This document shows positions 1-64,000 of a stretch of 64,000 nt of DNA, one piece after another. How positions within the stretch are numbered: the stretch's first letter is position 1; every line of letters begins with the position of its first letter. Source of the DNA: an uncultured Candidatus Saccharibacteria bacterium (GTDB lineage Bacteria; Patescibacteriota; Minisyncoccia; Phycocordibacterales; UBA2100); assembly GCA_964424265.1 (NCBI GenBank), contig CAYRHX010000004.1, forward strand, positions 4,081 through 68,080, written 5' to 3'. Below the pieces are notes generated by a model that worked only from the letters and a program-made list of their open reading frames with translations, ran no database searches and had not been told where the DNA came from. Made by a program: the position numbers and the translations under genes.

Positions 1-550
1 TGGTTGCGGTGGGCGCTTGTGTGATATCAGTCATCACCACTTCCTGACGGAAGGGATTGATGAATTTAGGGTACACCACAAATATTCTCGCATATCCGCT
101 GGCACGCGAGAATACTTTTTGTAATTCCTCTGCATGCGACGCGTCGTCATCGAACTCGATACACTCAATAATTTTTGACACCATACTCTCTCGCACGTAT
201 TGGGATCCCGTCAGGCCGATCATGAGAAAATCACTTTTCTTATTTGTTCCTGCGATAGTAACAAGCGCTCGTGCAACATCCCTGTTCAAAGTACCGTAAA
301 ATCGCTTGTTCGATGTAAGGCCGATGTAAATATCGCGTGCCTGTGCCGGCTGCTCTGACAAACGACTACCCTTCTCTTTATCTGCGAACGCATGCGCCTT
401 TACAATCCCATACACTTCGTTGATTCCCGAAAAGAAGCGGGCATTTTGTTCGAATCGCAAACGAAGTTCTTGCATTTTTCCGGAACTAATATTTTGCAGG
501 GTACCGGTAATAAGCGACGCGATTCGGTAATCCTCTACGAAATCCTGCAT
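1..550 (-). CDS. atpG: F0F1 ATP synthase gamma subunit, 5' portion (gene runs off window start)
   Basis: Minus-strand ATG at 548-550, 5 nt downstream of the atpA stop. Own translation MQDFVEDYRIASLITGTLQNISSGKMQELRLRF...IYIGLTSNKRFYGTLNRDVARAL fits the gamma N-terminal helix and the following segment. Operon position after atpA. Confidence 0.7.
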   Translation of the reverse strand, partial: MQDFVEDYRIASLITGTLQNISSGKMQELRLRFEQNARFFSGINEVYGIVKAHAFADKEKGSRLSEQPAQARDIYIGLTSNKRFYGTLNRDVARALVTIAGTNKKSDFLMIGLTGSQYVRESMVSKIIECIEFDDDASHAEELQKVFSRASGYARIFVVYPKFINPFRQEVVMTDITQAPTAT

Positions 551-555
551 TTCAG

Positions 556-2016
556 TTATGCGCGACATACGTCTTCAAATATCTCCTTTTTATCCTCAAG
601 GAGAGCCAAATATGTCTCGAGTGGCATGCCAGAGAGCGCACCGGCTCGCAAGTCCTGCAAATCAGACCTATTCTCGAGTGCGTTGAGTATTTTACGTCGT
701 TGCGCAACGAAGAAATCATTATCGCGTCCGTGCAAAAACGAAGTAAGTACGAGCGCAACGAACGGCACTTGGACGTCGACTGACACGGTCTCAGAAGGGT
801 CTTGCTGGAGAGCCTGTTCAAGGAGCTCACCAAAATGTAGGGCCGCACGTACTTCATCTTTGAGCTGCACACTGAAGTCGGCGTAATTTCGCTGCTGTCG
901 GTATCGACCCAGCAATTGTCGGACTCTCATCGAAAGTTGTTTTTGTGTCAGATTTTGGGTCTGACGTCCCATTCGCGTTACCGACCTCTCGATACTCACC
1001 GCTGGATATACACCTTCTCCCTGAAGCTCCGGCAAAAAAAGTAGGTGCCCATCGGTACACGACATGAGATTTGTAGGGATGATGCTCGAAAAGCTCTCTA
1101 TGTCGACGGCGACCACGGGAAACGTTGTAATGGAACCACCACCGGCACTCTCGACAAACGTCCCCGACCGCTCCATGAGATGCGCTTGCTGATAAAACAA
1201 ATCGCCTGGATACGATTCCCGACCTGGCAGGCGCTTCTCCAAGAGCGCAATCTCACGAAGATATTTCGCGTGTGCGTCGAGGTCGTCAAGTACCACGAGG
1301 ACGTCTTTTCCTTGCCGCTGAAAATATTCGGCAATCGTAAACGCGACTGAGGGGGCAATAGAAATACGCGGGGGCAACTCGCCCGAGAGAGCCGCAACTA
1401 TAATCGATCGAGTATGCCCTCCTGCCGAATCAAAAATTGCGCTGGAAACGCGGTTAAGCTCGCTTACCGATTTTCCGATAAGCACGTAGATGCTTATATG
1501 CCCCTCATCGCGCTGATGACGTACCACATTCGTGAGAAATGATGTCTTGCCCGCATGATCACCCCCGAAAATCAGCTGTCTCTGGCCTCTTGCAATCGGG
1601 AGCAGCGTGTCGACAAGCGTATATCCAGTATACAATTGGTACTTTGCCGATGTACGCATATCAATCCCTGGCGCATCAGTACCGAGCAGGAATGGCACAT
1701 TCCCGGGTGGAAATATCTTTGTCCTATCTACCGATTCCCCAAGGGCGTTTATCACGCAACCAAATAAATGCTCTCCAACAGAAAGCTGATACTTTTGCGC
1801 CAACATCGTATATCGTGCGCCCGTTCGTACGTCCACTGGGTCGAGCGCAAGTGCCACTAGATGGCTATCGGAAAGCGACTGAACTAGTGCGCGGTTCCCC
1901 TCTTCGTCCAGGATGACGTCGTTGATCCGCGCAGACGGAAGTCCTTCAACAAAGAAGACATAGCTTTTTGCTTGCGTAACAAATCCTATCTCGCGAATTG
2001 GCTCTTTTTCATTCAT
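556..2016 (-). CDS. atpA: F0F1 ATP synthase alpha subunit
   Basis: 486 aa. P-loop region GGDHAGKTS. Alpha-specific block IYVLIGKSVSELNRV...PGRESYPGDLFYQQAHLMERSG closely parallels canonical alpha ([21 protein letters not shown]). Confidence 0.9.
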   Translation of the reverse strand: MNEKEPIREIGFVTQAKSYVFFVEGLPSARINDVILDEEGNRALVQSLSDSHLVALALDPVDVRTGARYTMLAQKYQLSVGEHLFGCVINALGESVDRTKIFPPGNVPFLLGTDAPGIDMRTSAKYQLYTGYTLVDTLLPIARGQRQLIFGGDHAGKTSFLTNVVRHQRDEGHISIYVLIGKSVSELNRVSSAIFDSAGGHTRSIIVAALSGELPPRISIAPSVAFTIAEYFQRQGKDVLVVLDDLDAHAKYLREIALLEKRLPGRESYPGDLFYQQAHLMERSGTFVESAGGGSITTFPVVAVDIESFSSIIPTNLMSCTDGHLLFLPELQGEGVYPAVSIERSVTRMGRQTQNLTQKQLSMRVRQLLGRYRQQRNYADFSVQLKDEVRAALHFGELLEQALQQDPSETVSVDVQVPFVALVLTSFLHGRDNDFFVAQRRKILNALENRSDLQDLRAGALSGMPLETYLALLEDKKEIFEDVCRA

Positions 2017-2530
2017 ATGCGCGTACCAGTTTTAAGATTTCAGCTCTTTGTTTCTTCAAAAAATATGTCAACGAAACATCGTGATACACGTTATCGTATG
2101 CGAAGGCGCATCCACCAACCACCCGAGGATCAATGTGCAGATCTAATATCAAGGTTGGTTTGATGTTTGTGCGACACCAGGTACTAATACGCTCAATCTG
2201 TATCCGAGAAAGATGCGCGGGAACATACAAAATTAGTGTGGGACATGCGCGAATTGTCTGCTTGAACTCTGAGACGCGCTCGTAGAGATTGCTGGCAGTA
2301 TATGTATCAAGCACATCTGTGCCCCATGCGGCAACGGCGTTTGCATGCGTCAGTGTCTCGGGATCACCGTCCCGATAATATGTGCGCAGCAACTGCGCGC
2401 GATCACCTTCAAGAGAAGTCGCTTCGAAAAAGAAGTGCTCGAAAAATCTCTGCATAATATCGACACGTCGAAAGAAATCCCCTAAAGAGAAAGTGTTTTT
2501 GAGGACTGCCGCCGGTATTGTGTCAGCCAT
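2009..2530 (-). CDS. atpH: F0F1 ATP synthase delta (OSCP) subunit
   Basis: 173 aa, between atpF and atpA. 8-nt overlap with atpA start. Size and helical composition typical of delta/OSCP. Confidence 0.7.
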   Translation of the reverse strand: MADTIPAAVLKNTFSLGDFFRRVDIMQRFFEHFFFEATSLEGDRAQLLRTYYRDGDPETLTHANAVAAWGTDVLDTYTASNLYERVSEFKQTIRACPTLILYVPAHLSRIQIERISTWCRTNIKPTLILDLHIDPRVVGGCAFAYDNVYHDVSLTYFLKKQRAEILKLVRAYE

Positions 2531-2537
2531 ACAAGAT

Positions 2538-3320
2538 TTAAAGCATACCCGCAGAGCGTGCCTCTTTGAGTGCGTCTTCTACGAGCTCCGTGTGATCATC
2601 CGACGTCAACGCTTTGCGTAAGACCACCTTCGATGTCTCGGCAATCAGATCTACCATATGTTCGTCGACGAGCCGCTTTCTGCTATTTCGATATGCTTCT
2701 ATGTCGCTCTCTAGTATCTTAAGAAGCATCTCCACACGCTCATCGATGCGACGCTTAGATTCACTGGAAACACCTTCGAGAGTACGGCTGAAACCTTCCG
2801 CAGCGCCGTGATGAGCCTCTTCGATCGTCTTGCTTATCGTATTTGTTTGCGCCTCGATGCTTTTCGAGAGATTCTTCAGATCCTCTTGAATCTGTTCCAG
2901 ACTTGCTTTAATAGTCGCGCTTTGTCCCGATATGGCAGACGAGAATTGCCCGGCAACCTCCATTTGTCCGGTGCGAACTTTCTCAGATCCCTCTTCGATT
3001 GACAGACGAGCGTTCACTACAAGCGTGTCAAGTGCCTCCCGGTATGCATTGGTATGCGCGTCGATATCGACCCGCTGCTTGTCGAGAAGCGTCGATGCCG
3101 CCATCTCGGCGTCAGCAATCATCTTCCGCGCCATTTCTCGCGCCTGACTGATTATGTGATCGGCATCGGATTGAGATTTTGATTGCGCGTATTCGTAAAT
3201 CGGATACGTGAGACGTTGTACTCGCAAACCCGTAAGAACCTGCAGTACCAAGAGCACGACAAGTCCAATAACGAGACCGATGGTTATGAGCGCAAACATT
3301 TCTGAAGATACGGTGAGCAT
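2538..3320 (-). CDS. atpF: F0F1 ATP synthase subunit b (long form)
   Basis: 260 aa. Single N-terminal TM helix (FALITIGLVIGLVVLLVLQVL) followed by a long charged coiled-coil region. Operon position upstream of atpH. Confidence 0.7.
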   Translation of the reverse strand: MLTVSSEMFALITIGLVIGLVVLLVLQVLTGLRVQRLTYPIYEYAQSKSQSDADHIISQAREMARKMIADAEMAASTLLDKQRVDIDAHTNAYREALDTLVVNARLSIEEGSEKVRTGQMEVAGQFSSAISGQSATIKASLEQIQEDLKNLSKSIEAQTNTISKTIEEAHHGAAEGFSRTLEGVSSESKRRIDERVEMLLKILESDIEAYRNSRKRLVDEHMVDLIAETSKVVLRKALTSDDHTELVEDALKEARSAGML

Positions 3321-3373
3321 ATTTTAGATTCTTATTTTATTAAATGAATTAGTAACATGCGTCGCGATCTCAC

Positions 3374-4888
3374 TTATGCAAAGAGAATATACAAGGCTGC
3401 CAGCAATCCCAAGCTTGCGACCGCAACAGCCAGTATCGCATTAAAGAGCACTAGAGAGCGTATAGAACTTCTCGCACTCGGATTCCTTCCTATGGAAATC
3501 ACTCCATAGTTCGCGTCAGACATAAAACTCTTAAAGGCGAACGTGAGAGAGAGGATCGCTATAATTCCAGCAAGTAGATACCTGGAAATTCCAAAGACGA
3601 CCTCTGGATTGATTATACCCAACAAACGGCATGACAACGAAATACATTTAGGAGCGGATGCATTCACGTTCTCACCGACCGCAGCAATATTAACCAGGAT
3701 TGTTCCCGAGGGAATCTGTTTGCCATCGGGCCCTGCAAGTAATACGTTATTTTCTCCATTGAAATCTTCGGTAGCCACTGCAAATACGTTTTCGCCAGGA
3801 TTCGCGCGACGAGCCTTACCGGGGATTGAAGAAGACGTTAACGAATCGCCTTGGAAAACAGGCCCATTTTCCATAGTCACGTTCACCAACATTGAACCCG
3901 ATCGGGCTACGGGGACGTGCACCCCAGCCTCATCCGACGCAAATAAGATAGAAGGATCCTTGACGACCACGCCATATACACCAGGGTCGTTAGAGGTTTG
4001 TGTCTGCACAAATGAACTCGTTATCGGATCGAATGCAACAATATCACCGTAGGCAACGCGCGAACCACTGAATGGAACCTCTGTAGCGGTCAACCCAGGC
4101 AGTTGGATCAGAGCAGCTTGATTCGACGGACTTTCCGCCGCTAACACTCCTGCGGCAGCAGCCTGACTTGTTCGGATATTCTTTTGTGCGGCAACAGATG
4201 TATCTGACGTCGACGGGACGAAGTCCGAGTCGTGGCTCACCGCTGCCATATCTCCTCCGACATATGTGGCAAAAGATGTTGATGCGTATCGTTGTAAATA
4301 ATTCCACGAAAGCCGTACAGTATCCGTATAAGAAACTAAAAACCCTGAAAAAACCATGAAAACGACGACGACTGTCAACGATCGGCCCCAAAAATAAGCG
4401 CGTCGTACTCCCGCCGTAGTGCCTAAAAAACGCGCGCGATGCGTGCTCCTCCTGGATTCATTGACCGCGTAGGAGACTTGACCTTTATCCACGGCAGTTC
4501 GATCTGCGGCTGCGTCCACCATGAGCTCACGAACTTTTTCGAAACCTTCAGTCGGATTGTAGTAGCTAATACTCTGCGCAGGTAGAATCGAGCCCGGCAT
4601 AACAGAAGCTTCAGCAGCCTGATCAGCGGAAGGTACTTTTTTCAGGATGTACTCACGCCGCCTTATCTCCGCCAAGGATTTGTACCGTAGGCGCTCATAC
4701 TCGCGTTGTTGGGACAAGTAATTGCGAAGCTCCTCAGGCTCAACATACCAATTCTTGCCCACTCGACGACCGTGAACTTTATTTTCGCGACAAAGACGAG
4801 CGGCATAATCCTGTGTGATACCCTCTTTCAAAGAAGCTTCACTCGTTGTGATGTAGATCACCCCATCCAAAATTATGTCATCGCTCAT
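3374..4888 (-). CDS. Membrane protein with N-terminal HTH_17 (excisionase/MerR-like) domain, TM helix, extracytoplasmic domain and C-terminal two-helix hairpin
   Basis: 504 aa. N-term MSDDIILDGVIYITTSEASLKEGITQDYAARLCRENKVHGRRVGKNWYV is a paralog of the repeats in the 5377-6309 protein. TM at RSLTVVVVFMVFSGFLVSY. C-terminal hairpin ...GVISIGRNPSARSSIRSLVLFNAILAVAVASLGLLAALYILFA. Confidence 0.6.
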   Translation of the reverse strand: MSDDIILDGVIYITTSEASLKEGITQDYAARLCRENKVHGRRVGKNWYVEPEELRNYLSQQREYERLRYKSLAEIRRREYILKKVPSADQAAEASVMPGSILPAQSISYYNPTEGFEKVRELMVDAAADRTAVDKGQVSYAVNESRRSTHRARFLGTTAGVRRAYFWGRSLTVVVVFMVFSGFLVSYTDTVRLSWNYLQRYASTSFATYVGGDMAAVSHDSDFVPSTSDTSVAAQKNIRTSQAAAAGVLAAESPSNQAALIQLPGLTATEVPFSGSRVAYGDIVAFDPITSSFVQTQTSNDPGVYGVVVKDPSILFASDEAGVHVPVARSGSMLVNVTMENGPVFQGDSLTSSSIPGKARRANPGENVFAVATEDFNGENNVLLAGPDGKQIPSGTILVNIAAVGENVNASAPKCISLSCRLLGIINPEVVFGISRYLLAGIIAILSLTFAFKSFMSDANYGVISIGRNPSARSSIRSLVLFNAILAVAVASLGLLAALYILFA

Positions 4889-5376
4889 GTAAGTAAAGAT
4901 CCGATTTAACTATCATTTTACTAGATATTCCGGATATTTTCTGCAAAAGGAAAACAAGCAGTTGTGGATAAGAAGACACCTATCTCTGCACGATCTAATT
5001 AGCCCCTCAATGTGTTCCCCGCCTCATGAATGCGGCCTTAATTTAGCTCAAACATGGCCCGTACGTAATCAGTGAAGAGGTGTTCGATAAGAACATGTCA
5101 CTAATTCATCACGTACAGCACGCGCATAGCGTGTAATGTAGGACGAACAGCCTGGTTCATTCTTCCTTTATTGGCCTCCCTCCCCGCATCTTCGATCAAT
5201 TTTGTATTACTGAACACGCGGAGCATCCCGATAATACGGCCAGGTTTGACCCGAATTGTGTACTACGTATGTTGATCTCGATTATACGAGATACGCATCA
5301 TGGGCATATCTCGGCTGGTTTATTCCTGTCGTTCGTCTCCTTAACCACGCAACATCGGCATTAAGCGTTGCCCTAG

Positions 5377-6309
5377 CTATGGGCGTATATAGTGGAGCGT
5401 CGGCACAATTATGTCCTCCACGACATCGCCTACCGATGAAAGCACTGCACCAATGCTTTGTGCAAAATCCAGGCCGATAGAGCCATCTTGTGTACCGCTA
5501 CGCAATACTGCCCAAGTACCAATTAGTGAAACGGCCAGTACAGCGCCGAGTATGGTTACGAATTTAGATGTGATCCATCGAGGAAATGCTGGGCTACTGT
5601 GCGGGTGTCTGGGACTTTCCCACGCTGCATTCCTTAAATCGCCGCGTATAGCAACATTTCGCACTCGTATAGGAATTGGTTGATCTGCACTCTCTTCTAC
5701 ATTCTGTCTTTTTTGCGTACTCGAATCTTCCAGGGCCCGGACGGGTATTTCAGGGTGCAGCATTCCTTCCTCGTTTGTATAGGTAAAGTAGCTTGTGGGA
5801 CTTTCGTCTGCTTCAATCAACTGCTTGGCACTTGTCCCGCGATCTATGCCCACCGATGAAGCCTGCACGGCACCTAAGAGGCGATCTTTTTCTGCCTTGT
5901 GAGTCATGATTGATTCGCGCCCTACATACCAACGACTCCCTACCTGACGTGCGGATACGGCTCCAGATCGAGCAAGCTGCCCAACATAATCCTGATGATA
6001 GCCAGTCAGATTTGCCGCACGCGAGGCAGGCACGTAATCAACTCCATCGAACGAGACTAGAGACTCCGCTTCAGCAGGTTGAATTCGTTGATGAAGTTGT
6101 ACAGATTGCTGGCTTTTTGAGATCTCAGCCGCCTTTTCGTGTTCCTGAATTGAGGCTAGAGATACGTGCCAAAGGCCCCCGATTCGACGCGCGTCGATGT
6201 ATCCTCCTCGCGCAAGCTGACCAATGTAATCCTGAGCATAACCACTCAATTCCGAAGCTCGCTTGGACGAGATGTACGTCTTCCCATCTATATGTATCTC
6301 GTCTGACAT
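5377..6309 (-). CDS. Tandem HTH_17-domain protein with C-terminal TM anchor
   Basis: 310 aa. Two internal repeats: IHIDGKTYISSKRASELSGYAQDYIGQLARGGYIDARRIGGLWHVSLASI and VSFDGVDYVPASRAANLTGYHQDYVGQLARSGAVSARQVGSRWYVGRESI. TM FVTILGAVLAVSLIGTWAVL near C-terminus. Same MSD(D/E)I start as the adjacent 504-aa gene. Confidence 0.6.
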   Translation of the reverse strand: MSDEIHIDGKTYISSKRASELSGYAQDYIGQLARGGYIDARRIGGLWHVSLASIQEHEKAAEISKSQQSVQLHQRIQPAEAESLVSFDGVDYVPASRAANLTGYHQDYVGQLARSGAVSARQVGSRWYVGRESIMTHKAEKDRLLGAVQASSVGIDRGTSAKQLIEADESPTSYFTYTNEEGMLHPEIPVRALEDSSTQKRQNVEESADQPIPIRVRNVAIRGDLRNAAWESPRHPHSSPAFPRWITSKFVTILGAVLAVSLIGTWAVLRSGTQDGSIGLDFAQSIGAVLSSVGDVVEDIIVPTLHYIRP

Positions 6310-6375
6310 GAAGTAATTATATCCGTGCCTTCGGCAATGTACCAGCGACCATCTCGGGACTCAGGGGACAAGAAT

Positions 6376-7812
6376 CTACACCAAGTCGATCATTTGCAGT
6401 AAAAGCGCTTTGACCGATGAGGGGTCGGCAGTCCCCTTACTCGTCTTCATGGCTTTTCCTATAAGAAACTGGAGAGCCGGCGCCTTGCCCGATCTGTAAT
6501 CCGATACAACGGAGGCATTTTCTAAAAGGATGACCTCTATTAAGGTCTTTAGATCGTCTGGTGAACCCGATTGTAAGAGATTTTTATCATTGGCCAACAT
6601 CTCAGGGTCCTTCTTTGTTTTGAAACACTGGATGAGTAATTGCTTAGCAACGCTTGAAGACACTTTTCTGGTAGCAAGCATATCTATGATGGTATTGAAA
6701 TTGCGTGCCGAGATGGCTATCTCGGCATTACTTTCTGTATCTGGTTTCTCGGTATCTCGGATCAGCGCAACTAGATCGTTTGCTACGTAGTTACTTGCCA
6801 AAATAACCCAATCCCGATCCTCTACATGGTTAGCTATGACTGTTTCGAAAAAGTCACCGAGATCTTTGCTACGAACGAAACTCTCGGCGTCCTGGTATTT
6901 GATACCAATGTCCAAATAACGCCGCCTCCGCTCAAAGGGTAACTCTGGCATGTCCTTGGCCAAACTGCTCGGTAGGTACTCTTTGATTTCCGAGAGCCTG
7001 AGACTTGGCAAATCGGGATCTGGGAAGTAGCGATAATCGGCACTCCCCTCCTTTGCGCGTTGTGAAAATGTCGATTGCTTCCCCTCATCCCACCCACGAG
7101 TTTCTTGCACGACTACCTCGCCCCTTTCGAGGATCGACGCCTGACGCTTGATTTCGAATTCAATAGCGCGTTCCATCGCGCGAAAAGAATTTAGATTTTT
7201 TACCTCGACCTTCGTGCCACGCACGTTATTTTTACTTATTGAGATATTTGCTTCTACACGCATCTCTCCTTTCTCCATATTTGCATCACTTGCGCATAGA
7301 TATTTCAAAAGCAACTGAAGCTCACGGGCAAAATCTCCCGCTTGTTTTGAGCTCGTGATAATAGGCTCTGTCACTAATTCCATGAGAGGGACCCCGGAGC
7401 GATTGTAATCGATAACCGTCCCGACCCCCTCTTCATGTGATGAGCTTGCGGTATCCTCTTCAAGGTGCACACGCGTCACCGCCACTCCGTGCAATTCTCC
7501 ACCTGAAACGAGTGGGTACTCATATTGACTCAACTGATACCCTTTCGGCTGGTCGGGGTAAAAGTAATTTTTTCGATCAAATTCTGTGTAGTCTGCAAGC
7601 GTACCCCGCAAAGCGAGACCGACACGCAAGACATGCCTTACAGCCTCCCTATTGATAACGGGGAGTGTTCCTGGGTGCGCAAGACAAACCGGACAAACAT
7701 TGGTATTTGCTTCCGCGCTATATGCATCATTTCTTGAGTGGCAAAACATCTTTGTAGTCGTTCTTAACTCAGCATGAATCTCAAGGCCAATGGTTGGCAC
7801 GTACTCACTCAT
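6376..7812 (-). CDS. gatB: Asp-tRNA(Asn)/Glu-tRNA(Gln) amidotransferase subunit B
   Basis: 478 aa. N-term MSEYVPTIGLEIHAEL...KMFC...NTNVCPVCLAHPGTLPV is the GatB signature. Confidence 0.85.
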   Translation of the reverse strand: MSEYVPTIGLEIHAELRTTTKMFCHSRNDAYSAEANTNVCPVCLAHPGTLPVINREAVRHVLRVGLALRGTLADYTEFDRKNYFYPDQPKGYQLSQYEYPLVSGGELHGVAVTRVHLEEDTASSSHEEGVGTVIDYNRSGVPLMELVTEPIITSSKQAGDFARELQLLLKYLCASDANMEKGEMRVEANISISKNNVRGTKVEVKNLNSFRAMERAIEFEIKRQASILERGEVVVQETRGWDEGKQSTFSQRAKEGSADYRYFPDPDLPSLRLSEIKEYLPSSLAKDMPELPFERRRRYLDIGIKYQDAESFVRSKDLGDFFETVIANHVEDRDWVILASNYVANDLVALIRDTEKPDTESNAEIAISARNFNTIIDMLATRKVSSSVAKQLLIQCFKTKKDPEMLANDKNLLQSGSPDDLKTLIEVILLENASVVSDYRSGKAPALQFLIGKAMKTSKGTADPSSVKALLLQMIDLV

Positions 7813-7858
7813 ATACTAACTAATGTAGCATCTACACATCACTTCCCCCAAATACAAC

Positions 7859-10381
7859 CTACTCAACTACCTTCCAAACGCCGCCAGCCAACAGCGGTTC
7901 AGCTTTTTTAAATTTCATCTCTTTAGTGTCCGTTCCGTTTGTAATGGTGACCCTATCATTTCTTCCGTATTCCTTCTTTGGGGAGCCTCCCGAAACTGCC
8001 GATATTGCCGAGACTGCCCGTTGGACAGCTATTTGGGCTCCGCTCGCCGAAGCGCCATCGCCGAGAAGCCGCGGGAGCACGTTTGCTACCTGTGTCGCAA
8101 AAGAATCCTCCATCGTTTGGAAGAGTCTCAACCCCTCTTTCTTGTATTCGACAAGTGGGTCCCGCTGACCGTACGCGCGCAAATTTACGGAATTGCGCAA
8201 GTATTCCATAGCCTCCAAGTGTTCAACCCAAAGAAAGTCGATGGTCTGCAAGAGAAATCGACGAGATGCGGTATAGAAAGATCTACCCAGCTCTTTCTTC
8301 TTATTCTCAATAATGTCAACTAGTGCACTATTGCGTTCGGAGACACGTGCGAGCTCTTCATCTATGGCCACACTTTCCCCCGTGAGAAGTCCGCGCCGTC
8401 TTCCGTACACACTTTGCCGCTGAATATTCAGAATATCGTCGTATGCGAGGACGTGCTTGCGCGCATCAAAATTCAACTCCTCGATTCGAGTTTGAGCCTT
8501 TTCTAGAGCCCGCGTAATCATCGAGTTGTGGATCGGCTCGTCTTCCGGAATCTTGAAAGTCCCCATGACTCGCTTGATGATGTCGGAGGCAAAAACACGC
8601 ATAAGTGAATCTTCGAGAGAGACAAAAAACTGCGTCTCGCCGGGATCCCCCTGTCTTCCAGAGCGTCCACGCAGCTGATTATCGATCCGTCGCGCCTCGT
8701 GTCGTTCTGTCCCCAAGACAAAGAGACCTCCGACCTTTTTGATCTCCTCATATAATTCTGGACTACCTGGATTGCCCCCTAGTTTTATATCTACCCCGCG
8801 ACCGGCCATGTTCGTCGCGATCACGACGGCACCCCGTTTCCCTGCTTGCGCTATGATCTCTCCTTCGCGTTCGTGATTCTTGGCGTTCAAGATCTCATGT
8901 GGAATTCCCTCTTGTTTGAAATAGACTGAGAGCAATTCATTTTTCTCTACTGATACAGTACCCACAAGCACGGGCTGGCCTTTTTCATGAAGTCCAGCAA
9001 CATGACGAGCAATAGCCTTCATCTTTCCAGCTTCTGTCTGAAAGATGAGGTCGTCGTGATCTTTCCGCTGCGCTTGCTTGTTGGTCGGTACAACAACCGT
9101 ATTCAGTCCGTATACCTTATAGAACTCTTCAGACGAGGTAGCCGCCGTTCCTGTCATGCCAGCAAGCTTGCCGTACAGGCGAAAATAATTCTGGAAAGTG
9201 ATCGAAGCAAATGTGCGTGACTCTTGCTGGATCTCTACACCCTCCTTCGCTTCTATCGCCTGGTGGAGACCTTCACTCCAGCGCCGCCCTGGCTGCAAAC
9301 GGCCCGTCGATTCATCGACGATAACAATCTGCCCATCCTTCACAACGTACTCCTTGTCTCGGCCAAAAAGCGCCCGAGCACGAACGGCAGTCTCCAGATG
9401 ATGAACGTATTTAATACCCGCGTCGGTATAGATATTTTCAACACCGAGGATTCTTTCTGCCTTCTCGATGCCACTATCAGTGAGTACGATCTGCTTATGC
9501 TTATGCTCCACGGTATAGTCTTCATCTTCGACAAATCCAGCGGCTATCGACGCGAAACGACCGTAGAGCGACTCCGCGTCCGAAACGGGAGCAGAGATGA
9601 TAAGGGGCGTACGCGCCTCGTCTATAAGAATGGAGTCGATCTCGTCTACAATGGCAAAATTGTATCCTCCATTTTGAGGAAGCCGCTGACGGAGCAATGA
9701 CACATCGTACTCAAGGTTGTCGCGCAAATAGTCGAAACCAAATTCGTTGTTGGTGCCATAGGTAATATCGGCGGCATACGCTTCACGACGGGTGCAAGGA
9801 CGCAAAAAATCGTACATAACCTTAAAGCTACCGAGATTGTCACGGTCCTCATCCTCCTTCGCCAAAGCTTCGGACGACAGGTGTGAAGGATCGTAGAGAT
9901 ACGACGACTCATGATTGATAACGCCGACAGAAAGGCCGAGCGCGTGATAAATCTGCCCCATCCATACCGCATCGCGGCGAGATAGGTAGTCGTTGACAGT
10001 TACGATGTGAACACCCTTTCCACTCAACCCATTAAGATACGCGGGCAGTGTCGCTACCAGGGTCTTTCCCTCCCCCGTGCGCATCTCGGCAATATCGCCA
10101 CGATGCAAAATCATACCTCCCAACAGCTGGACATCGAAATGACGCTGGCGGAGCGTGCGTCGGCTTGCTTCGCGGACTACCGCGAAGGCTTCTGGGGCGA
10201 TATCCTCAAGGGAATCTCCTGAGAGAAGCCGGCGTTTGAATTCTTCAGTCTTTGATTTGAGCGCTTCATCTGAGAGCGCTTGTATTGCACTTTCATGTGC
10301 GTTCGTCGCCGTGATAATAGGCTCTGCAGCACGCAGCGCCGAGAGATTCTCATCCCCTAAGAGTCGCTTCCAGAAAGCCAT
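7859..10381 (-). CDS. secA: Preprotein translocase ATPase SecA
   Basis: 840 aa. GEGKTLVATLPAYLNGLSGKGVHIVTVNDYLSRRDAVWMGQIY DEAD-like motor region and full-length SecA architecture. Confidence 0.95.
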   Translation of the reverse strand: MAFWKRLLGDENLSALRAAEPIITATNAHESAIQALSDEALKSKTEEFKRRLLSGDSLEDIAPEAFAVVREASRRTLRQRHFDVQLLGGMILHRGDIAEMRTGEGKTLVATLPAYLNGLSGKGVHIVTVNDYLSRRDAVWMGQIYHALGLSVGVINHESSYLYDPSHLSSEALAKEDEDRDNLGSFKVMYDFLRPCTRREAYAADITYGTNNEFGFDYLRDNLEYDVSLLRQRLPQNGGYNFAIVDEIDSILIDEARTPLIISAPVSDAESLYGRFASIAAGFVEDEDYTVEHKHKQIVLTDSGIEKAERILGVENIYTDAGIKYVHHLETAVRARALFGRDKEYVVKDGQIVIVDESTGRLQPGRRWSEGLHQAIEAKEGVEIQQESRTFASITFQNYFRLYGKLAGMTGTAATSSEEFYKVYGLNTVVVPTNKQAQRKDHDDLIFQTEAGKMKAIARHVAGLHEKGQPVLVGTVSVEKNELLSVYFKQEGIPHEILNAKNHEREGEIIAQAGKRGAVVIATNMAGRGVDIKLGGNPGSPELYEEIKKVGGLFVLGTERHEARRIDNQLRGRSGRQGDPGETQFFVSLEDSLMRVFASDIIKRVMGTFKIPEDEPIHNSMITRALEKAQTRIEELNFDARKHVLAYDDILNIQRQSVYGRRRGLLTGESVAIDEELARVSERNSALVDIIENKKKELGRSFYTASRRFLLQTIDFLWVEHLEAMEYLRNSVNLRAYGQRDPLVEYKKEGLRLFQTMEDSFATQVANVLPRLLGDGASASGAQIAVQRAVSAISAVSGGSPKKEYGRNDRVTITNGTDTKEMKFKKAEPLLAGGVWKVVE

Positions 10382-10468
10382 TGAGGCATCGTACCTTAAA
10401 ATGAAATATTTCGCGATGCGTTGCGGTGTCGTACCTCGACGTACTGATGACCTCGGAAACCAAAAAAC

Positions 10469-10490
10469 AATCCCCCAGGAGGGGGATTGT
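10469..10490. terminator. Bidirectional intrinsic terminator hairpin (stem 9 bp, loop AGGA)
   Basis: caatccccc-agga-gggggattg perfect inverted repeat. A6 tract upstream (10463-10468) gives TTTTTTGG after the hairpin on the minus strand. T-rich tttcttctct follows on the plus strand. Confidence 0.7.
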
Positions 10491-10516
10491 TTCTTCTCTA
10501 GCTAGAGAAACACCAA

Positions 10517-10564
10517 CTATCGGCGCTTCTTTGCCTTTGCCTTTGCCTTCTTTTTCTTTGCCAT
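10517..10564 (-). CDS. Tiny lysine-rich ORF (MAKKKKAKAKAKKRR, 15 aa) overlapping a ctttgc x3 hexanucleotide repeat
   Basis: ATG at 10564, TAG at 10517-10519. About 25 nt upstream of the terminator hairpin on the minus strand. No obvious SD. May be a non-coding repeat. Confidence 0.2.
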   Translation of the reverse strand: MAKKKKAKAKAKKRR

Positions 10565-11022
10565 ATAAATATTTTTATTGAGTGCTAAGTTCGACCCGCA
10601 TGTGCGCAATAATGCGAAGATGCGACTACTGATTCATTATCACACCGAGGTGCTCGCAAAACTCAACACACACTCGTGAATGTGGATAACTTTTACACGA
10701 ATCGCGAGAAAACATTTCAAGAAATTTTTCTATCTTAAAATATATTTCTCCAATACTTCTTATGTCAGATACAATGTGGAGGACGGGTGCGAGCTCCAAA
10801 GTGAAAGTCTTATGTGAGTGCCGCCGCCCTCCACGCTATATCCCACCTGCATAAAGCGTATCACCCAGTCAAAACCATGCAAGGTATTCATAAACACAAA
10901 TCCCACCTTGCGGCGGGATCTGTGCGACTTTCAATCGAAACCACACTTCACACGAATGTGTGGCACTCACAGCGGCATTTTAACAAACCATATCATTCGC
11001 GCAATAGCCCTGCGGACTTCCC

Positions 11023-13410
11023 TTACAACTTCACGGTACCCGCTTTCACTTGCTGAATGAGGTCTGAGGCTTGCACAGCAGCTTCGGGAGAAATTTTGGA
11101 AGCAGCCTCAAGCGTCGAGATAGATTTAGCAATATTTCCCATTCCATAATACGCCGCCGCTAAAGTGAAATACCCCTGTGGATCGTTTGGTTGCGCTTTC
11201 ACGCGCCCCTCCCAGACGAGCGCAATCTTCGCATACTGCTTACCCGCCAGGTATGCTGATGTGATTCGTGGATCGGCAGCTTCGCCCGTCGCGATGATTG
11301 GCGCGAGGATGTCGTCGGCCAGCGCTCCGTTACCTGTCTGAATGAGGAGAGCTGCATACAAAATTCGTGCCTGAACATTCGAGGGCTCAAGCTCGTACGC
11401 AGTCTTCAGCGCATTCAATGCCTCGTTTACATCACCGCGAGCCTGTGCATTGAGAGCGATCTCAAAAAGGATCGTCTGTTTTTTTGGTGAATTGGCATGT
11501 GCGGCTTGCAATGCCTCCGCCCCCGCGGCGTAGTTTCCAAATGAATTGTAGACGATTCCCAGAAAGAGAGGGAAGCGTGCATCGAGGGGCGACTCGGTCT
11601 GCTGCAGCTTCATCTCTGAAACAGCGGTGTCGTAGAATGCCTGTTTTTGCGCCCGATCTATTTCTGCCATGCTCGCGATACGTGATGCTATTTGCGACAA
11701 CTGTTCACGCGCTTCTTGAGTGCCGAAAGCACCGACCGCAATTGCCGCTTTTATCATTTCCAAATTTTTGGCAACACCCCCTTGCTGTGGAATGATCGCC
11801 TGTATGAGTAATTTGTTTTGTGCAATCGCTCCCACGTTTACCCAATATAAAGCCCCACACACAACGGCCGTTGCTATACACACCACAATCCAGCCAGCCT
11901 TTCTGTTGAGATCTTTTTTCCAGAGTGGGGGCTCACCTGCTGCGGCGGCGCTGCGCCATGCAATGTACCCAAGGATGGTGCCAAACAAAATGTAGCTGGT
12001 AACATTGTCAAAAACAAAGAAATTATGTACGAAGTATCCTGCCAATAAGCCCGTCAAAATACTCGCCTCAACCCTTGAGAATGCCTTGCTCCACAGTGCC
12101 CAAAGCGCAGCCATAAAAATTGCGAGATAACTCAAAAGCCCTACAAAGCCGCCTGCAATAAGCCAATCGAAAATAATGTTGTGCACGCGGTCAAACCACG
12201 GCTCTTGCGCGTACATGCGTGGATCGTAATATTTATCAAACACCAAGGCGAAATTCTCCTGCCCCCATCCCAATACAGGGCGCTCTTTCACGCCTTCCCA
12301 TGCGATAGACCAATTTATGAGACGTGATTTTGAGGTACTCTCTGAAAGCGAGATCGTCGCGAGCCTGCTCAGAAACCCTATACTATTCAACCCTTGTGTA
12401 TTTCGTAACGCCAAGAAACCCCCGAAGGCGATGACAACGAAAGCGAGGTACCCTGCCGCAACGCGCCACGTTGTCGAAGATGCCCGCACGCCCCCAGTCG
12501 GGCGTTCAAAAAACGTGATGAGAAGCGCGGCAAGGACCGATCCACCAAATAGGCCGAGAATCGTTCCACGTGTACTTGTCTGCAATAACGCGACGGCATC
12601 AAGCATCAAAATCAGGGTAAGAACATGCGCTTGTCTCAGGAACATCAACGACATCACGATGACGTCAAGCGTCATGAGGCCCACGTACAGTGGCCACCCT
12701 GCCCCTGCCTCCTTGAAAATGCTCGCAAAAATACCTGAGACGACGATCAGAAATAAGGCTACCGCGATACGCTCTACCGAATTCCATTCTTTCTTATTTG
12801 ATTGATAAATAAGGAGCACCGCTATGAAAACATGAAAAAGCATGAAGGCAGCGAGGTAAATTGGATTGCCGAATGTACTATCGATGCGAGCCGAAAGACC
12901 TGCAGCAACGTTGTTGCCAGTCGCGACAATTCCAATCGTCTGTAACAACCCGTATATTGATATGCAGGAGGATAATGCTAAGAGGACTTGTAAGAATCGT
13001 CGCCAAAGTACCTCGCTTGTGATCATAGATGACACTACAAAGAGATACGCGAGGACGTGAGCGAGAGTCACCCACCCATCCATGCGTTCGTAGTTACTCC
13101 AAAGACTCTTAAAAGGATACGCCCCGAGTGTATCGGCAAGTCCAATGATGAGGACGAAAACGGTGAAAGCAGTGAGTACCCACGATCGACGGGGTCGGTA
13201 TGCGGAATTTAGTAAGGCGAGTGCAATCCAAGCACCCGCCATCATTTCCACAATAATTCGAAACGCGAAATTCTTACCCGTGATATACGGGAAGAAGAGA
13301 GTCCCATCGACAATGAACGGAACGAGCGCAAGGGAAAATATTGTCCCGAGGACGAAAAAACGAAGCGTCTTTTCTAGTATCATGCGCGGCATTCTACCAT
13401 ACAGCCCCAC
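11023..13410 (-). CDS. O-antigen ligase/polymerase-like (Wzy_C family) polytopic membrane protein with C-terminal TPR repeats
   Basis: 795 aa. About 12 TM helices. Wzy_C-like motif RIDSTFGNPIYLAAFM. C-terminal about 250 aa alanine-rich TPR-like repeats. Confidence 0.7.
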   Translation of the reverse strand: MGLYGRMPRMILEKTLRFFVLGTIFSLALVPFIVDGTLFFPYITGKNFAFRIIVEMMAGAWIALALLNSAYRPRRSWVLTAFTVFVLIIGLADTLGAYPFKSLWSNYERMDGWVTLAHVLAYLFVVSSMITSEVLWRRFLQVLLALSSCISIYGLLQTIGIVATGNNVAAGLSARIDSTFGNPIYLAAFMLFHVFIAVLLIYQSNKKEWNSVERIAVALFLIVVSGIFASIFKEAGAGWPLYVGLMTLDVIVMSLMFLRQAHVLTLILMLDAVALLQTSTRGTILGLFGGSVLAALLITFFERPTGGVRASSTTWRVAAGYLAFVVIAFGGFLALRNTQGLNSIGFLSRLATISLSESTSKSRLINWSIAWEGVKERPVLGWGQENFALVFDKYYDPRMYAQEPWFDRVHNIIFDWLIAGGFVGLLSYLAIFMAALWALWSKAFSRVEASILTGLLAGYFVHNFFVFDNVTSYILFGTILGYIAWRSAAAAGEPPLWKKDLNRKAGWIVVCIATAVVCGALYWVNVGAIAQNKLLIQAIIPQQGGVAKNLEMIKAAIAVGAFGTQEAREQLSQIASRIASMAEIDRAQKQAFYDTAVSEMKLQQTESPLDARFPLFLGIVYNSFGNYAAGAEALQAAHANSPKKQTILFEIALNAQARGDVNEALNALKTAYELEPSNVQARILYAALLIQTGNGALADDILAPIIATGEAADPRITSAYLAGKQYAKIALVWEGRVKAQPNDPQGYFTLAAAYYGMGNIAKSISTLEAASKISPEAAVQASDLIQQVKAGTVKL

Positions 13411-14222
13411 TATTTTGTCTTCGCCTTTTCGATCCGGCCGTGATCATCTTCGAGCCGAACAATGTCGCTTTCATCAAATTTCCCATACGCAACTTCTACC
13501 ACAACACCGCCTTTTCTCGATGAAAGTCTGTGGACCTGTTGTTTCCCAACCCGAAATACTTCCCCTTTTTTAAGAGGAATCTCTTTCACGACCTTACCTT
13601 CGTGAACAGTTGCCAATGCGTCACCTTCGACAAGCAGCCACCATTCTTCGCGATTATTATGATATTGAAGGCTCAATCGCTTTTTTGGTTTAATGTAAAT
13701 CGTTTTCAGGTTCCACCCGCCGCCTTGATCCCATCCGAAATACTCACCCCATGGACGAACCGATTTCGATGCCGGACGCCGCGCTGCGTTAACCATCCAT
13801 GAAGACGACTGGACCTTCCCTCCTACCCCAACATTAAAAACCATTTTGATTCCGAGTTCTCTGCATACAGAAACCTCCGGGACATTCTTCGAAACTCTGT
13901 CGCCGCCATTCGCAAAAACGGTCGGTCGTATATTCGCAAGCGTTCGAGAAACGCTCCGATCCTCATCGTCTTTTTTGTGATCTGTAAAAACAACCTTATC
14001 GACAAATGGTAAGTGCCTGATGATCTCAGCGCGCTCTTTTTGAGGCATGAACACAAAACCCTTTTTCATGCGTAGCCAATGGTCGTTGTTCATGATGACG
14101 AGGAGTCTATCGCCGAGTTTTCGCGCCTCGCGAAACATTCGCACGTGCCCAATGTGCAGAGGATCAAACCCCCCAGACACGGCAACCCATCTCACCCCCC
14201 CTGCATCCCTCTTTCCCTTCAT
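13410..14222 (-). CDS. Cytidylyltransferase-like nucleotidyltransferase (HxGH) fused to type II mannose-6-phosphate isomerase-like cupin
   Basis: Start taken at MKGKRDAGGVRWVAVSGGFDPLHIGHVRM (TagD/RfaE-domain-II-like FDxxHxGH). C-terminal WGEYFGWDQGGGWNLKTIYIKPKKRLSLQYHNNREEWWLLVEGDA matches the ManC C-terminal cupin. ORF extends to 14345 but that N-extension looks non-coding. Confidence 0.65.
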   Translation of the reverse strand: MKGKRDAGGVRWVAVSGGFDPLHIGHVRMFREARKLGDRLLVIMNNDHWLRMKKGFVFMPQKERAEIIRHLPFVDKVVFTDHKKDDEDRSVSRTLANIRPTVFANGGDRVSKNVPEVSVCRELGIKMVFNVGVGGKVQSSSWMVNAARRPASKSVRPWGEYFGWDQGGGWNLKTIYIKPKKRLSLQYHNNREEWWLLVEGDALATVHEGKVVKEIPLKKGEVFRVGKQQVHRLSSRKGGVVVEVAYGKFDESDIVRLEDDHGRIEKAKTK

Positions 14223-14316
14223 GCGCAGAAGTATGCACGTCCGGCACTCACTATGCAAATTTCTATTTCCTTGCGAATAACATCGACCGAGGCTACCATG
14301 CACGAAACACGACACC

Positions 14317-15366
14317 ATGAAAAAAGCACTCATTACGGGCATCACCGGGCAAGATGGTTCTTACCTCGCGGAACTTCTGATTGAAAAGGGATACGAAGTT
14401 CATGGCATTATCAGACGCTCAAGCTCGTTTAATACGGGACGAATCGATCATATCCTCAAAGATCCTCATGCAAAAAACAGGCGCCTCATTCTCCATTATG
14501 GAGATCTCTCAGATACGAGCAGCCTCAACCGTATTCTCGAAAGGGTGAAGCCAGCGGAGATCTACCACCTCGGCGCGCAAAGCCACGTGCGCGTCAGCTT
14601 CGACATACCTGAATATACGGCGGATGTCGATGCGATCGGCACTCTCCGTATGCTCGACGCAATTCGCGAGACCGGCATTAAAACGCGCTTCTACCAGGCT
14701 TCCTCGTCTGAAATGTTTGGCAAAGTCGCAGAAATTCCCCAACGAGAGACTACGCCGTTTCATCCCCGATCCCCCTATGGCTGTGCGAAAGTGTTCGGAT
14801 ACTGGATCGCGAAAAATTATCGCGAGAGCTACGGCCTCTTTGCGTGCAACGGAATTCTTTTCAACCACGAATCTCCCAGACGAGGCGAGACGTTTGTAAC
14901 GCGTAAGGTGACTGCTGGTCTCTCACGTATCAAACGAGGTCTGCAGGAAAAAATCTATTTGGGAAATCTCGATGCGAAGCGTGACTGGGGATATGCTAAA
15001 GACTACGTCGAGGGCATGTGGCTTATGCTGCAACAAGACCAGCCCGACGACTACGTACTCGCCACGGGCGAAACTCATTCTGTACGAGAACTTGTGGAGG
15101 TCGCGGGCGAGATCCTTGGCTTCGACATTGGCTGGCGAGGGAAGGGGCGTGCCGAAAAAGGATTCGATAAAAAAACAGGAAAGGTACTCATCGCGATTGA
15201 CCCTCACTACTACCGACCCGCAGAAGTTGACATTCTCCTGGGGGACGCACGTAAGGCTCGCAAGAAACTGGGCTGGAAACCGAAAGTAACGTTCAAAGAC
15301 CTCATCCGGATTATGGTAGAGTCAGACCTAGAGCTCATCGACAAAAATATAGGCATGGAGCATTGA
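14317..15366 (+). CDS. gmd: GDP-mannose 4,6-dehydratase
   Basis: 349 aa. [46 protein letters not shown] is the canonical Gmd N-terminus. Confidence 0.9.
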
Positions 15367-15412
15367 CGCGCGAAGAGATGTATACTTTCGACATACCTCT
15401 CAAAAACGCATC

Positions 15413-16348
15413 ATGAATAAGGACGCAAAAATATACATCGCTGGCCATCGGGGCCTCGTCGGATCCGCGATTATTCGGGCCCTCAAAGACGCCGGATATT
15501 CTAACATCCTCATAAAAACACACACTGAACTTGATCTGACCCAGCAACAAGCTGTGCGTGCCTTTTTTGAATCCGAACGACCGGAGTATGTTTTCCTCGC
15601 GGCGGCAAAAGTCGGCGGTATCCTTGCAAATCGTGACTATCCCGCAGATTTCATTCGCGAGAATCTCCAGATCGAGACCAACGTGATAGAGAGCGCGCAT
15701 GCCGCTTGTATCGAAAAACTCCTCTTCCTTGGCACTTCTTGCATCTATCCAAAACTGGCCCCGCAACCTATTCGAGAGGAATACCTCATGACTGGGCCGC
15801 TGGAGGAGACAAATCGCGCCTACGCAATCGCCAAAATCGCCGGAATCGAGATGTGCCAGGCGTATCACCGTCAATACGGCTCACGATTCATCAGCGCCAT
15901 GCCCACCAATCTCTATGGCCCCAACGACAACTTCCACCCCCAAAATTCGCACGTCCTCCCCGCCCTCATTCGGCGCTTCCACGACGCCAAAGTGGCAGGA
16001 GACAAGGAGGTGGTGGTATGGGGCACAGGAGCACCGTTGCGTGAATTCCTACATGTCGATGACCTCGGACGAGCATGTGCATTTCTCATGGAAAAGTACG
16101 AAGATTCTAGTATCATCAACATCGGGACGGGAGAAGAGATATCGATTGATGGTCTTGCTGGGCTCGTGAAAAAGACGGTGGGCTATAGTGGAGCTATTAC
16201 GTGGGATTCATCGAGGCCGGACGGAACCCAACGCAAACTTCTTGATATCTCCAAAATACATCGTCTTGGGTGGAAACATGAAATCACGCTTTCCGACGGG
16301 CTGGCACAAACGTATAAATGGTTTATCAACAATGCAAAGACTACATGA
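15413..16348 (+). CDS. fcl: GDP-L-fucose synthase (GDP-4-keto-6-deoxymannose 3,5-epimerase/4-reductase)
   Basis: 311 aa. [19 protein letters not shown]...[14 protein letters not shown]...[14 protein letters not shown] is the Fcl/WcaG signature. Immediately downstream of gmd. Confidence 0.9.
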
Positions 16349-16404
16349 AAACGGGACGTGCAATATGTGGGGCCGGTAGAGAGCGCACTCCACAGTAAAA
16401 AACT

Positions 16405-17052
16405 ATGAATTTACTTCAAGCAGCACATAACAGAAAGAGCGGCACACTCTCGAAGTACGCCAATTATTTTGCCGAATACGACTCACACTTTAAAGAATAC
16501 CTTGATAAACCGATACGACTTATAGAAATTGGCGTACAGGGTGGTGGTTCACTTTCCATGTGGAAAGAATACTTTCCAAAAGCAAAGATTGTCGGTGTGG
16601 ATATAGATGATTGCTCTCGCTTCGCGACTGAAGATATCCAAATCTTCCGAGGAGATCAGGCTGATCCCAAGTTTCTCACTTCAATCCCTGGCACCTTCGA
16701 CATCATTATAGATGACGGCGGCCACACGATGAAGCAGCAGCAAGTGTCGTTCAAGCACCTCTTCCCGCGCCTCAACGAAGGTGGAATGTATGTGATAGAA
16801 GACCTGCACACTTCTTACTGGCCCGAGTTTGGCGGAGGGTATACTACAATGCATTTTTTGAAGGATGTCATTGACGACATGCACGATTGGGCTCGAAAGA
16901 GCCACCGCGCAAGTATATTCCGCGGGCGCCTACGACATTTTCATCGAGAAAAACCCTCGTTAAACAACGAAATCCGCAGTATCACATTTGCGGATAGCAT
17001 ATGCTTCATTAAAAAAGAGTCGGTGGGGAAGGGGCAGAAGATTAAACTGTAG
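16405..17052 (+). CDS. SAM-dependent sugar O-methyltransferase, CmcI/Methyltransf_24-like
   Basis: 215 aa. IEIGVQGGGSLSMWKEYFP...DIIIDDGGH is CmcI-family-like. Confidence 0.6.
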   Translation: MNLLQAAHNRKSGTLSKYANYFAEYDSHFKEYLDKPIRLIEIGVQGGGSLSMWKEYFPKAKIVGVDIDDCSRFATEDIQIFRGDQADPKFLTSIPGTFDIIIDDGGHTMKQQQVSFKHLFPRLNEGGMYVIEDLHTSYWPEFGGGYTTMHFLKDVIDDMHDWARKSHRASIFRGRLRHFHREKPSLNNEIRSITFADSICFIKKESVGKGQKIKL

Positions 17053-17074
17053 ACGACGCCCCAGTGATAGAAGC

Positions 17075-17680
17075 CTATTTAATCGCAAGTACGTAATATC
17101 CTGCGGTCGTGTTACGTTTGTCGGTTTGAAATGACAAGTCGAGAATACGCGCAAGTGGATTTAGGAACCAGCGAAGTTTATGCTGCATCGGCACAAAAAA
17201 AGATAAGGCTAAGAAGTAACCGCCTCGCTTGCGGACGTCGACTTCAGAAAATCCGGCAAAGAGGATCTCATGCAGAGTGTCGTCGAAAAACCTCCAATAA
17301 TCCGGATAGTGTCCCTTGCGCGCATGATATGGATACGTTGACGGGACGTAAAGAAACATAACGCCCCCTTTGCGTAAAACACGCCGCATCTCATCCATTG
17401 CGCGAATCGGGTCACGCACATGCTCTAGAACGGACGAACAGATTATTGCATCACATGACGCATCACCCATCGGTATGGCGTGAATATCTCCGATGATGCT
17501 TGCGCCGGTTGTTGCATCAAAATCAAACGTCCGATAGTCGCACCCATTGAAGAGGTTTGAGTACTCTCCAAGCCACTTCCCAAAACGTTCCCCGCCTCCA
17601 AAATCTACAACGAGGCCGTTTGTACCACCAACCTTCTCCATTGCTGAACGTATGAACACTCTATTGTTTTCCTCGGCCAT
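17075..17680 (-). CDS. Class I SAM-dependent methyltransferase (Methyltransf_11-like)
   Basis: 201 aa. VVDFGGGERFGKWL (motif I) and AIICSSVLEHVRDP (motif post-II). Confidence 0.65.
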   Translation of the reverse strand: MAEENNRVFIRSAMEKVGGTNGLVVDFGGGERFGKWLGEYSNLFNGCDYRTFDFDATTGASIIGDIHAIPMGDASCDAIICSSVLEHVRDPIRAMDEMRRVLRKGGVMFLYVPSTYPYHARKGHYPDYWRFFDDTLHEILFAGFSEVDVRKRGGYFLALSFFVPMQHKLRWFLNPLARILDLSFQTDKRNTTAGYYVLAIK

Positions 17681-17779
17681 AACATCCTGTTTTTAAATAA
17701 ATCTTTCTCCGGAGTATACAAGTCTTACTGCTCGCGGCTCATCTTATCACTTTCATTACAAGTGTGCAGAGGCAAGGAA

Positions 17780-18832
17780 CTACGTCATTAGTTCTTGAAG
17801 CACATCTACCAAGTCTCGCCCTACAAAGACTGGCGTTAACCTTGATTTGAACAGGTCGTATCCATTACGGGCAATGTCCTCCCTCATTTTTCCGTTGTTT
17901 CTTATTTCCAGAATCGCACGCGCCAAGTCTTCCGCACTACCTGCTTCGCAAAACAGAACGTCTTTTTTATCAGTAAGCAACTCCTGAGCTCCCGGTGTTC
18001 TGCTCGTAATGATGGGTGAGCGTGCTGCCAGCGCCTCATACACTTTATTCGGTATGGCTCGCTGAGCTTGACTGGCCTTCCCAAAAAGGCCCAAACTAAT
18101 ACTGGCCCGACTAATATAGTTCATCAACTGCTCGTACGGAATGTGACCAAGCAACCTGACATTTCGAACATCGAGATCCCGAACCAACTGTCTAATGCTA
18201 TCAGAAGACTGACCATCTCCTATGATCTGGAAGATAATCTTTTCGCGTTCAAGAATTTTGGCAGCACGTACAATATAATCGACTCCTTGTAGAGGGCTGA
18301 GTGCGCCATGGAAATGAACAATAAATTCAGATGTGCCGACCTGCTTAGGACAAAAAACATCGTCGTCCGATCCAATAAAAATGCGCCGAAATTTATTTGG
18401 ATTGAGATGAAAAGATCTGGAAAAGTACTCGCGATGCGCATTCGTATCAACAATAATCCGGTGCGCCAATATTAGGGAAAACCATTCAAGGAGCCAGTAA
18501 TACACTCCTCGGATACTCAGACGCTTGAGTAGTCCCCTAGAATACACTAGCGATTCGTGAAGAGGGACGAGCGCATCGACGACGATCGGTTTGCGAGTGA
18601 GAAACTTCGCCACTATAGCCGCTTGCTGACCAGGATATCCGACGATCATTATATCGTACTGTTTCCGCATTCTGTGATGTTTTTTTATAAGATCAACGTA
18701 CTTTGCGATACCGCGAAGACGGCTGACGCACTCAATAACCTCGATACCATTTTGCCTCAAACCTTTTATAAAGATTCTGTTCCGGCTATACCCGGGATTA
18801 TAGATCCCAAAATAACAAATTGTCATTTTCAT
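17780..18832 (-). CDS. Glycosyltransferase family 4 (GT-B, group 1)
   Basis: 350 aa. C-terminal GDGQ...RLLGHIPYEQLMNYISRASISLGLFGKASQAQRAIPNKVYEALAARSPIITS is typical GT4. Confidence 0.8.
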   Translation of the reverse strand: MKMTICYFGIYNPGYSRNRIFIKGLRQNGIEVIECVSRLRGIAKYVDLIKKHHRMRKQYDIMIVGYPGQQAAIVAKFLTRKPIVVDALVPLHESLVYSRGLLKRLSIRGVYYWLLEWFSLILAHRIIVDTNAHREYFSRSFHLNPNKFRRIFIGSDDDVFCPKQVGTSEFIVHFHGALSPLQGVDYIVRAAKILEREKIIFQIIGDGQSSDSIRQLVRDLDVRNVRLLGHIPYEQLMNYISRASISLGLFGKASQAQRAIPNKVYEALAARSPIITSRTPGAQELLTDKKDVLFCEAGSAEDLARAILEIRNNGKMREDIARNGYDLFKSRLTPVFVGRDLVDVLQELMT

Positions 18833-18886
18833 TGTTGATTGGAAATTCCTTGGACGCCATCAGCCCCACACTGAAGAAGTGTCAGA

Positions 18887-19294
18887 TTATTTTATAGGTA
18901 TTTCCCATTCAGATGGATCAGTCGGTCGTCTATGCTCATCGTCAGAGTTAAATTTTTGGTCTATGTAGAATAGTAAAATCGATGGCTCCAGCGATCGATA
19001 TCCGTGCCATATGCCAGGCTTGATGATGAGAGTCTTACGGCTCTGCTCACTCAACAATACACGCTCTTCTCGTCCGTTTTCTGAAACAAGGCGGAAAAGG
19101 ACGCTGCCTTTTGCTACGGTAAAATAATCAGTCTGCCGCGTATGCATATGCATGCCGGCAATAATGCCTGCCTGCATATATGAGAAGTTCATGTCTCCCG
19201 TGAGCCCTGGAACGATATCGTATAGTCCCCGACGCCTCTCGTCTTCATGGAAACGATGCGCATGAAATTCGGTCAACTTTTCTGAATCGGTCAT
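18887..19294 (-). CDS. RmlC-like cupin, probable NDP-4-keto-6-deoxyhexose 3,4-ketoisomerase (FdtA/WxcM-like)
   Basis: 135 aa. GMHMHTRQTDYFTVAKGSVLF His-x-His cupin motif and size typical of FdtA-type isomerases. Confidence 0.55.
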   Translation of the reverse strand: MTDSEKLTEFHAHRFHEDERRRGLYDIVPGLTGDMNFSYMQAGIIAGMHMHTRQTDYFTVAKGSVLFRLVSENGREERVLLSEQSRKTLIIKPGIWHGYRSLEPSILLFYIDQKFNSDDEHRRPTDPSEWEIPIK

Positions 19295-19301
19295 GGTATT
19301 T

Positions 19302-20189
19302 CTATACTATTATATCTAAATATCGCCTTAAAGCATCCCCCCACTCAGGAAGTAGGCTAATGCCTTGATCCCGCAACGCCGTGTTCGCAAGGACGCTCAT
19401 CCGAGGCCGACGTATCTTGCTTCCAGACTCCTTCGTCGGTATCGGCACAATATGCGGCGAAAGCTTAGCTTGGCGGAAAATCTCCTGAGCAAACTTGTAC
19501 CACGATGTCTGCCCCTGATTTGTAACATGGTAGACTCCGTATGGGATACGTCGTACCAAGATCTCTATGATCTTTTCGGCCAAATCAAGAGTGAAAGTAG
19601 GGGCAGTAATCTGATCGTCTACTACTCGTATATCCTTTCCCTCTCGCGCTAATCGCAGCATGACTTGTACAAAATTCTTCTTAGATCCCTCAGCGACCCC
19701 GAACAGGGCGCTCGTTCTCACGATGTAATACGCGGGCGTGGCGATTTGCACCAGAGTTTCTCCGGCATATTTTGATGCTCCATATACATTTATGGGGTGC
19801 GGCAAATCCTTCTCATCGAAAGATGTTCTCGTGCCGTCAAATACATAATCCGTACTCACGTGTACACAAAGCGCCCCAATATCCTTGCATGCCAGAGCAA
19901 CGTAATACGGGCCAAACGCATTCACCTCATAGGCAGAGACGGGGTTGCGCTCCGATTCCTCAACAAGGTTGTACGCCGCGCAATTAATAACAACATCCGG
20001 TTTCTGTGCAACAATGATGTCGCGCACCATGTGAGGATTAGTTATGTCAAAATCCTCGTGATGATAACGCAAGACCTCCATCATCGAGGGCAGTTTGAGG
20101 GCGAGATCAGATCCGAGCTGACCATATCCGCCGATAATGAGCACCTTTTTAATAGTAGCGCCCGTGTCGTTGCTTTTCATAATGATCAC
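19302..20189 (-). CDS. rmlD: dTDP-4-dehydrorhamnose reductase
   Basis: 295 aa. VLIIGGYGQLGSDL...DVVINCAAYNLVEESERNPVSAYEVNAFGPYYVALACKDIGALCVHVSTDYVFDG. Confidence 0.85.
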   Translation of the reverse strand: MIIMKSNDTGATIKKVLIIGGYGQLGSDLALKLPSMMEVLRYHHEDFDITNPHMVRDIIVAQKPDVVINCAAYNLVEESERNPVSAYEVNAFGPYYVALACKDIGALCVHVSTDYVFDGTRTSFDEKDLPHPINVYGASKYAGETLVQIATPAYYIVRTSALFGVAEGSKKNFVQVMLRLAREGKDIRVVDDQITAPTFTLDLAEKIIEILVRRIPYGVYHVTNQGQTSWYKFAQEIFRQAKLSPHIVPIPTKESGSKIRRPRMSVLANTALRDQGISLLPEWGDALRRYLDIIV

Positions 20190-21195
20190 GAAAAATCTCC
20201 TTTGTCTTTATAACCTTCCACCAAGTTGGATTTTTAATATACCAATCCACAATCGCCGACAATGAGTCGTCCAAAGGATGCTGCGGTTTCCAATCGAGTT
20301 CCTTGGTCAACTTTGCCGAATGTGGCGCATAACGCATATCAGCGCCGGGCCTGTCGTCGACGTAGGAAATCATGTTCGTGTGATTCTTACCGAGAATACG
20401 AGCAACTATTTTGATAATTTCGATATTTTTCTTCTCAGTACCGGCAACATTGTAAATACTGCCCGGTCGCGCCTTATGCATGATAAGATCGACGGCCCTA
20501 CAAAAATCTTCTACATGAATCCATGTGCGCACATGCTCACCTGTGCCGTGCACGGGAACGGGCACCCCCTCTAAGAGATTTGTAATCGCGAGAGGAATAA
20601 GTTTTTCTGGATATTGATAGGGTCCGAAATTATTTGAACCGCGAACGATAATCGCAGGCACTGCATGACTTCGAATGTATGACTGCACTAGAAGATCCGC
20701 ACCTGCCTTGGAGGCCGCATATGGATTGGATGGCCGCATGGGAGACATTTCATCCGAGGAACCTTCGCGAATATCGCCGTAAATTTCGTCAGTCGAGATC
20801 TGAATAAATGTCTCAATGTGATGCCTGCGTACCAGATTCAACAAAACGTGCACTCCGGTGATGTTGCTGCGGACAAATTCGGCCGAATCAACAAGAGATC
20901 GGTCAACGTGGCTTTCTGCGGCAAAGTTGACAACAACATTTACACGCTCCTTCAGGAGAAGCGCATTGAGTTTCCCTGCATCACATATATCGCCATGTAC
21001 AAATACATACCTCCTTTCCTCAACTTTTTTTCCCGCTTCCAACTTCTCAATGTCTGAAAGATTGTCCGGATTCCCCGCATATGTCAAAAGATCGTAATTG
21101 ATAATCTTATAATCAGGGTAAAGTGTGTACATACGACGAATAAAATTCGATCCCATGAAGCCGGAGCCGCCCGTAACAAGAATCTTTTTACTCAT
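20149..21195 (-). CDS. rmlB: dTDP-glucose 4,6-dehydratase
   Basis: 348 aa. MSKKILVTGGSGFMGSNFIRRM...YAGNPDNL...NFAAESHVDRS. Confidence 0.9.
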   Translation of the reverse strand: MSKKILVTGGSGFMGSNFIRRMYTLYPDYKIINYDLLTYAGNPDNLSDIEKLEAGKKVEERRYVFVHGDICDAGKLNALLLKERVNVVVNFAAESHVDRSLVDSAEFVRSNITGVHVLLNLVRRHHIETFIQISTDEIYGDIREGSSDEMSPMRPSNPYAASKAGADLLVQSYIRSHAVPAIIVRGSNNFGPYQYPEKLIPLAITNLLEGVPVPVHGTGEHVRTWIHVEDFCRAVDLIMHKARPGSIYNVAGTEKKNIEIIKIVARILGKNHTNMISYVDDRPGADMRYAPHSAKLTKELDWKPQHPLDDSLSAIVDWYIKNPTWWKVIKTKEIFRDHYEKQRHGRYY

Positions 21196-22421
21196 ATAAT
21201 CTGCATGTCGCCGATGGGAATGATGAATTTACCACCCTTACTTCTATACTCCGCTTCTTTCTGCAAGATTTTATCCTTATAATTCCATGCAAGCATGAGG
21301 AAATAATCAGGGGGATCCTTGCGCGCCTCCCTCACGTCAACCACAGGAATATGCATGCCGGGACTGTACGAGCCAATCTTTGTGGGAAGTTCTTCGGTAA
21401 GGTAATCGAGTGTTCCGGTACCGATTTTGAAATAATTGAGCAAGGTATTCCCTTTGGCCGGCGCTCCATATCCCGCGATCCTCTTCCCTTGCGCTTTGAG
21501 TTCAGATAACAGTCTGAGTAGTTTTTCTTTCGACGCTGCAATACGTTCGGCAAGCCTTGTATATGCATCAATCGAATCCATGCCGAGCGATATCTCTTTT
21601 TTGACGAGATCTGCAACGGTCGGCATGACTTTGCGCGTTCCGGAGCGCGCAGCAAATACCCGAATTGACGTCCCTTGAGTTTCCTGAAGTTCTACATCAA
21701 AAATCTCTAGCCCGAATTGGCTGCACAGCCGCTGCAACGGTCGAATCGCAAGAAAACACACGTGCTCGTGATAGATGGTGTCAAACGCGAGATTCTCGAA
21801 CATATCTACCAAATACGGAGCCTCGAAAACAAATACTCCGTCCTCGGCAAGCAGCGCGGTAACACCTCGCATAAGATCATGTTTATCATCAATGTGCGCA
21901 ACTACATTATTGCCAATAATAACTTTTGCCTTCCCGTGACTCGCGAGTATCCTTCGAGCGCACTTTTCTCCAAAGAAGTCGACGATGGTCGGCACATGAC
22001 GATCTTCCGCCGCTTCTGCAATATTCCTCGCGGGATCGACACCTAGTATGCGGATTCCTTCAGGAAGGAATGCGGATAGAAGTAGTCCGTCATTGCTCCC
22101 AATTTCGACGACAAGATCCTCGTTCCGCTTCAATCGAAATCGTTTTGTCACATTCTTTGCATATTCGACAAAATGCTGCGGGGTCGGCATGTGCGATGTG
22201 AAGTATACATATTGAGAAAACAGCTCCTCTTTATCAACGACGTGACACAACTGGACGTGATTGCACTCATCACAAAAATACACCTGAAGCGGGTAGAAAG
22301 GTTCCTGAGCAACGGGAATGGCACTCACAAACGCGTTCGCAAGTGGCTGTTCCCCAAGATCAAGAAACTTGGTGAGATGCGATGACCCGCAGATACGACA
22401 TTCTTTCTTAAGAGTATACAT
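21192..22421 (-). CDS. NDP-hexose C-methyltransferase (TylCIII/NovU-like; Zn-ribbon + class I MTase + C-MeTrfase C-terminal domain)
   Basis: 409 aa. N-terminal CRICGS...CDECNHVQL. MTase core VVEIGSNDG. C-terminal ...GGKFIIPIGD. Confidence 0.75.
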   Translation of the reverse strand: MYTLKKECRICGSSHLTKFLDLGEQPLANAFVSAIPVAQEPFYPLQVYFCDECNHVQLCHVVDKEELFSQYVYFTSHMPTPQHFVEYAKNVTKRFRLKRNEDLVVEIGSNDGLLLSAFLPEGIRILGVDPARNIAEAAEDRHVPTIVDFFGEKCARRILASHGKAKVIIGNNVVAHIDDKHDLMRGVTALLAEDGVFVFEAPYLVDMFENLAFDTIYHEHVCFLAIRPLQRLCSQFGLEIFDVELQETQGTSIRVFAARSGTRKVMPTVADLVKKEISLGMDSIDAYTRLAERIAASKEKLLRLLSELKAQGKRIAGYGAPAKGNTLLNYFKIGTGTLDYLTEELPTKIGSYSPGMHIPVVDVREARKDPPDYFLMLAWNYKDKILQKEAEYRSKGGKFIIPIGDMQII

Positions 22422-22526
22422 AGTGGTGATCTCCCCGGTTCTAGCAGCACGTCATTCTATCGTCTGGCGCGTCTTTTACAAAACCGTCAAACGGGGCAAG
22501 CGAAAGCGCTTGCCGCCCCCCGCCCT

Positions 22527-23768
22527 TCATTTGGGTGGCATGATCACAAATACCGTATCATATATATCCTGGAGCGGTTTCTGATAGCGCACAATGTTCA
22601 CGACCTTACCATCCTTGTATTCGAGATACGTGGTCTTAAAAAGGCGTAATAACGGCTCCACAAAATGATTAAATACGAAGAGTCCAAGAGAGCCGCGGAA
22701 TTCGTTCTTAGGAAGCCCTCCCCCTTCATTTTCATAGGTGAAGTAATACCAGCGATTCTCTGTCATGAGAATGGAGCGAACGTCGTACCAGGAGAGGATG
22801 CAATTCTCCGCAAACTGCTCATGCGCAAAACTAATGAGTGTATCGCCGCGCTTAATGGGAAGACGCGAAAGAGAAAAGGCCGCGAGGAGCGCCTTCACAA
22901 TCCCTATCGGGCGCGCAGTTTGCCATACGAACGGGACAGTGATCATAGTATCAAAAACACTAAACAATGGATCATTTTTGACGAGATCCCAACGAGTGTG
23001 CTCGATCATGAGCAAGCCCGTTTTGAGATCGCGTGTTCGACGGAGGTTGGCGATAATGATGGCATCGCGCATTACATACGCTGGATCAGAAGCGATAAAC
23101 CAGAGTGTTTCCGGTTTCCCCACCGCCTCCATAATCTTCTCCATTGTTTTCGCTTCGTCTTCAATATACTTTCGACGTGAATCGGGAAGCGGAGCATCGA
23201 ACGAGCGGATAAAAAATGAATCCGGAAGACCCTTGAAATAGCTCCGATATCCTTCTATCGTCTCATCGGGAACAGATCCTTTCATAAGGTCGAGAAAGAT
23301 CGCTGCACGATACCCCATCGCATATGCGGAAGCTGCTGCCCAAGAACATGAGGCGAACACCCAGTCTATTTCTCCCTCACCGTGGAAGAGCAAGAAATCG
23401 GCGACGGTGCGCTTTCCCACTTCAAATCCAGAAAGGTTGAGTTTGGTGTATTCGTCGGTTTCATTCGGATGCTGCTGGTAAAGAAGACGGTGCGTGGGGA
23501 GATTTTCTTTAATATATGCGAGCATCGCATTAGTCTGCCTGATGAAAGACTCATGGTCCGAGCCAAGCGGCAGATTATAAAAATCTGTTCCAAAAAAGAC
23601 CGCGGTCTTGGCCCCCGGGTTATGTTTGAGCAAATATGGGAAAATGATCTTTTGTATACTTCCATGCTTCATCTGGAACAGCCTACCATAGCCGCGCCAT
23701 ACGTTAAAAATAGCGGGAATATAATCTCCGTGATAGATTATGCGAACCGGGAACATGAAAATGATCAA
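22527..23768 (-). CDS. Hypothetical protein, possible polysaccharide-modifying/glycosyltransferase-like
   Basis: 413-aa ORF, no confidently recognisable motifs. Longest ORF overlaps the divergent 23740 gene head-to-head by 29 nt, so the true start is likely internal (e.g. MKHGSIQ at about 23672). Confidence 0.4.
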   Translation of the reverse strand: MIIFMFPVRIIYHGDYIPAIFNVWRGYGRLFQMKHGSIQKIIFPYLLKHNPGAKTAVFFGTDFYNLPLGSDHESFIRQTNAMLAYIKENLPTHRLLYQQHPNETDEYTKLNLSGFEVGKRTVADFLLFHGEGEIDWVFASCSWAAASAYAMGYRAAIFLDLMKGSVPDETIEGYRSYFKGLPDSFFIRSFDAPLPDSRRKYIEDEAKTMEKIMEAVGKPETLWFIASDPAYVMRDAIIIANLRRTRDLKTGLLMIEHTRWDLVKNDPLFSVFDTMITVPFVWQTARPIGIVKALLAAFSLSRLPIKRGDTLISFAHEQFAENCILSWYDVRSILMTENRWYYFTYENEGGGLPKNEFRGSLGLFVFNHFVEPLLRLFKTTYLEYKDGKVVNIVRYQKPLQDIYDTVFVIMPPK

Positions 23769-24597
23769 GTTGTATCTCCGAAAGGTTGCTTACATGGTGC
23801 CAGGGGCTCAGGCACTCTGGATTAAACTAAACACCTGGCAAAAAAAGCATCCAGAATTTAGAGGGTGGGGCATGACCACCAATTCTTTTCCTCCTTGGTA
23901 TAAGGGCGGTGGTGATGATGTGTCGAAGGATTTTCTGAAGGCACACGAGGGCATCTTCGCCAACGTTTCAAAAGGACGATTTAAGCTCACTCAGTACGAG
24001 AACGTACAAGACAAGGCCGCCCGACTTCGTGAGTTGATGTGGCGGCACTACGTCGTTTTCTGGACCGTACAGTATGCCTCTTATGCGGCACGCGATAAAA
24101 CGATCAACCTCGTCGAATGCGGAGTGTGTGATGGATTAACGGTGTATTTCGCAATGAGCGCACTTCCGGAAGGAACGCAATTCAAGGCATATCTCTACGA
24201 CGCGTGGGAAAGAATGGAGGATGAAGACCTATTGGAGTCAGAAAAAAAACACGCTGGAGACTACGCCTACCTTGAGCTCGAAAATGCGAAGAGAAACCTC
24301 GTCGCGTTCGAACGAGAAACAGTCTTTATTAAGGGCTTCATTCCAGAGTCATTTAAAAACACCGAATCTCCAACAGAGGTGGTTTGGATGCACATCGATC
24401 TCAACGCATCTCTTCCCACTACGGCAGCCCTTCGACGATACTTCGACGCAATCCCACCTGGCGGCGTCATTCTCTTCGACGACTACGCATGGCGCGGATA
24501 CGAGGACACCAAAGTGGCCGTCGACAGGTTCTTCTCGGATAAAAAGGGTGTCCTTTTGCCGATGCCCACCGGCCAGGCGATCTTTTTCAAACATTAA
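23740..24597 (+). CDS. TylF/MycF-family sugar O-methyltransferase
   Basis: 285 aa. LVECGVCDGLTVYFAM and GGVILFDDYAW match the macrocin-O-methyltransferase family. Alternative starts at 23755/23761. Confidence 0.7.
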   Translation: MRTGNMKMIKLYLRKVAYMVPGAQALWIKLNTWQKKHPEFRGWGMTTNSFPPWYKGGGDDVSKDFLKAHEGIFANVSKGRFKLTQYENVQDKAARLRELMWRHYVVFWTVQYASYAARDKTINLVECGVCDGLTVYFAMSALPEGTQFKAYLYDAWERMEDEDLLESEKKHAGDYAYLELENAKRNLVAFERETVFIKGFIPESFKNTESPTEVVWMHIDLNASLPTTAALRRYFDAIPPGGVILFDDYAWRGYEDTKVAVDRFFSDKKGVLLPMPTGQAIFFKH

Positions 24598-24613
24598 TTT
24601 GCAAACTGTAGAC

Positions 24614-26542
24614 TTATAGATTCGGATTGATTTTCTTCAAATTATACATTGCTTTCATAAAGCCCTCACCGCCAAATTTGTGACCCTGCCATATCTCCGG
24701 AACCATCCAGAGATCCGTCTTTGAGATCAAATCGAGTATTGGCTTCCACGGGACAGAACCGTCGCCGATCTGAAGTCCTTCTCCGTTAATGCGGGCAGCA
24801 TCCGATATATGCAAATATCTTGCGACTGGCAGTATCTTCTTCGCATAACTTAGAATGTCTTTCTCGTACTGATTGCAATACAAAGCGGCGTGAGACGTAT
24901 CAAACACGACACCGTAACCGTGTTCATTTGAAAACTGCGCAATCTCCTCCGCGTTCATAAAATTCGTGTGATACCACTGGCCCCCGAAGCACCAAGCGCA
25001 GCCGGGCATGTTTTCCACAAGCAGCTCGAAGCCGTCAGCGTCGAGTTTGTGGAGGGAATCTGCAAAATTCCGATTCAGTCGAGGTATATCATCCATTTTC
25101 GGCAATTGCATATTCATGCCGCCCGGATGGACGACAAACATTACTTTCTCATCCTTATTGACAAACAGTCTTTTTAGCGTGCGTGCGTACGCCAGCGCTT
25201 TATTGAAAAAGGCAATCGAGTGTTTCCGAAGGTCGTCGTCCAAGCTGGAGAGGTCGAGGAGCGTATCGCCATCATACTCTGGGCCGTGTACCGTCATCAT
25301 AAGAGGATATTTCTTGGTATATTTTCGAGCACTCGATACGTCCGAGCCGGTCAAGTGAATCTCGGCGAAATCCGAACCGCAGTGCATGAGCGTGTCAATA
25401 TCGCTCATGCGCGCAACAACTCCCCATGCATGACGTACGTCCACTGCACCGAAGAGGTCGCGAGGGCGCAGATTGATGTCCGATTCGAGAACGTAGTCGT
25501 CTTTTTTAATGCTTCTCGCCGTCAATTTTTTACCGATAAAAAGATCGAGCTTCATGGGGCTCGTACCCTTGCCAGGACTCTTGAGATTCAAATGCGCTTG
25601 CGTTAGTACGGTCCCTTTCTTCAGGTCCTTCGCGGCAACGATACTCTTCGCGAGAGTCTCACGATTGATGTACTCTCCGCGTGACGGTATACGCACACCG
25701 TCGCCCAAGGACGTTTCGACAACACGGATTTGCTTCACGAGCTCTGCGAATTCGGCGGGCTCAAGACTTGCCTTATGGTCGGGCCCGACCATCTCTCGAT
25801 CTAGCGTGATGTGGCGTTCAATCACGCATGCACCGAGCGCAACCGCAGCCGCTGAGACCGAGATCCCCGCCTCGTGTCCCGAATAGCCGACGAGACAGTG
25901 GAACCGCTTCTGAAGCGTATTTATAAACCTCAGATTTACGTCGTGAAATGGTGTCGGGTAGGTGCTGTTAGTGTGGAGCAGAACGTACTGGGCTTTAATC
26001 TTGTCGAGATACCCGAAGAGCTGTTCAACTTCAGACATAAATGACATGCCAGTTGATATGAGGATTGGCTTCTTGAGTTCCGCCACCGCACCGATGAGCG
26101 GTAGATTGAACATGTCGGCGGACGCAATTTTGTACGCGGGCAAATCAAGTGTATTAAGAAATGCGAGACTCTCCTCATCCCAAGCGGTACAGAGAAACTC
26201 TACCCCCATCGTGCGCGCATACTGGCACAGCGTACGCATCTCCGCTTCGCTCAGTTCACTCTTTTGGATGTGTCGCAAGCTATAGTGTGTGGCATTCTCT
26301 TCGGATGCAGAATTCTTCAGAGCCTTGGCCGCGTAGACGCTTTTTAAATCGCGCTTTTGAAACTTGACCGCATCGACGTGAGCCGCCACAGCATGATCAA
26401 TCAGCTTCTTTGCGAGTGTAACATCGCCCTGATGATTTAGGCCGATCTCAGCAATGATATACGTCGGATGACCATCGCCAATGCGCTTCTTCCCGATACG
26501 TATTTCAGTCATAGGCACTACCGTACCACAACACACGACCAC
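24614..26542 (-). CDS. Fusion: NeuB-family nonulosonic acid (sialic/legionaminic/pseudaminic acid) synthase + xylose-isomerase-like TIM-barrel domain
   Basis: 642 aa. N-terminal IGDGHPTYIIAEIGLNHQGDVTLAKKLIDHAVAAHVDAVKFQ with SAF domain (KDLKKGTVL). C-terminal about 300 aa sugar-phosphate isomerase/epimerase-like. Probable start MTEIRIG at about 26512. Confidence 0.75.
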   Translation of the reverse strand: MVVCCGTVVPMTEIRIGKKRIGDGHPTYIIAEIGLNHQGDVTLAKKLIDHAVAAHVDAVKFQKRDLKSVYAAKALKNSASEENATHYSLRHIQKSELSEAEMRTLCQYARTMGVEFLCTAWDEESLAFLNTLDLPAYKIASADMFNLPLIGAVAELKKPILISTGMSFMSEVEQLFGYLDKIKAQYVLLHTNSTYPTPFHDVNLRFINTLQKRFHCLVGYSGHEAGISVSAAAVALGACVIERHITLDREMVGPDHKASLEPAEFAELVKQIRVVETSLGDGVRIPSRGEYINRETLAKSIVAAKDLKKGTVLTQAHLNLKSPGKGTSPMKLDLFIGKKLTARSIKKDDYVLESDINLRPRDLFGAVDVRHAWGVVARMSDIDTLMHCGSDFAEIHLTGSDVSSARKYTKKYPLMMTVHGPEYDGDTLLDLSSLDDDLRKHSIAFFNKALAYARTLKRLFVNKDEKVMFVVHPGGMNMQLPKMDDIPRLNRNFADSLHKLDADGFELLVENMPGCAWCFGGQWYHTNFMNAEEIAQFSNEHGYGVVFDTSHAALYCNQYEKDILSYAKKILPVARYLHISDAARINGEGLQIGDGSVPWKPILDLISKTDLWMVPEIWQGHKFGGEGFMKAMYNLKKINPNL

Positions 26543-26578
26543 ACATCAACGCAGACCCGCAGACCCGTGGACTTTTAT

Positions 26579-27265
26579 TTACCACGCAGTCCAACCACCA
26601 TCGACGTACACCTCAGTACCCGTGACATAGCTAGACTTCTCGCTGAGGAGAAATTCGAAAGCGGAAACCGTCTCGTCGATATGCATCATTCGCTTCATCG
26701 GGGTATGAGAGCTGTATTTCTCGACAAAAACCGGGTCTTGCGCGGGATCGGCGACACCCCCAAAAACTACCGTGTTGACCCGAATATCTGGCGCATAGTA
26801 GGCGGCTAGATACTTGGACAGTATGATCACACTCGCCTTGGAAAGCGAGTACCCGACATGCTTCACAAAATCTGTGTAGATCGCATGCTTCGGAGATACA
26901 ACACCGTACAGCGAGCTCACGTTCACTATAGTCCCCTTCGAATTATTTCGAATGAATTCTCTGCATACACTAAATGCACTCACGACATTCACTTCCAAGT
27001 ACTCGCGAATTTCTGAAAGTGGAGTATCGATGGGTTCGATCTTTACCGAACCTTTCGTTGGCACGGGATTGTATGCGTGACACACGATCAGACCGTACAA
27101 ATCTTGATTTTCACTGAACCACTTCTTCACAAACTCCTCATTTGAGAGCTCGTGCCCCAGTACACGATCTAGCTTAAGAACCTCGTACTCGTTTTCGAAG
27201 TGACGAACAAGTTTTGAACCGATAAGACCTTCACTCCCCGTGATGACGAGTTTCTTTCTTTTCAT
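26579..27265 (-). CDS. Short-chain dehydrogenase/reductase (SDR) family oxidoreductase
   Basis: 228 aa. LVITGSEGLIGSKL Rossmann motif and YSLSK catalytic motif. Confidence 0.75.
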   Translation of the reverse strand: MKRKKLVITGSEGLIGSKLVRHFENEYEVLKLDRVLGHELSNEEFVKKWFSENQDLYGLIVCHAYNPVPTKGSVKIEPIDTPLSEIREYLEVNVVSAFSVCREFIRNNSKGTIVNVSSLYGVVSPKHAIYTDFVKHVGYSLSKASVIILSKYLAAYYAPDIRVNTVVFGGVADPAQDPVFVEKYSSHTPMKRMMHIDETVSAFEFLLSEKSSYVTGTEVYVDGGWTAW

Positions 27266-28536
27266 GCGGCAGATTGCGCGTCGAAAAAGGCAATCGTCTT
27301 CTTGAGCGCATTCATCTGAAGATTCATGTCCTTCTCGATACCCTGATTCGTGGTGAATTGCATGATGCGCGGTTGCAGTTTCTCAGCCTGCGGACAATGT
27401 ACTCCTTTCAGATATCCCTTATGATACTTCGCCTGCCCGGGAAGATCAGGAAAGAATCTCCCCTTCTCGTGGATGAGTCGCATGATAGGTTCGTTATAGA
27501 CGAGGGCCCACGCAGAGTAAATGCCGTCGCCGCCAAACTCCATAAATTTACGCCGGAAGTCGTACCAGCTCACTCCGCGCTTCTCTTCTCCCTCGTAGCG
27601 AACGGCAAATGTATAGTACGAATTCACGTATCCCTTGGGAGTTTTCTGGGGTAATACCCAATCGCACCCTTTAAGGGCTGCAAAATATTTAGCCGCGATC
27701 TGCTGGCGTTTCTTCACCAGAAAGTTTATACGCTCGACCTGTGCGAGCCCGATTGCCGCAGCCACTTCAGGTAAGCGGTAATTGTATCCAAACGTGTCGT
27801 GACGCAGGTACATCGGATCCTGAAAAGTATCTTTATTTTTCCGTACCTGGCCTGAAAGCGCCTTGATATTCTTGAAGCCCATCCCCCCAAACTTTCGCAT
27901 TCTCTCTGCGAGCAATTCGCTGTCCGTTATGAGGATACCGCCATCGCCTGTCGAGATGTGCTTTGAATTCTCTGTGCTAAAACTACCCACATCGCCGACG
28001 GTACCTCCAATCCGGCCCTGATCATCGGTCCCTAGATAACACTGCGCGCAGTCCTCAACAACAAAGAGTTTGTGCTTCTTGGAAATCCGCATGATGCTCT
28101 TCATGTCACACACTTGTCCGTAGAGATGCACCGGCATTATGGCCTTGGTGCGCTTCGTGATCTTACGTTCAATATCCTTTGGATCGATCAGGAAAGTGTC
28201 AGGATCCACATCAGCAAATACGGGACGCGCACCCGCCATAATCACGGCGTAGCCGCACATGACCACCGTGAGCGCAGGCACAATCACTTCGTCCCCCGGC
28301 CCCACGCCAAAAGCCATGAGGGCCTGATGAAGCGTTGAAGTACCAGAGTTTGAAGTTACAGCATATTGCATGCCAAGACGCTCTGAAAAGGCCCGCTCAT
28401 AGCGTTGATTCATGTTACCCGAGGTAGAGCTGCCAAAACCCGAATTGAGAACCTCTCGGACGTACTTCACCTCGTTGCCCACAAAGCGCCAGCTATTACT
28501 CGTCTTTCTAATCTTTTCACCAACAGGTTTTTTCAT
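27262..28536 (-). CDS. DegT/DnrJ/EryC1/StrS-family PLP-dependent sugar aminotransferase
   Basis: 424 aa. AVTSNSGTSTLHQALMAFGVGPGDEVIVPALT...FSTENSKHISTGDGGIL. Confidence 0.8.
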   Translation of the reverse strand: MKKPVGEKIRKTSNSWRFVGNEVKYVREVLNSGFGSSTSGNMNQRYERAFSERLGMQYAVTSNSGTSTLHQALMAFGVGPGDEVIVPALTVVMCGYAVIMAGARPVFADVDPDTFLIDPKDIERKITKRTKAIMPVHLYGQVCDMKSIMRISKKHKLFVVEDCAQCYLGTDDQGRIGGTVGDVGSFSTENSKHISTGDGGILITDSELLAERMRKFGGMGFKNIKALSGQVRKNKDTFQDPMYLRHDTFGYNYRLPEVAAAIGLAQVERINFLVKKRQQIAAKYFAALKGCDWVLPQKTPKGYVNSYYTFAVRYEGEEKRGVSWYDFRRKFMEFGGDGIYSAWALVYNEPIMRLIHEKGRFFPDLPGQAKYHKGYLKGVHCPQAEKLQPRIMQFTTNQGIEKDMNLQMNALKKTIAFFDAQSAA

Positions 28537-28539
28537 AGT

Positions 28540-29349
28540 TTATATTTTGAGCTTGAGGGACGTTTTCTTCTTTTGGTTTTCGAGAAATTCCTGCTGTCGA
28601 AAGAAGTTCATCGCTGCAATTTCGGGTTTCCCGCCCAACATCTGCAAGATATCACGGAGAGGCACCGTGTTGCTAGCCATGTCCATTTCCTCAAAAACTC
28701 GCTTAAAAAACTCGTAATCCTCCGGATAGTCAAGCGTCAATCGGATTTTTTCATTCCAATAGATGGGGTCGGCAACTTTAAAATCTGAAACGTTAAAAAG
28801 TCCCGTATCAGTGAAATACACCCACATCATCTCGGTCTCCTTTGTATCTTTAATCTCGCACACTTTCTCGAGAGCCGTTGTCTTGATCCCGAACTCAGGT
28901 CCGCCGCAGACAAGTCCCTTTGGGATATTGAGAAAATCCGGCCGCTCTGTTTTTATCTGCTGTATCTCCATCTCGATAAGCTCCGAACCAAAGAACGGAT
29001 CGTCGCCGTCAAGTGTAATAATGTAATCTGCTTCAAATCTTCTGGCAGCACCAAGCCATCGATCGAGCTTATCCTCGAGACTGCCGCGGAAACACAAAAT
29101 TCCTTCTTTCGACGCGATTTCCTCTAGAACATCGTCCTGCTCCCTATCTGAGGTACAGAGCACAATGCCATCGAGTCCTCGTACCGACTTCGCGCGGTCA
29201 ATCACATGCTCAACCACCCTTCTTCCCCGAATTGGCAAAAGCGCCTTCTGCGGAAGACGCGACGAATCGGATCGCACAGTGATTAGTCCAAGAATCTTCA
29301 TATACCCTGTAGTATCCCACTGGCGCGGTGCCCGGTCTAGCGGTAGCAT
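28540..29349 (-). CDS. Acylneuraminate cytidylyltransferase-like CMP-nonulosonic acid synthetase (CTP_transf_3)
   Basis: MKILGLITVRSDSSRLPQKALLPIRGRRVVEHVIDRA. Probable start at about 29301. Confidence 0.75.
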   Translation of the reverse strand: MLPLDRAPRQWDTTGYMKILGLITVRSDSSRLPQKALLPIRGRRVVEHVIDRAKSVRGLDGIVLCTSDREQDDVLEEIASKEGILCFRGSLEDKLDRWLGAARRFEADYIITLDGDDPFFGSELIEMEIQQIKTERPDFLNIPKGLVCGGPEFGIKTTALEKVCEIKDTKETEMMWVYFTDTGLFNVSDFKVADPIYWNEKIRLTLDYPEDYEFFKRVFEEMDMASNTVPLRDILQMLGGKPEIAAMNFFRQQEFLENQKKKTSLKLKI

Positions 29350-29357
29350 GACCTCAC

Positions 29358-30614
29358 ATGCTTCAGTCTCTTAAAAACCGCACACTCGCCCTTCTGCGGT
29401 GGAGCGAGACCTACACCAAGACCGATATGTTGTATGCAGTACACGGAGGATTCTGGCTTGTCGTTGCCAAAATGGTCGCACTCGGATCATCGCTGCTCCT
29501 TGCTGTCGCGATGGCAAATTTTATTTTGCCGCAGACGTTCGGGGTCTATAAATTCGTGTTGTCAGCAACGGGTATACTCGGCGCCATTACTCTAACGGGC
29601 GCGGGGGCTGCAATCGTGCAGTCGGTTGCACGCGGATACGAAGGCGCATTTCGCTCTGGAACAATCGAGTACATCAAGTGGAGTTTGGGTTCTGTCGCAC
29701 TCGCAATCTCGATGGCCATCTACTATTTAGTCAACGAGAACTACACTCTTGCGGCATCTTTTTTTATCGTCGCGATCTGTAACCCGATACTCGTGAGCTC
29801 CTCCTTCTTCACACAATTCATCTCTGCAAAGAAGGATTTCCGAACTGGATCAATATTTGATAGCATTGCAGACATCGTTCCCGTATCTATTTTGATCGCC
29901 GCAACGCTCCTCACTCAAAATCCCGTATTCCTTATTGCGACCTACTTCTTATCGGGGACAGGCATCAATCTCGTGTTGCGACACGCCACAATCAGAAAAT
30001 ATCGTCCCAATGATCGAGTCGATCCCGAGACCATTCCATATGCCCGACACTTAAGCCTCATAGGTATGATCGGAAAGATCGCTGAAAACGTCGATAAAAT
30101 ACTTGTCTTTCATTATCTCGGGGCGGCGCAATTGGCGATTTACGCATTCGCTCAAACGCCGATTGCTCAATTGAAGCTCTTCAACGACATCCCAGCGAGA
30201 CTCGCCCTCCCGAAGTTGAGTGCAAGAAATCTCTCCGAACTAAAAGATTCACTCCCTAGAAAGATTCTCTTGCTGGTCGGAGTTATGACAGTCGTCGTGA
30301 TTATATATATTGCTCTTGCTCCGTTTCTTTTTAGACTCCTGTTTCCTCAGTATCTAGAATCTATCGTCCTTACGCAAGTACTTGCACTTTCTCTCATCTT
30401 TGCCCCAGGTTCAATGTTTGGAGAAGCTTTGACTGCGCACATGCGAAAGAAAGAACTATACATCTCACAAACGATTCTTCCAATTGCGAAAATTGGTCTT
30501 TTTATGTTGCTATTGCCAGCATGGGGAATCTGGGGCGCTGTATGCACAACGATCGTCTCACAATGTCTCATGTTTATAATCTATTCCTACCTCTTTTTGC
30601 GGACACAGCGTTAA
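29358..30614 (+). CDS. Wzx-type oligosaccharide flippase (MOP superfamily polysaccharide biosynthesis protein)
   Basis: 418 aa, about 12-14 TM helices with the Wzx arrangement. Confidence 0.75.
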   Translation: MLQSLKNRTLALLRWSETYTKTDMLYAVHGGFWLVVAKMVALGSSLLLAVAMANFILPQTFGVYKFVLSATGILGAITLTGAGAAIVQSVARGYEGAFRSGTIEYIKWSLGSVALAISMAIYYLVNENYTLAASFFIVAICNPILVSSSFFTQFISAKKDFRTGSIFDSIADIVPVSILIAATLLTQNPVFLIATYFLSGTGINLVLRHATIRKYRPNDRVDPETIPYARHLSLIGMIGKIAENVDKILVFHYLGAAQLAIYAFAQTPIAQLKLFNDIPARLALPKLSARNLSELKDSLPRKILLLVGVMTVVVIIYIALAPFLFRLLFPQYLESIVLTQVLALSLIFAPGSMFGEALTAHMRKKELYISQTILPIAKIGLFMLLLPAWGIWGAVCTTIVSQCLMFIIYSYLFLRTQR

Positions 30615-30645
30615 AAACGACTCTTCCGGTACTCGAAACAAACGC

Positions 30646-32529
30646 ATGAGAAACCTTCGAGATATCTATCTAGCGCTTTGCGCATCGTATGCAACACAGA
30701 TGCGTATCGCCAGGTTCATTATTTCCGGTGGCACTGCAACAGCTGTCAATCTTGGAGCACTATTCATACTCACACACTTATTCCACATCTGGTATCTCTT
30801 TTCTTCAGTACTTGCATTTGGCGCGTCATTCCTCGTCAGCTTCACATTGCACAAATTCTGGACATTCGGTGACACCTCTCAGGATCGCATACACGTCCAA
30901 GCATCTCTATTCTTCCTCGTCATCGTTACGGCGCTCGGAATCAACACTGGTCTGCTCTATACGTTTGTCGAGTACGCACATCTGCACTACCTCGTCGCAC
31001 AATTTATAAGCGGTATTTTCATCGCATTCATCAACTACTTCAGCTACAAGCACCTTGTGTTTCGTGTGGAAGATCCATCAACTGCGCCGACAGAAAACTC
31101 CAGACCTGTGCTTACACGCCTCTTTTTCCTTGCATGTGCCACGGTGACATTTCTCATTCTCGCGCTCTACCGCCTGCCAGAAAATCCACCGACATGGTTG
31201 GATGAAGGGGCCATAACGCAGGTGTCTATCAATCTCGCACACAGCGGAACCTATGGTCTTCAGACAGCGCCTGGACATTTCGTCTCGACCGATTTTCTCA
31301 CCACGAGCCTCCCGGTCATCTATCCTGTCGCTCTCTCGTTTTTCCTTTTTGGCACATCGATTTTGGATGCGCGGATGGTCATGGTTATTTTCATGGGACT
31401 CCTGTGCGTCTTTTCGTATTTTCTGATCCGGATGCTCGCCACCGAAAGGAAACGCGAGTTACCCATCCTCTCTCTGTACTTACTAGTCACATTTGCGCCG
31501 CTCTACGGACACGGAAAAAATGTGCTCGGCGAAGTACCCGGACTCATGTTCTTCGTCGCCTCTCTTGTCGCCTTTCATTTCGCGGAAAGACGTTCGGGTC
31601 TGTGGCTTTGGATACTTTCAGGTGCGTTTTTGGGTCTCTCGGCGACCACCAAACCAATCTACCTGTTTATTATTGCGCCATCCGCACTATTGACACTCCT
31701 GATATATCGCAAACGATTCTCTCTCAAAAACATCGGCGTCTACGCCGTGAGCGCTTCGAGCATTCTCATGTTGTGGTTTTTCGTACACGTCACGAATGTC
31801 GTCGCCCTTAAAGAGATTCTTCTTTCAGCCAACACGAACAACGTCGCGCTCTCCACTCGTCTTTTTGAAAATGGCATTCGATTCGTTTCCGAACCTCAAC
31901 CACTTTACTTCCTCGCTCTCCTTGCTCTTTGGTGGATCGCCTTGGTATACCGCAGATGGAAGAGGATTGAGATCTCAAGCGTTGAGCTCTTTGCTGGTAT
32001 TTTTGCTGTGACAAATCTCATTCTGTATCTTGCAAGTCGAGGTTTTTATCGTTACTTTTTCCCCGCGGAGATACTCGCGCTGATTTTCTTACCACTCGCT
32101 CTATACACCATGCCGCTCAAAGAACAGTACCGAGCCATATTCCTTAAAGCCTGTACCGCGTTCATCGTATTTCTTGTCCTCCTCCAAGGCTATCAAACAT
32201 TTTTCCGTTCATGGATATCTGAATACAGATCGAGTGCTCGCTCTGCCCTTCTTTCTGAACACCTGCGCGGTATCCCCGGTGAAAGAAGCGTCTTTTTCTA
32301 CAATGTTCCCGAAGCCGTCATATTTTTGCCATCTCAAAACTACTACCAGTACTTGTGGTTCGGCGACAACACCATCCGAGGAGAAGAAAATCTGCCGATA
32401 CTCTTTCGAGGTGAGCCCGATTTCGTCTTAGTAGATGGAAAATTCCCTGATACTGACAAAATATCGCCTCTATATATTGAGATTTCGCGATTCGACAAAT
32501 ATGTTCTCTACGAAAAAAAGCGCAAGTAA
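30646..32529 (+). CDS. GtrA-like domain fused to GT-C (GT39/GT83, ArnT/PMT-like) membrane glycosyltransferase
   Basis: 627 aa. N-terminal 4-TM GtrA (FIISGGTATAVNLGALFILTHL...LHKFWTF) then about 11 TM helices typical of polyprenyl-phosphate-sugar-dependent GT-C enzymes. Confidence 0.75.
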   Translation: MRNLRDIYLALCASYATQMRIARFIISGGTATAVNLGALFILTHLFHIWYLFSSVLAFGASFLVSFTLHKFWTFGDTSQDRIHVQASLFFLVIVTALGINTGLLYTFVEYAHLHYLVAQFISGIFIAFINYFSYKHLVFRVEDPSTAPTENSRPVLTRLFFLACATVTFLILALYRLPENPPTWLDEGAITQVSINLAHSGTYGLQTAPGHFVSTDFLTTSLPVIYPVALSFFLFGTSILDARMVMVIFMGLLCVFSYFLIRMLATERKRELPILSLYLLVTFAPLYGHGKNVLGEVPGLMFFVASLVAFHFAERRSGLWLWILSGAFLGLSATTKPIYLFIIAPSALLTLLIYRKRFSLKNIGVYAVSASSILMLWFFVHVTNVVALKEILLSANTNNVALSTRLFENGIRFVSEPQPLYFLALLALWWIALVYRRWKRIEISSVELFAGIFAVTNLILYLASRGFYRYFFPAEILALIFLPLALYTMPLKEQYRAIFLKACTAFIVFLVLLQGYQTFFRSWISEYRSSARSALLSEHLRGIPGERSVFFYNVPEAVIFLPSQNYYQYLWFGDNTIRGEENLPILFRGEPDFVLVDGKFPDTDKISPLYIEISRFDKYVLYEKKRK

Positions 32530-32535
32530 CCTATT

Positions 32536-32979
32536 ATGAATGCACCAAAACGACTAACGGACGAGGAATACAACTTCATATTTGACCGCGTCGCGCGCCT
32601 CAGTATTGACCTAGTTATAACTTCAAACGAAGGAATTCTCCTATCGCTTCGAGACATCGAACCGTTTAAGGGTATGTGGCACCTGCCTGGTGGAATGATC
32701 TATAAAAATGAGTCGGTGAGCGAAGCGGCTCAAAGAATTGCCCGGGCAGAAACTGGTTTGGAGGTAAAGATTGGCTCATGTATTGGCTATATTGAGTACA
32801 TCCATGCGTCTCAAGACGATCACGACCGCCACACCGTAAGTATTGTGCTCAGCGCCCTTCCCAGAGAAAATGAGCCAAAAACGGACTACCAGGCGCAAAG
32901 GATCCAATTCCACCCAAAAGCACCCAATAACATTATCGAGCAGCAAAAAAGATTCCTCGTGGAACACAACCTGATCTAA
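32536..32979 (+). CDS. NUDIX hydrolase (GDP-mannose mannosyl hydrolase-like)
   Basis: 147 aa. Nudix box GGMIYKNESVSEAAQRIARAETGLEV. Confidence 0.75.
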   Translation: MNAPKRLTDEEYNFIFDRVARLSIDLVITSNEGILLSLRDIEPFKGMWHLPGGMIYKNESVSEAAQRIARAETGLEVKIGSCIGYIEYIHASQDDHDRHTVSIVLSALPRENEPKTDYQAQRIQFHPKAPNNIIEQQKRFLVEHNLI

Positions 32980-33018
32980 CAGGGAGGATTAGCAAGCGAA
33001 GGTCTTTTCCACGGGGAC

Positions 33019-34293
33019 TCACCGCCCGATGATCCGCACATCTGGCAAAGGAACGATGAATTTCGTCCCCTCCGCCATAAGATCCGATTCTCTTTTTATA
33101 AAACCTCCTATAAAACTGTACGGTAGGGCAAGCAAATAATCTGGCTTCGCGGCGCGCATTTCAACCTCATCTTTAATGAGTATATCTGAACCGATGATAA
33201 ATTTGCCGTGTTTGAAGGGATTTGAATCAGCCGCAGCCGCGATTGTCTCACGCCCGATTCCACAATATTGGAGAATGGTGTTCCCCTTGGTAGAAGCTCC
33301 ATACACCCAAATAGTTTTTCCCTCCGCACTTATCTTTGCACATAAATCTTGGAGGTCTGTGCGCGTCTTTTCGATCCTCCGCATAAATTTCTGGTACGTT
33401 TCCAGCTCAAACACCCCATCATCGAGCTCGTTCTGGAGAAGCCCACGCAAGCGCTCCGTCAGAGGAAATCTTTTACACCCCTTCTTCTTTACAAACACCC
33501 GGAAGCTCCCCCCGTACACATCATTCTCCGTCACGTCGAACACCTCGAGACCCACCTGCTCCATGAGCCATTTCATATGGACAGTCGCGTAATATCCAGC
33601 GTGTTCATGGACGATGTTGTCATACATATTCGTCCGGATCATTGCGGGAAGGTAGGCCATTTGGATCACCCATACCCCCTCATCGTCGAGGCATGTCGCG
33701 GCATCCCGCGCGAGCTTGAGAGGATCGTCGAGATGATAGAACATCGCGATGCTAAAGATGAGTTTCGCTTTCTTCTTCGAGTTCTTTCGAAACGCTGCCG
33801 CATTAAAAAAATCATGCACTGCCGTATAATTCGGAGAATCGAGAAGCGACCTTACATTCTTCGCCGGATCAATATTGATGAGCTCGAAAGGATCGTCGCG
33901 AAAAAAGGAGAGGAGTGTGCCATCGTTACCTCCGATGTCGAGAATGACATCACCCGACTCGAGATTCTTGAGCGCACGCCTGCTCTGTGCCACATCCTCG
34001 AGAATACGCGCCATGGATGAGTTTGTGCTGCTCGTATATGGATACGCATCATACATGGCCGAAAGATCGAGCCTGTGGCCAAGCTGGACGAGGCCGCACG
34101 TTTTGTCCGTTTTACGGCACATCACGAGATCGAGTGGATATTTAATAGCATCTTTCCGATATTCGAGATTCTCGGGAAATACCGACGAAAGATATTGCTC
34201 GCCAATATCAATGCAAGGCACGAGGTCGGAGTTTCCGCATACTCGGCATCGCTCAATCCTCGGGACCACCTGTGCGATTGATCTTTTTTGCAT
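33019..34293 (-). CDS. NDP-hexose C-methyltransferase paralog (TylCIII-like)
   Basis: 424 aa. CRVCGNS...C Zn-ribbon, VILDIGGNDGTL MTase core, C-terminal KFIVPLPD. Same architecture as the 21192-22421 gene. Confidence 0.75.
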   Translation of the reverse strand: MQKRSIAQVVPRIERCRVCGNSDLVPCIDIGEQYLSSVFPENLEYRKDAIKYPLDLVMCRKTDKTCGLVQLGHRLDLSAMYDAYPYTSSTNSSMARILEDVAQSRRALKNLESGDVILDIGGNDGTLLSFFRDDPFELINIDPAKNVRSLLDSPNYTAVHDFFNAAAFRKNSKKKAKLIFSIAMFYHLDDPLKLARDAATCLDDEGVWVIQMAYLPAMIRTNMYDNIVHEHAGYYATVHMKWLMEQVGLEVFDVTENDVYGGSFRVFVKKKGCKRFPLTERLRGLLQNELDDGVFELETYQKFMRRIEKTRTDLQDLCAKISAEGKTIWVYGASTKGNTILQYCGIGRETIAAAADSNPFKHGKFIIGSDILIKDEVEMRAAKPDYLLALPYSFIGGFIKRESDLMAEGTKFIVPLPDVRIIGR

Positions 34294-34308
34294 GGAGTTC
34301 CGACAATC

Positions 34309-35004
34309 TTACGGTGTAGGCTCCCAATTATCAAGAAAGGTGAGTACGTCGCGGGCATCCGGAAAGTCCGGTTTAGGATTCACTATTTCCTGGACGTCCA
34401 CCGGCCCATCAAATTCCACTTTCACGCCTAGGTGATCTGCGATTTCCCGCAATGAGATGGTGTTGCGTGCTCCCACTTCGATAATGCCGCTTTTACCCAA
34501 ATTTCCCGAAATCCACTCCCCGACGAATTCTAGCGGAGTAAAACAGTAGCGGCTCTCCGCGCCTACATACACTTTCTTCCCTCGTTTGATATCCAAGAGC
34601 GCACCTTTCGTGATATTGGGGCTGTACATGGCACTCAGGCGCACGATTAGATTGTCTCCGAAGTCACAGATTTTCTCGGCGGCTGCTTTGTGTCGGCCGT
34701 AGACCGTATTAAGCTGACACCGTGCGGAAATCGTGCTTATCTGGATGAACTTCTTGTATTTCCATCTGTAGACGAGGTCGGCCGTCTTCTGCACCGTTTC
34801 TATAAAATCCTCTGCCGGATGATTCTTGGCAAAAAAACGTGCTCCTGGCATCGCCGCATTTATGACCACGCTGTACTCATGCGTCTGCATCTCGCCATAA
34901 TTCTCGCGCGTGACCCACACGACAGAATTCGGGGTTTGCGCGAGTGCGGTACACAAGGCACTCCCTACATATCCTTTTGCGCCGACAACGGCAACAGATG
35001 CCAT
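34309..35004 (-). CDS. NAD(P)-dependent sugar reductase/epimerase (atypical short SDR)
   Basis: 231 aa. MASVAVVGAKGYVGSAL Rossmann motif. Confidence 0.6.
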   Translation of the reverse strand: MASVAVVGAKGYVGSALCTALAQTPNSVVWVTRENYGEMQTHEYSVVINAAMPGARFFAKNHPAEDFIETVQKTADLVYRWKYKKFIQISTISARCQLNTVYGRHKAAAEKICDFGDNLIVRLSAMYSPNITKGALLDIKRGKKVYVGAESRYCFTPLEFVGEWISGNLGKSGIIEVGARNTISLREIADHLGVKVEFDGPVDVQEIVNPKPDFPDARDVLTFLDNWEPTP

Positions 35005-35007
35005 GAG

Positions 35008-35445
35008 CTATTTCTTCACCTTGGAGCCCTGGAGGTCTTCCACTCGAACGATCGGAGGATTACAATCGTCCCACCTTTTAGAGAGCATCGCAACGGCCGT
35101 GACAGCGGTTATGGCATAGAACGCGTGAGAAGTGCCCATTGGCGTACGCACGCATGATCCGCGACTCATATGGATCTGCTCCTCCGGAGCGTCAGGAGAA
35201 TCTTTTGTCACCATCACGCCCGATCCGTCGACGACCAGAAAATATTCATTAAATTCCGGATGGTAGTGGTGGCCTCTCGTTTTCCCCGGCTGGAAATAGA
35301 GCATATTGAACTCGACGAGCGGATCCTTTGGCAGCCATGTGAAAATCCCCCCTCGACCATCCCGAACGGTCTCCAGATTGCACGACGGGCTTAATATCTC
35401 GATTTTCATAAGTTCCAGTGTACGTAGTGCTTCGGTAAGCGTCAA
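35008..35445 (-). CDS. FdtA/WxcM-like cupin, NDP-4-keto-6-deoxyhexose 3,4-ketoisomerase
   Basis: 145 aa. TRGHHYHPEFNEYFLVVDGS His-cluster cupin motif. Confidence 0.65.
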   Translation of the reverse strand: MTLTEALRTLELMKIEILSPSCNLETVRDGRGGIFTWLPKDPLVEFNMLYFQPGKTRGHHYHPEFNEYFLVVDGSGVMVTKDSPDAPEEQIHMSRGSCVRTPMGTSHAFYAITAVTAVAMLSKRWDDCNPPIVRVEDLQGSKVKK

Positions 35446-36176
35446 GAAGACTTCTCGAAGAACACGACACGAATGAGATCCACAAAATATTTGGGAGCTT
35501 GCTGGAGAAAATTCAGTTTTGAATCTCCGAATTTGCGAGGGCGAAACATCACCGGTATTTCCGCTATTTTCGCTCCCTTCTGGTGCACCCGGAAAATGGT
35601 CTCGAACAGAAAGAAGTTACGGTCTTCGGTCGTGTGAACTTTTTTCCAGATTGATGAGCGCACTATCCGAAAATTCGTATTATATTCCCGGAGATTCCCT
35701 GTGCGGCTTATCACGCGAACGATCAAATTGCACACCCACCCGATGGGAAGCATCATCTCCTGCGTTATCACTCTCTTGCGCTTTTCCTCCGTCGTTTTGT
35801 CTACGACTTTGTAGCCCAAGACTAGGTCGTACCCGTTGCAGATCTTTTCATATAATGATTGCATGTCGGGAGTCACGAAAGATAGATCGGCATCCGACGA
35901 TAATATATATTCTCCCCTCGCCTTATTATAACCATCGCGAAGTGCGCTTCCGATTCCCAAAAGACCGGGACGTTCGAGAAGAACTATGTTGTGATATTTT
36001 GAATTTAGCCCGTGAACAAGCTCGCGCGTACCATCGTTTGAATTATCATCGACCACAACGATCTCCAGTGCCACACTCTCAAATTCTGCCTCGATCTGCG
36101 GAATAAGGAGTGCGAGATTCTCTTTTTCTTTGTACGTTGGCAAAACAACCGAAAGCTCTGGTATGACCTCTAGCAT
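35442..36176 (-). CDS. GT2 polyprenyl-phosphate sugar synthase (Dpm1/GtrB/ArnC-like)
   Basis: 244 aa. LSVVLPTYKEKENL...VVVDDNSNDGT...SSDADLS. Confidence 0.8.
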   Translation of the reverse strand: MLEVIPELSVVLPTYKEKENLALLIPQIEAEFESVALEIVVVDDNSNDGTRELVHGLNSKYHNIVLLERPGLLGIGSALRDGYNKARGEYILSSDADLSFVTPDMQSLYEKICNGYDLVLGYKVVDKTTEEKRKRVITQEMMLPIGWVCNLIVRVISRTGNLREYNTNFRIVRSSIWKKVHTTEDRNFFLFETIFRVHQKGAKIAEIPVMFRPRKFGDSKLNFLQQAPKYFVDLIRVVFFEKSS

Positions 36177-36182
36177 AATCTT

Positions 36183-37615
36183 TTAAATGAATTTGACCTT
36201 ACGCATCGCAAATGCGGTCATCTTAAGCAGGAGCCATCCGTGGCTCCAACGCTGAATGTTGGTGGTACCGTAGGTGCGCTCTCCGTAGTGCACGGGCATG
36301 TCGATGATCTTTCGGTTGAGCTTCGCTGCACCAAAGAGGAGGTCGAAATCACCAAAGGGATCGAAGTCGCCAAAAAAGGATCGGCCTGCCTGAATCTCCG
36401 CATAGTCTTCGCGCCAGAGCATCTTCGTGCCGCAGAGCGTGTCTTTCAGTCTCGAATCCAAAAGCCAGCTAAATGCCAGACCGAAAAATTTGTTGGCGAG
36501 CAAGTTCAAGAATCTCATAGATTCCTTCTCAAGCGGATACACGAGACGCGAGCCGTTGATAAAATCCCCCCTCCCCTCGACGAGCGCGCGATAAAATTTC
36601 TCCATATCGGATGCCGGAACAGTCATGTCCGCATCGTAAATAGTAAGGATATCGCCGGTCGCCATGTCAAATCCCTTTCGCACCGCGTCGCCCTTCCCCT
36701 TTCCGTCCTGTTGTGCAATCAATATTTTTCTCGCTCCTCGAGACGAGTCCGACCCGTATTTTTTGGCCACACGTTGTATCTCGTCCCACGTATTGTCCTT
36801 TGAGTGCCCCTCTATCAAGATGAGTTCGGTATATGATCCGAGCGTCGGGAGCTCCATCACAATACGTTCAATCATTCCTGCTTCATTGCGCGCGGGGACG
36901 ACGATTGAAAGAGAGGGGTTCGGCAGAGGTGAGCGCGAATCAATCTTGCGCAAGACAGCGTAGTGGTAGAGTCCGAGCCGCGTGAATGGAAAGATATTTG
37001 CGAGGTAGGTATTAAAAAAAGTGCTGATGATTGGGATGTATTTGGGGACGAGCATTCGTGTGCCGCCTCGCGCGACCTCAAGACCCGCAAGATGTGCGAA
37101 GTTCTCAAGGTCGTTGCGAGAAATCCAATTTTGCGTGCGCGATGGCATACGCAGCCCCACTGATGATGCCAGCTGCAAAAACGGCTCCCAAAGCGTACTG
37201 TGCTGCGTTACGACGATACGCCCGCGCCACGAGATGCGTTCGGAAGAATCGCGCAAGAGCGTCTCCACGTCATCAACGTACCCGAGCAGATCGGAAATAA
37301 CGGCGTACTCAAACGTTTCCTTCACGTTAGCAAGTTGCTCTTGCTTGAATGTCACATTCTCTGGCAGTTTTTGCTTTTGAATCTCAGAGATTATGCGCGC
37401 GCTCGCATGGATCCCAAGTCCGCGCTTCGGTGTAAGCAACGCGAGCAGGTCCGGAGAATCGGCACCGATGTGCAGTACCGTCGCTCCACGGGGAACGAGA
37501 AACCCGACGAAGGATTCGAGCGAGCGATGGTAGTACCTGTTTCGTTTGCGCCATCGCATCCTATCCTCAGCGTGACTGTCGAAATATTTGAGTGCCGCGT
37601 TACTGAGATGCATAG
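36183..37615 (-). CDS. Fusion: class I SAM methyltransferase-like domain + GT2 glycosyltransferase
   Basis: ORF extends to 37868, but the first 85 codons overlap the upstream gene and look non-coding. Start chosen at MHLSNAALKYFD. MTase motif ATVLHIGADSPDLLALL. GT2 motifs SIVVPARNEAGMIERIV, DADMTVP. Confidence 0.65.
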
Positions 37616-39306
37616 TTTGGGATCGAATACGGATCGCTCGCAGGGCAATAGTATACATGAGCCTCGATAGCACCCGAAGACGTGTCGAACACGCTCTCAC
37701 AGGTAGCAAAAAATCTGCTGTAAAACCCTGACATGTTGAGTTGAGGAAAATCGACGACGAGGTAGTGACCTTTGTGTTGCGCAAATCGCTCGCGATGCAC
37801 GCTCTCATTGCCAAGTACGGCATAAAATCTGCCTGCGTACTTCCCGAGGCTGTTGAGCTCGTATGCACCAGTATCGGCGTGAGTTATCACGCTTTTTATC
37901 TCGCTCGACGCGATATAAGCAACGCTCTCAGCAAGAACTTTCGGCGCGCTCCCATTAATCCTCCCCCACAAAAGCTCCTCAATAAACACTGCGCTGCCCG
38001 TGAGCCCGACCACCATTACAGCCACTAGGAGAGCAGGACGAATTTTTGGAAAGATTAGCGCACCAAGAGCCATACATCCTGCAGTAGCAAAGCTCACCGC
38101 GATAAAAAGAAACGACACGTAAAATCCGAGTGGCCCACTCCCTCCCGTAAACGGCATGAGAATATTCCAATTTCCATGCGCGACAGCTGAGATCCATTCC
38201 GTCTTTGGGTACAGAGGCACGACCTGCGGGGAGAGGAAATTGATCGATACAAGTATTGCCGCAAGAATGCCCCCAAGACTAAGCCCCTGCATCACACGGA
38301 CTCTCGGAATGTCCGCGAGCACTCGCGTGAGAATGTCGCCCACGATAGCGGCGAGGGGCACAATACTGAACATCAGATATTTATCGAGCGCTCCTTGTGA
38401 AAAATCAAACAGCACAAAGTAGAAGAACGCGCCCAGCCCCAGATATATGACAAAGATACGGTACCTTTTGAAAGTTTCTCTCGAGATGAACACAAGCGGC
38501 ACAATCAGCAAGGGCGACAAATAGAACAGCGCCTTAACCGCCTGTATAAGAATCTGCAGATACCCACGACCCTCAAAACGTACGTAGTAAAGAACGTGAG
38601 CGACCATTTTGCTCACGTCAAAGGATGGGAGAAAAAAGTGCGCACTTACGATCGCGGTAATTGCAATTGCTCCGCAGCCGAGAATGCCGATTAATGCACG
38701 AACGAAAACCCTACGCGTAAGCCTGTGGCGTACTTCTATAAGATAATCAGCGGCCAATGCACCCAAAATGAGGACAGCGCTGAGCTTGGTCAACAACCCG
38801 AGAGTGATCACAAGCGCAGCAACACATACCCACGCATACGATTCGCGAGTGGTCGCGGCACGGCGACAACGATCATACACGTACACTGCCAAGAGAAAGA
38901 GTGACGGAAGAATTGCACCATCAGTGTCCACCATGAGAGACGCCCACACGCCGTACATACAGACCGAGTAAAGCGAGAGCGCAGCAATGGCTGCATACAT
39001 TCCGGAGCGCCTACGCACCACAAGATACAGAAGTGCTGCCGAGAGTACTCCGAACGTAAGCGGAATGACGCGCAAATTATCGGCACCGATGACGTCTCCG
39101 CCCCATCGGTAAATACGCTCCGTGAGTGGAGGATGTGCGGCGAGCCCGCCAACGATATGCGAACGAACGATCTCGGCCGTTTTCCATTCATCTTGGTGAT
39201 ATGGGAGCGAGAGCCCTGGTAACCGTATAACTACGAACGCAAGAAGTAACCCAATAACTATGAACAACTCACGTTTGTGGCTCTGGATCCAACTTAAATT
39301 AATCAT
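37600..39306 (-). CDS. GT-C fold membrane glycosyltransferase (ArnT/PMT-like) with C-terminal soluble domain
   Basis: 568 aa, about 12 TM helices. N-term LPGLSLPYHQDEWK. Conserved C-terminus HKGHYLVVDFPQ...AIEAHVYYCP, shared with the 42312-43784 paralog. Confidence 0.7.
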   Translation of the reverse strand: MINLSWIQSHKRELFIVIGLLLAFVVIRLPGLSLPYHQDEWKTAEIVRSHIVGGLAAHPPLTERIYRWGGDVIGADNLRVIPLTFGVLSAALLYLVVRRRSGMYAAIAALSLYSVCMYGVWASLMVDTDGAILPSLFLLAVYVYDRCRRAATTRESYAWVCVAALVITLGLLTKLSAVLILGALAADYLIEVRHRLTRRVFVRALIGILGCGAIAITAIVSAHFFLPSFDVSKMVAHVLYYVRFEGRGYLQILIQAVKALFYLSPLLIVPLVFISRETFKRYRIFVIYLGLGAFFYFVLFDFSQGALDKYLMFSIVPLAAIVGDILTRVLADIPRVRVMQGLSLGGILAAILVSINFLSPQVVPLYPKTEWISAVAHGNWNILMPFTGGSGPLGFYVSFLFIAVSFATAGCMALGALIFPKIRPALLVAVMVVGLTGSAVFIEELLWGRINGSAPKVLAESVAYIASSEIKSVITHADTGAYELNSLGKYAGRFYAVLGNESVHRERFAQHKGHYLVVDFPQLNMSGFYSRFFATCESVFDTSSGAIEAHVYYCPASDPYSIPNYASQ

Positions 39307-39309
39307 ATT

Positions 39310-40341
39310 TTAGGCCAATTCCTCTGTCAACCGCACCCCAAGAGTTTTGAGACTATGGTTCTTGAGAACGGTTCCCCGGGGTTCTGAGGCTAAATATTTT
39401 CGTTCATCTTCTGACATCGTAAGAAGCTCTCGCAACTTATCTGCCACCGATTTCGGGTCTCCGGATACGAGATACTTGTCGCCCGCAATTGCGGCGAAAT
39501 CCTTGCTCGCAGCGATAACGAGGCAGCCACTCGCCGCAGCCTCGAACATGGTCTTATCATACGTGCCACTTGCCGCAAGGTTTACAAATACCTCATGCTC
39601 AGAGAATACCCCTGGCGCTTCGCTGTGGGGCACTCCACGATAAAATTTTACCGTTTCGGCAAGACCGAGCTCACGTGCGCGCGCAATTATTGCATCGCGA
39701 TACGCTGCATCCCGCGGCAATGCATTTCCGTAAAACGACGCTGAAAACTGAACCCCTTCTTTTGAAAGTACTCCGAGCGCCTCGAGCAACACATCGGGTT
39801 TCTTAGCCGGCGCGAATCGACTGAAGAAGAGAATGGTGCGCGGAATTCGACTATGTATACTCGGTGCAAATAACTTCTCATCAACACCGACGGGCATGAT
39901 CACCGTCTTTGAGTATTTCGCCGTGTAGGAAAATCGCGACGTGCAAAATACTTTCTCCGCGAACATTGCTGCCACGTCGGTAAGAAAACCACCGGCATAG
40001 TGATTCCGCCACATATATACTGGTTTTCGCAACATCTTCCACAACAGCCCCGCAAGCAAAATGTACTCCTGATTCATGTGCACAAACACGGAATCGTACG
40101 AGGAGCGTAGTTTCCACGCCAAAATCAGAAATCGCACTGCGTAGGCGATTTTGGAGCGGGCGCCACGCTCTTTGCCGAGCGAGGATACCTGCACATGTGC
40201 GGGAAATTCGTGTTTACCTTCGTATAGACAGATAATCTCAATATGCTCGAAATGTTTCGCGAGCTCGATGATCCATCCGTGAAAAAATCCGAGAAATGGA
40301 TCCGAGCGATCGACAACTTGTGTCGTTATGAGGAGTCTCAT
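39310..40341 (-). CDS. Glycosyltransferase family 4
   Basis: GT4 C-terminal EX7E-type region KPDVLLEALGVLSKEGVQF...EAAASGCLVIASK. Start chosen at MRLLITTQ (ORF extends to 40365). Confidence 0.75.
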   Translation of the reverse strand: MRLLITTQVVDRSDPFLGFFHGWIIELAKHFEHIEIICLYEGKHEFPAHVQVSSLGKERGARSKIAYAVRFLILAWKLRSSYDSVFVHMNQEYILLAGLLWKMLRKPVYMWRNHYAGGFLTDVAAMFAEKVFCTSRFSYTAKYSKTVIMPVGVDEKLFAPSIHSRIPRTILFFSRFAPAKKPDVLLEALGVLSKEGVQFSASFYGNALPRDAAYRDAIIARARELGLAETVKFYRGVPHSEAPGVFSEHEVFVNLAASGTYDKTMFEAAASGCLVIAASKDFAAIAGDKYLVSGDPKSVADKLRELLTMSEDERKYLASEPRGTVLKNHSLKTLGVRLTEELA

Positions 40342-40348
40342 GAAAGTT

Positions 40349-42292
40349 TCATTTTCCGTACACACCCTCTAAAAGATCGAGATCTTTGTGCGTATCGCGG
40401 AGAAGTTTTACATTCTTGTGCTCCATCGCCTTCAATACTTCAATGCCGGGCGCATCGTCGGGAAATAGCTCTTCGTACTTCGCACGAAACGCGGCAAAGT
40501 CCTTGATGAAACAATGTCCCCCTGCCCCGCGCCCCGGCGGCCCACCGTGCCCGCTTTGATGAATAGGATCGAGATGCGAGCGTCCCATACGCGGATCAGC
40601 TGCAAACGCGTCGCGCACGGCTTCATAATTCCCCCCGAGTTTTCGCACAAAATCGTAGAGAATGTTGATATACACAACCTTGATATAGAGCCAATTATTG
40701 CCGGCATATTTGATAAATTCCGCTTCTACGGCTGAGCAAATAAGCTCGAACGGCGCGGGAGGAAGAATCGAGATGACCCTTTGCGCGAGTGCCCGAACTT
40801 CTGAAGTATCTGTGCAGATGCCGACGATGTTGCGATCGGGATGTGCGGCGTCGTACGCAGCTGTGGCCTCGCGCAAAAATTCTGGCGAATGCATTACCAC
40901 TTTTGTCGGATACTGCTTCTGAATGCTCTCAGTCATGCCCGGCAACATAGTGGATTTGATTACGGCAACCTTGCCCTCTCCAACCAGTGATACTGCTTCG
41001 CGAACGATTGCATCGCTAAATCCGCTGGGAGTAGTCGGTGTCGGCACCGCGATAAACACAATGTCGCAATCTTTTATTTTGTCCTTATTATTTCGGTACT
41101 GCTCTTCGAGAGAGTATCGAATTGGAGTAAATCCACGCGCCTCCAGTTCGTCGGCATAATTTTTGCCAATAAACCCCTGGCCTACATATCCAACGGTCGG
41201 TCGGTCCGTATCTTTTTGCTTTTTCTCGCCCGCACGCGCCTCCACACCCGAAGCAGAAAGCGATATGTCTGCGTACCACAGATCTCGATATTCAGCCTCA
41301 TTCGGAAAATTCAGAGTCAACGTGCCACGTTTTCCCTCCGAAAGCACCGCGATAGCAACGCGCGCCATGCCCTCGGGTGATGCAACAATCGCCCCCGCCT
41401 CCTTCGCAAGCCCTACGTCATAAGAAACGACGGGGCACCCAGCGGCAAGCGCTTCCATAATCACCATACCGAAACCTTCATACGACGAGGTGAGAAGAAA
41501 GATATCTGCGACTTTGTAATATGGAAATGAATCCTGAGCGCCTTCAAAGGCCACCCTATCGGCGAGTCCCAATTCATGCACTAGTGCCTCGAGTGGCGCA
41601 CGCTCAGAGCCGCTTCCCACAATAACAAGGCCCGCGGTGGGGTCCGCTTTCGCGATCTCTGCAAACGCGCGAATCGAAGCGGCGACGTTTTTTTCTTTTT
41701 CCAACCGCGCCACGATGAGAACGATCTTTTTGAAATTCGGAAATCGCGTGCGTCTGTCCAATGGCTCTGCTTTCATGAGATTCTCGAGATCAACAAAAAC
41801 AGGGAGCACGGTGACAGGGGCTTTGATCCCACGTGCCGTCAGTGAATCCTGAATGCGCTTTGAGACGACGCGTACGGCATCCGCCCGCGACAAGAGAAAC
41901 TGCGCGAGAAGGACCCTCAAGCGGTTTCCAAGCGAATGACCTCGAAAATTCGGATCGAAGAGATCGGTGTGGACCTGAAGATGCAATTTACTTCCACGCA
42001 AGCGAGCAATCGTCCAGGCGACTAACCCCGTCAAAAATGGATCTTGCGAAGTCACTACGTCCGGTCGTTGGATCCTCCAACCTGCTGCAATAGTGCGCAG
42101 AGAGCCCAAAACGCGCCCGAGACCAAACCCCCGCACCGCAGCGTTCCCTGATATCTGGACGAGCTGCAGAGGCCCATGAGGCACCAAAACATCCATTCGC
42201 TCGACAGTTCGCGCCTGCATCCGCAGGCGCCGGGCAACAGAGCTCGTCTCATTAAAAGCGTTCCAATCCGTGGAGAGTACCAATACCCGCAT
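40349..42292 (-). CDS. Fusion: GT4 glycosyltransferase + UDP-glucose/GDP-mannose dehydrogenase-family NAD-binding and catalytic-Cys domains
   Basis: 647 aa. N-term about 370 aa GT4 (GFGMVIMEALAAGCPVVSYD). C-term VGYVGQGFIGKNYA (Rossmann) and GGHCFIKD (UDPGDH catalytic GGSCFPKD equivalent). About 280 aa, apparently lacking the C-terminal UDP-binding domain. Confidence 0.65.
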   Translation of the reverse strand: MRVLVLSTDWNAFNETSSVARRLRMQARTVERMDVLVPHGPLQLVQISGNAAVRGFGLGRVLGSLRTIAAGWRIQRPDVVTSQDPFLTGLVAWTIARLRGSKLHLQVHTDLFDPNFRGHSLGNRLRVLLAQFLLSRADAVRVVSKRIQDSLTARGIKAPVTVLPVFVDLENLMKAEPLDRRTRFPNFKKIVLIVARLEKEKNVAASIRAFAEIAKADPTAGLVIVGSGSERAPLEALVHELGLADRVAFEGAQDSFPYYKVADIFLLTSSYEGFGMVIMEALAAGCPVVSYDVGLAKEAGAIVASPEGMARVAIAVLSEGKRGTLTLNFPNEAEYRDLWYADISLSASGVEARAGEKKQKDTDRPTVGYVGQGFIGKNYADELEARGFTPIRYSLEEQYRNNKDKIKDCDIVFIAVPTPTTPSGFSDAIVREAVSLVGEGKVAVIKSTMLPGMTESIQKQYPTKVVMHSPEFLREATAAYDAAHPDRNIVGICTDTSEVRALAQRVISILPPAPFELICSAVEAEFIKYAGNNWLYIKVVYINILYDFVRKLGGNYEAVRDAFAADPRMGRSHLDPIHQSGHGGPPGRGAGGHCFIKDFAAFRAKYEELFPDDAPGIEVLKAMEHKNVKLLRDTHKDLDLLEGVYGK

Positions 42293-42311
42293 CTGCGCAT
42301 TCTAGCGGTTT

Positions 42312-43784
42312 TTAGGGCTTTTTCAAAACGACAGGACACTCGTAGACATGCCCCCTTATGACGCCGGAAGCAGAAGTGAATGTACTTGCACAGTGAGAAA
42401 AGAAGTCTTCGTAAAAACTGTGCTGGTCCCATCGGGGGATATCGACAACAAGATAGTGGCCCCTGAACGTGGAAAAAAGCTCTTTGTACCGCTCTTCATA
42501 TTGTGGAACCGCATAAAAGCGCTCCGCAAATTTGCCCATCTGCCAGAGCTCAAACGCGCCTGTCGCGCCATGAGTAATGACCGATGTCACCTTGTCCGAC
42601 TGCCGTATATATTCGATGGAGTCATTGAGTACATCTCGAGTACTTCCGTTGATCTTCCCGAAATATAATTCTTCTGTAAAAATGCCGGCATACAGGATGC
42701 TAAGAAACAACAGCGCGGTAACAAGTTGGCGTCGCCATTGTGGCCTGATAAGCGCAAACAGGGTGATCCCACCTGCGACAAGAAACGAGGCGGCGATAAA
42801 AAGGAATGACACATAAAACCCTGCCGGGCCCGAGCCGCCCACGAAAGGAATCAATATGTTCCAGTGAAGTCCGAGAATTTCTTTCACCCATGCCGACTTC
42901 GGATACAGAGACAACGCTTCCTGTGGCAAGAAGTTGAGCGCAAGAAGCCCGATGCCACCGAGAAGTAGGGCTGCACAATACGCGGGTCGGAGATCAGAGA
43001 TCCTCGAAATCTGCGTCGCAAGTGTCACCCCGATAATCGCACACAGGGGTGCCACAATGAGCAAAAGACACTTGTCGAGACCGCCCGTTGAAAAATCGAA
43101 GAGCACAAAATAGAAAAGAAATGCGAACGTAAGATATGCGAAGAAAACGCGCGTTCGATCAAAGACATCGCCAGTCACAAATGCAAGCGCGTATAAAAGT
43201 GGCCCGACATAAAGCAGCACTCTCCCCGTCTGCACGGCGATCTGCCCCCAATCTCGCGAGACATCAAAAACGAGCGCCGATGTGCGCGGCACTACCAACG
43301 AAAACAAAGCGCCAATCGAGAGAATCAGAAGTAGCGCAAATGGAATACGCGAGCGCCCTCCCCGCGCCATTCGATCATATGCAAAGACTGCGAGGAGAAA
43401 AAAGAACGGCAGTATCGCTCCGTCGAGATCAAACATTGTTGCACCAAGCGCTCCATACGCAACAGTGCCGAAGAGGAACAACGAAAGTAGCGCGGCGCGC
43501 GCCCCAGCGCGCGCCGCTACGATCACGTACAAGAGTACATACGAAAGCACAGTTAAGAAAAGCGGCAGCAAACGAAAATAATCTGGCTGTAGCGTTGCCC
43601 CAGCTGCGCTAAACAAGAATTCGGCAAGCGGTGACCCGTGGAAATACGGCTCCACTACCGTTGCCCCCTCCACCGCAAACCGCGCCGCCTTCCATTCACC
43701 TTGATGAAATGGCAAATCGAGACCAGGCAATTTAAGTACGAGGAGAAATAGCACGAGGCAACCAACCATCACAATCCTTCGCAT
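42312..43784 (-). CDS. GT-C fold membrane glycosyltransferase paralog
   Basis: 490 aa. LPGLDLPFHQGEWK and FRGHYLVVDIPRWDQHSFYEDFFSHCASTFTSASGVIRGHVYECP parallel the 37600-39306 protein. Confidence 0.7.
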   Translation of the reverse strand: MRRIVMVGCLVLFLLVLKLPGLDLPFHQGEWKAARFAVEGATVVEPYFHGSPLAEFLFSAAGATLQPDYFRLLPLFLTVLSYVLLYVIVAARAGARAALLSLFLFGTVAYGALGATMFDLDGAILPFFFLLAVFAYDRMARGGRSRIPFALLLILSIGALFSLVVPRTSALVFDVSRDWGQIAVQTGRVLLYVGPLLYALAFVTGDVFDRTRVFFAYLTFAFLFYFVLFDFSTGGLDKCLLLIVAPLCAIIGVTLATQISRISDLRPAYCAALLLGGIGLLALNFLPQEALSLYPKSAWVKEILGLHWNILIPFVGGSGPAGFYVSFLFIAASFLVAGGITLFALIRPQWRRQLVTALLFLSILYAGIFTEELYFGKINGSTRDVLNDSIEYIRQSDKVTSVITHGATGAFELWQMGKFAERFYAVPQYEERYKELFSTFRGHYLVVDIPRWDQHSFYEDFFSHCASTFTSASGVIRGHVYECPVVLKKP

Positions 43785-43902
43785 GAGCGCATTCTAGGGG
43801 TTTTTGAAGTTTTCTCAAAATTAACACTCGTTATACCCCATTTGCTTGAGAATTTATTAGACAACATCTTCTGCACTTCTGTGGGGTCTGACCCCATCAC
43901 CT

Positions 43903-44730
43903 TTATGAGCCACTAACTAAATCATCGTCCCACCCGGTGTCCCCAGAAACAATAGTAAAATGAGCTGCTTGAGTTGGTGGCGATGTTTCAGCGTTCCTAA
44001 GCGCACGGAATCCCCAAGAGTAGGCATCGCCCGCATATCGGGTGAACACTTCGTCGAGAGTAGCCGTTTGGTACGGACGTTGCGCATCCTCTTTTTCCCA
44101 CACGATTATGTCTCCATGAGAATTGTGACCGAGCACAAGGCACGTATGATCAACTGCCTGGTCATGTATATATTTTGCGAATAGCACGGATGGAAAGCCG
44201 AAATTCTCTAAAAAAATCCGAAGATCCGCCGCTGATGTATATTGCCTATATTCCGCGTCAAAAAATTCCGCGGGAGGTCGCTCTGGAGTGGCTGCGTAGA
44301 GGCCCTGTTCTCGTTCGAGATTTTGAATGGCCACATGACAGTACCAGTCTCTAATGTGCAAGACACTTGGCTGATAGTGGGCGTTGCTAGAAACGCGATC
44401 GAAAGCGCGGACACCTTCTTCGATAACACGCATTTCCTCGGGCGTACGTTCAATATACGGCTTACGCGTGAGAAGACTCCATGATTTATCAGAAAGATCT
44501 TTAGCCCGTTCTTTTTCTTTGATCTGTTCCGGGCTTATTCGTGACGCCCTGCTTTGTATGTAGAAGGACTGCCGAATGATCTTTTGTTGCCGGGGAGTCA
44601 GCCTGGCAAAACCCTCTGTGCCCCGAACCATCTCCATAGTTTTCCGGCTTGCTTCCGCAGCACCTTCTTTCTGCGCTTTCAGTGATTTCTCTGCCTCCAT
44701 TAAGAACCATTGTAACAGGCGCCTCCCCAA
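43903..44730 (-). CDS. Hypothetical protein
   Basis: 275 aa, no recognisable family. Possible Cys/His pair (DWYCHV...GHNSHGD). Confidence 0.4.
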   Translation of the reverse strand: MGRRLLQWFLMEAEKSLKAQKEGAAEASRKTMEMVRGTEGFARLTPRQQKIIRQSFYIQSRASRISPEQIKEKERAKDLSDKSWSLLTRKPYIERTPEEMRVIEEGVRAFDRVSSNAHYQPSVLHIRDWYCHVAIQNLEREQGLYAATPERPPAEFFDAEYRQYTSAADLRIFLENFGFPSVLFAKYIHDQAVDHTCLVLGHNSHGDIIVWEKEDAQRPYQTATLDEVFTRYAGDAYSWGFRALRNAETSPPTQAAHFTIVSGDTGWDDDLVSGS

Positions 44731-44761
44731 GGAAACTGGGGCGGGTTGGGGAAGGGCGATG

Positions 44762-45550
44762 TCAAGGAGAACGCATTGTATCTTTGCATAGGAACAGTAT
44801 GGCTCGATGGTCGCTAAGCGGGTGGTCTTCGCAGGTGTAGCCGGGAAAGAGTCGCAGGAAGTCTTCCTTGGATTTTGCCATCAAATCATAGTGCACCTCT
44901 CCAATGCATATCGCAGGAAGCATTGAGGCGTCTGCGGACGCAAACATGCTGTACTCCCCTCCCTCAATATCAAACTTCATCAAGTCTGTCTTCCCATCCC
45001 GCAACACATCATGAATCGACACGGAACGTACTGATATTTTCTCCTCATTCCTACTGCGTCTCATGAGAGACGATGAGATCGAGCTTTCAGCATTCCTAAA
45101 AAAAGAAACTTCGCCGGAGATTGATGACACGGCAGCCTGAACGCACGTAATGTTTTGGAATTGCTGCATATTTTTCACCAACAAGTCGAAATTTTCGGGG
45201 TCAGGTTCGTAGGCAGTAACGATTGCGTGTGGGTACGTGCACGCAAAAAAAGCCACCGAGGCTCCTATATGACTTCCAATATCGACTAATTTCTTAGGCT
45301 CAATACTAGACGGTATCCGATATTCACCGCCCACAAACACCTCCTTCAGTACAGCGATATCAGCGCCGTCACGCACATTGAAAACAAATTCCCTGCCTTG
45401 GTACGTCAGTCGTAAAGGAACTGGTTTTCGGCCAAAAACCCTTTTGCGCAGCGGGACCCCAAAGAGCGCAGCGGGACCCCAAAGAGCGCAGCGGTAAGAC
45501 GTATACGATCTGCTGTGCCTCTTCCGCCAAGCGTTGATCCTATACCCCAA
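44762..45550 (-). pseudogene. FkbM-family methyltransferase, N-terminus frameshifted by a 20-bp tandem duplication (original start likely 45594)
   Basis: FkbM motifs DIGSHIGASVAFF...TAYEPDPENF...KFDIEGGEY. ORF 45406-45594 (MIGNMMFLIRKIQEYWG...AALFGVPLR) is in the frame reached by deleting one 20-nt repeat unit (45446-45485). Its ATG overlaps the stop of the upstream GT4 by 4 nt. Confidence 0.65.
45446..45494. repeat. 20-nt direct tandem repeat gcgcagcgggaccccaaaga x2.45
   Basis: Copies at 45446-45465 and 45466-45485, partial third at 45486-45494. Read directly from the sequence. Confidence 0.9.
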
Positions 45551-45590
45551 TACTCTTGTATTTTTCGGATGAGAAACATCATATTACCGA

Positions 45591-46703
45591 TCACCCTCGA
45601 AGCGCATTAATCGTGCCCTGTACCATACGGTCGACCGTGAAGCTCGCAGACTTTCTTTGCGCTGCGGCGACTATGCGCTCCGTACGTGCGTTGTCCTGGA
45701 GCAGTGCTCGTATAGCAACCTCAAGCTCTTGCTCGTTGTTATACGATACCAGGATACCTTCCGTGTCTTGTTCCAAGAGCTCCGGGTTGCCACCAACGTT
45801 TGTAGTAATGATCGGAGTACCTATAGACATGACTTCAAGCAGTTGGTGCGAGAACCCCTCATATCCTGTATTCAAAACGAAAAGATCGGCTGCCTTGATA
45901 CGTTGGTAAAGATGTTCATGTGAAAGACGTCCGAGAAATTGCACGTGTTCAACAACGCCTTCTGCCACTGCACACTCCCTCAAGCGATCGCGCTCTGGCC
46001 CCTCACCAGCAATGAATAAGCTGACCGTAGGGAAATCTTTGATCAAACGCGAAAGAATACCGATCAGCGTGTGCATACCTTTCCAAGAAACAAGGCGTCC
46101 CGCTGTGAGAAGAGATGGGTGAGACATGTTGAATCTGAGTGCAAGCTCTGTCTTAGATTCCCGCACCTCCACGGGATCAAATGCGTTGTACACAATAGTT
46201 ATTTTCATCGGAGTGACCCCCCACTTTTCGACAATGCTTTTAAGGTATTGGCTTGGAACAATTATTCTATCGGCTCGACGCGCCACGAAAGATTGGAGAA
46301 AGATCAGAAAACGTACGGCAATTGGATGCTTGCCCTGATACCGTACAAATTCATCCAGGCTTTCCCGAATTCCAAAACGTTGTGTTCCTTGCTCCCACGC
46401 ATAATCACCTCCAACACGTAAAATGTATCGAGTGCGCAATACTCTCGCTGCTATAAATGCGGGCAAACCAGTACTCACGGGATCAAGCGCAAGAACACAA
46501 TCCGCTCGACGCCCCCGCAAAACAACGAGAAAGAAATAGATCACGTGACGAAGGACCTTTGGATAACGACTTACCAATTTAAAATGGACGACCTCAACCT
46601 CTATACCTCTCCGAGGAAGTTCTTCAACAAGGATCTTCGCATATGTGGCGGGCCCGCCAATGTCCGGAGGAAACGGTCCGGCGGCAAGAAGGATACGCTT
46701 CAT
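45591..46703 (-). CDS. Glycosyltransferase family 4
   Basis: 370 aa. MKRILLAAGPFPPDIGGPATYAKIL. C-terminal GEGPERDRL...FVLNTGYEGFSHQLLEVMSIGTPIITTNVGG. Confidence 0.8.
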   Translation of the reverse strand: MKRILLAAGPFPPDIGGPATYAKILVEELPRRGIEVEVVHFKLVSRYPKVLRHVIYFFLVVLRGRRADCVLALDPVSTGLPAFIAARVLRTRYILRVGGDYAWEQGTQRFGIRESLDEFVRYQGKHPIAVRFLIFLQSFVARRADRIIVPSQYLKSIVEKWGVTPMKITIVYNAFDPVEVRESKTELALRFNMSHPSLLTAGRLVSWKGMHTLIGILSRLIKDFPTVSLFIAGEGPERDRLRECAVAEGVVEHVQFLGRLSHEHLYQRIKAADLFVLNTGYEGFSHQLLEVMSIGTPIITTNVGGNPELLEQDTEGILVSYNNEQELEVAIRALLQDNARTERIVAAAQRKSASFTVDRMVQGTINALRG

Positions 46704-46739
46704 GGCGTTACTATAACAAAAGTGGAGGAAAGAAGGAGA

Positions 46740-47786
46740 TCAACTAATCACGCCCGCAATGACATCCTTGTTGTCCGCAATCCACTCGTGCATACGCCCG
46801 ATACCGGCCTTGATCCCAACTTCTGGTTTCCATTTTAGATCACGCGCGAGTGCGCGAATGTCCGCGACGAAAATCGGCTGATCGCCGGCGCGAATGTCCG
46901 CGTGGGAAACATCGGGATTATACCCAAATTCTTTTTTCAAATGTTCGAGCAATTCAAGAAGTGAAATGGTGTTACTCGGTCCACCGCCGACATTGTATGC
47001 TCGATGCGGAAGCACATCGATGTTCTCAAAACCAAGTTCGTACAAACGCGCTAAGTCATCCACAAAAAGCCCGTCGCGCACCTGAAATCCTGAGCCGTAG
47101 ATCGTAAGCGGTTTTCCTCGCATCGCGGCGATAGTAAACCACGCAATCCATCCCTGATCCTCAACGCCGAATTGGTGTAATCCGTAAATGCACGACTGAC
47201 GAAACACCAATGTTTTCAGACCGTAAATACGGCCGTAATCAATCACATATTGATCGGCGGCACCCTTAGAACAGCCGTAGGGCGAATGGAAATCGAGCGT
47301 CTGCGACTCTGGTACACCGTATGCGCGATATGTGTCATCGACAAACTCATACCTCGTCAAAGCTTCTCGAACGGGATACCCTTCAAGCGCTCCGTATACT
47401 TTATTGGTCGAAGAGTAGATGATTGGTGGTTTGTTGTCGCTCGTTCGCACCGCCTCGAGCACGTTAAACGTCCCTACGATATTTTGCACCATGTCGTTGC
47501 GCGGGTCGGCGATGGACGTGGTAACGGCCACTTGCGCAGCGAGATGAAGAACGGCATCATTTGCCGCGACCGCACCATTCAGCGCATCCTGATCAGTACA
47601 AACATCTGCCCGTACCACACGTACATTGGGAAACTCCTTGAGAAGATTCTTTTCATTTATATCAGTACCCTTCCTCGAAAAGTTGTCGAGAAGAGTAACG
47701 CTCCATCCTTTCTTGAGAAAATGCCGCGCTGCATTGACTCCTATGAATCCTGCGCCGCCCGTGATGAGTAGTCTCCTTTTTTCCAT
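46740..47786 (-). CDS. NAD-dependent nucleotide-sugar epimerase/dehydratase (CDP-paratose 2-epimerase-like)
   Basis: 348 aa. LLITGGAGFIGVNAARHF...YSSTNKVYG...YGCSK. Confidence 0.7.
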   Translation of the reverse strand: MEKRRLLITGGAGFIGVNAARHFLKKGWSVTLLDNFSRKGTDINEKNLLKEFPNVRVVRADVCTDQDALNGAVAANDAVLHLAAQVAVTTSIADPRNDMVQNIVGTFNVLEAVRTSDNKPPIIYSSTNKVYGALEGYPVREALTRYEFVDDTYRAYGVPESQTLDFHSPYGCSKGAADQYVIDYGRIYGLKTLVFRQSCIYGLHQFGVEDQGWIAWFTIAAMRGKPLTIYGSGFQVRDGLFVDDLARLYELGFENIDVLPHRAYNVGGGPSNTISLLELLEHLKKEFGYNPDVSHADIRAGDQPIFVADIRALARDLKWKPEVGIKAGIGRMHEWIADNKDVIAGVIS

Positions 47787-47853
47787 ACGCGCTGTTCATA
47801 CTACCAAACCCACGCGAAATGAAAATGGCAACATATGCTATGCTTTCGTCACT

Positions 47854-48954
47854 ATGGAACGCGGTAAGAACCTCACGAAAAAGGTCGTTTATGTGTCACC
47901 CTACTACGATCCCGCAGTCCCCTCCGGCGCAAACCGCCGATTCGATGAAATAACCCGACGATTCTCACGCGACTTGGGCCAAGATTTCACACTCATCGTC
48001 GCGAAAGAGAAAGCGCCCACGTGGTGGAATACGAGAAGTGGCAATCTCGTTGAGGTCAATTATCATTTCAATCACGTGAGCAAATTCGCAGCAGCGCGGG
48101 AAATCAGCGCGGCGCTCGACAGACTCCCTCCGTCTATCGTCATCATCGAATCCATCCCCATCCCCTACCGCGCACTCAAACGCCACGCGCATTTTCAGGT
48201 CGCATATGACTTTCGATACTTCGCAAGCGAGAGTAAGGGATTTTTCTATCGGCTCATATTCTCAGCGTACCTCAAAAGCCAGTGGCGACGCGCGCAGTAT
48301 TTCGTGACCTGCAGCGACTTTTCCATCGCCGAGTTGCAGAAGCACGTCGGTTTCGATCCCGCACGCGTCGTCAAGAGCTACTTCGGTATTGACGAACGAC
48401 TTCTTGCTGAAGAGCCGATCCTCGAACAGAAAAACATCGATGTGATCTACGTAGGACATTTCGAAGCGCGAAAGAACCACGCGCCGCTCTTACGGGCGGT
48501 CGCGGAAGTAAATAAAGATCTACGAGTGTGCCTCGTTGGTGTCGACAATGGTCTCAAAAAGTCGTTGCAAGATCTCTCACAAACACTTGGCCTCACGAAT
48601 GTATCATTTGAGACGATCAACGACGACGTCGCCCTCTGGAAACTCTACCGACAAAGTAGAGTGTTCGCCTATCCCTCGCTCTACGAAGGATTTGGTATTC
48701 CCCTCATCGAGGCGCTTGCTCTCCATGTCCCCGTCATCGCCTCAGACATACCAATCTTTCACGAGGTAGGAGGCGAATTTGCTTCATATTTCAATCCACG
48801 CGATCCACACGATATTGCGCGCTCACTTCGCACCGCCCTCGACGCCCCACCCCAACTCGATCACGCTCGTGTCCGAGAACACCTCGAAAAATTCGTCTGG
48901 GAAAACATCTACACCAAATTCTCCTCCGACCTCCATCGTCTGAGCAACAGCTGA
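47854..48954 (+). CDS. Glycosyltransferase family 4
   Basis: Start at ATG 47854 (MERGKNLTKKVVYVSPYY). GT4 C-terminal VGHFEARKNHAPLL...YPSLYEGFGIPLIEALALHVPVIASD. Divergent from the 46740 gene. Confidence 0.75.
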   Translation: MERGKNLTKKVVYVSPYYDPAVPSGANRRFDEITRRFSRDLGQDFTLIVAKEKAPTWWNTRSGNLVEVNYHFNHVSKFAAAREISAALDRLPPSIVIIESIPIPYRALKRHAHFQVAYDFRYFASESKGFFYRLIFSAYLKSQWRRAQYFVTCSDFSIAELQKHVGFDPARVVKSYFGIDERLLAEEPILEQKNIDVIYVGHFEARKNHAPLLRAVAEVNKDLRVCLVGVDNGLKKSLQDLSQTLGLTNVSFETINDDVALWKLYRQSRVFAYPSLYEGFGIPLIEALALHVPVIASDIPIFHEVGGEFASYFNPRDPHDIARSLRTALDAPPQLDHARVREHLEKFVWENIYTKFSSDLHRLSNS

Positions 48955-49032
48955 CATCGGTACCTGATACCGCTCACGCTCTGAAAAAGAAAAAACATGG
49001 GCAACTGCACCCACGTCCGCAGTACGTGATAC

Positions 49033-49245
49033 GTGCGCGGCGATGTCCACATCAACAGCGTGGAATCATTCTGGGCGCACGTAAAGCGTTCAGTGAAAGA
49101 AACGCACAAAGTTATCTCGAGGAAGCATTTGCAGGCGTACTTGGACGGCGGCACTACAATGCTCGCACTTACAGCGACTCTGAGCGTTTTTCGCCCTACT
49201 TGGTGCCTTATTACAGCCTACAAAATAGACTTCAGTGCCGTTGAC
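49033..49245 (+). mobile_element. IS1595-family (ISXO2-like) transposase C-terminal relic, frameshifted
   Basis: GTG-initiated fragment VRGDVHINSVESFWAHVKRSVKETHKVISRKHLQAYL matches the conserved DDE_Tnp_IS1595 C-terminal block (N.IESFWs.lKRg..GthH.vs.khLq.Yl). Continuation YLEEAFAGVLGRRHYNAR is in another frame. No N-terminal part. Lies in 1.1 kb of noncoding DNA. Confidence 0.55.
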
Positions 49246-50086
49246 ATTTGTCGGGATTGTACCATGGAGCTGTGCAAAACTTGTGTTGACAGAAAAACCG
49301 ATGGTATCATTCAGGTACCACAAAAGGCTGTGGGGGCTAAATAGAAAAGGGCCCGGAGCAAACCGAACCCTTTTCCTCTCGATACAGGCTACGACTCGGT
49401 CGTGGCCTTTGTCGTTTTTTGCTCATCTAGCTTGCGCCAGATGGGAAAACATCTAAAGCCAAACTTGCGAGCATGCAACCGCCTCCCATTTTTGAGCCGA
49501 CGATACGGCACACACGCAACCAAGACGTACCCACGAGCTTTGCGCTCTTGTGAATCCATACATGTATTGGATTAACTCCAAACTGTCCCTATTTCTGCCC
49601 AGCCAATGATCGACCACTGAACGTCAACAGGAATTAATCGAGCCTGACCTGCCCGGAACTCGCGGCAGGTGGAGCCCGACCTATGAAATCAAAGAGCCTT
49701 ACACGCAGGTACTTGAGGTCGGCAACGATGACTCGTTAGCAACCCTGCTCTCGCAAGGTCTTTCAACCCTGCAAGTACCAGCGTCTAAGGCTTTTGAGTG
49801 AACAAAACTTATTCCTGGTAATTGCACACGTACCTGCGTCCTCTTTCGAGGCTCTTATATCATCGCAAGTCTAGCGAAGAAGTACAGTGTTTCGCGCTCC
49901 AAAGTGTGAATAACTTTTTCCCTAGTGATTAGGCTGTGAGGGAGTAGGTAAGGACATCGAAACAATCTTGCCTCAAATGCCCTATATAACTCCTGCGTAC
50001 AAGGAGCTTGCGGAACGATTATAGCGGCTCGAACATCGCACCAAACACCCAGCCACTTTGAAATAGATTCGGACTCTGAGAAGGTG

Positions 50087-50953
50087 TTACAAAGTTGTCC
50101 CTATATATTCTTCGAGCGTGATCTTCGGCTCCCATCCCAAAGCCCGTGATTTCGAGGTATCGATACCTGATCCGAGCCGATTGCCCGCTCTCTCCGGCAG
50201 CATCGTAATTTCACCTCCGATCATCTTTGCCACCTCAAGAATCGAATACTCGCGCCCCACGCCGAGTCCGTAGTCATCCCCCTCGCCCTTTTCTCCGACG
50301 AGAATGAGGCCACTCACGATATCATCTACGTGCGTGAAATTGCGCTTTTGGGTCCCCGGTGATACGACGGTGAGCGGCTCGCCTCGTGCGTGCTGTTGGC
50401 GAAAAATCTCGATGACGGTCCCATACTCTCCTGCTCTTTCACCCGGCCCGTAGACATTGTAAAAATACGTAATTGCATATGGGAGCTTGTACCAACGTGC
50501 ATAGTTGCACACGAGCTCGGTATTTGTGGCCTTGGTCCACGCATAGGGGCTCTGATCGCGCCCTACGCCGCCATCGCCGAATTTGGTGGAAGAGCCCGCG
50601 TAGACGAGTTTGCATTCCTGACCGGACAGGTTTCGTTTGCGCCAATATTCTGCAACGCCAAATGTCCCCGTCACATTGAGATCCCACACGACGGCTGGTT
50701 CCTCTACACTTTTCTCAACGCGCGAATACTCACCAAGGTGATATATGAGATCGGGTGTTTCCGGCACGTGTTTTTCTATATCTTTTGTGTGTCCCTCTCG
50801 GTACTCGACGCCCGACACGTGATTATCACGCGAACCCGTAAAATAATTGTCGAGCGAAATTACAGAGTGTCCCTCATTCACCAAACGCTTGCATAAATGC
50901 GAGCCGATAAACCCCGCGCCACCAGTCACCAAAATTATCTGTTTGACGCTCAT
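50087..50953 (-). CDS. NAD-dependent epimerase/dehydratase family nucleotide-sugar enzyme
   Basis: Start chosen at MSVKQIILVTGGAGFIGSHLCKRL (ORF extends to 51004). YxxxK region ...SPYAWTK. Confidence 0.75.
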   Translation of the reverse strand: MSVKQIILVTGGAGFIGSHLCKRLVNEGHSVISLDNYFTGSRDNHVSGVEYREGHTKDIEKHVPETPDLIYHLGEYSRVEKSVEEPAVVWDLNVTGTFGVAEYWRKRNLSGQECKLVYAGSSTKFGDGGVGRDQSPYAWTKATNTELVCNYARWYKLPYAITYFYNVYGPGERAGEYGTVIEIFRQQHARGEPLTVVSPGTQKRNFTHVDDIVSGLILVGEKGEGDDYGLGVGREYSILEVAKMIGGEITMLPERAGNRLGSGIDTSKSRALGWEPKITLEEYIGTTL

Positions 50954-50963
50954 TCTCCACAGA

Positions 50964-51791
50964 CTATCCTGTTTCGTCGGTTTCTTCAATGATGTTCCAC
51001 TCATGTTTACTCAAACGCTTCGCATAAAATATTGCGGCGGCCGCAAAGAGGGCAACGGCGCATACGCCCAACAACCACAGAAAAGGACTGCTCGAAGCAG
51101 TATTCGCAGCAGCTACATTTTCTGGCGTTGTGCTGGTCGCAATGTCACCTTTCTCACCACTTTCTAATGCAAGAGGCTCTGCCGTATCGACAGACGATTC
51201 TGCAACAACTTTTGCCACCACTTTTGGTTTTGATGCAGCCTTGGTGGGCTCTTTGGGCGAAAGCACAAGAGCGTTCGGTAACATGGCCGCGCCTGGACTA
51301 GGCGAACGAGGGACAAACGAGGATTCTGCGCTTGCGCGATTCAAAGAATTTCCATCTCCCGCAGCTCCCATCGAACTTTGGTAGATGATCGTATCGACAT
51401 CGGTGCTACTCGCGTTGCGCAGAGAGATCGTCTCACCGCTATTGCTCAAACTAAACGCACTGTCAAAAAGCGGACCGCGGTAATCTGGCCAATCAATTTT
51501 ATAACTCGTCGCATTATCGGCGATGATGGCGTACGCACCTGGCAGAAGCATGGCGCCATGAGAGACTGCCGTAATCTTGTGCGCGGTCCCATTCTCGAAC
51601 AATCTATACGTACTCAAGGACACTTCTATGGTTCCTGCGTTATATACCTCTACCCATTCTCTTCCACCATCAGCTCCTGATTGAAGATCGTACATCAGCT
51701 CGGTAACGACAACCTGCGCATTCACAATACCTGGAAATACACAGAATAATCCCAAAATGAGAATGGTTGGTTTACCGATCAAGATTGTCAT
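50964..51791 (-). CDS. Lamin-tail-domain (LTD) protein with signal peptide and C-terminal TM anchor
   Basis: Start at MTILIGKPTILILGLFCVFPGIVNA (signal peptide). LTD block VVVTELMYDLQSGADGGREWVEVYNAGT...ETISLRNASSTDVDTIIY. C-terminal FLWLLGVCAVALFAAAAIFYAKRL. Confidence 0.7.
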   Translation of the reverse strand: MTILIGKPTILILGLFCVFPGIVNAQVVVTELMYDLQSGADGGREWVEVYNAGTIEVSLSTYRLFENGTAHKITAVSHGAMLLPGAYAIIADNATSYKIDWPDYRGPLFDSAFSLSNSGETISLRNASSTDVDTIIYQSSMGAAGDGNSLNRASAESSFVPRSPSPGAAMLPNALVLSPKEPTKAASKPKVVAKVVAESSVDTAEPLALESGEKGDIATSTTPENVAAANTASSSPFLWLLGVCAVALFAAAAIFYAKRLSKHEWNIIEETDETG

Positions 51792-53595
51792 CCTCTCGAA
51801 GGAGGCGCTGGAGAACTTCTGGAGAAACTTCGCTACTTCGTTCATCCCGTACAGTATCTCGCGAATTCTGGTGACGCGGAGGAAGCGCAGAACGAGACTG
51901 TGGATGCGGTCGAGGGGCATGCTCATGCACTTGCGCGCGGTCATGACGTTGACTCATTTTGTTGGCATTTTTCTCGCGCAAAATGTCCGCTGGCGAACGA
52001 ATCGGCCCGGCACTCGAAACATCCTGAAGTGGCGTCGCTCGAACATGCCTGAGTGCCGCGCGGAGCGCATCGCGTGGATCAGAAGCAGATTGAGTCACCC
52101 TGTTCGGAGTACCATGCGCATGCGGTGGAGGATGTACCGCAAATCCTTTCGTCTGCAGTGCGCTCTGTTGGATGTGCGAAGATACCCCAGGTGGTGACTG
52201 TGTGGGACGTGCCGCAGGGCTCTCAGGACGCGGCCGCGTTCCGTATGCGCTTCCAGAATTCGACTCCTTTGGTTTTTTGGGCGGCGGCTGAAATTCGAGT
52301 TGGCGCCTATTGACCCCCGCCTCGACCTCAGCGCGCGACCGACCGTAGAGTGCACGCGAATTCCGCACGCAATCGTCACGATATGAGATCGGGGGTGTAT
52401 CGATGGGAGGAATTGTCTCTGCCGAAAACGGTTTGGTGCCGACGCCGTCTACCATAAGCGTAAGATATATCTGGCCGATACCGAGCCCCACGAGATCCGC
52501 CGGCAAAAAGATCGGATCAAACACGGGTTCGAGCACCGCGGCGTCGAAGGGGCCGACACGAAATACGATCAGTGTGCCGACGTTGCCAAACACCGCATCG
52601 CGCACCTCCTCTTCCATCTGCTCGATATATTGGTTGGCGAGCGTCAGCGCCAATTTGTATTTGCGCGATTCCGAAAGAATGTCGGCAAACGCTTCGTTCA
52701 TCATCGATTGAAACTCGTCGACGTAAAAATAGTGGCGCGGCAATTTCGCCATACGCACGGCAGGCTCATCGGCGCGCGACATCGCGGCAAGATAAATCTT
52801 CACGACGAGCATACTGCCAAGCAAAGATGCGTTGGTCTCGCCCATGCGCCCCTTCGAGAGGTTGACGATAAAGATCTTCTTTTCATCCATGATCTTCCGG
52901 AGGTCGAAAGAGGATTTCCCTTGCCCCACGATGTTTCGTATCAGCGGATTAGCGGTAAATTGACCGATCTTGTTTTGGATCGCGGGTGTTGCTTCTCGCG
53001 TATAGGTATCGGTAAACGCCGCAAACTCTTCCACCCAAAACCCGCGTACGATAGGATCGGTTATTTTTTCCACAACGGACGCGCGAAACGCCTTATTGGT
53101 GAGCATGCGATTCACATCGAGCAGTGTCGAATCCGGGTACTCTAGAAGTGCCAAGAGCGTATTCTGCAAAATATATTCCATTCTCGCGCTCCACGTATCC
53201 ACCCATATGCGCTTGAGCGCACCCATGAGTCCGGAGACCACCAGGTGACGCTTGTCGTAGCCGACGTCCTCCATCACATTGAATCCAATCGGGTGATCGG
53301 TATCAAACGGAGCAAAATACACAACGTCTTTAATGCGGTCATGAGGCACAAAATCAAGCAATTTTTCTGCCGTCGCACCGTGGGGATCGATAAACGATAT
53401 GCCCTCGCCGTTTTGTATATCCTGTATCGCCATGTTTTCGAGCATGGTCGATTTTCCCATGCCCGTCTTTCCGATCACGTATATGTGTTTGCCGCGATCG
53501 GCGGCGCGTATACCAAATATCTCGCGCTTGCCGCGCGTATGCGTCGCCGCAAAATACGTTATACGGCGATCATCGCTTTGATGATCGGGATGCAT
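51772..53595 (-). CDS. TraD/TraG/VirD4-like type IV secretion coupling ATPase homolog (TrwB_AAD_bind-type), cytoplasmic form with disordered Pro/Arg-rich tail
   Basis: 607 aa. Walker A IYVIGKTGMGKST, Walker B YFYVDEFQ. C-terminal about 170 aa low-complexity. Confidence 0.6.
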   Translation of the reverse strand: MHPDHQSDDRRITYFAATHTRGKREIFGIRAADRGKHIYVIGKTGMGKSTMLENMAIQDIQNGEGISFIDPHGATAEKLLDFVPHDRIKDVVYFAPFDTDHPIGFNVMEDVGYDKRHLVVSGLMGALKRIWVDTWSARMEYILQNTLLALLEYPDSTLLDVNRMLTNKAFRASVVEKITDPIVRGFWVEEFAAFTDTYTREATPAIQNKIGQFTANPLIRNIVGQGKSSFDLRKIMDEKKIFIVNLSKGRMGETNASLLGSMLVVKIYLAAMSRADEPAVRMAKLPRHYFYVDEFQSMMNEAFADILSESRKYKLALTLANQYIEQMEEEVRDAVFGNVGTLIVFRVGPFDAAVLEPVFDPIFLPADLVGLGIGQIYLTLMVDGVGTKPFSAETIPPIDTPPISYRDDCVRNSRALYGRSRAEVEAGVNRRQLEFQPPPKKPKESNSGSAYGTRPRPESPAARPTQSPPGVSSHIQQSALQTKGFAVHPPPHAHGTPNRVTQSASDPRDALRAALRHVRATPLQDVSSAGPIRSPADILREKNANKMSQRHDRAQVHEHAPRPHPQSRSALPPRHQNSRDTVRDERSSEVSPEVLQRLLREDDNLDR

Positions 53596-53630
53596 GCTTG
53601 CAGTATATCGTATTTTGCTTAGCCGCAGAG

Positions 53631-55193
53631 TTATCGCCCTACGCCCTGTGACTCACCGGGTGCATACAAACTATGTACGAAGTTCAATAGCTTTCGCACA
53701 TCACTTTCTGAATCTTGGGAACCAAGAACGATAACAGCAATCTCGCGCTCCTCGTCCCCGATTTTGACATTGAATATGCCGGCGTAGGTCTCGAACGCTT
53801 CTCTCGTTTGGCCCACCTTCCCTCCTAGCAATGTCGCGGGGGCGTTTTTGATAAGATTGAAATTGCGAACGTTTTTAAACTCCGGTGTTCCATATACACT
53901 GTCTTTTATATCGCCCGAGGTAATGCCAAAAACAAAACGCCTGTTATCGCGAATATATCGCAGAAGCATGAAAAGATCTTGCGGCGTAGAATAATCGCCT
54001 TTTGCACCCGAAGGATCTGAAAAAATCGTGTGCGTGAGGCCGATCGCTTTCGCCTTCTCATTCATGTATTTCACAAATTGATCCCGACCTGTAATTGCGG
54101 CCAATGTTTCCGCGGCCTCATTGGAAGATTCCTGTAGAAGGAGAAACAAGAGGTCGTATACGCGCGCATCAGTGCCAACGCGCAACCGCGGAACTGATGT
54201 GTACACGATGGCATCCTCCGGGACTGCGATGGTTTTGTCGAGATTTATATACTCAGTGGCCACGAGCGCGCTCACGAGTTTGGAAATCGAAGCAATGGGT
54301 GCCGCTATCGAGGCTCCTTTCTCCGATAGGACCGTCCCGTTTTTCGCATCAGCCACGAGATACGAAGTCGCCGACACTGCTGGCGCTTTGAGCTGGTAGC
54401 CGAAAGAATCTTCCACGGGCGGAGCATTGTAGACGACCACTGACATCTCGGCAGATGCCAAGTCATATACTCGCTTCGCATCTTCGGTAGAAAGTCTGAT
54501 GCAACCACCAGAATAGGATGAGGCAACGGGAGTACCGTCTTCATAGTACGGCCACCCATGTATGAAGAAATTGCCCTGGAACGCGATGCTCCATGGTTGA
54601 TACACTTTTCCAAATGTTGAGAAGTGATTTTTCTCTTTTGTCTGGACGCGATAAATGCCCGCTGGCGTTTCCCACCACGAACCAGCTTTTCCTTTCGCGA
54701 GTATTGGCACTTCGAGCGCCACGACGCCATCGACGTTTACGCGCAGAAGCATGAGCGAGAGGTCGGCATCGATAAAAGAAACCTTGCTTGCCGTGAGTGA
54801 GGCCTTCACATCTTCGTAGTATCCTCGATCGGAGAGGGTCGCGAGCGCTCCGTAGACAAGAGGAAGGGTGGTTGATGCTGTCGAGGAGGGAATAGAAATG
54901 GAGTATACGGTTGGGGGTTTGTAGAGCACGTATCCGGAAAAACCGAGTGCCGCAAATGAAAGTACCGCGAGTATTGTGGTCGAGGCAGGTAGTGGCCAAC
55001 TCAACCCTCGATGAAGCTCTGCACGCGGCGGCGCGACGTCCTTTTGTGCAGTTGAGTGTCCCGACGCGAGCGAGGTCAAAAGTGCCTCACTCGTCCAGCC
55101 CTCAATCATGAGGCGACTCAATATTGCACCGTCCGACATTCCTTGCCTTCGAAGAAATTCGATACGTACCGTCGGATCGTCGATTCGTGTCAT
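53631..55193 (-). CDS. Bifunctional L,D-transpeptidase (YkuD) + serine D-Ala-D-Ala carboxypeptidase (S11/PBP5-like)
   Basis: Start chosen at MTRIDDPT (ORF extends to 55454). YkuD catalytic HGWPYYEDGTPVASSYSGGCIRLS. SxxK motif SISKLVSAL and S11-like C-terminal half. TM near N-terminus. Confidence 0.7.
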   Translation of the reverse strand: MTRIDDPTVRIEFLRRQGMSDGAILSRLMIEGWTSEALLTSLASGHSTAQKDVAPPRAELHRGLSWPLPASTTILAVLSFAALGFSGYVLYKPPTVYSISIPSSTASTTLPLVYGALATLSDRGYYEDVKASLTASKVSFIDADLSLMLLRVNVDGVVALEVPILAKGKAGSWWETPAGIYRVQTKEKNHFSTFGKVYQPWSIAFQGNFFIHGWPYYEDGTPVASSYSGGCIRLSTEDAKRVYDLASAEMSVVVYNAPPVEDSFGYQLKAPAVSATSYLVADAKNGTVLSEKGASIAAPIASISKLVSALVATEYINLDKTIAVPEDAIVYTSVPRLRVGTDARVYDLLFLLLQESSNEAAETLAAITGRDQFVKYMNEKAKAIGLTHTIFSDPSGAKGDYSTPQDLFMLLRYIRDNRRFVFGITSGDIKDSVYGTPEFKNVRNFNLIKNAPATLLGGKVGQTREAFETYAGIFNVKIGDEEREIAVIVLGSQDSESDVRKLLNFVHSLYAPGESQGVGR

Positions 55194-55197
55194 AGCT

Positions 55198-56430
55198 TTA
55201 TTCTTTACCGAGGACCACCCTAAGGCTTCGATATTTGTTTGCCGGGTCCCAAAAGAGATATGAATCGAGCCCAGCGTCTTCGTTTGCCTTAATCTGCTCT
55301 TGCACCATCGCTGGCGTGTAGGTAACGGGATAATCAAAGCTTTGGAGCCAGGGGCGTATTTTAGACGCAGGATACGCGGGCTTCGAGTACACCGCGGGAG
55401 TTGAGGTCCCAATACGTTCGTAGGCGAATGATGCGATCGGCGTTGTCGTTGCAAGGGTTCGTCTTACCGCCTCGACCATGGAAAGATGTACTATGTCGTA
55501 CGAATGGGAGTTCACATCCTTATACCCATTGAATCCGCTTGGATAGTGCGAGGGATACACCATTGGATCAATGAAGTCGAAGTACGGCAGTGCGCGCTCC
55601 AGTACTTGACCAATATTCAGATCATCTTGATTTGTGGCCGTCATCCCAAAGAGATCCGCCGATGTAACGACCCCTATAGGCTCGAGTTGCTCAGACAGAT
55701 ACTTGAAAAAACTCTCGAGTACTTCCGGCTTTGTGCGGCCATCGGCCCACGAATACACCGCCTCTTTCATCGGACCGTCTGAGGGAAAGCGGATGTAGTC
55801 AAAGTTGAGTTCATCAAAACCAATCGCGTACGATTCTTTGGCCAATTCCACGACGTTGTCCCAGTATGGTTTTGCCCCCACGTCTACAAACGCGAGACCT
55901 TTGTGATCCTTCCACACGCCTCCACCACTCTTTTGCACTGCTTCGTCAGGATGGACTTTTGTGTACGCGGGATTTTGAAACGTGGTGATGCGGCCGATGA
56001 CATAAATATCTTTTTCGTGCAGCTCTTTGATAAACGCCTTCATATCACGTGCCCCACAGGCATCCGACACATAGTCTTTGAGTGAAGGATTGTCTGTAGG
56101 AAACGCTATCTTTCCTGTGTAATCTCGAATATCGATAAGGAGGGCATTGATCTCCGTAGTGTCAACAAGCTCAATCAAATCTTTGCGAAACGAAGGCGTG
56201 CCAGCCGCGCATTGCGACATATACACCGCCTTCACTGTGGGCGGCGTAGCAAGATGCTGCACCTCTGGCTCTGTAGGTGTGATCACGCCATTTGAACCTA
56301 CGACTTGAGCAACATTGCCGCCACGAATATACGAAACTTTCGGCATAGCAGAAGCCACTGCGGCTACAACACCAACAGAAAGGAGAAACAGTACTCCGAG
56401 TATCAATATCCTACTGCGCCAATTCTTCAT
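55198..56430 (-). CDS. Secreted glycoside-hydrolase-like TIM-barrel protein (DUF4015/GHL-type)
   Basis: 410 aa. Signal/TM ILILGVLFLLSVGVVAAVASA. GFDELNFDYIRFP motif typical of this hypothetical GH-like family. Confidence 0.55.
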   Translation of the reverse strand: MKNWRSRILILGVLFLLSVGVVAAVASAMPKVSYIRGGNVAQVVGSNGVITPTEPEVQHLATPPTVKAVYMSQCAAGTPSFRKDLIELVDTTEINALLIDIRDYTGKIAFPTDNPSLKDYVSDACGARDMKAFIKELHEKDIYVIGRITTFQNPAYTKVHPDEAVQKSGGGVWKDHKGLAFVDVGAKPYWDNVVELAKESYAIGFDELNFDYIRFPSDGPMKEAVYSWADGRTKPEVLESFFKYLSEQLEPIGVVTSADLFGMTATNQDDLNIGQVLERALPYFDFIDPMVYPSHYPSGFNGYKDVNSHSYDIVHLSMVEAVRRTLATTTPIASFAYERIGTSTPAVYSKPAYPASKIRPWLQSFDYPVTYTPAMVQEQIKANEDAGLDSYLFWDPANKYRSLRVVLGKE

Positions 56431-56635
56431 GTCGGTGAGCGCTTTCGGCGTATGTCTCTCCAGTTCTTGAGGCAGCTGACTGTCCGCTGCCTCGTCTGCG
56501 CACCACGATCCCCAACGCCACTACCAAAATCCCTGCAATCAAGAAAAGCACGGTATCCCAGCTCTGTGGAAATCCCAAAAACGGCAACGTAGCCACAAAC
56601 GCCCCCAACGTCATAAGAAGTGTGTCGACTGTCAT
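56411..56635 (-). CDS. Small two-TM membrane protein
   Basis: 74 aa. LLMTLGAFVATLPFLGF and VLFLIAGILVVALGIVV. Start overlaps RT stop region. Confidence 0.4.
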   Translation of the reverse strand: MTVDTLLMTLGAFVATLPFLGFPQSWDTVLFLIAGILVVALGIVVRRRGSGQSAASRTGETYAESAHRHEELAQ

Positions 56636-57666
56636 GCGGAAATTATACCATTACTTTTTCCCACCTGTCTTTTGCTCAATAATGACAACAAATTCTCCGT
56701 CAGCATCCACGCATTCCCATGCTCCAACATACCCGCATAAGATTGTATCGTCGGGCTTTCTTTCTCAAGTCTTGAGACACGTTTCTGCATCCTCCTCTTC
56801 GTACTCGTGCGAAGAACGCGATGATCGGGAAAGTGCACCCACCCGAGGAAATCAATGCCGGATGCGAAGGTCTGAATGGATACCTTATCGGGATGCAACG
56901 CAAGGCTGAGCTTCGCATCAAGAAACGTCTGGATGCGCGGCAGCAGTACTTCGAGGTCCGAACGTGAGGCAGAGAGAATCACAAAATCATCCGCATACCG
57001 AACGTAATGGTTTATTCGAAGCCGATGCTTCACGAATTGGTCAAATTCATTCATGTATACGTTCACGAGCAGCTGCGAGGTGAGGTTGCCGAGAGGCAGC
57101 CCTTTCCCTTCTTTGGTCGAATGAAAGCTACCGATGACTTCGGCGACAAGGGCGCAGATCCTCTCGTCAGGAATATAACGACCTACGATGTCGTTAATGA
57201 TGCGGTGGTCAATCGAGGCGAAGAACTTCTTGATGTCGCACTTGAGTACCCAGCACGTGCGGGTGTGGTTGCGGGAGACTTTCGCGGCAAGCTGCATGAA
57301 GCGTCCCATCGCTCGATGTGTTCCCTTTCCCTTCCTACATGAATATGAATCTGCGATCCATGTGCGGTCGAAGAATGGGTACAGTTTCCTGTACAGAGCG
57401 TGATGCAATAGTCGATCACGAACTGTCGCCTTGTGGATGTCTCGGGGCTTCGGATCGCTGATCTTGAATGCCTCGTACAGCCCGTGACGATACTTCCCAC
57501 CCGTAAGGTCACAATGGAGTGCGAAGACGTTGCCCATCAACTTGTATTGAAACTCTTGCACGTCTTGCTTCTTGCGTTTGCCTCTCACAAACTCCTTCCA
57601 TGCTGCGAGGAGATTCTCTACGCAAATGATATCCTCGTAGGTATGAGTGAGTTGGATGCGAGCCAT
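56632..57666 (-). CDS. Diversity-generating retroelement reverse transcriptase
   Basis: 344 aa. DGR-diagnostic LPLGNLTSQLLVNVYM ((I/L)GxxxSQ replacing QGxxxSP). Catalytic YVRYADDFVIL. TR located 418 bp upstream on the same strand. Confidence 0.9.
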   Translation of the reverse strand: MARIQLTHTYEDIICVENLLAAWKEFVRGKRKKQDVQEFQYKLMGNVFALHCDLTGGKYRHGLYEAFKISDPKPRDIHKATVRDRLLHHALYRKLYPFFDRTWIADSYSCRKGKGTHRAMGRFMQLAAKVSRNHTRTCWVLKCDIKKFFASIDHRIINDIVGRYIPDERICALVAEVIGSFHSTKEGKGLPLGNLTSQLLVNVYMNEFDQFVKHRLRINHYVRYADDFVILSASRSDLEVLLPRIQTFLDAKLSLALHPDKVSIQTFASGIDFLGWVHFPDHRVLRTSTKRRMQKRVSRLEKESPTIQSYAGMLEHGNAWMLTENLLSLLSKRQVGKSNGIISA

Positions 57667-57722
57667 CCCAGAAACCGTACCCCCCCCCCGCCCGATTCCG
57701 CAACAACAATTCGTGCCCGTCG

Positions 57723-58069
57723 TATCTAAACTTAAAGACGCATATCTAATCTGGCAAAGCTTTCTTCCCCATGTCGCGAAAGCTCATCGGCAAACGATTG
57801 CACACAGGATCGATACAGAGCTTTTAGAAACGCTGTCGTCGAGTTTTAGAGCTGCTTATCTAAAAGATGAGCGGAAGATTGCCGCTATAGAAGCCGCTCT
57901 TGCACGACTTGATCTTGCAAAATTCTTTTTGATTATTGGTTGGGAAATGAAAATGTTGACGGATTCACAATACGCACAGATCTCAGAGTATCTCGTGGAG
58001 GCAAGCAAAATGCTGGTGGGATGGAAAAACTATCTTGAAAAGAAAACTCCCGCGCAACGAGAACGTTGA
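57723..58069 (+). CDS. avd: Avd-like accessory variability determinant (four-helix-bundle / 23S rRNA IVS-protein family)
   Basis: About 115 aa from GTG 57723 (alternative ATG at 57656 would overlap the RT start head-to-head). C-terminal ISEYLVEASKMLVGWKNYLEKK matches the Avd hallmark (E.G+mLGGW.k). Sits between RT and TR but on the opposite strand. Confidence 0.65.
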
Positions 58070-58083
58070 TGGGAGAAAGACGT

Positions 58084-58197
58084 GAGTTTCTGACAACAAG
58101 GCGATTCTCGCGATTCCAGACGTTGTCGTTGTCGAGCGAGTTCACGTTGCGGTTCCACTGCCTGCCATTGCGATTCGCGTAGGCCACGGAGACTTTT
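58084..58197 (-). repeat. DGR template repeat (TR)
   Basis: 114-bp alignment with 58461-58574. All 21 mismatches (18 in the 58084-58193 core, plus 58194-58196) are at T on the plus strand, i.e. A on the minus/TR-sense strand. No non-A substitutions. Encodes Asn-rich ...VSVAYANRNGRQWNRNVNSLDNDNVWNRENRLVVRNS. Confidence 0.9.
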
Positions 58198-58415
58198 GTA
58201 CTCTGCGCCATCTGTACCACCGCCCATTGAGTTCTCTCCAGGCTGTATCTGATGCGGGGTCGTGAGCCCTCGAGCGTAGAGCACCAACTCATTTCTTTTT
58301 TGCGGGAATTGCACCCGAAACCTCGCCATTCCAAGCCAAAATAATAATTTGGGCCGAAAATGCCAGCGTGTTCTAAATAATTGTACCCCACCCGCGCGAT
58401 TGCGGATGGGGTACG

Positions 58416-58460
58416 GGACGCTCGAAGAAAGTGACCAAGGGTCACAGGTTCGAAGCGTCC
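58416..58460. promoter_or_regulatory. Nested GC hairpin immediately 3' of VR (DGR hairpin/cruciform-like). Second hairpin at 58383-58414.
   Basis: gtgacc-aag-ggtcac (58431-58445) nested within ggacgctcgaag...cttcgaagcgtcc arms. Adjacent gtacccca...tggggtac hairpin (58383-58414). Target gene stop codon lies inside the hairpin. Confidence 0.6.
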
Positions 58461-59083
58461 GAGTTGCTGACAACAAGGCGATGCCCGCGATCCCAGACGC
58501 GGCCGTGGCCGAGCGAGTACACGTCGCGGAGCCACTGCCTGCCACCGCGACCCGCGTAGGCCACGGAGACCGATCCGTCTGCGTTTTCGACGGGAAAGAA
58601 GTTGGCGAATCCGTCGGTTCGGAAGCCGAAGTCCTCACCGCCCTCCTGCTTCTTGACGAACTTCTCCTGCTTCTCGATCATCAGATCGATTTTCTGGGAG
58701 GCCAGTGTATGGCCTCCCTGCTTGAGGCGATTGGCGATCTCCTCGATCGTCGCGGTTTCGGGCAGCTTGAGGAGCGCGCGGAACATTTGCGCGAACATCA
58801 TGTTTTGACGGAGTCCGAATGTGGTCACCGACGTCGACCCGAGCGTCGTCTGCTTGACCGCGACGAACAGCGAGGGCTTTGGTTCGGAAGCCGCTGCCGG
58901 ATCCTTCGGGGCAAGAAGCTGGTCGAAGGCAACGGCAAGCAGCTCTTGAAGCTCGGCCCCCCTGGTATTGCAAGTCTTGATAACCTGGGCCGGATCACGA
59001 CCCTCGACCACTTGGGCGAGCGCTTTCGCGACTGGCCCGATGACTTCCGCGAATTGCGGGTTAGTGAAGGCTGTTCCACCCAT
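58442..59083 (-). CDS. DGR target protein (variable C-terminal about 38 aa)
   Basis: 213 aa. VR occupies the last about 38 codons. GAGGG RBS-like motif 8 nt upstream of ATG. No obvious signal peptide. Confidence 0.8.
   Translation of the reverse strand: MGGTAFTNPQFAEVIGPVAKALAQVVEGRDPAQVIKTCNTRGAELQELLAVAFDQLLAPKDPAAASEPKPSLFVAVKQTTLGSTSVTTFGLRQNMMFAQMFRALLKLPETATIEEIANRLKQGGHTLASQKIDLMIEKQEKFVKKQEGGEDFGFRTDGFANFFPVENADGSVSVAYAGRGGRQWLRDVYSLGHGRVWDRGHRLVVSNSDASNL
58461..58574 (-). repeat. DGR variable repeat (VR) within 3' end of target gene
   Basis: Counterpart of the TR. Encodes ...VSVAYAGRGGRQWLRDVYSLGHGRVWDRGHRLVVSNS. AAC/AAT codons of the TR appear as GGT/CTC/GAC/TAC/CAC/CGC/GAT/CAT. 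Confidence 0.9.
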
Positions 59084-59254
59084 GGTGGCTGTTCCCTCTG
59101 ATGCTGCCGCATGATTGCGTTTAAGGCATTGTCGATTGACTTTGCCACAGCGGAAAAAGGCCTATTTTAAGCCGCTTTCCGCCATGGCAAAATCCACCTT
59201 TTCTCAAAGAACGAGGGTAAATTTATACCACGAGATTTAGGTATCTCCAAATTT

Positions 59255-59974
59255 TCATTTTGTTTTTGAGCGAGAGCGGATTTCAATGATGACAACAAAC
59301 TCACCCCGGACACCTTTCTTTTTCTCCAACCGATCTGCTAGTTCGAGCGGCGTACCGACGAGCACTTCTTCGTGCATTTTAGTGATCTCACGCGCAATGG
59401 TCACACGAGCGTTCGGAATGAATTTTTCGATTTCAGAAAGTAGCTTGATGACTCGGTGCGGTGACTCGTAGAGCACGACTGTATATTCTGAAGTTGCGAT
59501 CTTTTTGAGTGCGGTCTGCCTTCCCTTCTTATGCGGAAGAAATCCCAGAAACGTAAAAGCGTCTCCTGTCATTCCCGCAATCGAGAGCGCGGCGGTAAGT
59601 GCGGACGGTCCTGGGATCGCATCGATCTTTGCTTCTGGAAGATTCTCGCGGATATACGCGACCAATCGCGCACCCGGATCAGAGACCCCAGGCGTTCCAG
59701 CATCGGAAACGTACACTACGTGTTCTCCCTTCTCAAGCCGATCAGCAATTTCTTTTGCCTTCGTGACTTCGGTCGATGCGTCGAGTCGAAATACCGACGT
59801 GCGAAGTCCGTAATGCGCGAGAAGCTTCGCAATCACGCGCGTGTCTTCAGCATAAATCGCATGTGCCTCTTTCAGATTCCATAATCCTCGAAAGGTAATA
59901 TCTCCCATGTTGCCAATGGGCGTCGCAACTATCGAAAGAGTGCCGGTGGTCGAAGAATCGTGCTCGTTCATCAA
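59255..59974 (-). CDS. rsmI: 16S rRNA (cytidine1402-2'-O)-methyltransferase
   Basis: 239 aa. LSIVATPIGNMGDITFRGLWNLKEAHAIYAEDTR is the RsmI/tetrapyrrole-methylase-fold signature. Confidence 0.85.
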   Translation of the reverse strand: MMNEHDSSTTGTLSIVATPIGNMGDITFRGLWNLKEAHAIYAEDTRVIAKLLAHYGLRTSVFRLDASTEVTKAKEIADRLEKGEHVVYVSDAGTPGVSDPGARLVAYIRENLPEAKIDAIPGPSALTAALSIAGMTGDAFTFLGFLPHKKGRQTALKKIATSEYTVVLYESPHRVIKLLSEIEKFIPNARVTIAREITKMHEEVLVGTPLELADRLEKKKGVRGEFVVIIEIRSRSKTK

Positions 59975-59980
59975 TCCACA

Positions 59981-61264
59981 CTACTCCCCTACAATCTGTT
60001 CTGCAACCTTGTAGATGTCACCCGCACCCATCGTAATAACGAGAGCATCTGTTTCCTCGAGTAAGCGACCTCGAATCTCATCGAATGAATCGATAGCCTC
60101 TACATCTCCCCCTAGCTTCTGCGCCGCCTCTGCGAGAATGCGATGCGAGACAGTGGGATCGAGCGTCTCGCGTGCCGCATAAATAGGAGCAACAAACGCC
60201 ACGTCCGCTGTCGCAAGTGCACCGGCAAACTCGTGGAGCAGCGATTTGGTACGGCTATAGAGGTGCGGATGGAAGGCGACGACGATCTTTTTACCGGTGA
60301 ACCTTTCGCGTGCCGCTTCAATGGTCTTCGCAATCGCGGTGGGATGGTGCGCGTAGTCATCGTACACGAGAGCACCATTCGGCGTCTCCCCCTTATATTC
60401 AAATCGTCGCCACGAACCCTTAAAACCCTCAAGGGCGAGATCCGCGACATCGCCGGGAATATCTGGAAACGCCACTAATGCGGCAGTCTTCGCAGCCCGC
60501 GCGTTCATGCGATTAAACTCACCAATCTGAGAAAGCGCCGGCACGTCGATTCGAGTATGGTCGATGACTTTCGCACGAATATTTTTGAGAACGGGAGCAA
60601 TGTTCTCATCGTTTGGATCGGCGATAATACATCCGTGCGCGGGTATTTTCTCCGCGGCTGCTCTAAACGTCTCTTGCAATGCTGCGAGATCGGGGAAGTA
60701 ATCGGTATGGTCAAGCTCGATGTTGGTAATGACAAGAATTTCCGGTGAGAGCTTGAGGATGTGATCACGATACTCGCACGCCTCAACAACAAAAAGGTCG
60801 GACTGGCCCGGGAGAAAATTTGATCCAAAATCGCGCACGATGGAACCGACGATCGCGGTGGGTTCTTTCTTTGCCTGCGCCAAAATGAGGGCGAGCATGC
60901 CGGTCGTCGTTGTCTTCCCGTGCGTCCCGGCGACTGCAATCGTCCGCGCACCATCTGAAACCGCACCAAGCGCTTCAAAATAGGACATCTCAGGAATTCC
61001 CATCTCGCGCGCTCGCGTGCGCTCGACATTGCTCTCTGGTATCGCGTCGCTATATACAAGAAGCTCAGCGTCGGCGGGAATATTGCATTGATCGTGCCCT
61101 ATCACCACGTCAATCCCAACTTCCGCGAGCATGACAGTAACGGGCGATTCGTCTCGATCCGACCCACTGACCTTGCGCCCAGTGTGTTTCAAAAATTGCG
61201 CGAGCGCCGACATTCCAATGCCCCCGATGCCGACCATGTATATCGAATCAGGTACCTGCATCAT
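59981..61264 (-). CDS. murC: UDP-N-acetylmuramate--L-alanine ligase
   Basis: 427 aa. IYMVGIGGIGMSALAQFLKHTGRKVSGSD...AVAGTHGKTTTTGMLA. Confidence 0.9.
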   Translation of the reverse strand: MMQVPDSIYMVGIGGIGMSALAQFLKHTGRKVSGSDRDESPVTVMLAEVGIDVVIGHDQCNIPADAELLVYSDAIPESNVERTRAREMGIPEMSYFEALGAVSDGARTIAVAGTHGKTTTTGMLALILAQAKKEPTAIVGSIVRDFGSNFLPGQSDLFVVEACEYRDHILKLSPEILVITNIELDHTDYFPDLAALQETFRAAAEKIPAHGCIIADPNDENIAPVLKNIRAKVIDHTRIDVPALSQIGEFNRMNARAAKTAALVAFPDIPGDVADLALEGFKGSWRRFEYKGETPNGALVYDDYAHHPTAIAKTIEAARERFTGKKIVVAFHPHLYSRTKSLLHEFAGALATADVAFVAPIYAARETLDPTVSHRILAEAAQKLGGDVEAIDSFDEIRGRLLEETDALVITMGAGDIYKVAEQIVGE

Positions 61265-61306
61265 TTCAGACTATCATGTCCCGACGAAACGATATACAAT
61301 CGGACT

Positions 61307-61570
61307 ATGAGCAAAGGCGAGAAGAAACCAAAATTCAATTTCGAAGAATTGAAAGCAGCCGCCACGAGCGCGGACGCAAAAATCCGGAAAAGAGTTTTTG
61401 AAGAATACTTTGAACAATTCGAAGAATTCCCGTCCTACCTCTTCGACAACACCAACGGCATCGATAGTCGACTCCAGGAGACAATAGAGGATCTGAAAAA
61501 AGATCCGGATACGTCGAAAAGCCTGCAGAAAGGAATCCTCGCCCTCATGCAGCGTCTTCCATCGTCCTAA
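61307..61570 (+). CDS. Small hypothetical protein (87 aa, acidic/helical)
   Basis: ATG at 61307. MSKGEKKPKFNFEELKAAATSADAKIRKRVFEEYFEQFEEF... Convergent with murD. Confidence 0.4.
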   Translation: MSKGEKKPKFNFEELKAAATSADAKIRKRVFEEYFEQFEEFPSYLFDNTNGIDSRLQETIEDLKKDPDTSKSLQKGILALMQRLPSS

Positions 61571-62900
61571 CTATCCCCAAAAACTGGTCGTTGCGCTCGT
61601 ATTCGTTTTTGAACATTCCAAACGACGCAAAAGCCGGACTGAAGAGAATGACCTCGCTTCTTTTGGTAACGGCAACATCCATTGCCTGCTGCAAGCTCCC
61701 CACTTCCTCATACGCAATCCCCGCCTCTTGCAAAACACCGACCAGTCGTGCGGAACCTTTGTAATTCGAGTGCATGAGTACAATAACGTGCGAAACATTT
61801 TTTTTGATTTCTGAAACAAGCTCCCCGAGCGGCAAATCCTTCTCCGAACCGCCTACAATAAGCGTACAGCTTCCTCCCACCGCACGCAGTGCCGCAATGG
61901 TGGCCTCGGGCGTCGTTGCGTTGTTGTCGTTGTAAATCTTTCCCCCCCCAACCTCGCGGACGAGTTGCAGGCGGCCTTCAACGCCTTCAAACGATTCGAC
62001 TCCTGCGCGTATTTCGTCCTCTGACAAACCAAGTGCAGAAAGCGCGGCGGCTGCAAGCGATGCATTCTCGCGGTTATGTGTACCGATGATTTTCAAACTC
62101 CAATCTGCGGGTATCGGATCGGGGACGAGCGGCGCGACCTCCGGTCGCGCCGCCTCCACGCGCTCCCGGACAGACGACCCAACAAACAAAGAATCTCCGC
62201 TTTTCTGAAACCGAAAAATATTCGCCTTGTCTGCAAAATACGCGTCCATGCTCGGATAATAATTTTGATGGTCCGGCATGAGATTGGTAAACACGGCAAT
62301 ATCGGGACTAATTTTCAAATCACCAAACCCCTGCAACTGCCACGAATCAAGCTCAAGCACGCAGATGTCACCAGCTCGAACATCGGGAAGCATAGCGAGT
62401 GTGGACTTACCGCGAATGTTGCCACCGAGAAAGATTTTTCTTTCTCGCCCCGAGCCCGGTCGAGGGGCTGCGCTTTTCAGCGCATAAAAAATCGCGTGCG
62501 TAACTGTTGATTTCCCTCGGGTACCGGTAACGCCGACAATCTGCGCTCCTGCCTCTCTGGCATATTTTGCAAAAAGCGCTGTCGACATATACACGGGCAC
62601 CTCCGCATCGCGCGCGGCAGCAATTTCTGGAGAGTCGAGCGGTATTCCCGCCGCTTTCACCACCATTTCGGTGTCGATAAAATCTTCCTTCCGATGACCG
62701 CCAAGATGGAATGTGACGTTCGGATACTTTTTTAACTTCTCAACCGATTCCATCAGTTCGGCCTCGCTTTTTTTATCAGTGACCGTCAGCTCAGCACCGC
62801 ACTGCGCCAAAAACTCAGCGTCCCCCACCCCACGCCCTAGCAGCCCAAGCCCAAGTAAAGTGATGCGCTTGCCTTTAAAAGACTCAGTATACTCTTCCAT
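61545..62900 (-). CDS. murD: UDP-N-acetylmuramoylalanine--D-glutamate ligase
   Basis: 451 aa. KRITLLGLGLLGRGVGDAEFLAQCGAELTVTD...VGVTGTRGKSTVTHAI. Confidence 0.9.
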   Translation of the reverse strand: MEEYTESFKGKRITLLGLGLLGRGVGDAEFLAQCGAELTVTDKKSEAELMESVEKLKKYPNVTFHLGGHRKEDFIDTEMVVKAAGIPLDSPEIAAARDAEVPVYMSTALFAKYAREAGAQIVGVTGTRGKSTVTHAIFYALKSAAPRPGSGRERKIFLGGNIRGKSTLAMLPDVRAGDICVLELDSWQLQGFGDLKISPDIAVFTNLMPDHQNYYPSMDAYFADKANIFRFQKSGDSLFVGSSVRERVEAARPEVAPLVPDPIPADWSLKIIGTHNRENASLAAAALSALGLSEDEIRAGVESFEGVEGRLQLVREVGGGKIYNDNNATTPEATIAALRAVGGSCTLIVGGSEKDLPLGELVSEIKKNVSHVIVLMHSNYKGSARLVGVLQEAGIAYEEVGSLQQAMDVAVTKRSEVILFSPAFASFGMFKNEYERNDQFLGIVRTMEDAA

Positions 62901-62944
62901 AAAGCCACTATAACATTCGCTGCCTTACGATTATCTCCGAAAGT

Positions 62945-63092
62945 TTCCACGCATTCCCATGTTCCAACATCCCCAGATACGAAGCCACCACATTTCAATT
63001 TCCGGATGCGATGGCATGAATAGATACCTTTTAGCTTACGAATCCACTCATCCGAAATATAACGACCTACGATGTCGTTAATGACACAAAAC
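62945..63092 (-). pseudogene. Heavily deleted remnant of a second DGR-type reverse transcriptase (3' end fragments)
   Basis: Three collinear segments match the RT gene 3' region: 62945-62979 vs 56705-56739, 62996-63032 vs 56851-56887, 63053-63083 vs 57169-57199. About 500 bp of RT collapsed to about 150 bp. Confidence 0.6.
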
Positions 63093-63096
63093 GAAA

Positions 63097-63138
63097 ACCC
63101 TCGGGCCCAAAGTACAGAAGTACAGAGGGTCCGAGGGT
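63097..63138 (-). terminator. GC-rich hairpin (12-bp stem, 18-nt loop) immediately 3' of gene 63161-63931. Terminator and/or DGR-type VR-flanking hairpin.
   Basis: accctcgggccc...gggtccgagggt (one mismatch). On the minus strand it is followed by TTTCGTTTTGTG. Confidence 0.5.
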
Positions 63139-63160
63139 CAGACGCACGAAGGGCAGAAGT

Positions 63161-63931
63161 TCAGATTGCGAGGAGCGGGGAGACATTGGCGCGATAGCGA
63201 CCAAGGACGAGCCAGCCGCAGCCCCAGCACCACGAGCCGCCGCCGCGGCGGCGGTAGAGGCACAGGAAGTACCGGCGGCCGCCCGAGCTGCGCAGCGCGG
63301 TTGCGAATTCCATCCACGAAATTCCGTGCGTATCGTAGAGGAACCGCAATGTTACTTGACCCTTCTCGTCGAGGAGGGCTTGTCCCACCCCCGCGTCGAG
63401 GCGGATTCGCGGGTCGGCCTTCATCCGATCGAGCTTCTCCTCCCCTGTGATGCGAGTCTCTCCCTCCTTGAGAAAGTGCCCGAACCCGACTTTCGAGAAG
63501 TCGATTTCGGTCAAGCCGAGCGAGCGAGGATCTTGATCCTCGTCGCCCTCCAGACCGCCCCCATCGATCGGACCCCGCCAGATGCGCGATCCTTGACCAA
63601 GAAATCTGACGGGGTCGAAAGGTTTCGAGCGATCAATAACAAGGACGCTCGTGCCTTTTATCGTGAGGCGGCAGCCATTGTTGAGGAAGACAGTAAAGCG
63701 CCGCCCCAATTCTTCCCGCGATAACGCGATGACGTTTTGTTGGAGAGGATCGTGCTCAATCGACCCCCACTTGGTGTCGGTCGAGAAGCGCGCGATGAGT
63801 TCGCGGCTCTGGTCGCCTGATGCAACTTTCATCATTACCTCCATTTGCGCTGGACCATCCTCGCACGGGACTGTGCAAGGTAGGCTGGACGCACGCTGCG
63901 GCAACTTTTCACCGCAGGACAGAAAGGCCAC
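63161..63931 (-). CDS. Hypothetical protein with VR-like Gly/Arg/Trp-rich C-terminus (candidate second DGR target)
   Basis: 256 aa. C-terminus GGRRYFLCLYRRRGGGSWCWGCGWLVLGRYRANVSP resembles diversified C-type-lectin-fold VR tails (RGGSW....R.A.R...P). No cognate TR found in the window. Confidence 0.45.
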   Translation of the reverse strand: MAFLSCGEKLPQRASSLPCTVPCEDGPAQMEVMMKVASGDQSRELIARFSTDTKWGSIEHDPLQQNVIALSREELGRRFTVFLNNGCRLTIKGTSVLVIDRSKPFDPVRFLGQGSRIWRGPIDGGGLEGDEDQDPRSLGLTEIDFSKVGFGHFLKEGETRITGEEKLDRMKADPRIRLDAGVGQALLDEKGQVTLRFLYDTHGISWMEFATALRSSGGRRYFLCLYRRRGGGSWCWGCGWLVLGRYRANVSPLLAI

Positions 63932-64000
63932 AAAGCCCCTCTATTCTGCGGTGAATGCACGCTGGACTTTCAAAGAACAGTCCGAGATTATGCTATGAAA

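Follow-up and report, generated by a model that had tools for sequence, protein, structure and literature searches.

The C tract that separates the avd and reverse transcriptase (RT) genes of a DGR in the window (the whole stretch of DNA analysed here, 64 kb) is, on alignment with related loci, a conserved and length-variable element. In the window it is a C10 homopolymer on the plus strand (57680..57689), read as G10 on the RT strand. It may act as a slipped-strand switch on two genes, on Avd through the reading frame and on RT through the promoter spacer, a reading that we hold with slightly less than even confidence. By its conservation, its variability and its dual placement, the tract is of more interest than the reversed orientation of avd. 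DGR control by a C tract, whether phase-variable or recoded, is a candidate novelty relative to known DGRs, and a literature search of work other than Paul et al. 2017 returned no report of homopolymer or phase-variation control of a DGR.

The DGR and its Avd protein

The minus strand of the window carries a complete DGR, with a target gene and its VR, a template repeat (TR) and an RT gene. The RT gene (56632..57666, minus strand, 344 aa) begins at a start codon that reads CAT on the plus strand (57664-57666). Its product matches RVT_1 (E=3e-25) and has the DGR-type motif LGNLTSQ at residue 192 and YADD at residue 224, which correspond to the patterns [ILV]GxxxSQ and YxDD; the gene stands next to avd in all relatives. 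The target gene (58442..59083, minus strand, 213 aa) carries VR at its C-terminus (58461-58570). The 110-nt TR lies at 58084..58193 on the minus strand. Alignment of TR (58193..58084) with VR (58570..58461) shows 17 mismatches, every one of them A-to-N on the minus strand; TR and VR differ solely at TR adenines, and VR forms the 3′ end of the target ORF. The genes murC and murD are among the neighbours of the DGR and, with the relatives, assign it to the chromosome of a Kaiserbacteria/Paceibacteria-like member of the Patescibacteria. About 65 related loci were fetched (20 from genomes, 50 from metagenomes, plus others); these loci share ancestry, and counts across them, here and below, overstate their independence.

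The plus-strand ORF next to the RT gene is a true Avd, as judged from the modelled fold and from profile matches that are significant and nearly full-length, though with scores under the curated thresholds. The Avd body, 118 codons from a Val codon (57713..58069, plus strand), is predicted to form a four-helix bundle. An Avd-like four-helix bundle had been proposed in the initial annotation, and the proposal is borne out by the match to NCBIfam NF033474 (Avd), in which residues 24-127 align with positions 2-103 of the 104 of the model (E=1.9e-10; 41 bits, below the cut-off of 80), together with the predicted structure. The match to Pfam PF22296 (bAvd) has an E of 2e-6 and 28.7 bits, below the curated cut-off of 40. 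The AlphaFold (AF2) model of the plus-strand product, with 20 homologues, is a four-helix bundle with a pLDDT of 86. The best matches of this model in a Foldseek comparison with the PDB were phage Avd (4DWL) and the DGR RNP (8UB7), with target TM values of 0.84-0.88 and rmsd values of 1.6-2.0 Å; superposition of 4DWL gave a target TM of 0.88 and an rmsd of 1.6 Å. S23-IVS bundles were also among the best structural matches. A PDB sequence search with the Avd profile gave no relevant match, and therefore only the fold comparison works for Avd. The computed pI of the product is 9.4, and its gene lies between RT and TR in the window and in all related loci.

The window Avd resembles BPP-1 Avd (bAvd; 4DWL, 8UB7, PF22296, NF033474) in its four-helix bundle, its length of about 110 residues, its basic pI and the position of its gene beside a DGR RT and TR; the two proteins share about 15% sequence identity. 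Unlike BPP-1 Avd, it is encoded on the opposite strand by a gene placed after TR and not before it, and it possibly carries a 23-residue N-terminal extension with proline. The ORF had also been described as the sole one in this interval, which is incorrect: two minus-strand ORFs exist (57933-58535 and 58030-58638). Neither has a Pfam or other family match and both cross TR and the conserved RNA; they were rejected as a real accessory gene on the minus strand, a possibility raised against the Avd call, which stands. The positions first given for the RT ATG (57664-57666) and the C10 tract (57680-57689) were recovered, as was an ATG at 57656 in frame with the ORF ending at 58069. A product start at 57723 is not in frame, and Avd homology begins at GTG 57713.

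The avd gene converges on TR and overlaps RT head-to-head, as had been noted; its orientation had been called unusual, a claim that falls because architecture B3 is standard in CPR. According to the survey of Wu et al. 2018 (NAR 46:11, PMC5758913), B3, in which the order is TR-(avd)-RT with avd reversed, accounts for 90% of CPR DGRs; the gene order and reversed avd of the B3 set are those of the window DGR, and the sections consulted mention no homopolymer, overlapping leaderless promoters or TR-RNA unit. All of the approximately 65 related loci have the TR-(avd)-RT layout with a reversed avd. The reversed orientation is thus already known and ordinary for CPR DGRs. Taken as a whole, the element is a chromosomal, CPR-type DGR of architecture B3 with the plus-strand gene as its Avd subunit.

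The C tract and the starts of avd and RT

No C/G run in the window is longer than the C10 tract, and just one other, a C8 at 61942, reaches a length of 8. A C run is kept at the same place in relatives down to 33% Avd identity. Among 42 distinct loci the tract is C8 in 4, C9 in 8, C10 in 13, C11 in 11 and C12 in 6, lengths that were read from assemblies, where homopolymers built from short reads can be wrong. The tract lies 13 nt from the RT ATG in 33 of these 42 loci. The run is degraded in a few lineages and absent from one sister lineage (L024/L068). Tract length is polymorphic among assemblies of near-identical genomes. Loci with an identical 400-nt avd flank differ in the tract (C11 in L015 vs C9 in L048 and L049; C12 in L010 vs C11 in L030), and across 2.26 kb aligned at 98% identity there is no indel apart from the tract. 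Within the species cluster of the window, C10 is found in the window, L080, L081, L085 and the protein record P0031, C11 in L083 and L084, and GT followed by C12 in L082; the Avd proteins of L082-L085 are identical despite their C10, C11 and C12 tracts.

On the RT strand, the tract is embedded in a conserved arrangement, TTGCrA, the G run, TAnnnT, 7 nt and the ATG. In the window the predicted RT promoter (57674..57703, minus strand) comprises TTGCGG (57703..57698), an 18-bp spacer made up mostly of the G run, and TACGGT (57679..57674), with the TTGC and TAnnnT parts conserved. The spacer measures 16-19 bp across loci and is 17 bp in all eight of the eight alleles with 69 nt between the avd ATG and the Avd body, a distance that is in frame. 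The promoter calls given here are consensus matches in a phylum with uncharacterised promoters, and the -35-like element is modest. Two other roles for the run were considered and rejected. As a Shine-Dalgarno (SD) sequence for RT, the G run has a spacing of 13 nt, which is too long, and genes in the window are generally devoid of SD motifs. As the spacer of a plus-strand promoter, the C run has no conserved -35/-10 pair at a workable distance in the aligned loci inspected.

The start of avd is marked by constraint within the RT gene. Synonymous sites are frozen in RT codons 8-18 and vary freely in codons 24-40; the frozen codons are H8 (CAT, 37/39), D12 (GAT, 33/33), I13 (ATC, 41/41), I14 (ATT, 34/41) and N18 (AAT, 37/41). 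These sites correspond on the plus strand to A-TG-A-TATCCT-CGTAGGT-ATG, in which 7 nt separate an extended -10 from the ATG at 57643, itself antisense to RT His8. The predicted extended -10 for avd (TG-A-TATCCT; 57627..57635, plus strand) is antisense to RT codons 10-14, and about 40 of 42 loci have the motif ATGATATCnTCGTAnnn ahead of the ATG. Across the window, candidate ATGs have TAnnnT 6 nt upstream in 9 cases and 7 nt upstream in 7, compared with about 2.5 for other distances. Because this -10/7-nt/ATG geometry is common in the window and SD motifs are scarce there, avd and RT both look leaderless. The predicted starts at 57643 (plus) and 57666 (minus) face each other with a 24-bp overlap. 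The divergent promoter region envisaged at first is thus better described as a pair of predicted promoters that are face-to-face and overlapping, not simply divergent.

Several features of the loci bear on which codon starts avd. In 37 of 38 loci no stop codon interrupts the frame of the conserved ATG before the run, whereas the two remaining frames stay open that far in only 6/38 and 7/38. Where the run is missing (L024/L068), this same ATG begins Avd and lies in frame with the Avd body, five codons ahead of it. A three-base periodicity in which the second codon position is invariant extends 3-4 codons upstream of the Val codon at which the Avd body was set. GTG at this Val (57713) is no commoner than at other Val codons (19/36 vs 20/41 and 15/39); GTG or TTG is present near it in 35 of 42 loci, and a canonical start near it is absent in the other 7 of the 42. 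The ATG at 57643 is the best candidate for the avd start on these sequence grounds, which places the tract inside the 5′ coding region. Judged from sequence, then, this run of at least 8 has the conserved ATG on one side and the Avd body on the other, and it also falls within the predicted RT spacer.

Eight loci have 69 nt between this ATG and the Avd body, 15 have 70 nt, and the others fall within 66-72 nt; relative to the ATG, the body is in frame in 11 of the 38 tract-bearing loci, at +1 in 19 and at -1 in 8. The window allele has the 70-nt distance and is at +1. From its predicted leaderless ATG (57643-57645) it encodes only a 28-codon leader ORF, MSELDASHPRNRTPPPPDSATTIRARRI (57643..57729, plus strand), +1 out of frame with the Avd body. 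Two alternative starts, GTG 57647 and ATG 57656 (57647..57658, plus strand), are in frame with Avd through C10. They were rejected as the conserved avd start, being found only in the species cluster of the window; the start at ATG 57656 raised in the initial annotation is not conserved, and the conserved start is ATG 57643.

The TR RNA

The TR RNA appears to be a self-contained unit of about 337 nt, from 58372 to about 58037, with a promoter of its own predicted from conserved sequence. A -10 box (TATACT, TATATT, TATAAT or TACAAT) is found 7-8 nt before AACACGC in 39 loci. In the window this box, TACAAT (58385..58380), overlaps a post-target hairpin (58414..58383) with a 13-bp stem, the two together covering 58380..58414 on the minus strand. 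The invariant AACACGCUGGCAU, 7-8 nt after the -10 box, opens a conserved structured 5′ domain of about 180 nt upstream of TR (58194..58372, minus strand). This domain is supported by covariation: 19 of its 36 predicted pairs have compensatory changes, and 96.8% of cells are paired, a value reached by 0 of 500 shuffles and compared with about 40% in slid controls. An Rfam search of 56500-59300 with E up to 1, which included the 5′ domain, gave no match.

The predicted 3′ end of the unit overlaps the 3′ end of avd. Codon analysis of 46 distinct avd genes showed that synonymous sites are free except in the last conserved codons, where GAA (42/42), AAG (40/43), AAA (42/42), ACT (36/41) and CCC (29/37) are frozen. 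On the minus strand this frozen EKKTP stretch reads GGGAG-UUUUCUUUUC; here all 41 of the 41 loci have the 3′ arm of a hairpin and then a U-tract. In the window, the stem-loop (58075..58047) and the U-tract UUUUCUUUUC (58046..58037) occupy 58037..58075 on the minus strand, 3′ of TR. The stem sequences vary by lineage. In each of the 40 loci that were folded, the hairpin runs exactly up to the U-tract and abuts UUUUCUUUU, with a mean dG of -14.3 kcal/mol. By its form, this stem-loop with its U-tract is a predicted intrinsic (Rho-independent) terminator. No synonymous constraint was seen further into avd, beyond the codons of the stem-loop and U-tract, and TR starts -2 to +36 nt from the avd stop codon across related loci.

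Since the TR RNA would end at this element, there is probably no antisense read-through of avd, and the proposal that avd is antisense to a TR-RT read-through transcript is probably unfounded. Moreover, with a self-contained TR RNA, RT would need its own promoter. A promoter-like match inside antisense avd (57959..57932) was rejected; it falls on variable codons and is not conserved. Long-range pairing of the A-rich 5′ segment of the TR RNA with the 3′ U-tract was likewise discarded, as the variants L022, L062 and L063 lack covariation.

A stem-loop just downstream of TR has been read as Avd-binding and was found in 207 of 278 Avd-containing DGRs, CPR included (Handa et al. 2024, bioRxiv 10.1101/2023.10.23.563531). 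The window stem-loop, also immediately 3′ of TR, corresponds to it. Unlike the stem-loop of that study, however, it has a U-tract directly after it, which gives it the shape of an intrinsic terminator, and it overlaps the last codons of an avd on the other strand. In addition, the large structured domain of the window lies upstream of TR, and not downstream.

A possible slipped-strand switch and its alternatives

Homopolymeric contingency loci include the C-stretch of the Bordetella fim promoter, the promoter tracts of Neisseria opc and porA, and the poly-G/C tracts of Neisseria pilC and of Campylobacter ORFs. The window tract resembles them in being a G/C run of 8-12 located in a promoter spacer and/or a 5′ coding region, and in being conserved with a length that differs between close strains. 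Unlike the known loci, it would be one tract for two face-to-face genes, and it would control a mutagenesis machine and not a surface antigen. The suggestion of the initial annotation that the tract is a plausible slipped-strand substrate is strengthened by its conservation, its strain-variable length and its predicted effect on both the avd frame and the RT spacer.

In the proposed mechanism the tract would work from its two positions, between the avd ATG and the Avd body and in the RT promoter spacer. Slipped-strand changes of its length would bring Avd in or out of frame, and they would also change the RT promoter spacer within the range of 16 to 19 bp, with 17 bp in the in-frame alleles. 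With both effects combined, mutagenic retrohoming would be switched heritably and reversibly, either on and off or between high and low levels. For the window allele the expected state is off or low, although initiation at one of its own in-frame starts, GTG 57647 or ATG 57656, might restore expression. A slipped-strand switch is favoured because a pure tract is kept, its length varies between near-identical strains and the flanking frames are open. As only 11 of 38 loci are in frame and +1 is the commonest state, most assembled populations would be off under the switch model. Mostly out-of-frame alleles fit a mostly-off switch, and they also fit a fixed cis element or constitutive recoding.

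A fixed cis element would not switch at all. The tract would then be a rigid G/C spacer or a protein-binding site in the RT promoter, or part of an avd 5′ leader. Translation of Avd would begin internally, at GTG 57713 or close to it (or, in the window, at ATG 57656), the upstream ATG would serve a short leader peptide only, and length differences would be tolerated noise. GTG or TTG does occur within a few codons of the Val codon in 35 of 42 loci, and the Avd HMM begins at the Val/Pro position. All three frames (11, 19 and 8 loci) are well represented, as if frame were irrelevant, and a sigma-70-type promoter can work with any spacer of 16-18 bp. However, GTG is not enriched at this Val codon relative to other Val codons, 7 loci have no nearby canonical start, and codon periodicity persists upstream of the Val codon; nor would neutral drift explain the purity of the run in most lineages. 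The leader frame, too, stays open as far as the run in 37 of 38 loci. We consider this explanation unlikely, though it keeps an appreciable share of the probability. Alternatively, the out-of-frame alleles might be constitutively recoded, by +1 frameshifting on CCC-C proline codons, aided by poly-proline stalling, or by RNA-polymerase slippage; the leader frame that is open into the run speaks for this. These alleles would still yield a set fraction of full-length Avd, and therefore no DNA-level switching would be needed. Frameshifting by +1 is well known at CCC-C, where m1G37 and EF-P keep it in check, and the commonest state of the tract needs exactly +1 (70 nt in 15 loci; +1 in 19 of 38). 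Yet 8 loci would need the opposite shift and 11 need none, and length differences at the DNA level are observed between near-identical strains. A low-yield frameshift is also a poor fit to phage Avd, which is needed in excess over RT (pentamer:monomer, PDB 8UB7). Recoding is a distinctly improbable explanation.

The length differences themselves might be artefacts that arise when a G/C homopolymer is sequenced or assembled, each lineage having one true length. Contigs often stop at the run (L028, L031, L034, L041, L053 and L064), and poly-G/N junk is found beside it in L010. However, where one strain was assembled independently more than once, the tract lengths agree (L001/2/7, L016/43/44, L059-61 and window/L080/L081), which argues against a pure artefact. 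Moreover, the same alternative lengths follow from protein records of separate origin, and 2-nt differences occur. An artefact of this kind is very hard to credit.

Returning to the slipped-strand switch, a wider reading would extend it to a CPR clade, in which the DGR would be placed under one hypermutable G/C tract acting on the frame of a leaderless avd and on the promoter spacer of a leaderless RT. Hypermutation would be phase-variable, mostly off and stochastically on in a subpopulation, and it would use a compact TR RNA with a 5′ structured domain. We regard this combination as possible but rather doubtful.

How DGR activity is regulated is a largely unanswered question in the field. Uncontrolled retrohoming constantly rewrites a functional protein, so that some restraint seems necessary. 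If the switch is real, a slippage-prone tract over Avd and RT would provide a simple, heritable and reversible control, and regulation would become directly testable. Candidate promoters, a start codon and RNA ends are now defined for the commonest DGR architecture in CPR. Finally, the structured part of the CPR DGR RNA would lie upstream of the template, which is relevant to the reconstitution and engineering of compact DGR systems.

A conserved RNA domain upstream of the TR

The minus-strand sequence directly upstream of the TR (58194-58372, about 180 nt) is a conserved domain, which starts with AACACGCUGGCAU and is accompanied by the promoter box of the TR RNA (58380-58385, minus strand). 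Covariation in this 5′ domain is strong (compensatory pairs, 19 of 36; shuffles, 0 of 500) and no Rfam family was found for it. In this DGR type the domain appears to serve as the functional RNA scaffold. Whereas the scaffold of phage BPP-1 is located 3′ of the template, the candidate scaffold in the window is located 5′ of it. Four related loci (L012, L016, L046 and L029) carry insertions of 50-70 nt within the domain, in the minus-strand interval that separates the VR hairpin from the TR. Some of these insertions are related to one another, and one example contains GCGACCAGTTTTTCTTCACGGTACTCTGTGTTAGAAAAATGAAG; they may represent an additional stem or a small mobile insert.

A G+C-rich hairpin of 13 bp (58383-58414, minus strand) directly follows the target gene and its VR; in 39 loci the 3′ arm of this hairpin shares sequence with the -10 box of the TR-RNA promoter. 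The element may play a dual role, as terminator of the target gene and as the post-VR hairpin that has been described for other DGRs. Just past the VR, GTGACCCTTGGTCAC makes up a small perfect hairpin (58431-58445, minus strand) that overlaps the stop codon of the target gene.

Start codons and anomalies at the C run

Some +1 alleles, in which the conserved avd ATG is one base out of frame with the Avd body, have gained an in-frame ATG near the predicted 5′ end. At L078, a substitution at the RT start yields the palindrome ATGGCCAT, and in the window the region 57647-57658 offers an in-frame GTG (57647) and ATG (57656). The in-frame starts of these two +1 alleles could be compensatory start codons.

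One strain variant (L033:1790-1810, compared with L032:1763-1815) has lost 53 nt adjoining the C run, a deletion that takes out the RT start together with the avd start and promoter. A natural knockout or a homopolymer misassembly could account for it. Six metagenome contigs (L028, L031, L034, L041, L053 and L064) end at the C run or a few bases away, which would fit either variation in tract length among reads or a failure of homopolymer sequencing.

Unusual relatives and probable leaderless transcripts

In one species (L001:3640-3954; also L002 and L007) the RT is cut to 104 codons. Its Avd, TR/VR and C11 tract are all intact, and 13 of 15 TR/VR mismatches fall at TR adenines; this DGR may be decaying or complemented in trans. 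One viral-classified contig (L079:247-300; IMG/VR contig IMGVR_UViG_3300049793_000046) bears the TR-RNA 5′ domain signature. A CPR phage may also carry this DGR type; alternatively, the contig's viral classification may be wrong.

Throughout the window, many long ORFs display a TAnnnT motif 6-7 nt ahead of the ATG (for example upstream of 42292, 43784, 53595, 6309, 62900, 46703 and 10381) and no Shine-Dalgarno motif, a pattern suggesting that this organism's mRNAs are generally leaderless.

Follow-up and report, generated by a model that had tools for sequence, protein, structure and literature searches.

A segmented hairpin and a predicted terminator follow the VR of a Patescibacteria DGR

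The DGR cassette and its non-coding parts

The window, by which we mean the whole analysed stretch of 64,000 nucleotides from an uncultured Candidatus Saccharibacteria bacterium, carries on its minus strand a standard DGR of the CPR/Patescibacteria kind. We identify it as such because the TR/VR mismatches are adenine-specific, the reverse transcriptase (RT) is an RVT_1 protein with the LGxxxSQ and YADD motifs, and an Avd-like ORF is present. The features of the cassette and its surroundings are as follows.

56632 to 57588, minus strand: DGR RT, 318 aa (start supported by P0001); Pfam RVT_1, E 3e-25
57647 to 58069, plus strand: Avd-like accessory ORF, between TR and RT and antisense to both; weak Pfam bAvd match
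58037 to 58083, minus strand: end of the TR RNA, with the TR 3′ tail ACGTCTTT, a stem-loop CTCCC...GGGAG (58075 to 58047) and the T tract TTTTCTTTTC (58046 to 58037)
58084 to 58193, minus strand: TR, 110-nt repeat partner of the VR
58194 to 58335, minus strand: TR-proximal domain of a structured leader RNA upstream of the TR; 5′ boundary approximate
58373 to 58414, minus strand: hairpin 2 (58414 to 58383) with its weak T tract AATTATTTAG (58382 to 58373)
58416 to 58460, minus strand, read 58460 to 58416: hairpin 1, nested and segmented, 45 nt, starting 0 nt past the end of the VR/TR homology
58442 to 58444, minus strand, read 58444 to 58442: target stop codon TGA, inside hairpin 1, in the 5′ arm of its inner stem
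58442 to 59083, minus strand: DGR target gene, 213 aa, with the VR as its C-terminal coding part
58461 to 58570, minus strand: VR, 3′-terminal in the target ORF; repeats 58084-58193 over 110 nt, with 17 mismatches
59136 to 59196, minus strand: conserved hairpin of ~48 nt, lying 60-105 nt ahead of the start codon of the target and confined to cassettes of this type

Over the 110 nt (minus strand), TR and VR differ at 17 positions, and in every case the TR base is an adenine. This A-biased pair is accompanied by an adjacent RT of the DGR clade, a VR at the 3′ end of a coding target and an accessory Avd, albeit with a weak bAvd match, and the earlier note was thus right to see a genuine DGR target site here. 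Homologues of the RT at 65-73% identity number in the thousands in CPR (Patescibacteria) genomes, for example in Kaiserbacteria, with ~8000 RT homologues in total, and the motifs LPLGNLTSQ (of the LGxxxSQ type) and YADD are invariant in the RT alignment. The Avd-like ORF matches Pfam bAvd with E 2e-6; its 28.7 bits fall short of the curated cut-off of 40. The same Avd-like gene, again with a weak bAvd match, was called on L081, one of two public contigs (L081 and L082) that encode an identical RT; both of these contigs stop short of the TR and do not reach the hairpins. The target protein has no Pfam match (E <= 10) and no PDB sequence match, and the targets of a CPR set were likewise without such matches (Wu et al. 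2018, PMC5758913).

Several non-coding structures surround these genes. A search of both strands of positions 55500-64000 against Rfam gave no match at E <= 1. Upstream of the TR, an alignment of 31 leader sequences, in which the row of the window aligns over the 3′ domain only, shows compensatory changes at 36 of 40 pairs; in the relatives this leader is ~240 nt long and runs up to the TR. The hairpin upstream of the target gene is the strongest 46-nt hairpin of the window (-31.4 kcal/mol), and RNAalifold finds compensatory changes at 19 of its 21 pairs. The model of this hairpin, R1, matches the window only here and at 63903-63960, and in related loci only at the equivalent position. Downstream of the TR, the CTCCC...GGGAG stem-loop begins 9 nt past the TR end, folds with z -3.85 and also scores as a terminator-like match, and this end of the TR RNA (58037-58083) and the antisense Avd-like ORF overlap at the 3′ end of the latter. 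The TR flanks of the relatives are built in the same order, with a conserved AACTCTCTTCATTTCTC, a stem whose inner pairs vary from locus to locus (arms such as TCTCGCCCCG/CGGGGTTGAG, TCTCCCCCGC/GCGGGGGAG and TCTCTCCCAA/TTGGGAGAG) and then TTTTGTTTTG. The conservation of this stem in the family was read from the alignment; RNAalifold on the MAFFT alignment of the TR 3′ flanks, with the loops misaligned, returned no consensus structure.

Two hairpins downstream of the VR

The earlier note had described two consecutive hairpins behind the VR, and their positions and sequences are confirmed on reading the DNA. Hairpin 1 reads GGACGCT-T-CGAA-CCT-GTGACC-CTT-GGTCAC-TTTC-TTCG-AGCGTCC on the minus strand. 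Its outer stem consists of 7 bp, a 1-nt bulge and then 4 bp, and encloses, on the sense strand, the internal loops CCT and TTTC; the inner stem GTGACC/GGTCAC is closed by a 3-nt loop, which is CTT on the sense (minus) and aag on the plus strand. The whole structure can also be read as four degenerate units of 8-9 nt, GGACGCTTC GAACCTGT GACCCTTG GTCACTTTC. As the note had proposed, it abuts the 3′ end of the VR, with 0 nt between it and the homology end at 58461, and it contains the target stop: the TGA lies 16 nt past the VR end, and the hairpin covers the last five codons of the target together with the stop. It lacks a T tract of its own. Its inner stem is followed by TTTCTTCGAG and was flagged by a terminator scan.

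One C past hairpin 1, hairpin 2 follows as GTACCCCATCCGC-AATCGC-GCGGGTGGGGTAC on the minus strand, and then comes AATTATTTAG. On the plus strand, gtacccca (58383-58390) pairs with tggggtac (58407-58414). The stem has 13 bp including one G·T pair, 9 of the 13 being G-C, and a 6-nt loop, AATCGC; it begins 28 nt past the TGA and 47 nt past the VR end.

Both hairpins fold far better than shuffled sequence. We folded the 86 nt of positions 58380-58465 (minus strand) against 200 dinucleotide shuffles. As DNA the segment reaches -27.9 kcal/mol (shuffles -11.6±2.1; z -7.8) and as RNA -52.5 kcal/mol (z -9.8), and in neither case did any of the 200 shuffles fold as well. Taken singly as DNA, the two hairpins give z values of -4.4 to -5.1 on either strand, with -14.2 kcal/mol and z -5.1, on either strand, for hairpin 1 and -13.7 kcal/mol and z -4.8 for hairpin 2. 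The possibility that they are chance inverted repeats or non-functional relics is therefore scarcely credible, since no shuffle matches them and since hairpins of this strength are uncommon at the gene ends of the window. When the best 46-nt hairpin near the stop was taken for each of 55 ORF ends, the median energy was -12.2 kcal/mol and just four ends reached -20 kcal/mol, which speaks against generic gene-end structures; this census chose its ORFs greedily and took the antisense ORF 58349-59101 in place of the true target, whose values come from the separate folds. Among the ~42,600 segments of 46 nt scanned across the whole window, hairpin 2 comes 7th and hairpin 1 at about the 23rd place.

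The two hairpins appear to have different functions. Hairpin 2, a GC-rich stem-loop soon after the stop, was the top match of a terminator-like scan of positions 50000-64000. Its tail AATTATTTAG has 5 T in the 8-base window that begins 2 nt past the stem. At the equivalent site, a GC hairpin with a clear T tract is found in 53 of 56 loci when the window is counted together with the related loci described below. Position and form in the family thus make hairpin 2 a well-supported candidate for the intrinsic (Rho-independent) terminator of the target gene. In the relatives a -10-like box lies ~5-25 nt past this terminator; it has the form TGnTAnnWT in 26 of the 53, and most of the remaining ones resemble TATACT. 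The succession of terminator, -10-like box and covarying leader RNA would place the boundary between two transcription units at this site. Downstream of hairpin 2 in the window the -10 box of the relatives is absent, and together with the weak T tract this leaves room for some read-through into the TR.

The view of two VR-flank hairpins acting in homing could therefore apply to one of them only: hairpin 1 is structured, belongs to a DGR-specific kind of module and is absent in that form from the TR flank, whereas hairpin 2 is to be read as a terminator and not as a second homing hairpin. A difference between IMH and IMH* at the TR 3′ flank, which the earlier note had suggested looking for, does not exist at this locus. 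The last TR/VR mismatch, A to C, lies 5 nt before the homology end, the terminal AACTC is identical in both repeats, and only the flanks beyond it differ. As the TR also has a stem-loop on its 3′ side, the presence of a hairpin does not by itself tell donor and recipient apart; the VR is set apart from the TR by the kind of structure and not by having one.

The VR 3′ flank in related loci and at a second locus

We fetched 80 related loci, of which 55 have an A-biased TR/VR pair in the same layout, and with the window these form a family of 56. Their RTs share 58-73% identity with that of the window. The common order is target with VR, about 330 nt, TR, about 470 nt, and RT. The VR 3′ flanks of the family cannot be aligned with one another, yet they follow a common two-part plan, which is kept at RT identities of 58-70%. 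The distal part is the terminator. The proximal part, from VR end to terminator, has a median length of ~53 nt and holds a module of ~50 nt made of 4-6 degenerate units of ~7.5 nt, modally 4-5, with a unit logo of roughly G-R-N-Y-C-T-T-D-G. In most relatives the module is wholly non-coding. The preservation of this plan also argues against chance repeats or relics, for which the absence of alignable sequence conservation with relatives across hairpin 1 might be cited; the ORF-end control and the comparison with other terminators were both clean.

The periodicity of the module is its most pronounced property. CTT is the most periodic of all 64 trinucleotides in the family VR flanks, and it recurs at 7-8-nt spacing 100 times where 13-15 are expected from dinucleotide shuffles (z 19). 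The autocorrelation of C, G and T peaks at lags of 7-8, 15-16 and 22-23 nt. These loci contain 237 other terminators, and the 53 nt in front of each served as control flanks. At least one CTT spacing of 7-8 nt occurs in 52 of the 56 DGR flanks and in 13 of the 237 controls, and the three control flanks with at least two such spacings sit exactly where a VR missed by the detector would be. A strict chain of at least 4 exact CTT caught 19 of 55 VR flanks and was superseded by these spacing statistics. Two other readings of the array were rejected: a CsrA-type GGA array, since many arrays have no GGA, and coding or read-through sequence, since ~7.5 nt does not correspond to a whole number of codons.

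The same flanks also tend to be structured. Fold z values of 54 related VR flanks have a median of -1.95, with ~48% below -2, against a median of -0.24 and 8% below -2 for the 237 controls (Mann-Whitney p 3e-11). Pairing begins a median of 6 nt past the VR end (range 0-25), 78% of the unpaired positions are pyrimidines, the apical loops are mostly CTT, TTT or CTTT, and 69% of the CTT triplets fall in predicted loops. The proximal module thus occurs almost only after DGR targets and tends to fold as a segmented hairpin with pyrimidine loops. Because only ~48% of the family flanks fold at z < -2, the conserved feature may be the CTT-phased sequence and not the hairpin. With its four units, pyrimidine internal loops and CTT triloop, hairpin 1 is the version of this module, known from the 55 related loci, that is found in the window. 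There, the CTT periodicity is weak, with one exact 8-nt spacing, but the 46-nt RNA segment with hairpin 1 is the most stable of the family set (z -7.5). An exact-match scan of metagenome contigs with 26 nt of hairpin 1 gave no match. In four relatives (L003, L011, L032 and L054) the two parts are combined, with a T tract directly 3′ of the segmented hairpin, and in three of them (L011, L032 and L054) an additional GC hairpin precedes the segmented one.

The window itself holds a further example of this combined type, for which the following features were annotated.

62934 to 63084, minus strand: remnants of a second DGR RT gene (aa 130-144 and 281-298), with the direct repeats D2, D3 and D5 shared with 56694-57200
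63097 to 63138, minus strand, read 63138 to 63097: nested hairpin, a VR-proximal hairpin and terminator in one; TTTTCGTTTTG follows directly
63161 to 63931, minus strand: second DGR-type target gene, with an orphan VR at about 63300 to 63165

The real start of the second target is probably the ATG at 63832, and a copy of the R1 hairpin (63903-63960) lies upstream of it. Its 3′ end, ...ccccgctcctcgcaa|TCTGA, resembles the VR ends of the family, and no TR partner for its VR is found in the window. Directly downstream, tblastn detects the RT remnants as fragments of 80% and 72% identity. The family-like VR end, the missing TR and the adjoining RT fragments together indicate that this is the orphan VR of a decayed second DGR cassette, whose flanking structures have been kept. 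Compared with the TR of a Kaiserbacteria locus (L005), the orphan VR shows 69% identity over 120 nt, and most mismatches, judged by eye and without a tally, are at TR adenines. BLASTP found no similarity between the two target proteins of the window. A C-type lectin fold of the targets is not established, Pfam and PDB sequence searches being empty for both.

The hairpin behind this second VR, to which the earlier note had pointed as a counterpart of hairpin 1, is real (z -4.2 as DNA and -5.1 as RNA) and shares the design of hairpin 1, with stems ACCCTCGG/CCGAGGGT, CCC/GGG and GTAC/GTAC and loops TCT, TTCT and TTT. However, it starts 23 nt past the stop at 63161 and is a GC-rich stem-loop followed by a T tract, as expected of a terminator, and the VR that it follows is an orphan. 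Since a T tract directly follows the segmented hairpin here and in the four combined relatives, the segmented hairpin can evidently double as a terminator in these loci.

Comparison with known DGR hairpins and possible roles

A hairpin after the VR is a known kind of feature in DGRs; the form found here is new. The canonical DGR hairpin has a GC stem of 7-10 bp and a GRNA tetraloop and lies 4-34 bp after the VR (Guo 2011, PMC3240598; MyDGR, PMC6602519). In BPP-1, structure past the homology boundary raises homing about 1000-fold and acts through the structure and not the sequence of the stem (Guo 2011, PMC3240598). The stem-loop boosts homing (PMC12875486; PMC3240598), and its deletion severely impairs editing in a reconstituted system. 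Its distance is flexible, but removal of a 4-bp spacer lowered activity (Guo 2011, PMC3240598).

The match to such experimentally studied hairpins, which the earlier note had put forward, could not be upheld in this strict sense. Neither hairpin fits the definition derived from those experiments, and none of the 56 family loci complies with it; none has a GRNA-tetraloop hairpin 4-34 nt past the VR. In place of an uninterrupted GC stem of 7-10 bp, hairpin 1 has a 7-bp outer helix that closes no short loop and a loop-closing stem of 6 bp, while the stem of hairpin 2 has 13 bp. The loops are CTT and AATCGC, and the distances 0 nt and 47 nt, for hairpins 1 and 2, respectively. Moreover, the canonical arrangement has no inverted repeat after the TR, whereas here the family-conserved CTCCC...GGGAG stem-loop, which is different from hairpin 1, is found at that place.

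Nevertheless, hairpin 1 shares with the hairpin or cruciform of BPP-1 and related phages an inverted repeat directly 3′ of the TR/VR homology end, by or over the target stop. It is also foldable on either DNA strand, and its position suits the marking of a recipient and the integration of cDNA. The two differ in construction: the BPP-1 type is a single uninterrupted GC stem of 7-10 bp with a GRNA loop on the sense strand, set 4-34 bp after the VR and without a repeat after the TR, whereas the hairpin of the window is a 45-nt segmented structure (7+4+6 bp) with pyrimidine internal loops, a CTT triloop, a distance of 0 and phased units of ~8 nt, and the TR has a stem-loop of its own. By analogy, hairpin 1 would resemble the DGR hairpin/cruciform in its proposed role while lying outside the operational definition.

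Other known systems come close in single traits. The GRA hairpins of Nanoarchaeota (Paul et al. 2015, PMC4372165; Handa et al. 2016, PMC5006420) are likewise non-canonical, have a 3-nt loop and overlap target coding sequence. However, the sense strand here has CTT in the loop (antisense AAG) and not GRA, only the last five codons and the stop are overlapped whereas those hairpins lie inside target ORFs, and a phased CTT array was not described there (PMC4372165; PMC5006420). Hairpin 2 and its homologues share with intrinsic terminators the GC stem, the T tract and the position after the stop. In some relatives the VR-proximal hairpin and the terminator are one structure. Group IIC introns target terminator stem-loops (discussed in Guo 2011, PMC3240598). 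In contrast to intrinsic terminators, hairpin 1 has no T tract and that of hairpin 2 is weak (AATTATTTAG). In a survey of DGRs, GC-rich inverted repeats were found in only 34% and terminators in a minority (Wu et al. 2018, PMC5758913), so that such a hairpin is not universal in DGRs. Those repeats occupy the same position, downstream of the IMH, but module and terminator are nearly universal in the present family (53 of 56). The papers that we searched yielded no account of the phased CTT module, of the upstream hairpin or of the leader.

On balance we favour, by a modest degree, a division of labour in which hairpin 2 is the terminator of the target and hairpin 1 the lineage's version of the DGR stem-loop past the TR/VR homology. 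Hairpin 2 would close the target transcription unit ahead of the separate TR RNA unit. When the sense strand of the target becomes single-stranded, as lagging-strand template or during transcription, hairpin 1 would fold at the VR boundary. The folded hairpin might keep the VR open to annealing of the adenine-mutagenised cDNA and mark the VR, and not the TR, as the recipient, which is the role proposed for the BPP-1 stem-loop. Judged from position and conservation, this role in retrohoming is the most likely one for hairpin 1. A function at the DNA level would fit several observations. GC skew is negative on the plus strand across the whole window, which suggests that the target is co-directional with replication, and this orientation is favoured for DGR editing (PMC12875486). 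The stop lies within hairpin 1, and a terminating ribosome would melt its RNA form, which disfavours a role in the translated mRNA. Furthermore, the hairpin folds equally well on both strands.

The main competing explanation, to which we would give a minor share of the probability, is that both hairpins are transcript-level 3′-end elements only, as a tandem terminator or for mRNA stabilisation, which separate the target gene from the TR RNA unit behind it without contributing to cDNA integration. Terminators are indeed predicted for hairpin 2 and its homologues, a T tract directly follows the segmented hairpin in several relatives and at the second target, and TTTCTTCGAG after the inner stem of hairpin 1 matched the terminator scan. 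Tight insulation would also be useful in the relatives, where a promoter-like box and the structured leader follow at once. However, the 237 other terminators lack such a structured, CTT-phased upstream segment, and most loci already have a strong canonical terminator to which a second hairpin would add little. Moreover, translation would unfold hairpin 1 in the window, as the stop lies within it, and the position of the module goes with the VR end (median 6 nt away), not with the T tract.

The strength of the periodicity raises another question, namely whether the array of 4-6 phased CTT units of ~7.5 nt is a platform on DNA or RNA to which a host factor binds or the DGR machinery does, for instance through pentameric Avd with RT or through the leader RNA, with the hairpin as a by-product of semi-palindromic unit cores. 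The phased CTT is found in 52 of 56 loci while only 48% fold at z < -2, so the periodicity is much stronger and wider than the folding; the unit logo is conserved despite unalignable flanks; and the modal unit count is 4-5. We nevertheless regard such a platform as rather improbable. The window combines weak periodicity with the most stable hairpin of the family, and the location of 69% of the CTT in predicted loops is what would be expected of the spacers of a structure. In addition, no binding partner is known, and no repeated motif complementary to the CTT array was seen by eye in the TR-flank or leader alignments.

A more far-reaching version of our preferred reading, the division of labour between terminator and DGR stem-loop, can be offered only tentatively, and we consider it less probable than that reading itself. 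Hairpin 1 may be an instance of an undescribed, lineage-specific DGR target-site element of 4-6 phased 'GRNYCTTD' units of ~7.5 nt that forms a segmented hairpin with pyrimidine loops right behind the VR, replaces the GC stem with GRNA tetraloop known from phage DGRs, is read by the CPR DGR machinery and defines the recipient site. The array could be read by the pentameric Avd together with RT, or by the covarying leader RNA upstream of the TR.

The main open step in DGR biology is the way in which the mutagenised cDNA locates the VR and takes its place (PMC12875486). The cis-signals defined so far come from one phage element only, while CPR/Patescibacteria carry thousands of DGRs of the present type. 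The annotation rules derived from BPP-1 (GC stem of 7-10 bp, GRNA loop) and used by annotation tools do not transfer to this clade, because its VR boundary has a differently built, DGR-specific module and then a terminator, its TR has a stem-loop and its IMH equals its IMH*. Our analysis yields the annotation of one intact and one decayed DGR cassette together with their non-coding parts, and offers concrete targets for mutation in a reconstituted system. If the reading as a lineage-specific element is true, the CPR DGRs, which are the most numerous DGRs in nature, would possess, together with the upstream hairpin and the leader, a distinct set of cis-elements of their own, and the element would provide a defined handle on the unsolved step of cDNA integration.

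A conserved hairpin upstream of both targets

Both DGR-type target genes of the window are preceded by the same structural element, which we delineated by folding, family alignment and a covariance model:

59136-59196 and 63903-63960, minus strand: conserved hairpin of ~48 nt

The hairpin lies 60-120 nt 5′ of the start codon of each target and follows the consensus TTGCCAYRGC-NGAAAG-...-TTTTYC-GCYRTGGCAA. When the entire window was scanned for 46-nt hairpins, these two copies ranked as the top two by strength, and the family alignment revealed compensatory changes in 19 of the 21 pairs. The covariance model matched only these two sites in the 64 kb; across 590 kb of related loci, its matches were confined to the equivalent position, in ~30 loci of which roughly 10 were outside the training set. 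The element has no T tract, the sense strand scores above the antisense strand, and a search of Rfam returned no match.

A leader RNA and the 3′ end of the template transcript

The region between the first target and the reverse transcriptase (RT) gene contains three further features:

~58194-58335, minus strand: leader RNA, domain proximal to the template repeat (TR), from a family alignment of 31 sequences
58037-58083, minus strand: TR 3′ tail, stem-loop and T-rich end, from folding and alignment A4 of TR 3′ flanks
57647-58069, plus strand: Avd-like accessory gene, with a Pfam bAvd match under the curated cut-off

Comparative sequence evidence shows that a conserved structured RNA occupies the ~240 nt from the target terminator to the TR, for example at positions 3171-3412 of the related DGR locus L001. 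Compensatory changes were found in 36 of the 40 predicted pairs among the 31 sequences, including a 12-bp long-range helix, and a search of Rfam gave no match for this RNA either. In the relatives, a -10-like box directly follows the terminator T tract, 5′ of the leader; in the window, only the TR-proximal domain of the leader is retained, and neither the 5′ domain nor the -10 box is present. The leader RNA may be a functional counterpart of the TR-flanking RNA regions in the DGR of Bordetella phage BPP-1.

Directly 3′ of the TR, alignment A4 revealed a family-conserved, pyrimidine-rich tail, AACTCTCTTCATTTCTC, with one conserved A. It is followed by a stem-loop with a CTC/GAG base, whose inner pairs vary from locus to locus (covariation was judged by eye, as RNAalifold on a MAFFT alignment gave no usable result), and then by TTTTGTTTTG. 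Together, these elements define a short 3′ end of the TR-RNA, which overlaps the 3′ end of the Avd-like gene. The latter lies in antisense orientation between TR and RT and converges with the TR transcript. Related loci appear to share this layout, since their TR terminators are followed by conserved coding sequence in antisense.

Two public contigs with a 100% identical RT (L081 and L082) both stop just short of the TR. Assembly fragmentation caused by the TR/VR repeat or by hypervariability of the variable repeat (VR) would produce breaks of this kind.

Genomic setting and a decayed second cassette

The plus-strand GC skew is negative in every 8-kb bin of the window (1-64000), and the minus strand carries almost all of the long ORFs. 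The window therefore has the appearance of one replichore arm whose genes, both DGR targets among them, are oriented co-directionally with replication. An ORF for a TrwB/TraG-like type IV coupling protein (51772-53595, minus strand) lies a few kb away from the DGR and adjoins genes for peptidoglycan enzymes (a YkuD/Peptidase_S11 fusion and DUF4015) and Mur ligases.

Direct repeats, RT fragments and a VR match identify the surroundings of the second target as follows:

62934-63931, minus strand: second DGR cassette, decayed

This cassette retains a target ORF that looks intact, preceded by the upstream hairpin and ending in a VR-like sequence, together with a nested hairpin/terminator. Of the RT, only two fragments are left (63084 to 62934, minus strand); the rest of it has been deleted, as have the leader, TR and avd. 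In sequence, the orphan VR of the target looks like the TR of a Kaiserbacteria DGR locus (L005) after adenine mutagenesis.

What the first reader, a model, noticed from the sequence alone, without database searches (positions are those of the whole stretch)
62945..63931. Second candidate DGR target with VR-like tail, flanking hairpin and a decayed second RT copy
Gene 63161-63931 (minus) ends in ...GGRRYFLCLYRRRGGGSWCWGCGWLVLGRYRANVSP. This is a Gly/Arg/Trp/Tyr-rich tail of the kind produced when AAC-rich templates are diversified. It is followed by a 12-bp-stem GC hairpin. Then come three collinear fragments (62945-63092) that match the 3' end of the intact RT gene at 56705-57200, with large internal deletions. 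This looks like a second DGR cassette whose RT, and presumably TR, have decayed. The VR-like tail does not match the TR at 58084-58197, so it cannot be serviced by that TR. The arrangement suggests DGR duplication followed by loss. A TR elsewhere in the genome is also possible.
Basis: partly seen in the sequence, partly recalled or inferred. Interest (0 to 1): 0.7.

Follow-up and report, generated by a model that had tools for sequence, protein, structure and literature searches.

The report
Orphaned DGR target beside decayed reverse transcriptase
A gene whose tip was once rewritten by a diversity-generating retroelement (DGR, a bacterial hypermutation system) has survived intact, while its own mutator has been deleted down to 121 matching bases; this is a clear but unsurprising example of such a system being lost.

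Summary
The gene at 63161-63832 (minus strand; the GTG at 63931 is probably an over-extended start) belongs to an unnamed Patescibacteria protein family of 57 homologues.

- **Family is a real DGR target.** In 10 family genes from 7 distinct sequences, the C-terminal ~120 nt pairs with a template repeat (TR) whose mismatches fall almost only at adenines. bAvd and RT genes lie downstream wherever the contig reaches that far.
- **The tail carries the DGR signature.** Against these foreign TRs, the window's tail (VR2, 63166-63295) differs at 22 of 30 TR-adenine positions but only 13 of 109 others (p = 1.6e-10).
- **The hairpin is probably a terminator.** The hairpin at 63097-63138 plus its U-run sits where homologues have theirs.
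- **The RT remnant is real.** Two bases after the U-run, three collinear same-strand fragments (63042-63084, 63002-63030, 62934-62982) match RT1 codons 156-324 at 82-91% identity.
- **No working parts remain nearby.** No TR2, bAvd or second RT exists in the 74 kb I could see, and TR1 cannot template VR2.

I conclude that this is a canonical target-TR-bAvd-RT cassette decayed in place, leaving a frozen variable protein. Duplication of RT1's lineage is plausible (33/43 residues against at most 28/43 in 119 relatives) but not proven. This is a known kind of event, of modest interest.

The parts
63161..63832 (-). Target-2 gene: an intact 223-aa member of an unnamed Patescibacteria DGR variable-protein family. 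The alternative start at 63844 gives 227 aa. The ORF listed from GTG 63931 is probably over-extended.
63166..63295 (-). VR2: a former variable region encoding LRSSGGRRYFLCLYRRRGGGSWCWGCGWLVLGRYRANVSPLL.
   Evidence: Aligns to the L003 TR over 130 nt (E = 2e-23). 22/30 TR-adenine positions are changed against 13/109 others (Fisher p = 1.6e-10). The family alignment shows an invariant scaffold with hypervariable columns.
63237..63254 (-). (CGC)3(GGC)3 triplet block inside VR2 carrying one extra codon not found in any other family member or TR.
   Evidence: Column 268 of A1 is a gap in 42 of 43 proteins. A 3-nt gap appears in all six family TRs aligned to VR2.
63087..63138 (-). Hairpin (63097-63138) plus U-run (63087-63096): probable intrinsic terminator of target 2.
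   Evidence: -30 kcal/mol, z = -4.4. A strong hairpin plus T-run occupies the same position in L001, L003a/b, L005, L007 and target 1, and the aligned downstream regions of L011-L013 show it too. The simple terminator scan did not call it, because the stem is interrupted.
63042..63084 (-). RT remnant, fragment 1, corresponding to RT1 codons 156-170 (INDIVGRYISDEW).
   Evidence: 91% identity over 43 nt to 57158-57200, E = 8e-12. Translation. tblastn.
63002..63030 (-). RT remnant, fragment 2, corresponding to RT1 codons ~261-269 (KVSIHAIAS). It is in a different frame from fragment 1.
   Evidence: 86% identity over 29 nt to 56858-56886, E = 3e-4..
62934..62982 (-). RT remnant, fragment 3, corresponding to RT1 codons 309-324 (SYLGMLEHGNAWKLSE). 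It ends 34 nt before the murD start codon at 62900.
   Evidence: 82% identity over 49 nt to 56694-56742, E = 5e-8. 77% identity to the L001/L002 RT. tblastn E = 7e-4.
56632..57666 (-). RT1, the intact DGR reverse transcriptase of the neighbouring cassette. It is the reference for, and closest known relative of, the remnant.
   Evidence: Pfam RVT_1, E = 3e-25. More than 8000 relatives, the nearest non-self at 73% identity. The remnant matches RT1 at 33/43 residues against at most 28/43 for 119 others.
57647..58069 (+). bAvd accessory gene of cassette 1. It is the only bAvd in the 74 kb inspected.
   Evidence: Pfam bAvd, E = 2e-6, below the curated cut-off. tblastn finds no second copy.
58084..58198 (-). 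TR1, the template repeat of cassette 1. It pairs with VR1 (58461-58575 in target 1, gene 58442-59083) and cannot template VR2.
   Evidence: 0-1 non-adenine and 5-9 adenine mismatches per 40-nt window against VR1. Against VR2, 50/100 non-adenine mismatches.

Best explanation
Target 2 is a variable protein of a Patescibacteria DGR whose own cassette has been deleted in place.

**Original state (inferred).** The locus had the family's standard layout on the minus strand: target gene with C-terminal VR, terminator, TR, bAvd on the opposite strand, then RT. RT and bAvd copied the TR RNA with errors at adenines, and the resulting cDNA overwrote VR2.

**Loss (shown by anatomy).**
- One deletion removed everything from 2 nt after the terminator's U-run to RT codon ~156. 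This took out the TR, bAvd and the RT 5' half, about 1.2 kb by comparison with cassette 1.
- Two further internal deletions, of about 260 and 96 nt, left 151 nt of frame-broken RT sequence, of which 121 nt still match RT1. It lies upstream of murD.

**Present state.** The target gene kept its ORF, ribosome-binding site and terminator, so it now probably encodes one fixed variant of a C-type-lectin-like binding protein.

**Relation to cassette 1.** The neighbouring intact cassette (RT1, bAvd, TR1, target 1) is a separate unit whose TR cannot template VR2. The lost RT was probably a sister of RT1.

**Shown versus inferred.** Shown: family membership, the adenine signature, the RT remnant, and the absence of TR, bAvd and RT in 74 kb. 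Inferred: the order and mechanism of the deletions, that the frozen protein is still useful, and the duplication.
For: 1. **Relatives are DGR targets.**
   - Ten family genes carry a downstream TR: L001, L002, L003a, L003b, L005-L007, L011, L013 and L016. They represent seven distinct sequences, because L001/L002 and L005/L006/L007 share one VR and TR each.
   - Nine of them show 0-1 non-adenine and 9-23 adenine mismatches over 120 nt. L016 shows 5 and 14.
   - bAvd on the opposite strand and a same-strand RT lie downstream wherever the contig reaches that far.
   - L012 also has a candidate TR, but its fixed 120-nt window ran past the end of the repeat (13 non-adenine mismatches), so I do not count it.
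2. **Adenine signature.** VR2 aligns to the L003 TR with 22/30 adenine positions changed against 13/109 non-adenine positions, p = 1.6e-10. Between species, TRs differ at only 0-2 of their adenine positions, apart from one pair that differs at 10.
3. **RT remnant.** Three collinear same-strand fragments lie downstream of the target, with E-values from 8e-12 to 3e-4. They translate to RT motifs in shifted frames.
4. **No working parts nearby.** No second TR, bAvd or RT was found in the window plus 9.8 kb beyond it, using three tests: an adenine-tolerant scan (window only), six family TRs as blastn queries, and tblastn with RT1 and bAvd.
5. **Unique extra codon in VR2.** It is absent from 42 of 43 family proteins and from all six TRs. 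A VR that is still overwritten from a standard-length TR would not keep it.
6. **The gene is otherwise full length** compared with its homologues.
7. **Not an assembly artefact.** The sequence is identical in four assemblies.
8. **Precedent.** Degraded DGR cassettes and RT-less variable-protein paralogues have been described (PMC7517822; truncated RTs in PMC3521204).
Against: - Only about 74 kb of the genome was visible, so a remote TR2 cannot be excluded.
- In L003 the TR lies 4.2 kb from its targets. Three other family genes (L014, L015, L017) show no TR or RT within up to 8 kb on either side, so remote servicing may occur in this family.
- There are no population data. All available assemblies are clonal, and VR1 is equally invariant in them, so 'frozen' is not demonstrated.
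- The extra codon could have been present in a lost TR2 as well.
- The non-adenine divergence of VR2 from foreign TRs (12%) is no greater than the divergence between TRs, so it gives no evidence of drift after the loss.
Confidence: 0.8

Rival explanations
1. VR2 is still diversified. A second template repeat (TR2) lies outside the 74 kb inspected, and the intact RT1/bAvd pair uses it in trans. The remnant would then simply be a redundant RT that could be lost.
For: - Remote targets occur in this family: in L003 the TR lies 4.2 kb from two targets.
- RT1 and the lost RT are close relatives, so RT1 might accept the same RNA.
- The 3' end of VR2 (GTCTCCCCGCTCCTCGCAA) still matches the family's conserved VR/TR 3' end.
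- The gene is intact.
Against: - No TR2 was found in the window or in the 9.8 kb beyond it, either by the adenine-tolerant scan of the window or with six family TRs as blastn queries.
- In every intact family locus, the TR lies immediately beside bAvd and RT. RT1 has only TR1 beside it.
- VR2 carries an extra codon found in no family TR.
Confidence: 0.07
2. Decay is real, but the two cassettes were acquired independently rather than by duplication within the genome. The remnant resembles RT1 only because both belong to the same large Patescibacteria RT clade.
For: - The two cassettes have different target families (BLASTP finds no similarity) and different TRs.
- The clade is very large, with more than 8000 RTs at E < 1e-30. 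Only the 119 most RT1-like members were compared, so an RT closer to the remnant could exist among those not listed.
- The remnant carries family-consensus residues where RT1 differs (SYLGML, AWKL).
- 14% nucleotide divergence is substantial.
Against: - The remnant shares 33/43 residues with RT1, against at most 28/43 and a median of 23 for the 119 nearest clade members. The shared residues include the rare E in MLEHGNAW.
- RTs linked to target-2-type genes elsewhere are more distant: L001 at 77% over 47 nt, and only in one fragment.
- TR1 and target-2-type TRs share a 33-nt core at 82% identity. A profile comparison aligns the two targets VR on VR, weakly (E = 0.035).
Confidence: 0.3
3. The RT-like fragments and the tail are unrelated coincidences. 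The tail would be a low-complexity Gly/Arg/Trp C-terminus, and the fragments would be chance matches or an assembly chimera.
For: - The fragments are short (29-49 nt).
- The tail is compositionally biased.
- The simple terminator scan did not call the hairpin.
Against: - BLAST E-values are as low as 8e-12, and the fragments are collinear and on the same strand.
- The locus is identical in four assemblies.
- The tail aligns column by column with a family of proven VRs.
Confidence: 0.01

Closest known systems
Diversity-generating retroelements of the Patescibacteria/CPR clade (DGR clade 2 of Roux et al. 2021, PMC8144416), with the layout target - TR - bAvd (opposite strand) - RT
   Same: - The target gene belongs to a family that such cassettes service in other genomes.
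- The VR sits at the C-terminus and shows the adenine-specific pattern.
- The RT remnant lies downstream on the same strand.
- The neighbouring cassette 1 in the window is an intact example.
   Different: Here the TR and bAvd are absent, and the RT is reduced to 151 nt in three frame-shifted pieces. The element cannot work as a DGR on its own.
Degraded or partial DGRs described in cyanobacteria: Nostoc all3226, a variable-protein paralogue with remnant TR-VR homology but no RT, and the RT-only cassette of Anabaena sp. 90 (Vallota-Eastman et al. 2020, PMC7517822). Also truncated DGR RTs (Schillinger et al. 2012, PMC3521204).
   Same: Loss of the diversification machinery with retention of a formerly diversified gene. 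Those authors proposed that the components are removed once a good variant has been selected.
   Different: - Here both sides of the event are visible at one locus: an intact target and a recognisable RT fossil.
- The setting is a streamlined Patescibacteria genome.
- An intact sister cassette lies 4-5 kb away.
C-type-lectin-fold DGR variable proteins (Bordetella phage Mtd; Treponema denticola TvpA, PDB 2y3c)
   Different: - There is no Pfam match.
- I saw no N-terminal hydrophobic segment when reading the sequence, but no signal-peptide predictor was run.
- The N-terminal helical region has no match.

Membership tests
Functional DGR cassette | An intact reverse transcriptase of the DGR clade encoded next to the TR | tested here: not met
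   Only three fragments of 43, 29 and 49 nt remain, in different frames. The sole intact RT in the 74 kb is RT1 at 56632-57666.
Functional DGR cassette | A TR/VR pair in the same genome whose mismatches fall at TR adenines | tested here: not met
   No template for VR2 was found in the window by the adenine-tolerant scan, or in the window plus 9.8 kb beyond it with six family TRs as blastn queries. The rest of the genome could not be searched.
Functional DGR cassette | An accessory protein (Avd/bAvd) gene adjacent | tested here: not met
   tblastn with bAvd1 finds only 57647-58069, which belongs to cassette 1.
Functional DGR cassette | A conserved 3' boundary of the VR (IMH, the homing signal at the VR's 3' end) able to direct cDNA homing | tested here: inconclusive
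   The VR2 3' end GTCTCCCCGCTCCTCGCAA matches the L003 VR/TR end at 18 of 19 positions. Function cannot be tested in silico. The small stem-loop found just 3' of the stop codon in the relatives folded is not recognisable here.
DGR variable-protein (target) family represented by P0001-P0057 | Full-length sequence homology to family members | tested here: met
   57 homologues. Identity of 37-69% over 63-100% of the query for most of them, with E-values down to 1e-91.
DGR variable-protein (target) family represented by P0001-P0057 | Family members are demonstrably templated by a TR with adenine-specific mismatches | tested here: met
   - Ten genes (seven distinct sequences) have a TR. Nine show 0-1 non-adenine and 9-23 adenine mismatches over 120 nt, and L016 shows 5 and 14.
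- L012 has a candidate TR, but its fixed window overran the repeat (13 non-adenine mismatches).
- Three further genes (L014, L015, L017) have no TR within the flanks fetched.
DGR variable-protein (target) family represented by P0001-P0057 | The window's own tail shows past adenine-directed diversification | tested here: met
   Against the L003 TR, 22/30 adenine positions differ compared with 13/109 others, Fisher p = 1.6e-10. The variable residues fall in the family's hypervariable columns.
C-type-lectin-fold variable proteins | CLec fold, with the VR forming the exposed binding face | tested here: inconclusive
   [not shown]
Rho-independent terminator | A GC-rich hairpin directly followed by a U-run, downstream of a stop codon | tested here: met
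   -30 kcal/mol, z = -4.4, followed by UUUUCGUUUU. The same arrangement occurs in five homologous loci and in target 1. The strict pattern scan is negative because of bulges in the stem. Termination itself has not been tested.

The most novel reading that the evidence does not exclude
The intact RT1/bAvd pair still rewrites VR2 in trans, from a stand-alone TR2 elsewhere in the genome. The organism would then run one reverse transcriptase with two unlinked templates for two unrelated target families, and the decayed RT would be a redundancy that was discarded after the two cassettes began sharing machinery.
Probability: 0.05. Interest if true: 0.6.

Novelty: new member of a known kind. Interest (0 to 1): 0.33.

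Why it matters
**What it shows.**
- This locus gives a clean, datable example of how a DGR is lost. The diversified gene, its ribosome-binding site and its terminator are kept. The TR, bAvd and most of the RT are removed by a few deletions, one of which starts 2 nt after the terminator's U-run.
- This fits the published idea that a host can lock in a useful variant by discarding the mutator (PMC7517822).
- It also shows that surveys that start from RT genes will miss formerly diversified proteins like this one.

**What it could be used for.**
- The pairing with an intact sister cassette 4-5 kb away makes the locus a natural control for read-mapping studies of DGR activity, because VR1 and VR2 sit in the same cells.
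- The target family has no Pfam model and only a faint C-type-lectin signal, so it may deserve a family description.

None of this changes how DGRs are understood.

Tried and rejected
1. **Genome-contig scans.** The scan with P0001 matched patterns but confirmed no relatives. The source genome is apparently not in that collection, so it could not be used to hunt for TR2.
2. **Search with the remnant peptides.** I concatenated them to find RTs closer to the remnant than RT1. No candidate shared enough 5-residue words. The 'closest to RT1' result therefore rests only on the 119 RTs ranked by similarity to RT1.
3. **Population variation.** The 90% clusters of target 2 and target 1 each contain a single VR sequence, and L004, L009 and L010 are 100% identical to the window. 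This says nothing about activity, because VR1 is equally invariant.
4. **Rfam.** A search over 56000-64000 at E <= 1 found nothing.
5. **Pfam.** Neither target matched any family.
6. **Direct BLASTP of target 1 against target 2.** No similarity was found. Only a weak profile alignment exists (E = 0.035).
7. **Hairpin as a DGR target-recognition cruciform.** Considered but not favoured, because the U-run and its conserved position fit a terminator.
8. **Post-loss drift in VR2.** I looked at non-adenine positions, but 12% divergence is within the range seen between TRs of different species.

Full report
**What is in the sequence**

On the minus strand the order is: an ORF ending at 63161, a hairpin, a short non-coding stretch, then murD starting at 62900.

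- **The ORF.** It can be read from GTG 63931. However, a GGAGGT motif lies a few bases upstream of ATG 63835/63832, and all homologues begin MK..S..Q. The real product is therefore 223-227 aa, from 63832 or 63844 to 63161.
- **The tail.** It reads ...LRSSGGRRYFLCLYRRRGGGSWCWGCGWLVLGRYRANVSPLLAI.
- **The hairpin.** It occupies 63097-63138, with 19-nt arms at 79% complementarity. As RNA it folds at -30 kcal/mol (z = -4.4, 0 of 200 shuffles as stable) and is followed directly by UUUUCGUUUU.
- **The RT matches.** Two bases after that U-run the first of three blastn matches to the intact RT gene begins:
  - 63042-63084 to 57158-57200: 91%, E = 8e-12.
  - 63002-63030 to 56858-56886: 86%, E = 3e-4.
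  - 62934-62982 to 56694-56742: 82%, E = 5e-8.

The three matches are collinear and on the same strand as RT1 and target 2. In RT1's frame they read INDIVGRYISDEW, KVSIHAIAS and SYLGMLEHGNAWKLSE, but they lie in different frames of the remnant. Compared with RT1, 271 nt are replaced by 11 nt, and 115 nt by 19 nt.

**The neighbouring cassette**

The window holds an intact DGR:
- RT1 at 56632-57666 (-), Pfam RVT_1, E = 3e-25.
- bAvd at 57647-58069 (+).
- TR1 at 58084-58198 (-).
- Target 1 at 58442-59083 (-), with VR1 at 58461-58575.

TR1 and VR1 differ at 0-1 non-adenine and 5-9 adenine positions per 40-nt window. This also served as the positive control for my template scan.

**What target 2 is**

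Pfam gives nothing. A search of 5.8 billion proteins gives 57 homologues, where named from Patescibacteria (Kaiserbacteria, Falkowbacteria). Their alignment has an invariant C-terminal scaffold, LR.S.G.RYFL.L.R...GSW.W.Y.WL...R.A..VSP.LAS, interrupted by columns carrying six or more different residues.

I fetched DNA for 14 family genes other than the window's own.

- **Ten have a downstream TR.** These are L001, L002, L003a, L003b, L005-L007, L011, L013 and L016. They represent seven distinct sequences, because L001/L002 and L005/L006/L007 share one VR and TR each.
  - Nine show 0-1 non-adenine and 9-23 adenine mismatches over 120 nt. L016 shows 5 and 14.
  - bAvd on the opposite strand and an RT on the target's strand follow wherever the contig reaches that far. 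This is the same layout as cassette 1 in the window.
- **L012** also has a candidate TR, but my fixed 120-nt window overran the end of the repeat (13 non-adenine mismatches), so I do not count it.
- **L014, L015 and L017** have no TR (see below).

The family is therefore a genuine DGR target family.

The family TRs are conserved between species. They differ at 10-28 of about 110 non-adenine positions. Their roughly 30 adenines differ at only 0-2 positions, apart from one pair that differs at 10. The window's tail aligns to them over 130 nt (L003 TR, E = 2e-23). It differs at 22 of 30 adenine positions but at only 13 of 109 others (Fisher p = 1.6e-10). VR2 (63166-63295) thus bears the mark of past adenine mutagenesis.

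**Structure**

- An AlphaFold2 model built on the family alignment is confident (pLDDT 92).
- Foldseek finds nothing significant in the PDB.

I take this as weak support for a CLec-like fold, not proof.

**What is missing**

In the window, the 260 nt between target 2 and murD hold only the hairpin and the RT pieces.

- An adenine-tolerant scan of the whole window found no template for VR2.
- Locus L009 is the same strain and extends 9.8 kb beyond the window end (murI and biosynthetic genes).
- With six family TRs as blastn queries against the window plus L009, the only target-2-type match is VR2 itself.
- tblastn with RT1 and bAvd finds only cassette 1 and the remnant.
- TR1 differs from VR2 at 50 of 100 non-adenine positions, so it cannot template it.

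VR2 also carries one extra codon inside a (CGC)3(GGC)3 block at 63237-63254. This codon is absent from 42 of 43 family proteins and from all six TRs. A VR still being overwritten from a standard-length TR would not keep it. It may be a slippage event after the loss, or it may have been present in the lost TR2.

**The hairpin**

A strong GC hairpin followed by a T-run sits about 25-50 nt after the stop codon in L001, both L003 genes, L005, L007 and target 1. The aligned downstream regions of L011-L013 show it too. I read it as the target gene's intrinsic terminator, retained with the gene. The strict pattern scanner did not call it, because the stem is interrupted.

The relatives folded also have a smaller stem-loop immediately 3' of the stop codon. 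This is not recognisable in the window.

**Most likely history**

A canonical target-TR-bAvd-RT cassette sat between murI and murD.

- One deletion, starting 2 nt after the terminator's U-run, removed the TR, bAvd and the first ~155 RT codons.
- Two more deletions shortened the rest.
- The target gene stayed full length.

The sequence of events is inferred from anatomy, not observed.

**Duplication or independent acquisition?**

In favour of duplication:
- RT1 belongs to a clade of more than 8000 RTs, whose nearest non-self members are 73% identical to it.
- Over the 43 residues the remnant encodes, RT1 matches 33. The best of the 119 next-closest RTs matches 28, and the median is 23. The E in MLEHGNAW is shared only with RT1 among the 25 RTs most similar to the remnant that were printed.
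- RTs attached to target-2-type genes elsewhere are more distant.
- Mismatches between the remnant and RT1 fall 6, 2 and 9 at codon positions 1, 2 and 3.
- TR1 shares a 33-nt core (82%) with target-2-type TRs.
- A profile comparison aligns the two targets VR on VR at E = 0.035.

Against it:
- The 119 comparison RTs were ranked by similarity to RT1, not to the remnant.
- My attempt to search with the remnant peptides failed.

This favours a common origin within the lineage, but duplication is plausible rather than shown.

**Caveats**

- Three other family genes (L014, L015, L017) have no TR, RT or bAvd within up to 8 kb on either side. In L003 the TR lies 4.2 kb from its targets. RT-less or remotely served copies therefore occur in this family, and a remote TR2 cannot be ruled out here.
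- All assemblies carrying this locus are clonal, and VR1 is as invariant as VR2 in them. There is thus no direct evidence on current activity.

**Comparison with the literature**

- Patescibacteria DGRs form their own clade (PMC8144416, PMC11661182).
- Truncated RTs have been reported (PMC3521204).
- Degraded cassettes and RT-less variable-protein paralogues have been reported too, together with the suggestion that the machinery is removed once a good variant is fixed (PMC7517822).

This locus is a clear new instance of that known phenomenon. It is not a new kind of system.

Noticed in passing
L014:3792-4463, L015:4050-4601, L017:8001-8630: Three other members of the target-2 family have VR-like tails but no TR, bAvd or RT within up to 8 kb on either side, and no RT remnant by tblastn. 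The spacer downstream of the L014 gene keeps a 20-60 nt piece of the pre-TR spacer seen in intact cassettes. Orphaned or remotely served copies may be common in this family.
   Followed up: partly
L003:10001-16331: Two tandem paralogous targets (10001-10630 and 10919-11560) are both templated by a single TR at 14813-14942. That TR lies 4.2 kb downstream of the first target's VR, beyond TetR and short-chain dehydrogenase genes. The whole region sits beside integrase, TrwB and relaxase-like genes, so this DGR appears to ride on a mobile element.
   Followed up: partly
L013:2056-2201: This cassette's TR has only 18-22 adenines where other family TRs have 26-31. Several AAC codons have become GAC, GGC or AGC. 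The template seems to be losing its mutable sites.
   Followed up: no
L001:~10705-10725, and the equivalent positions in L005, L011, L012 and L013: Directly after the target gene's terminator, intact cassettes share the motif TTTTGATATGATA(C/T)GC (L012 and L013 vary slightly). This could be a -10-like promoter element for the TR RNA. The window lacks it, and the RT remnant begins there instead.
   Followed up: no
window 58126-58158, and target 1 at 58442-59083: TR1 shares a 33-nt core (82%...AACTCGCTCGACAACGAC...) with target-2-type TRs. A profile comparison aligns target 1 to the target-2 family with VR on VR (E = 0.035). The two target families may share a distant common variable domain.
   Followed up: partly
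window 58350-59100 and 63150-63600: Both DGR target genes are richer in G+C (0.58-0.65) than the surrounding genes and RT1/bAvd (0.43-0.55). Only part of this is explained by adenine replacement in the VRs.
   Followed up: no
[not shown]
   Followed up: partly
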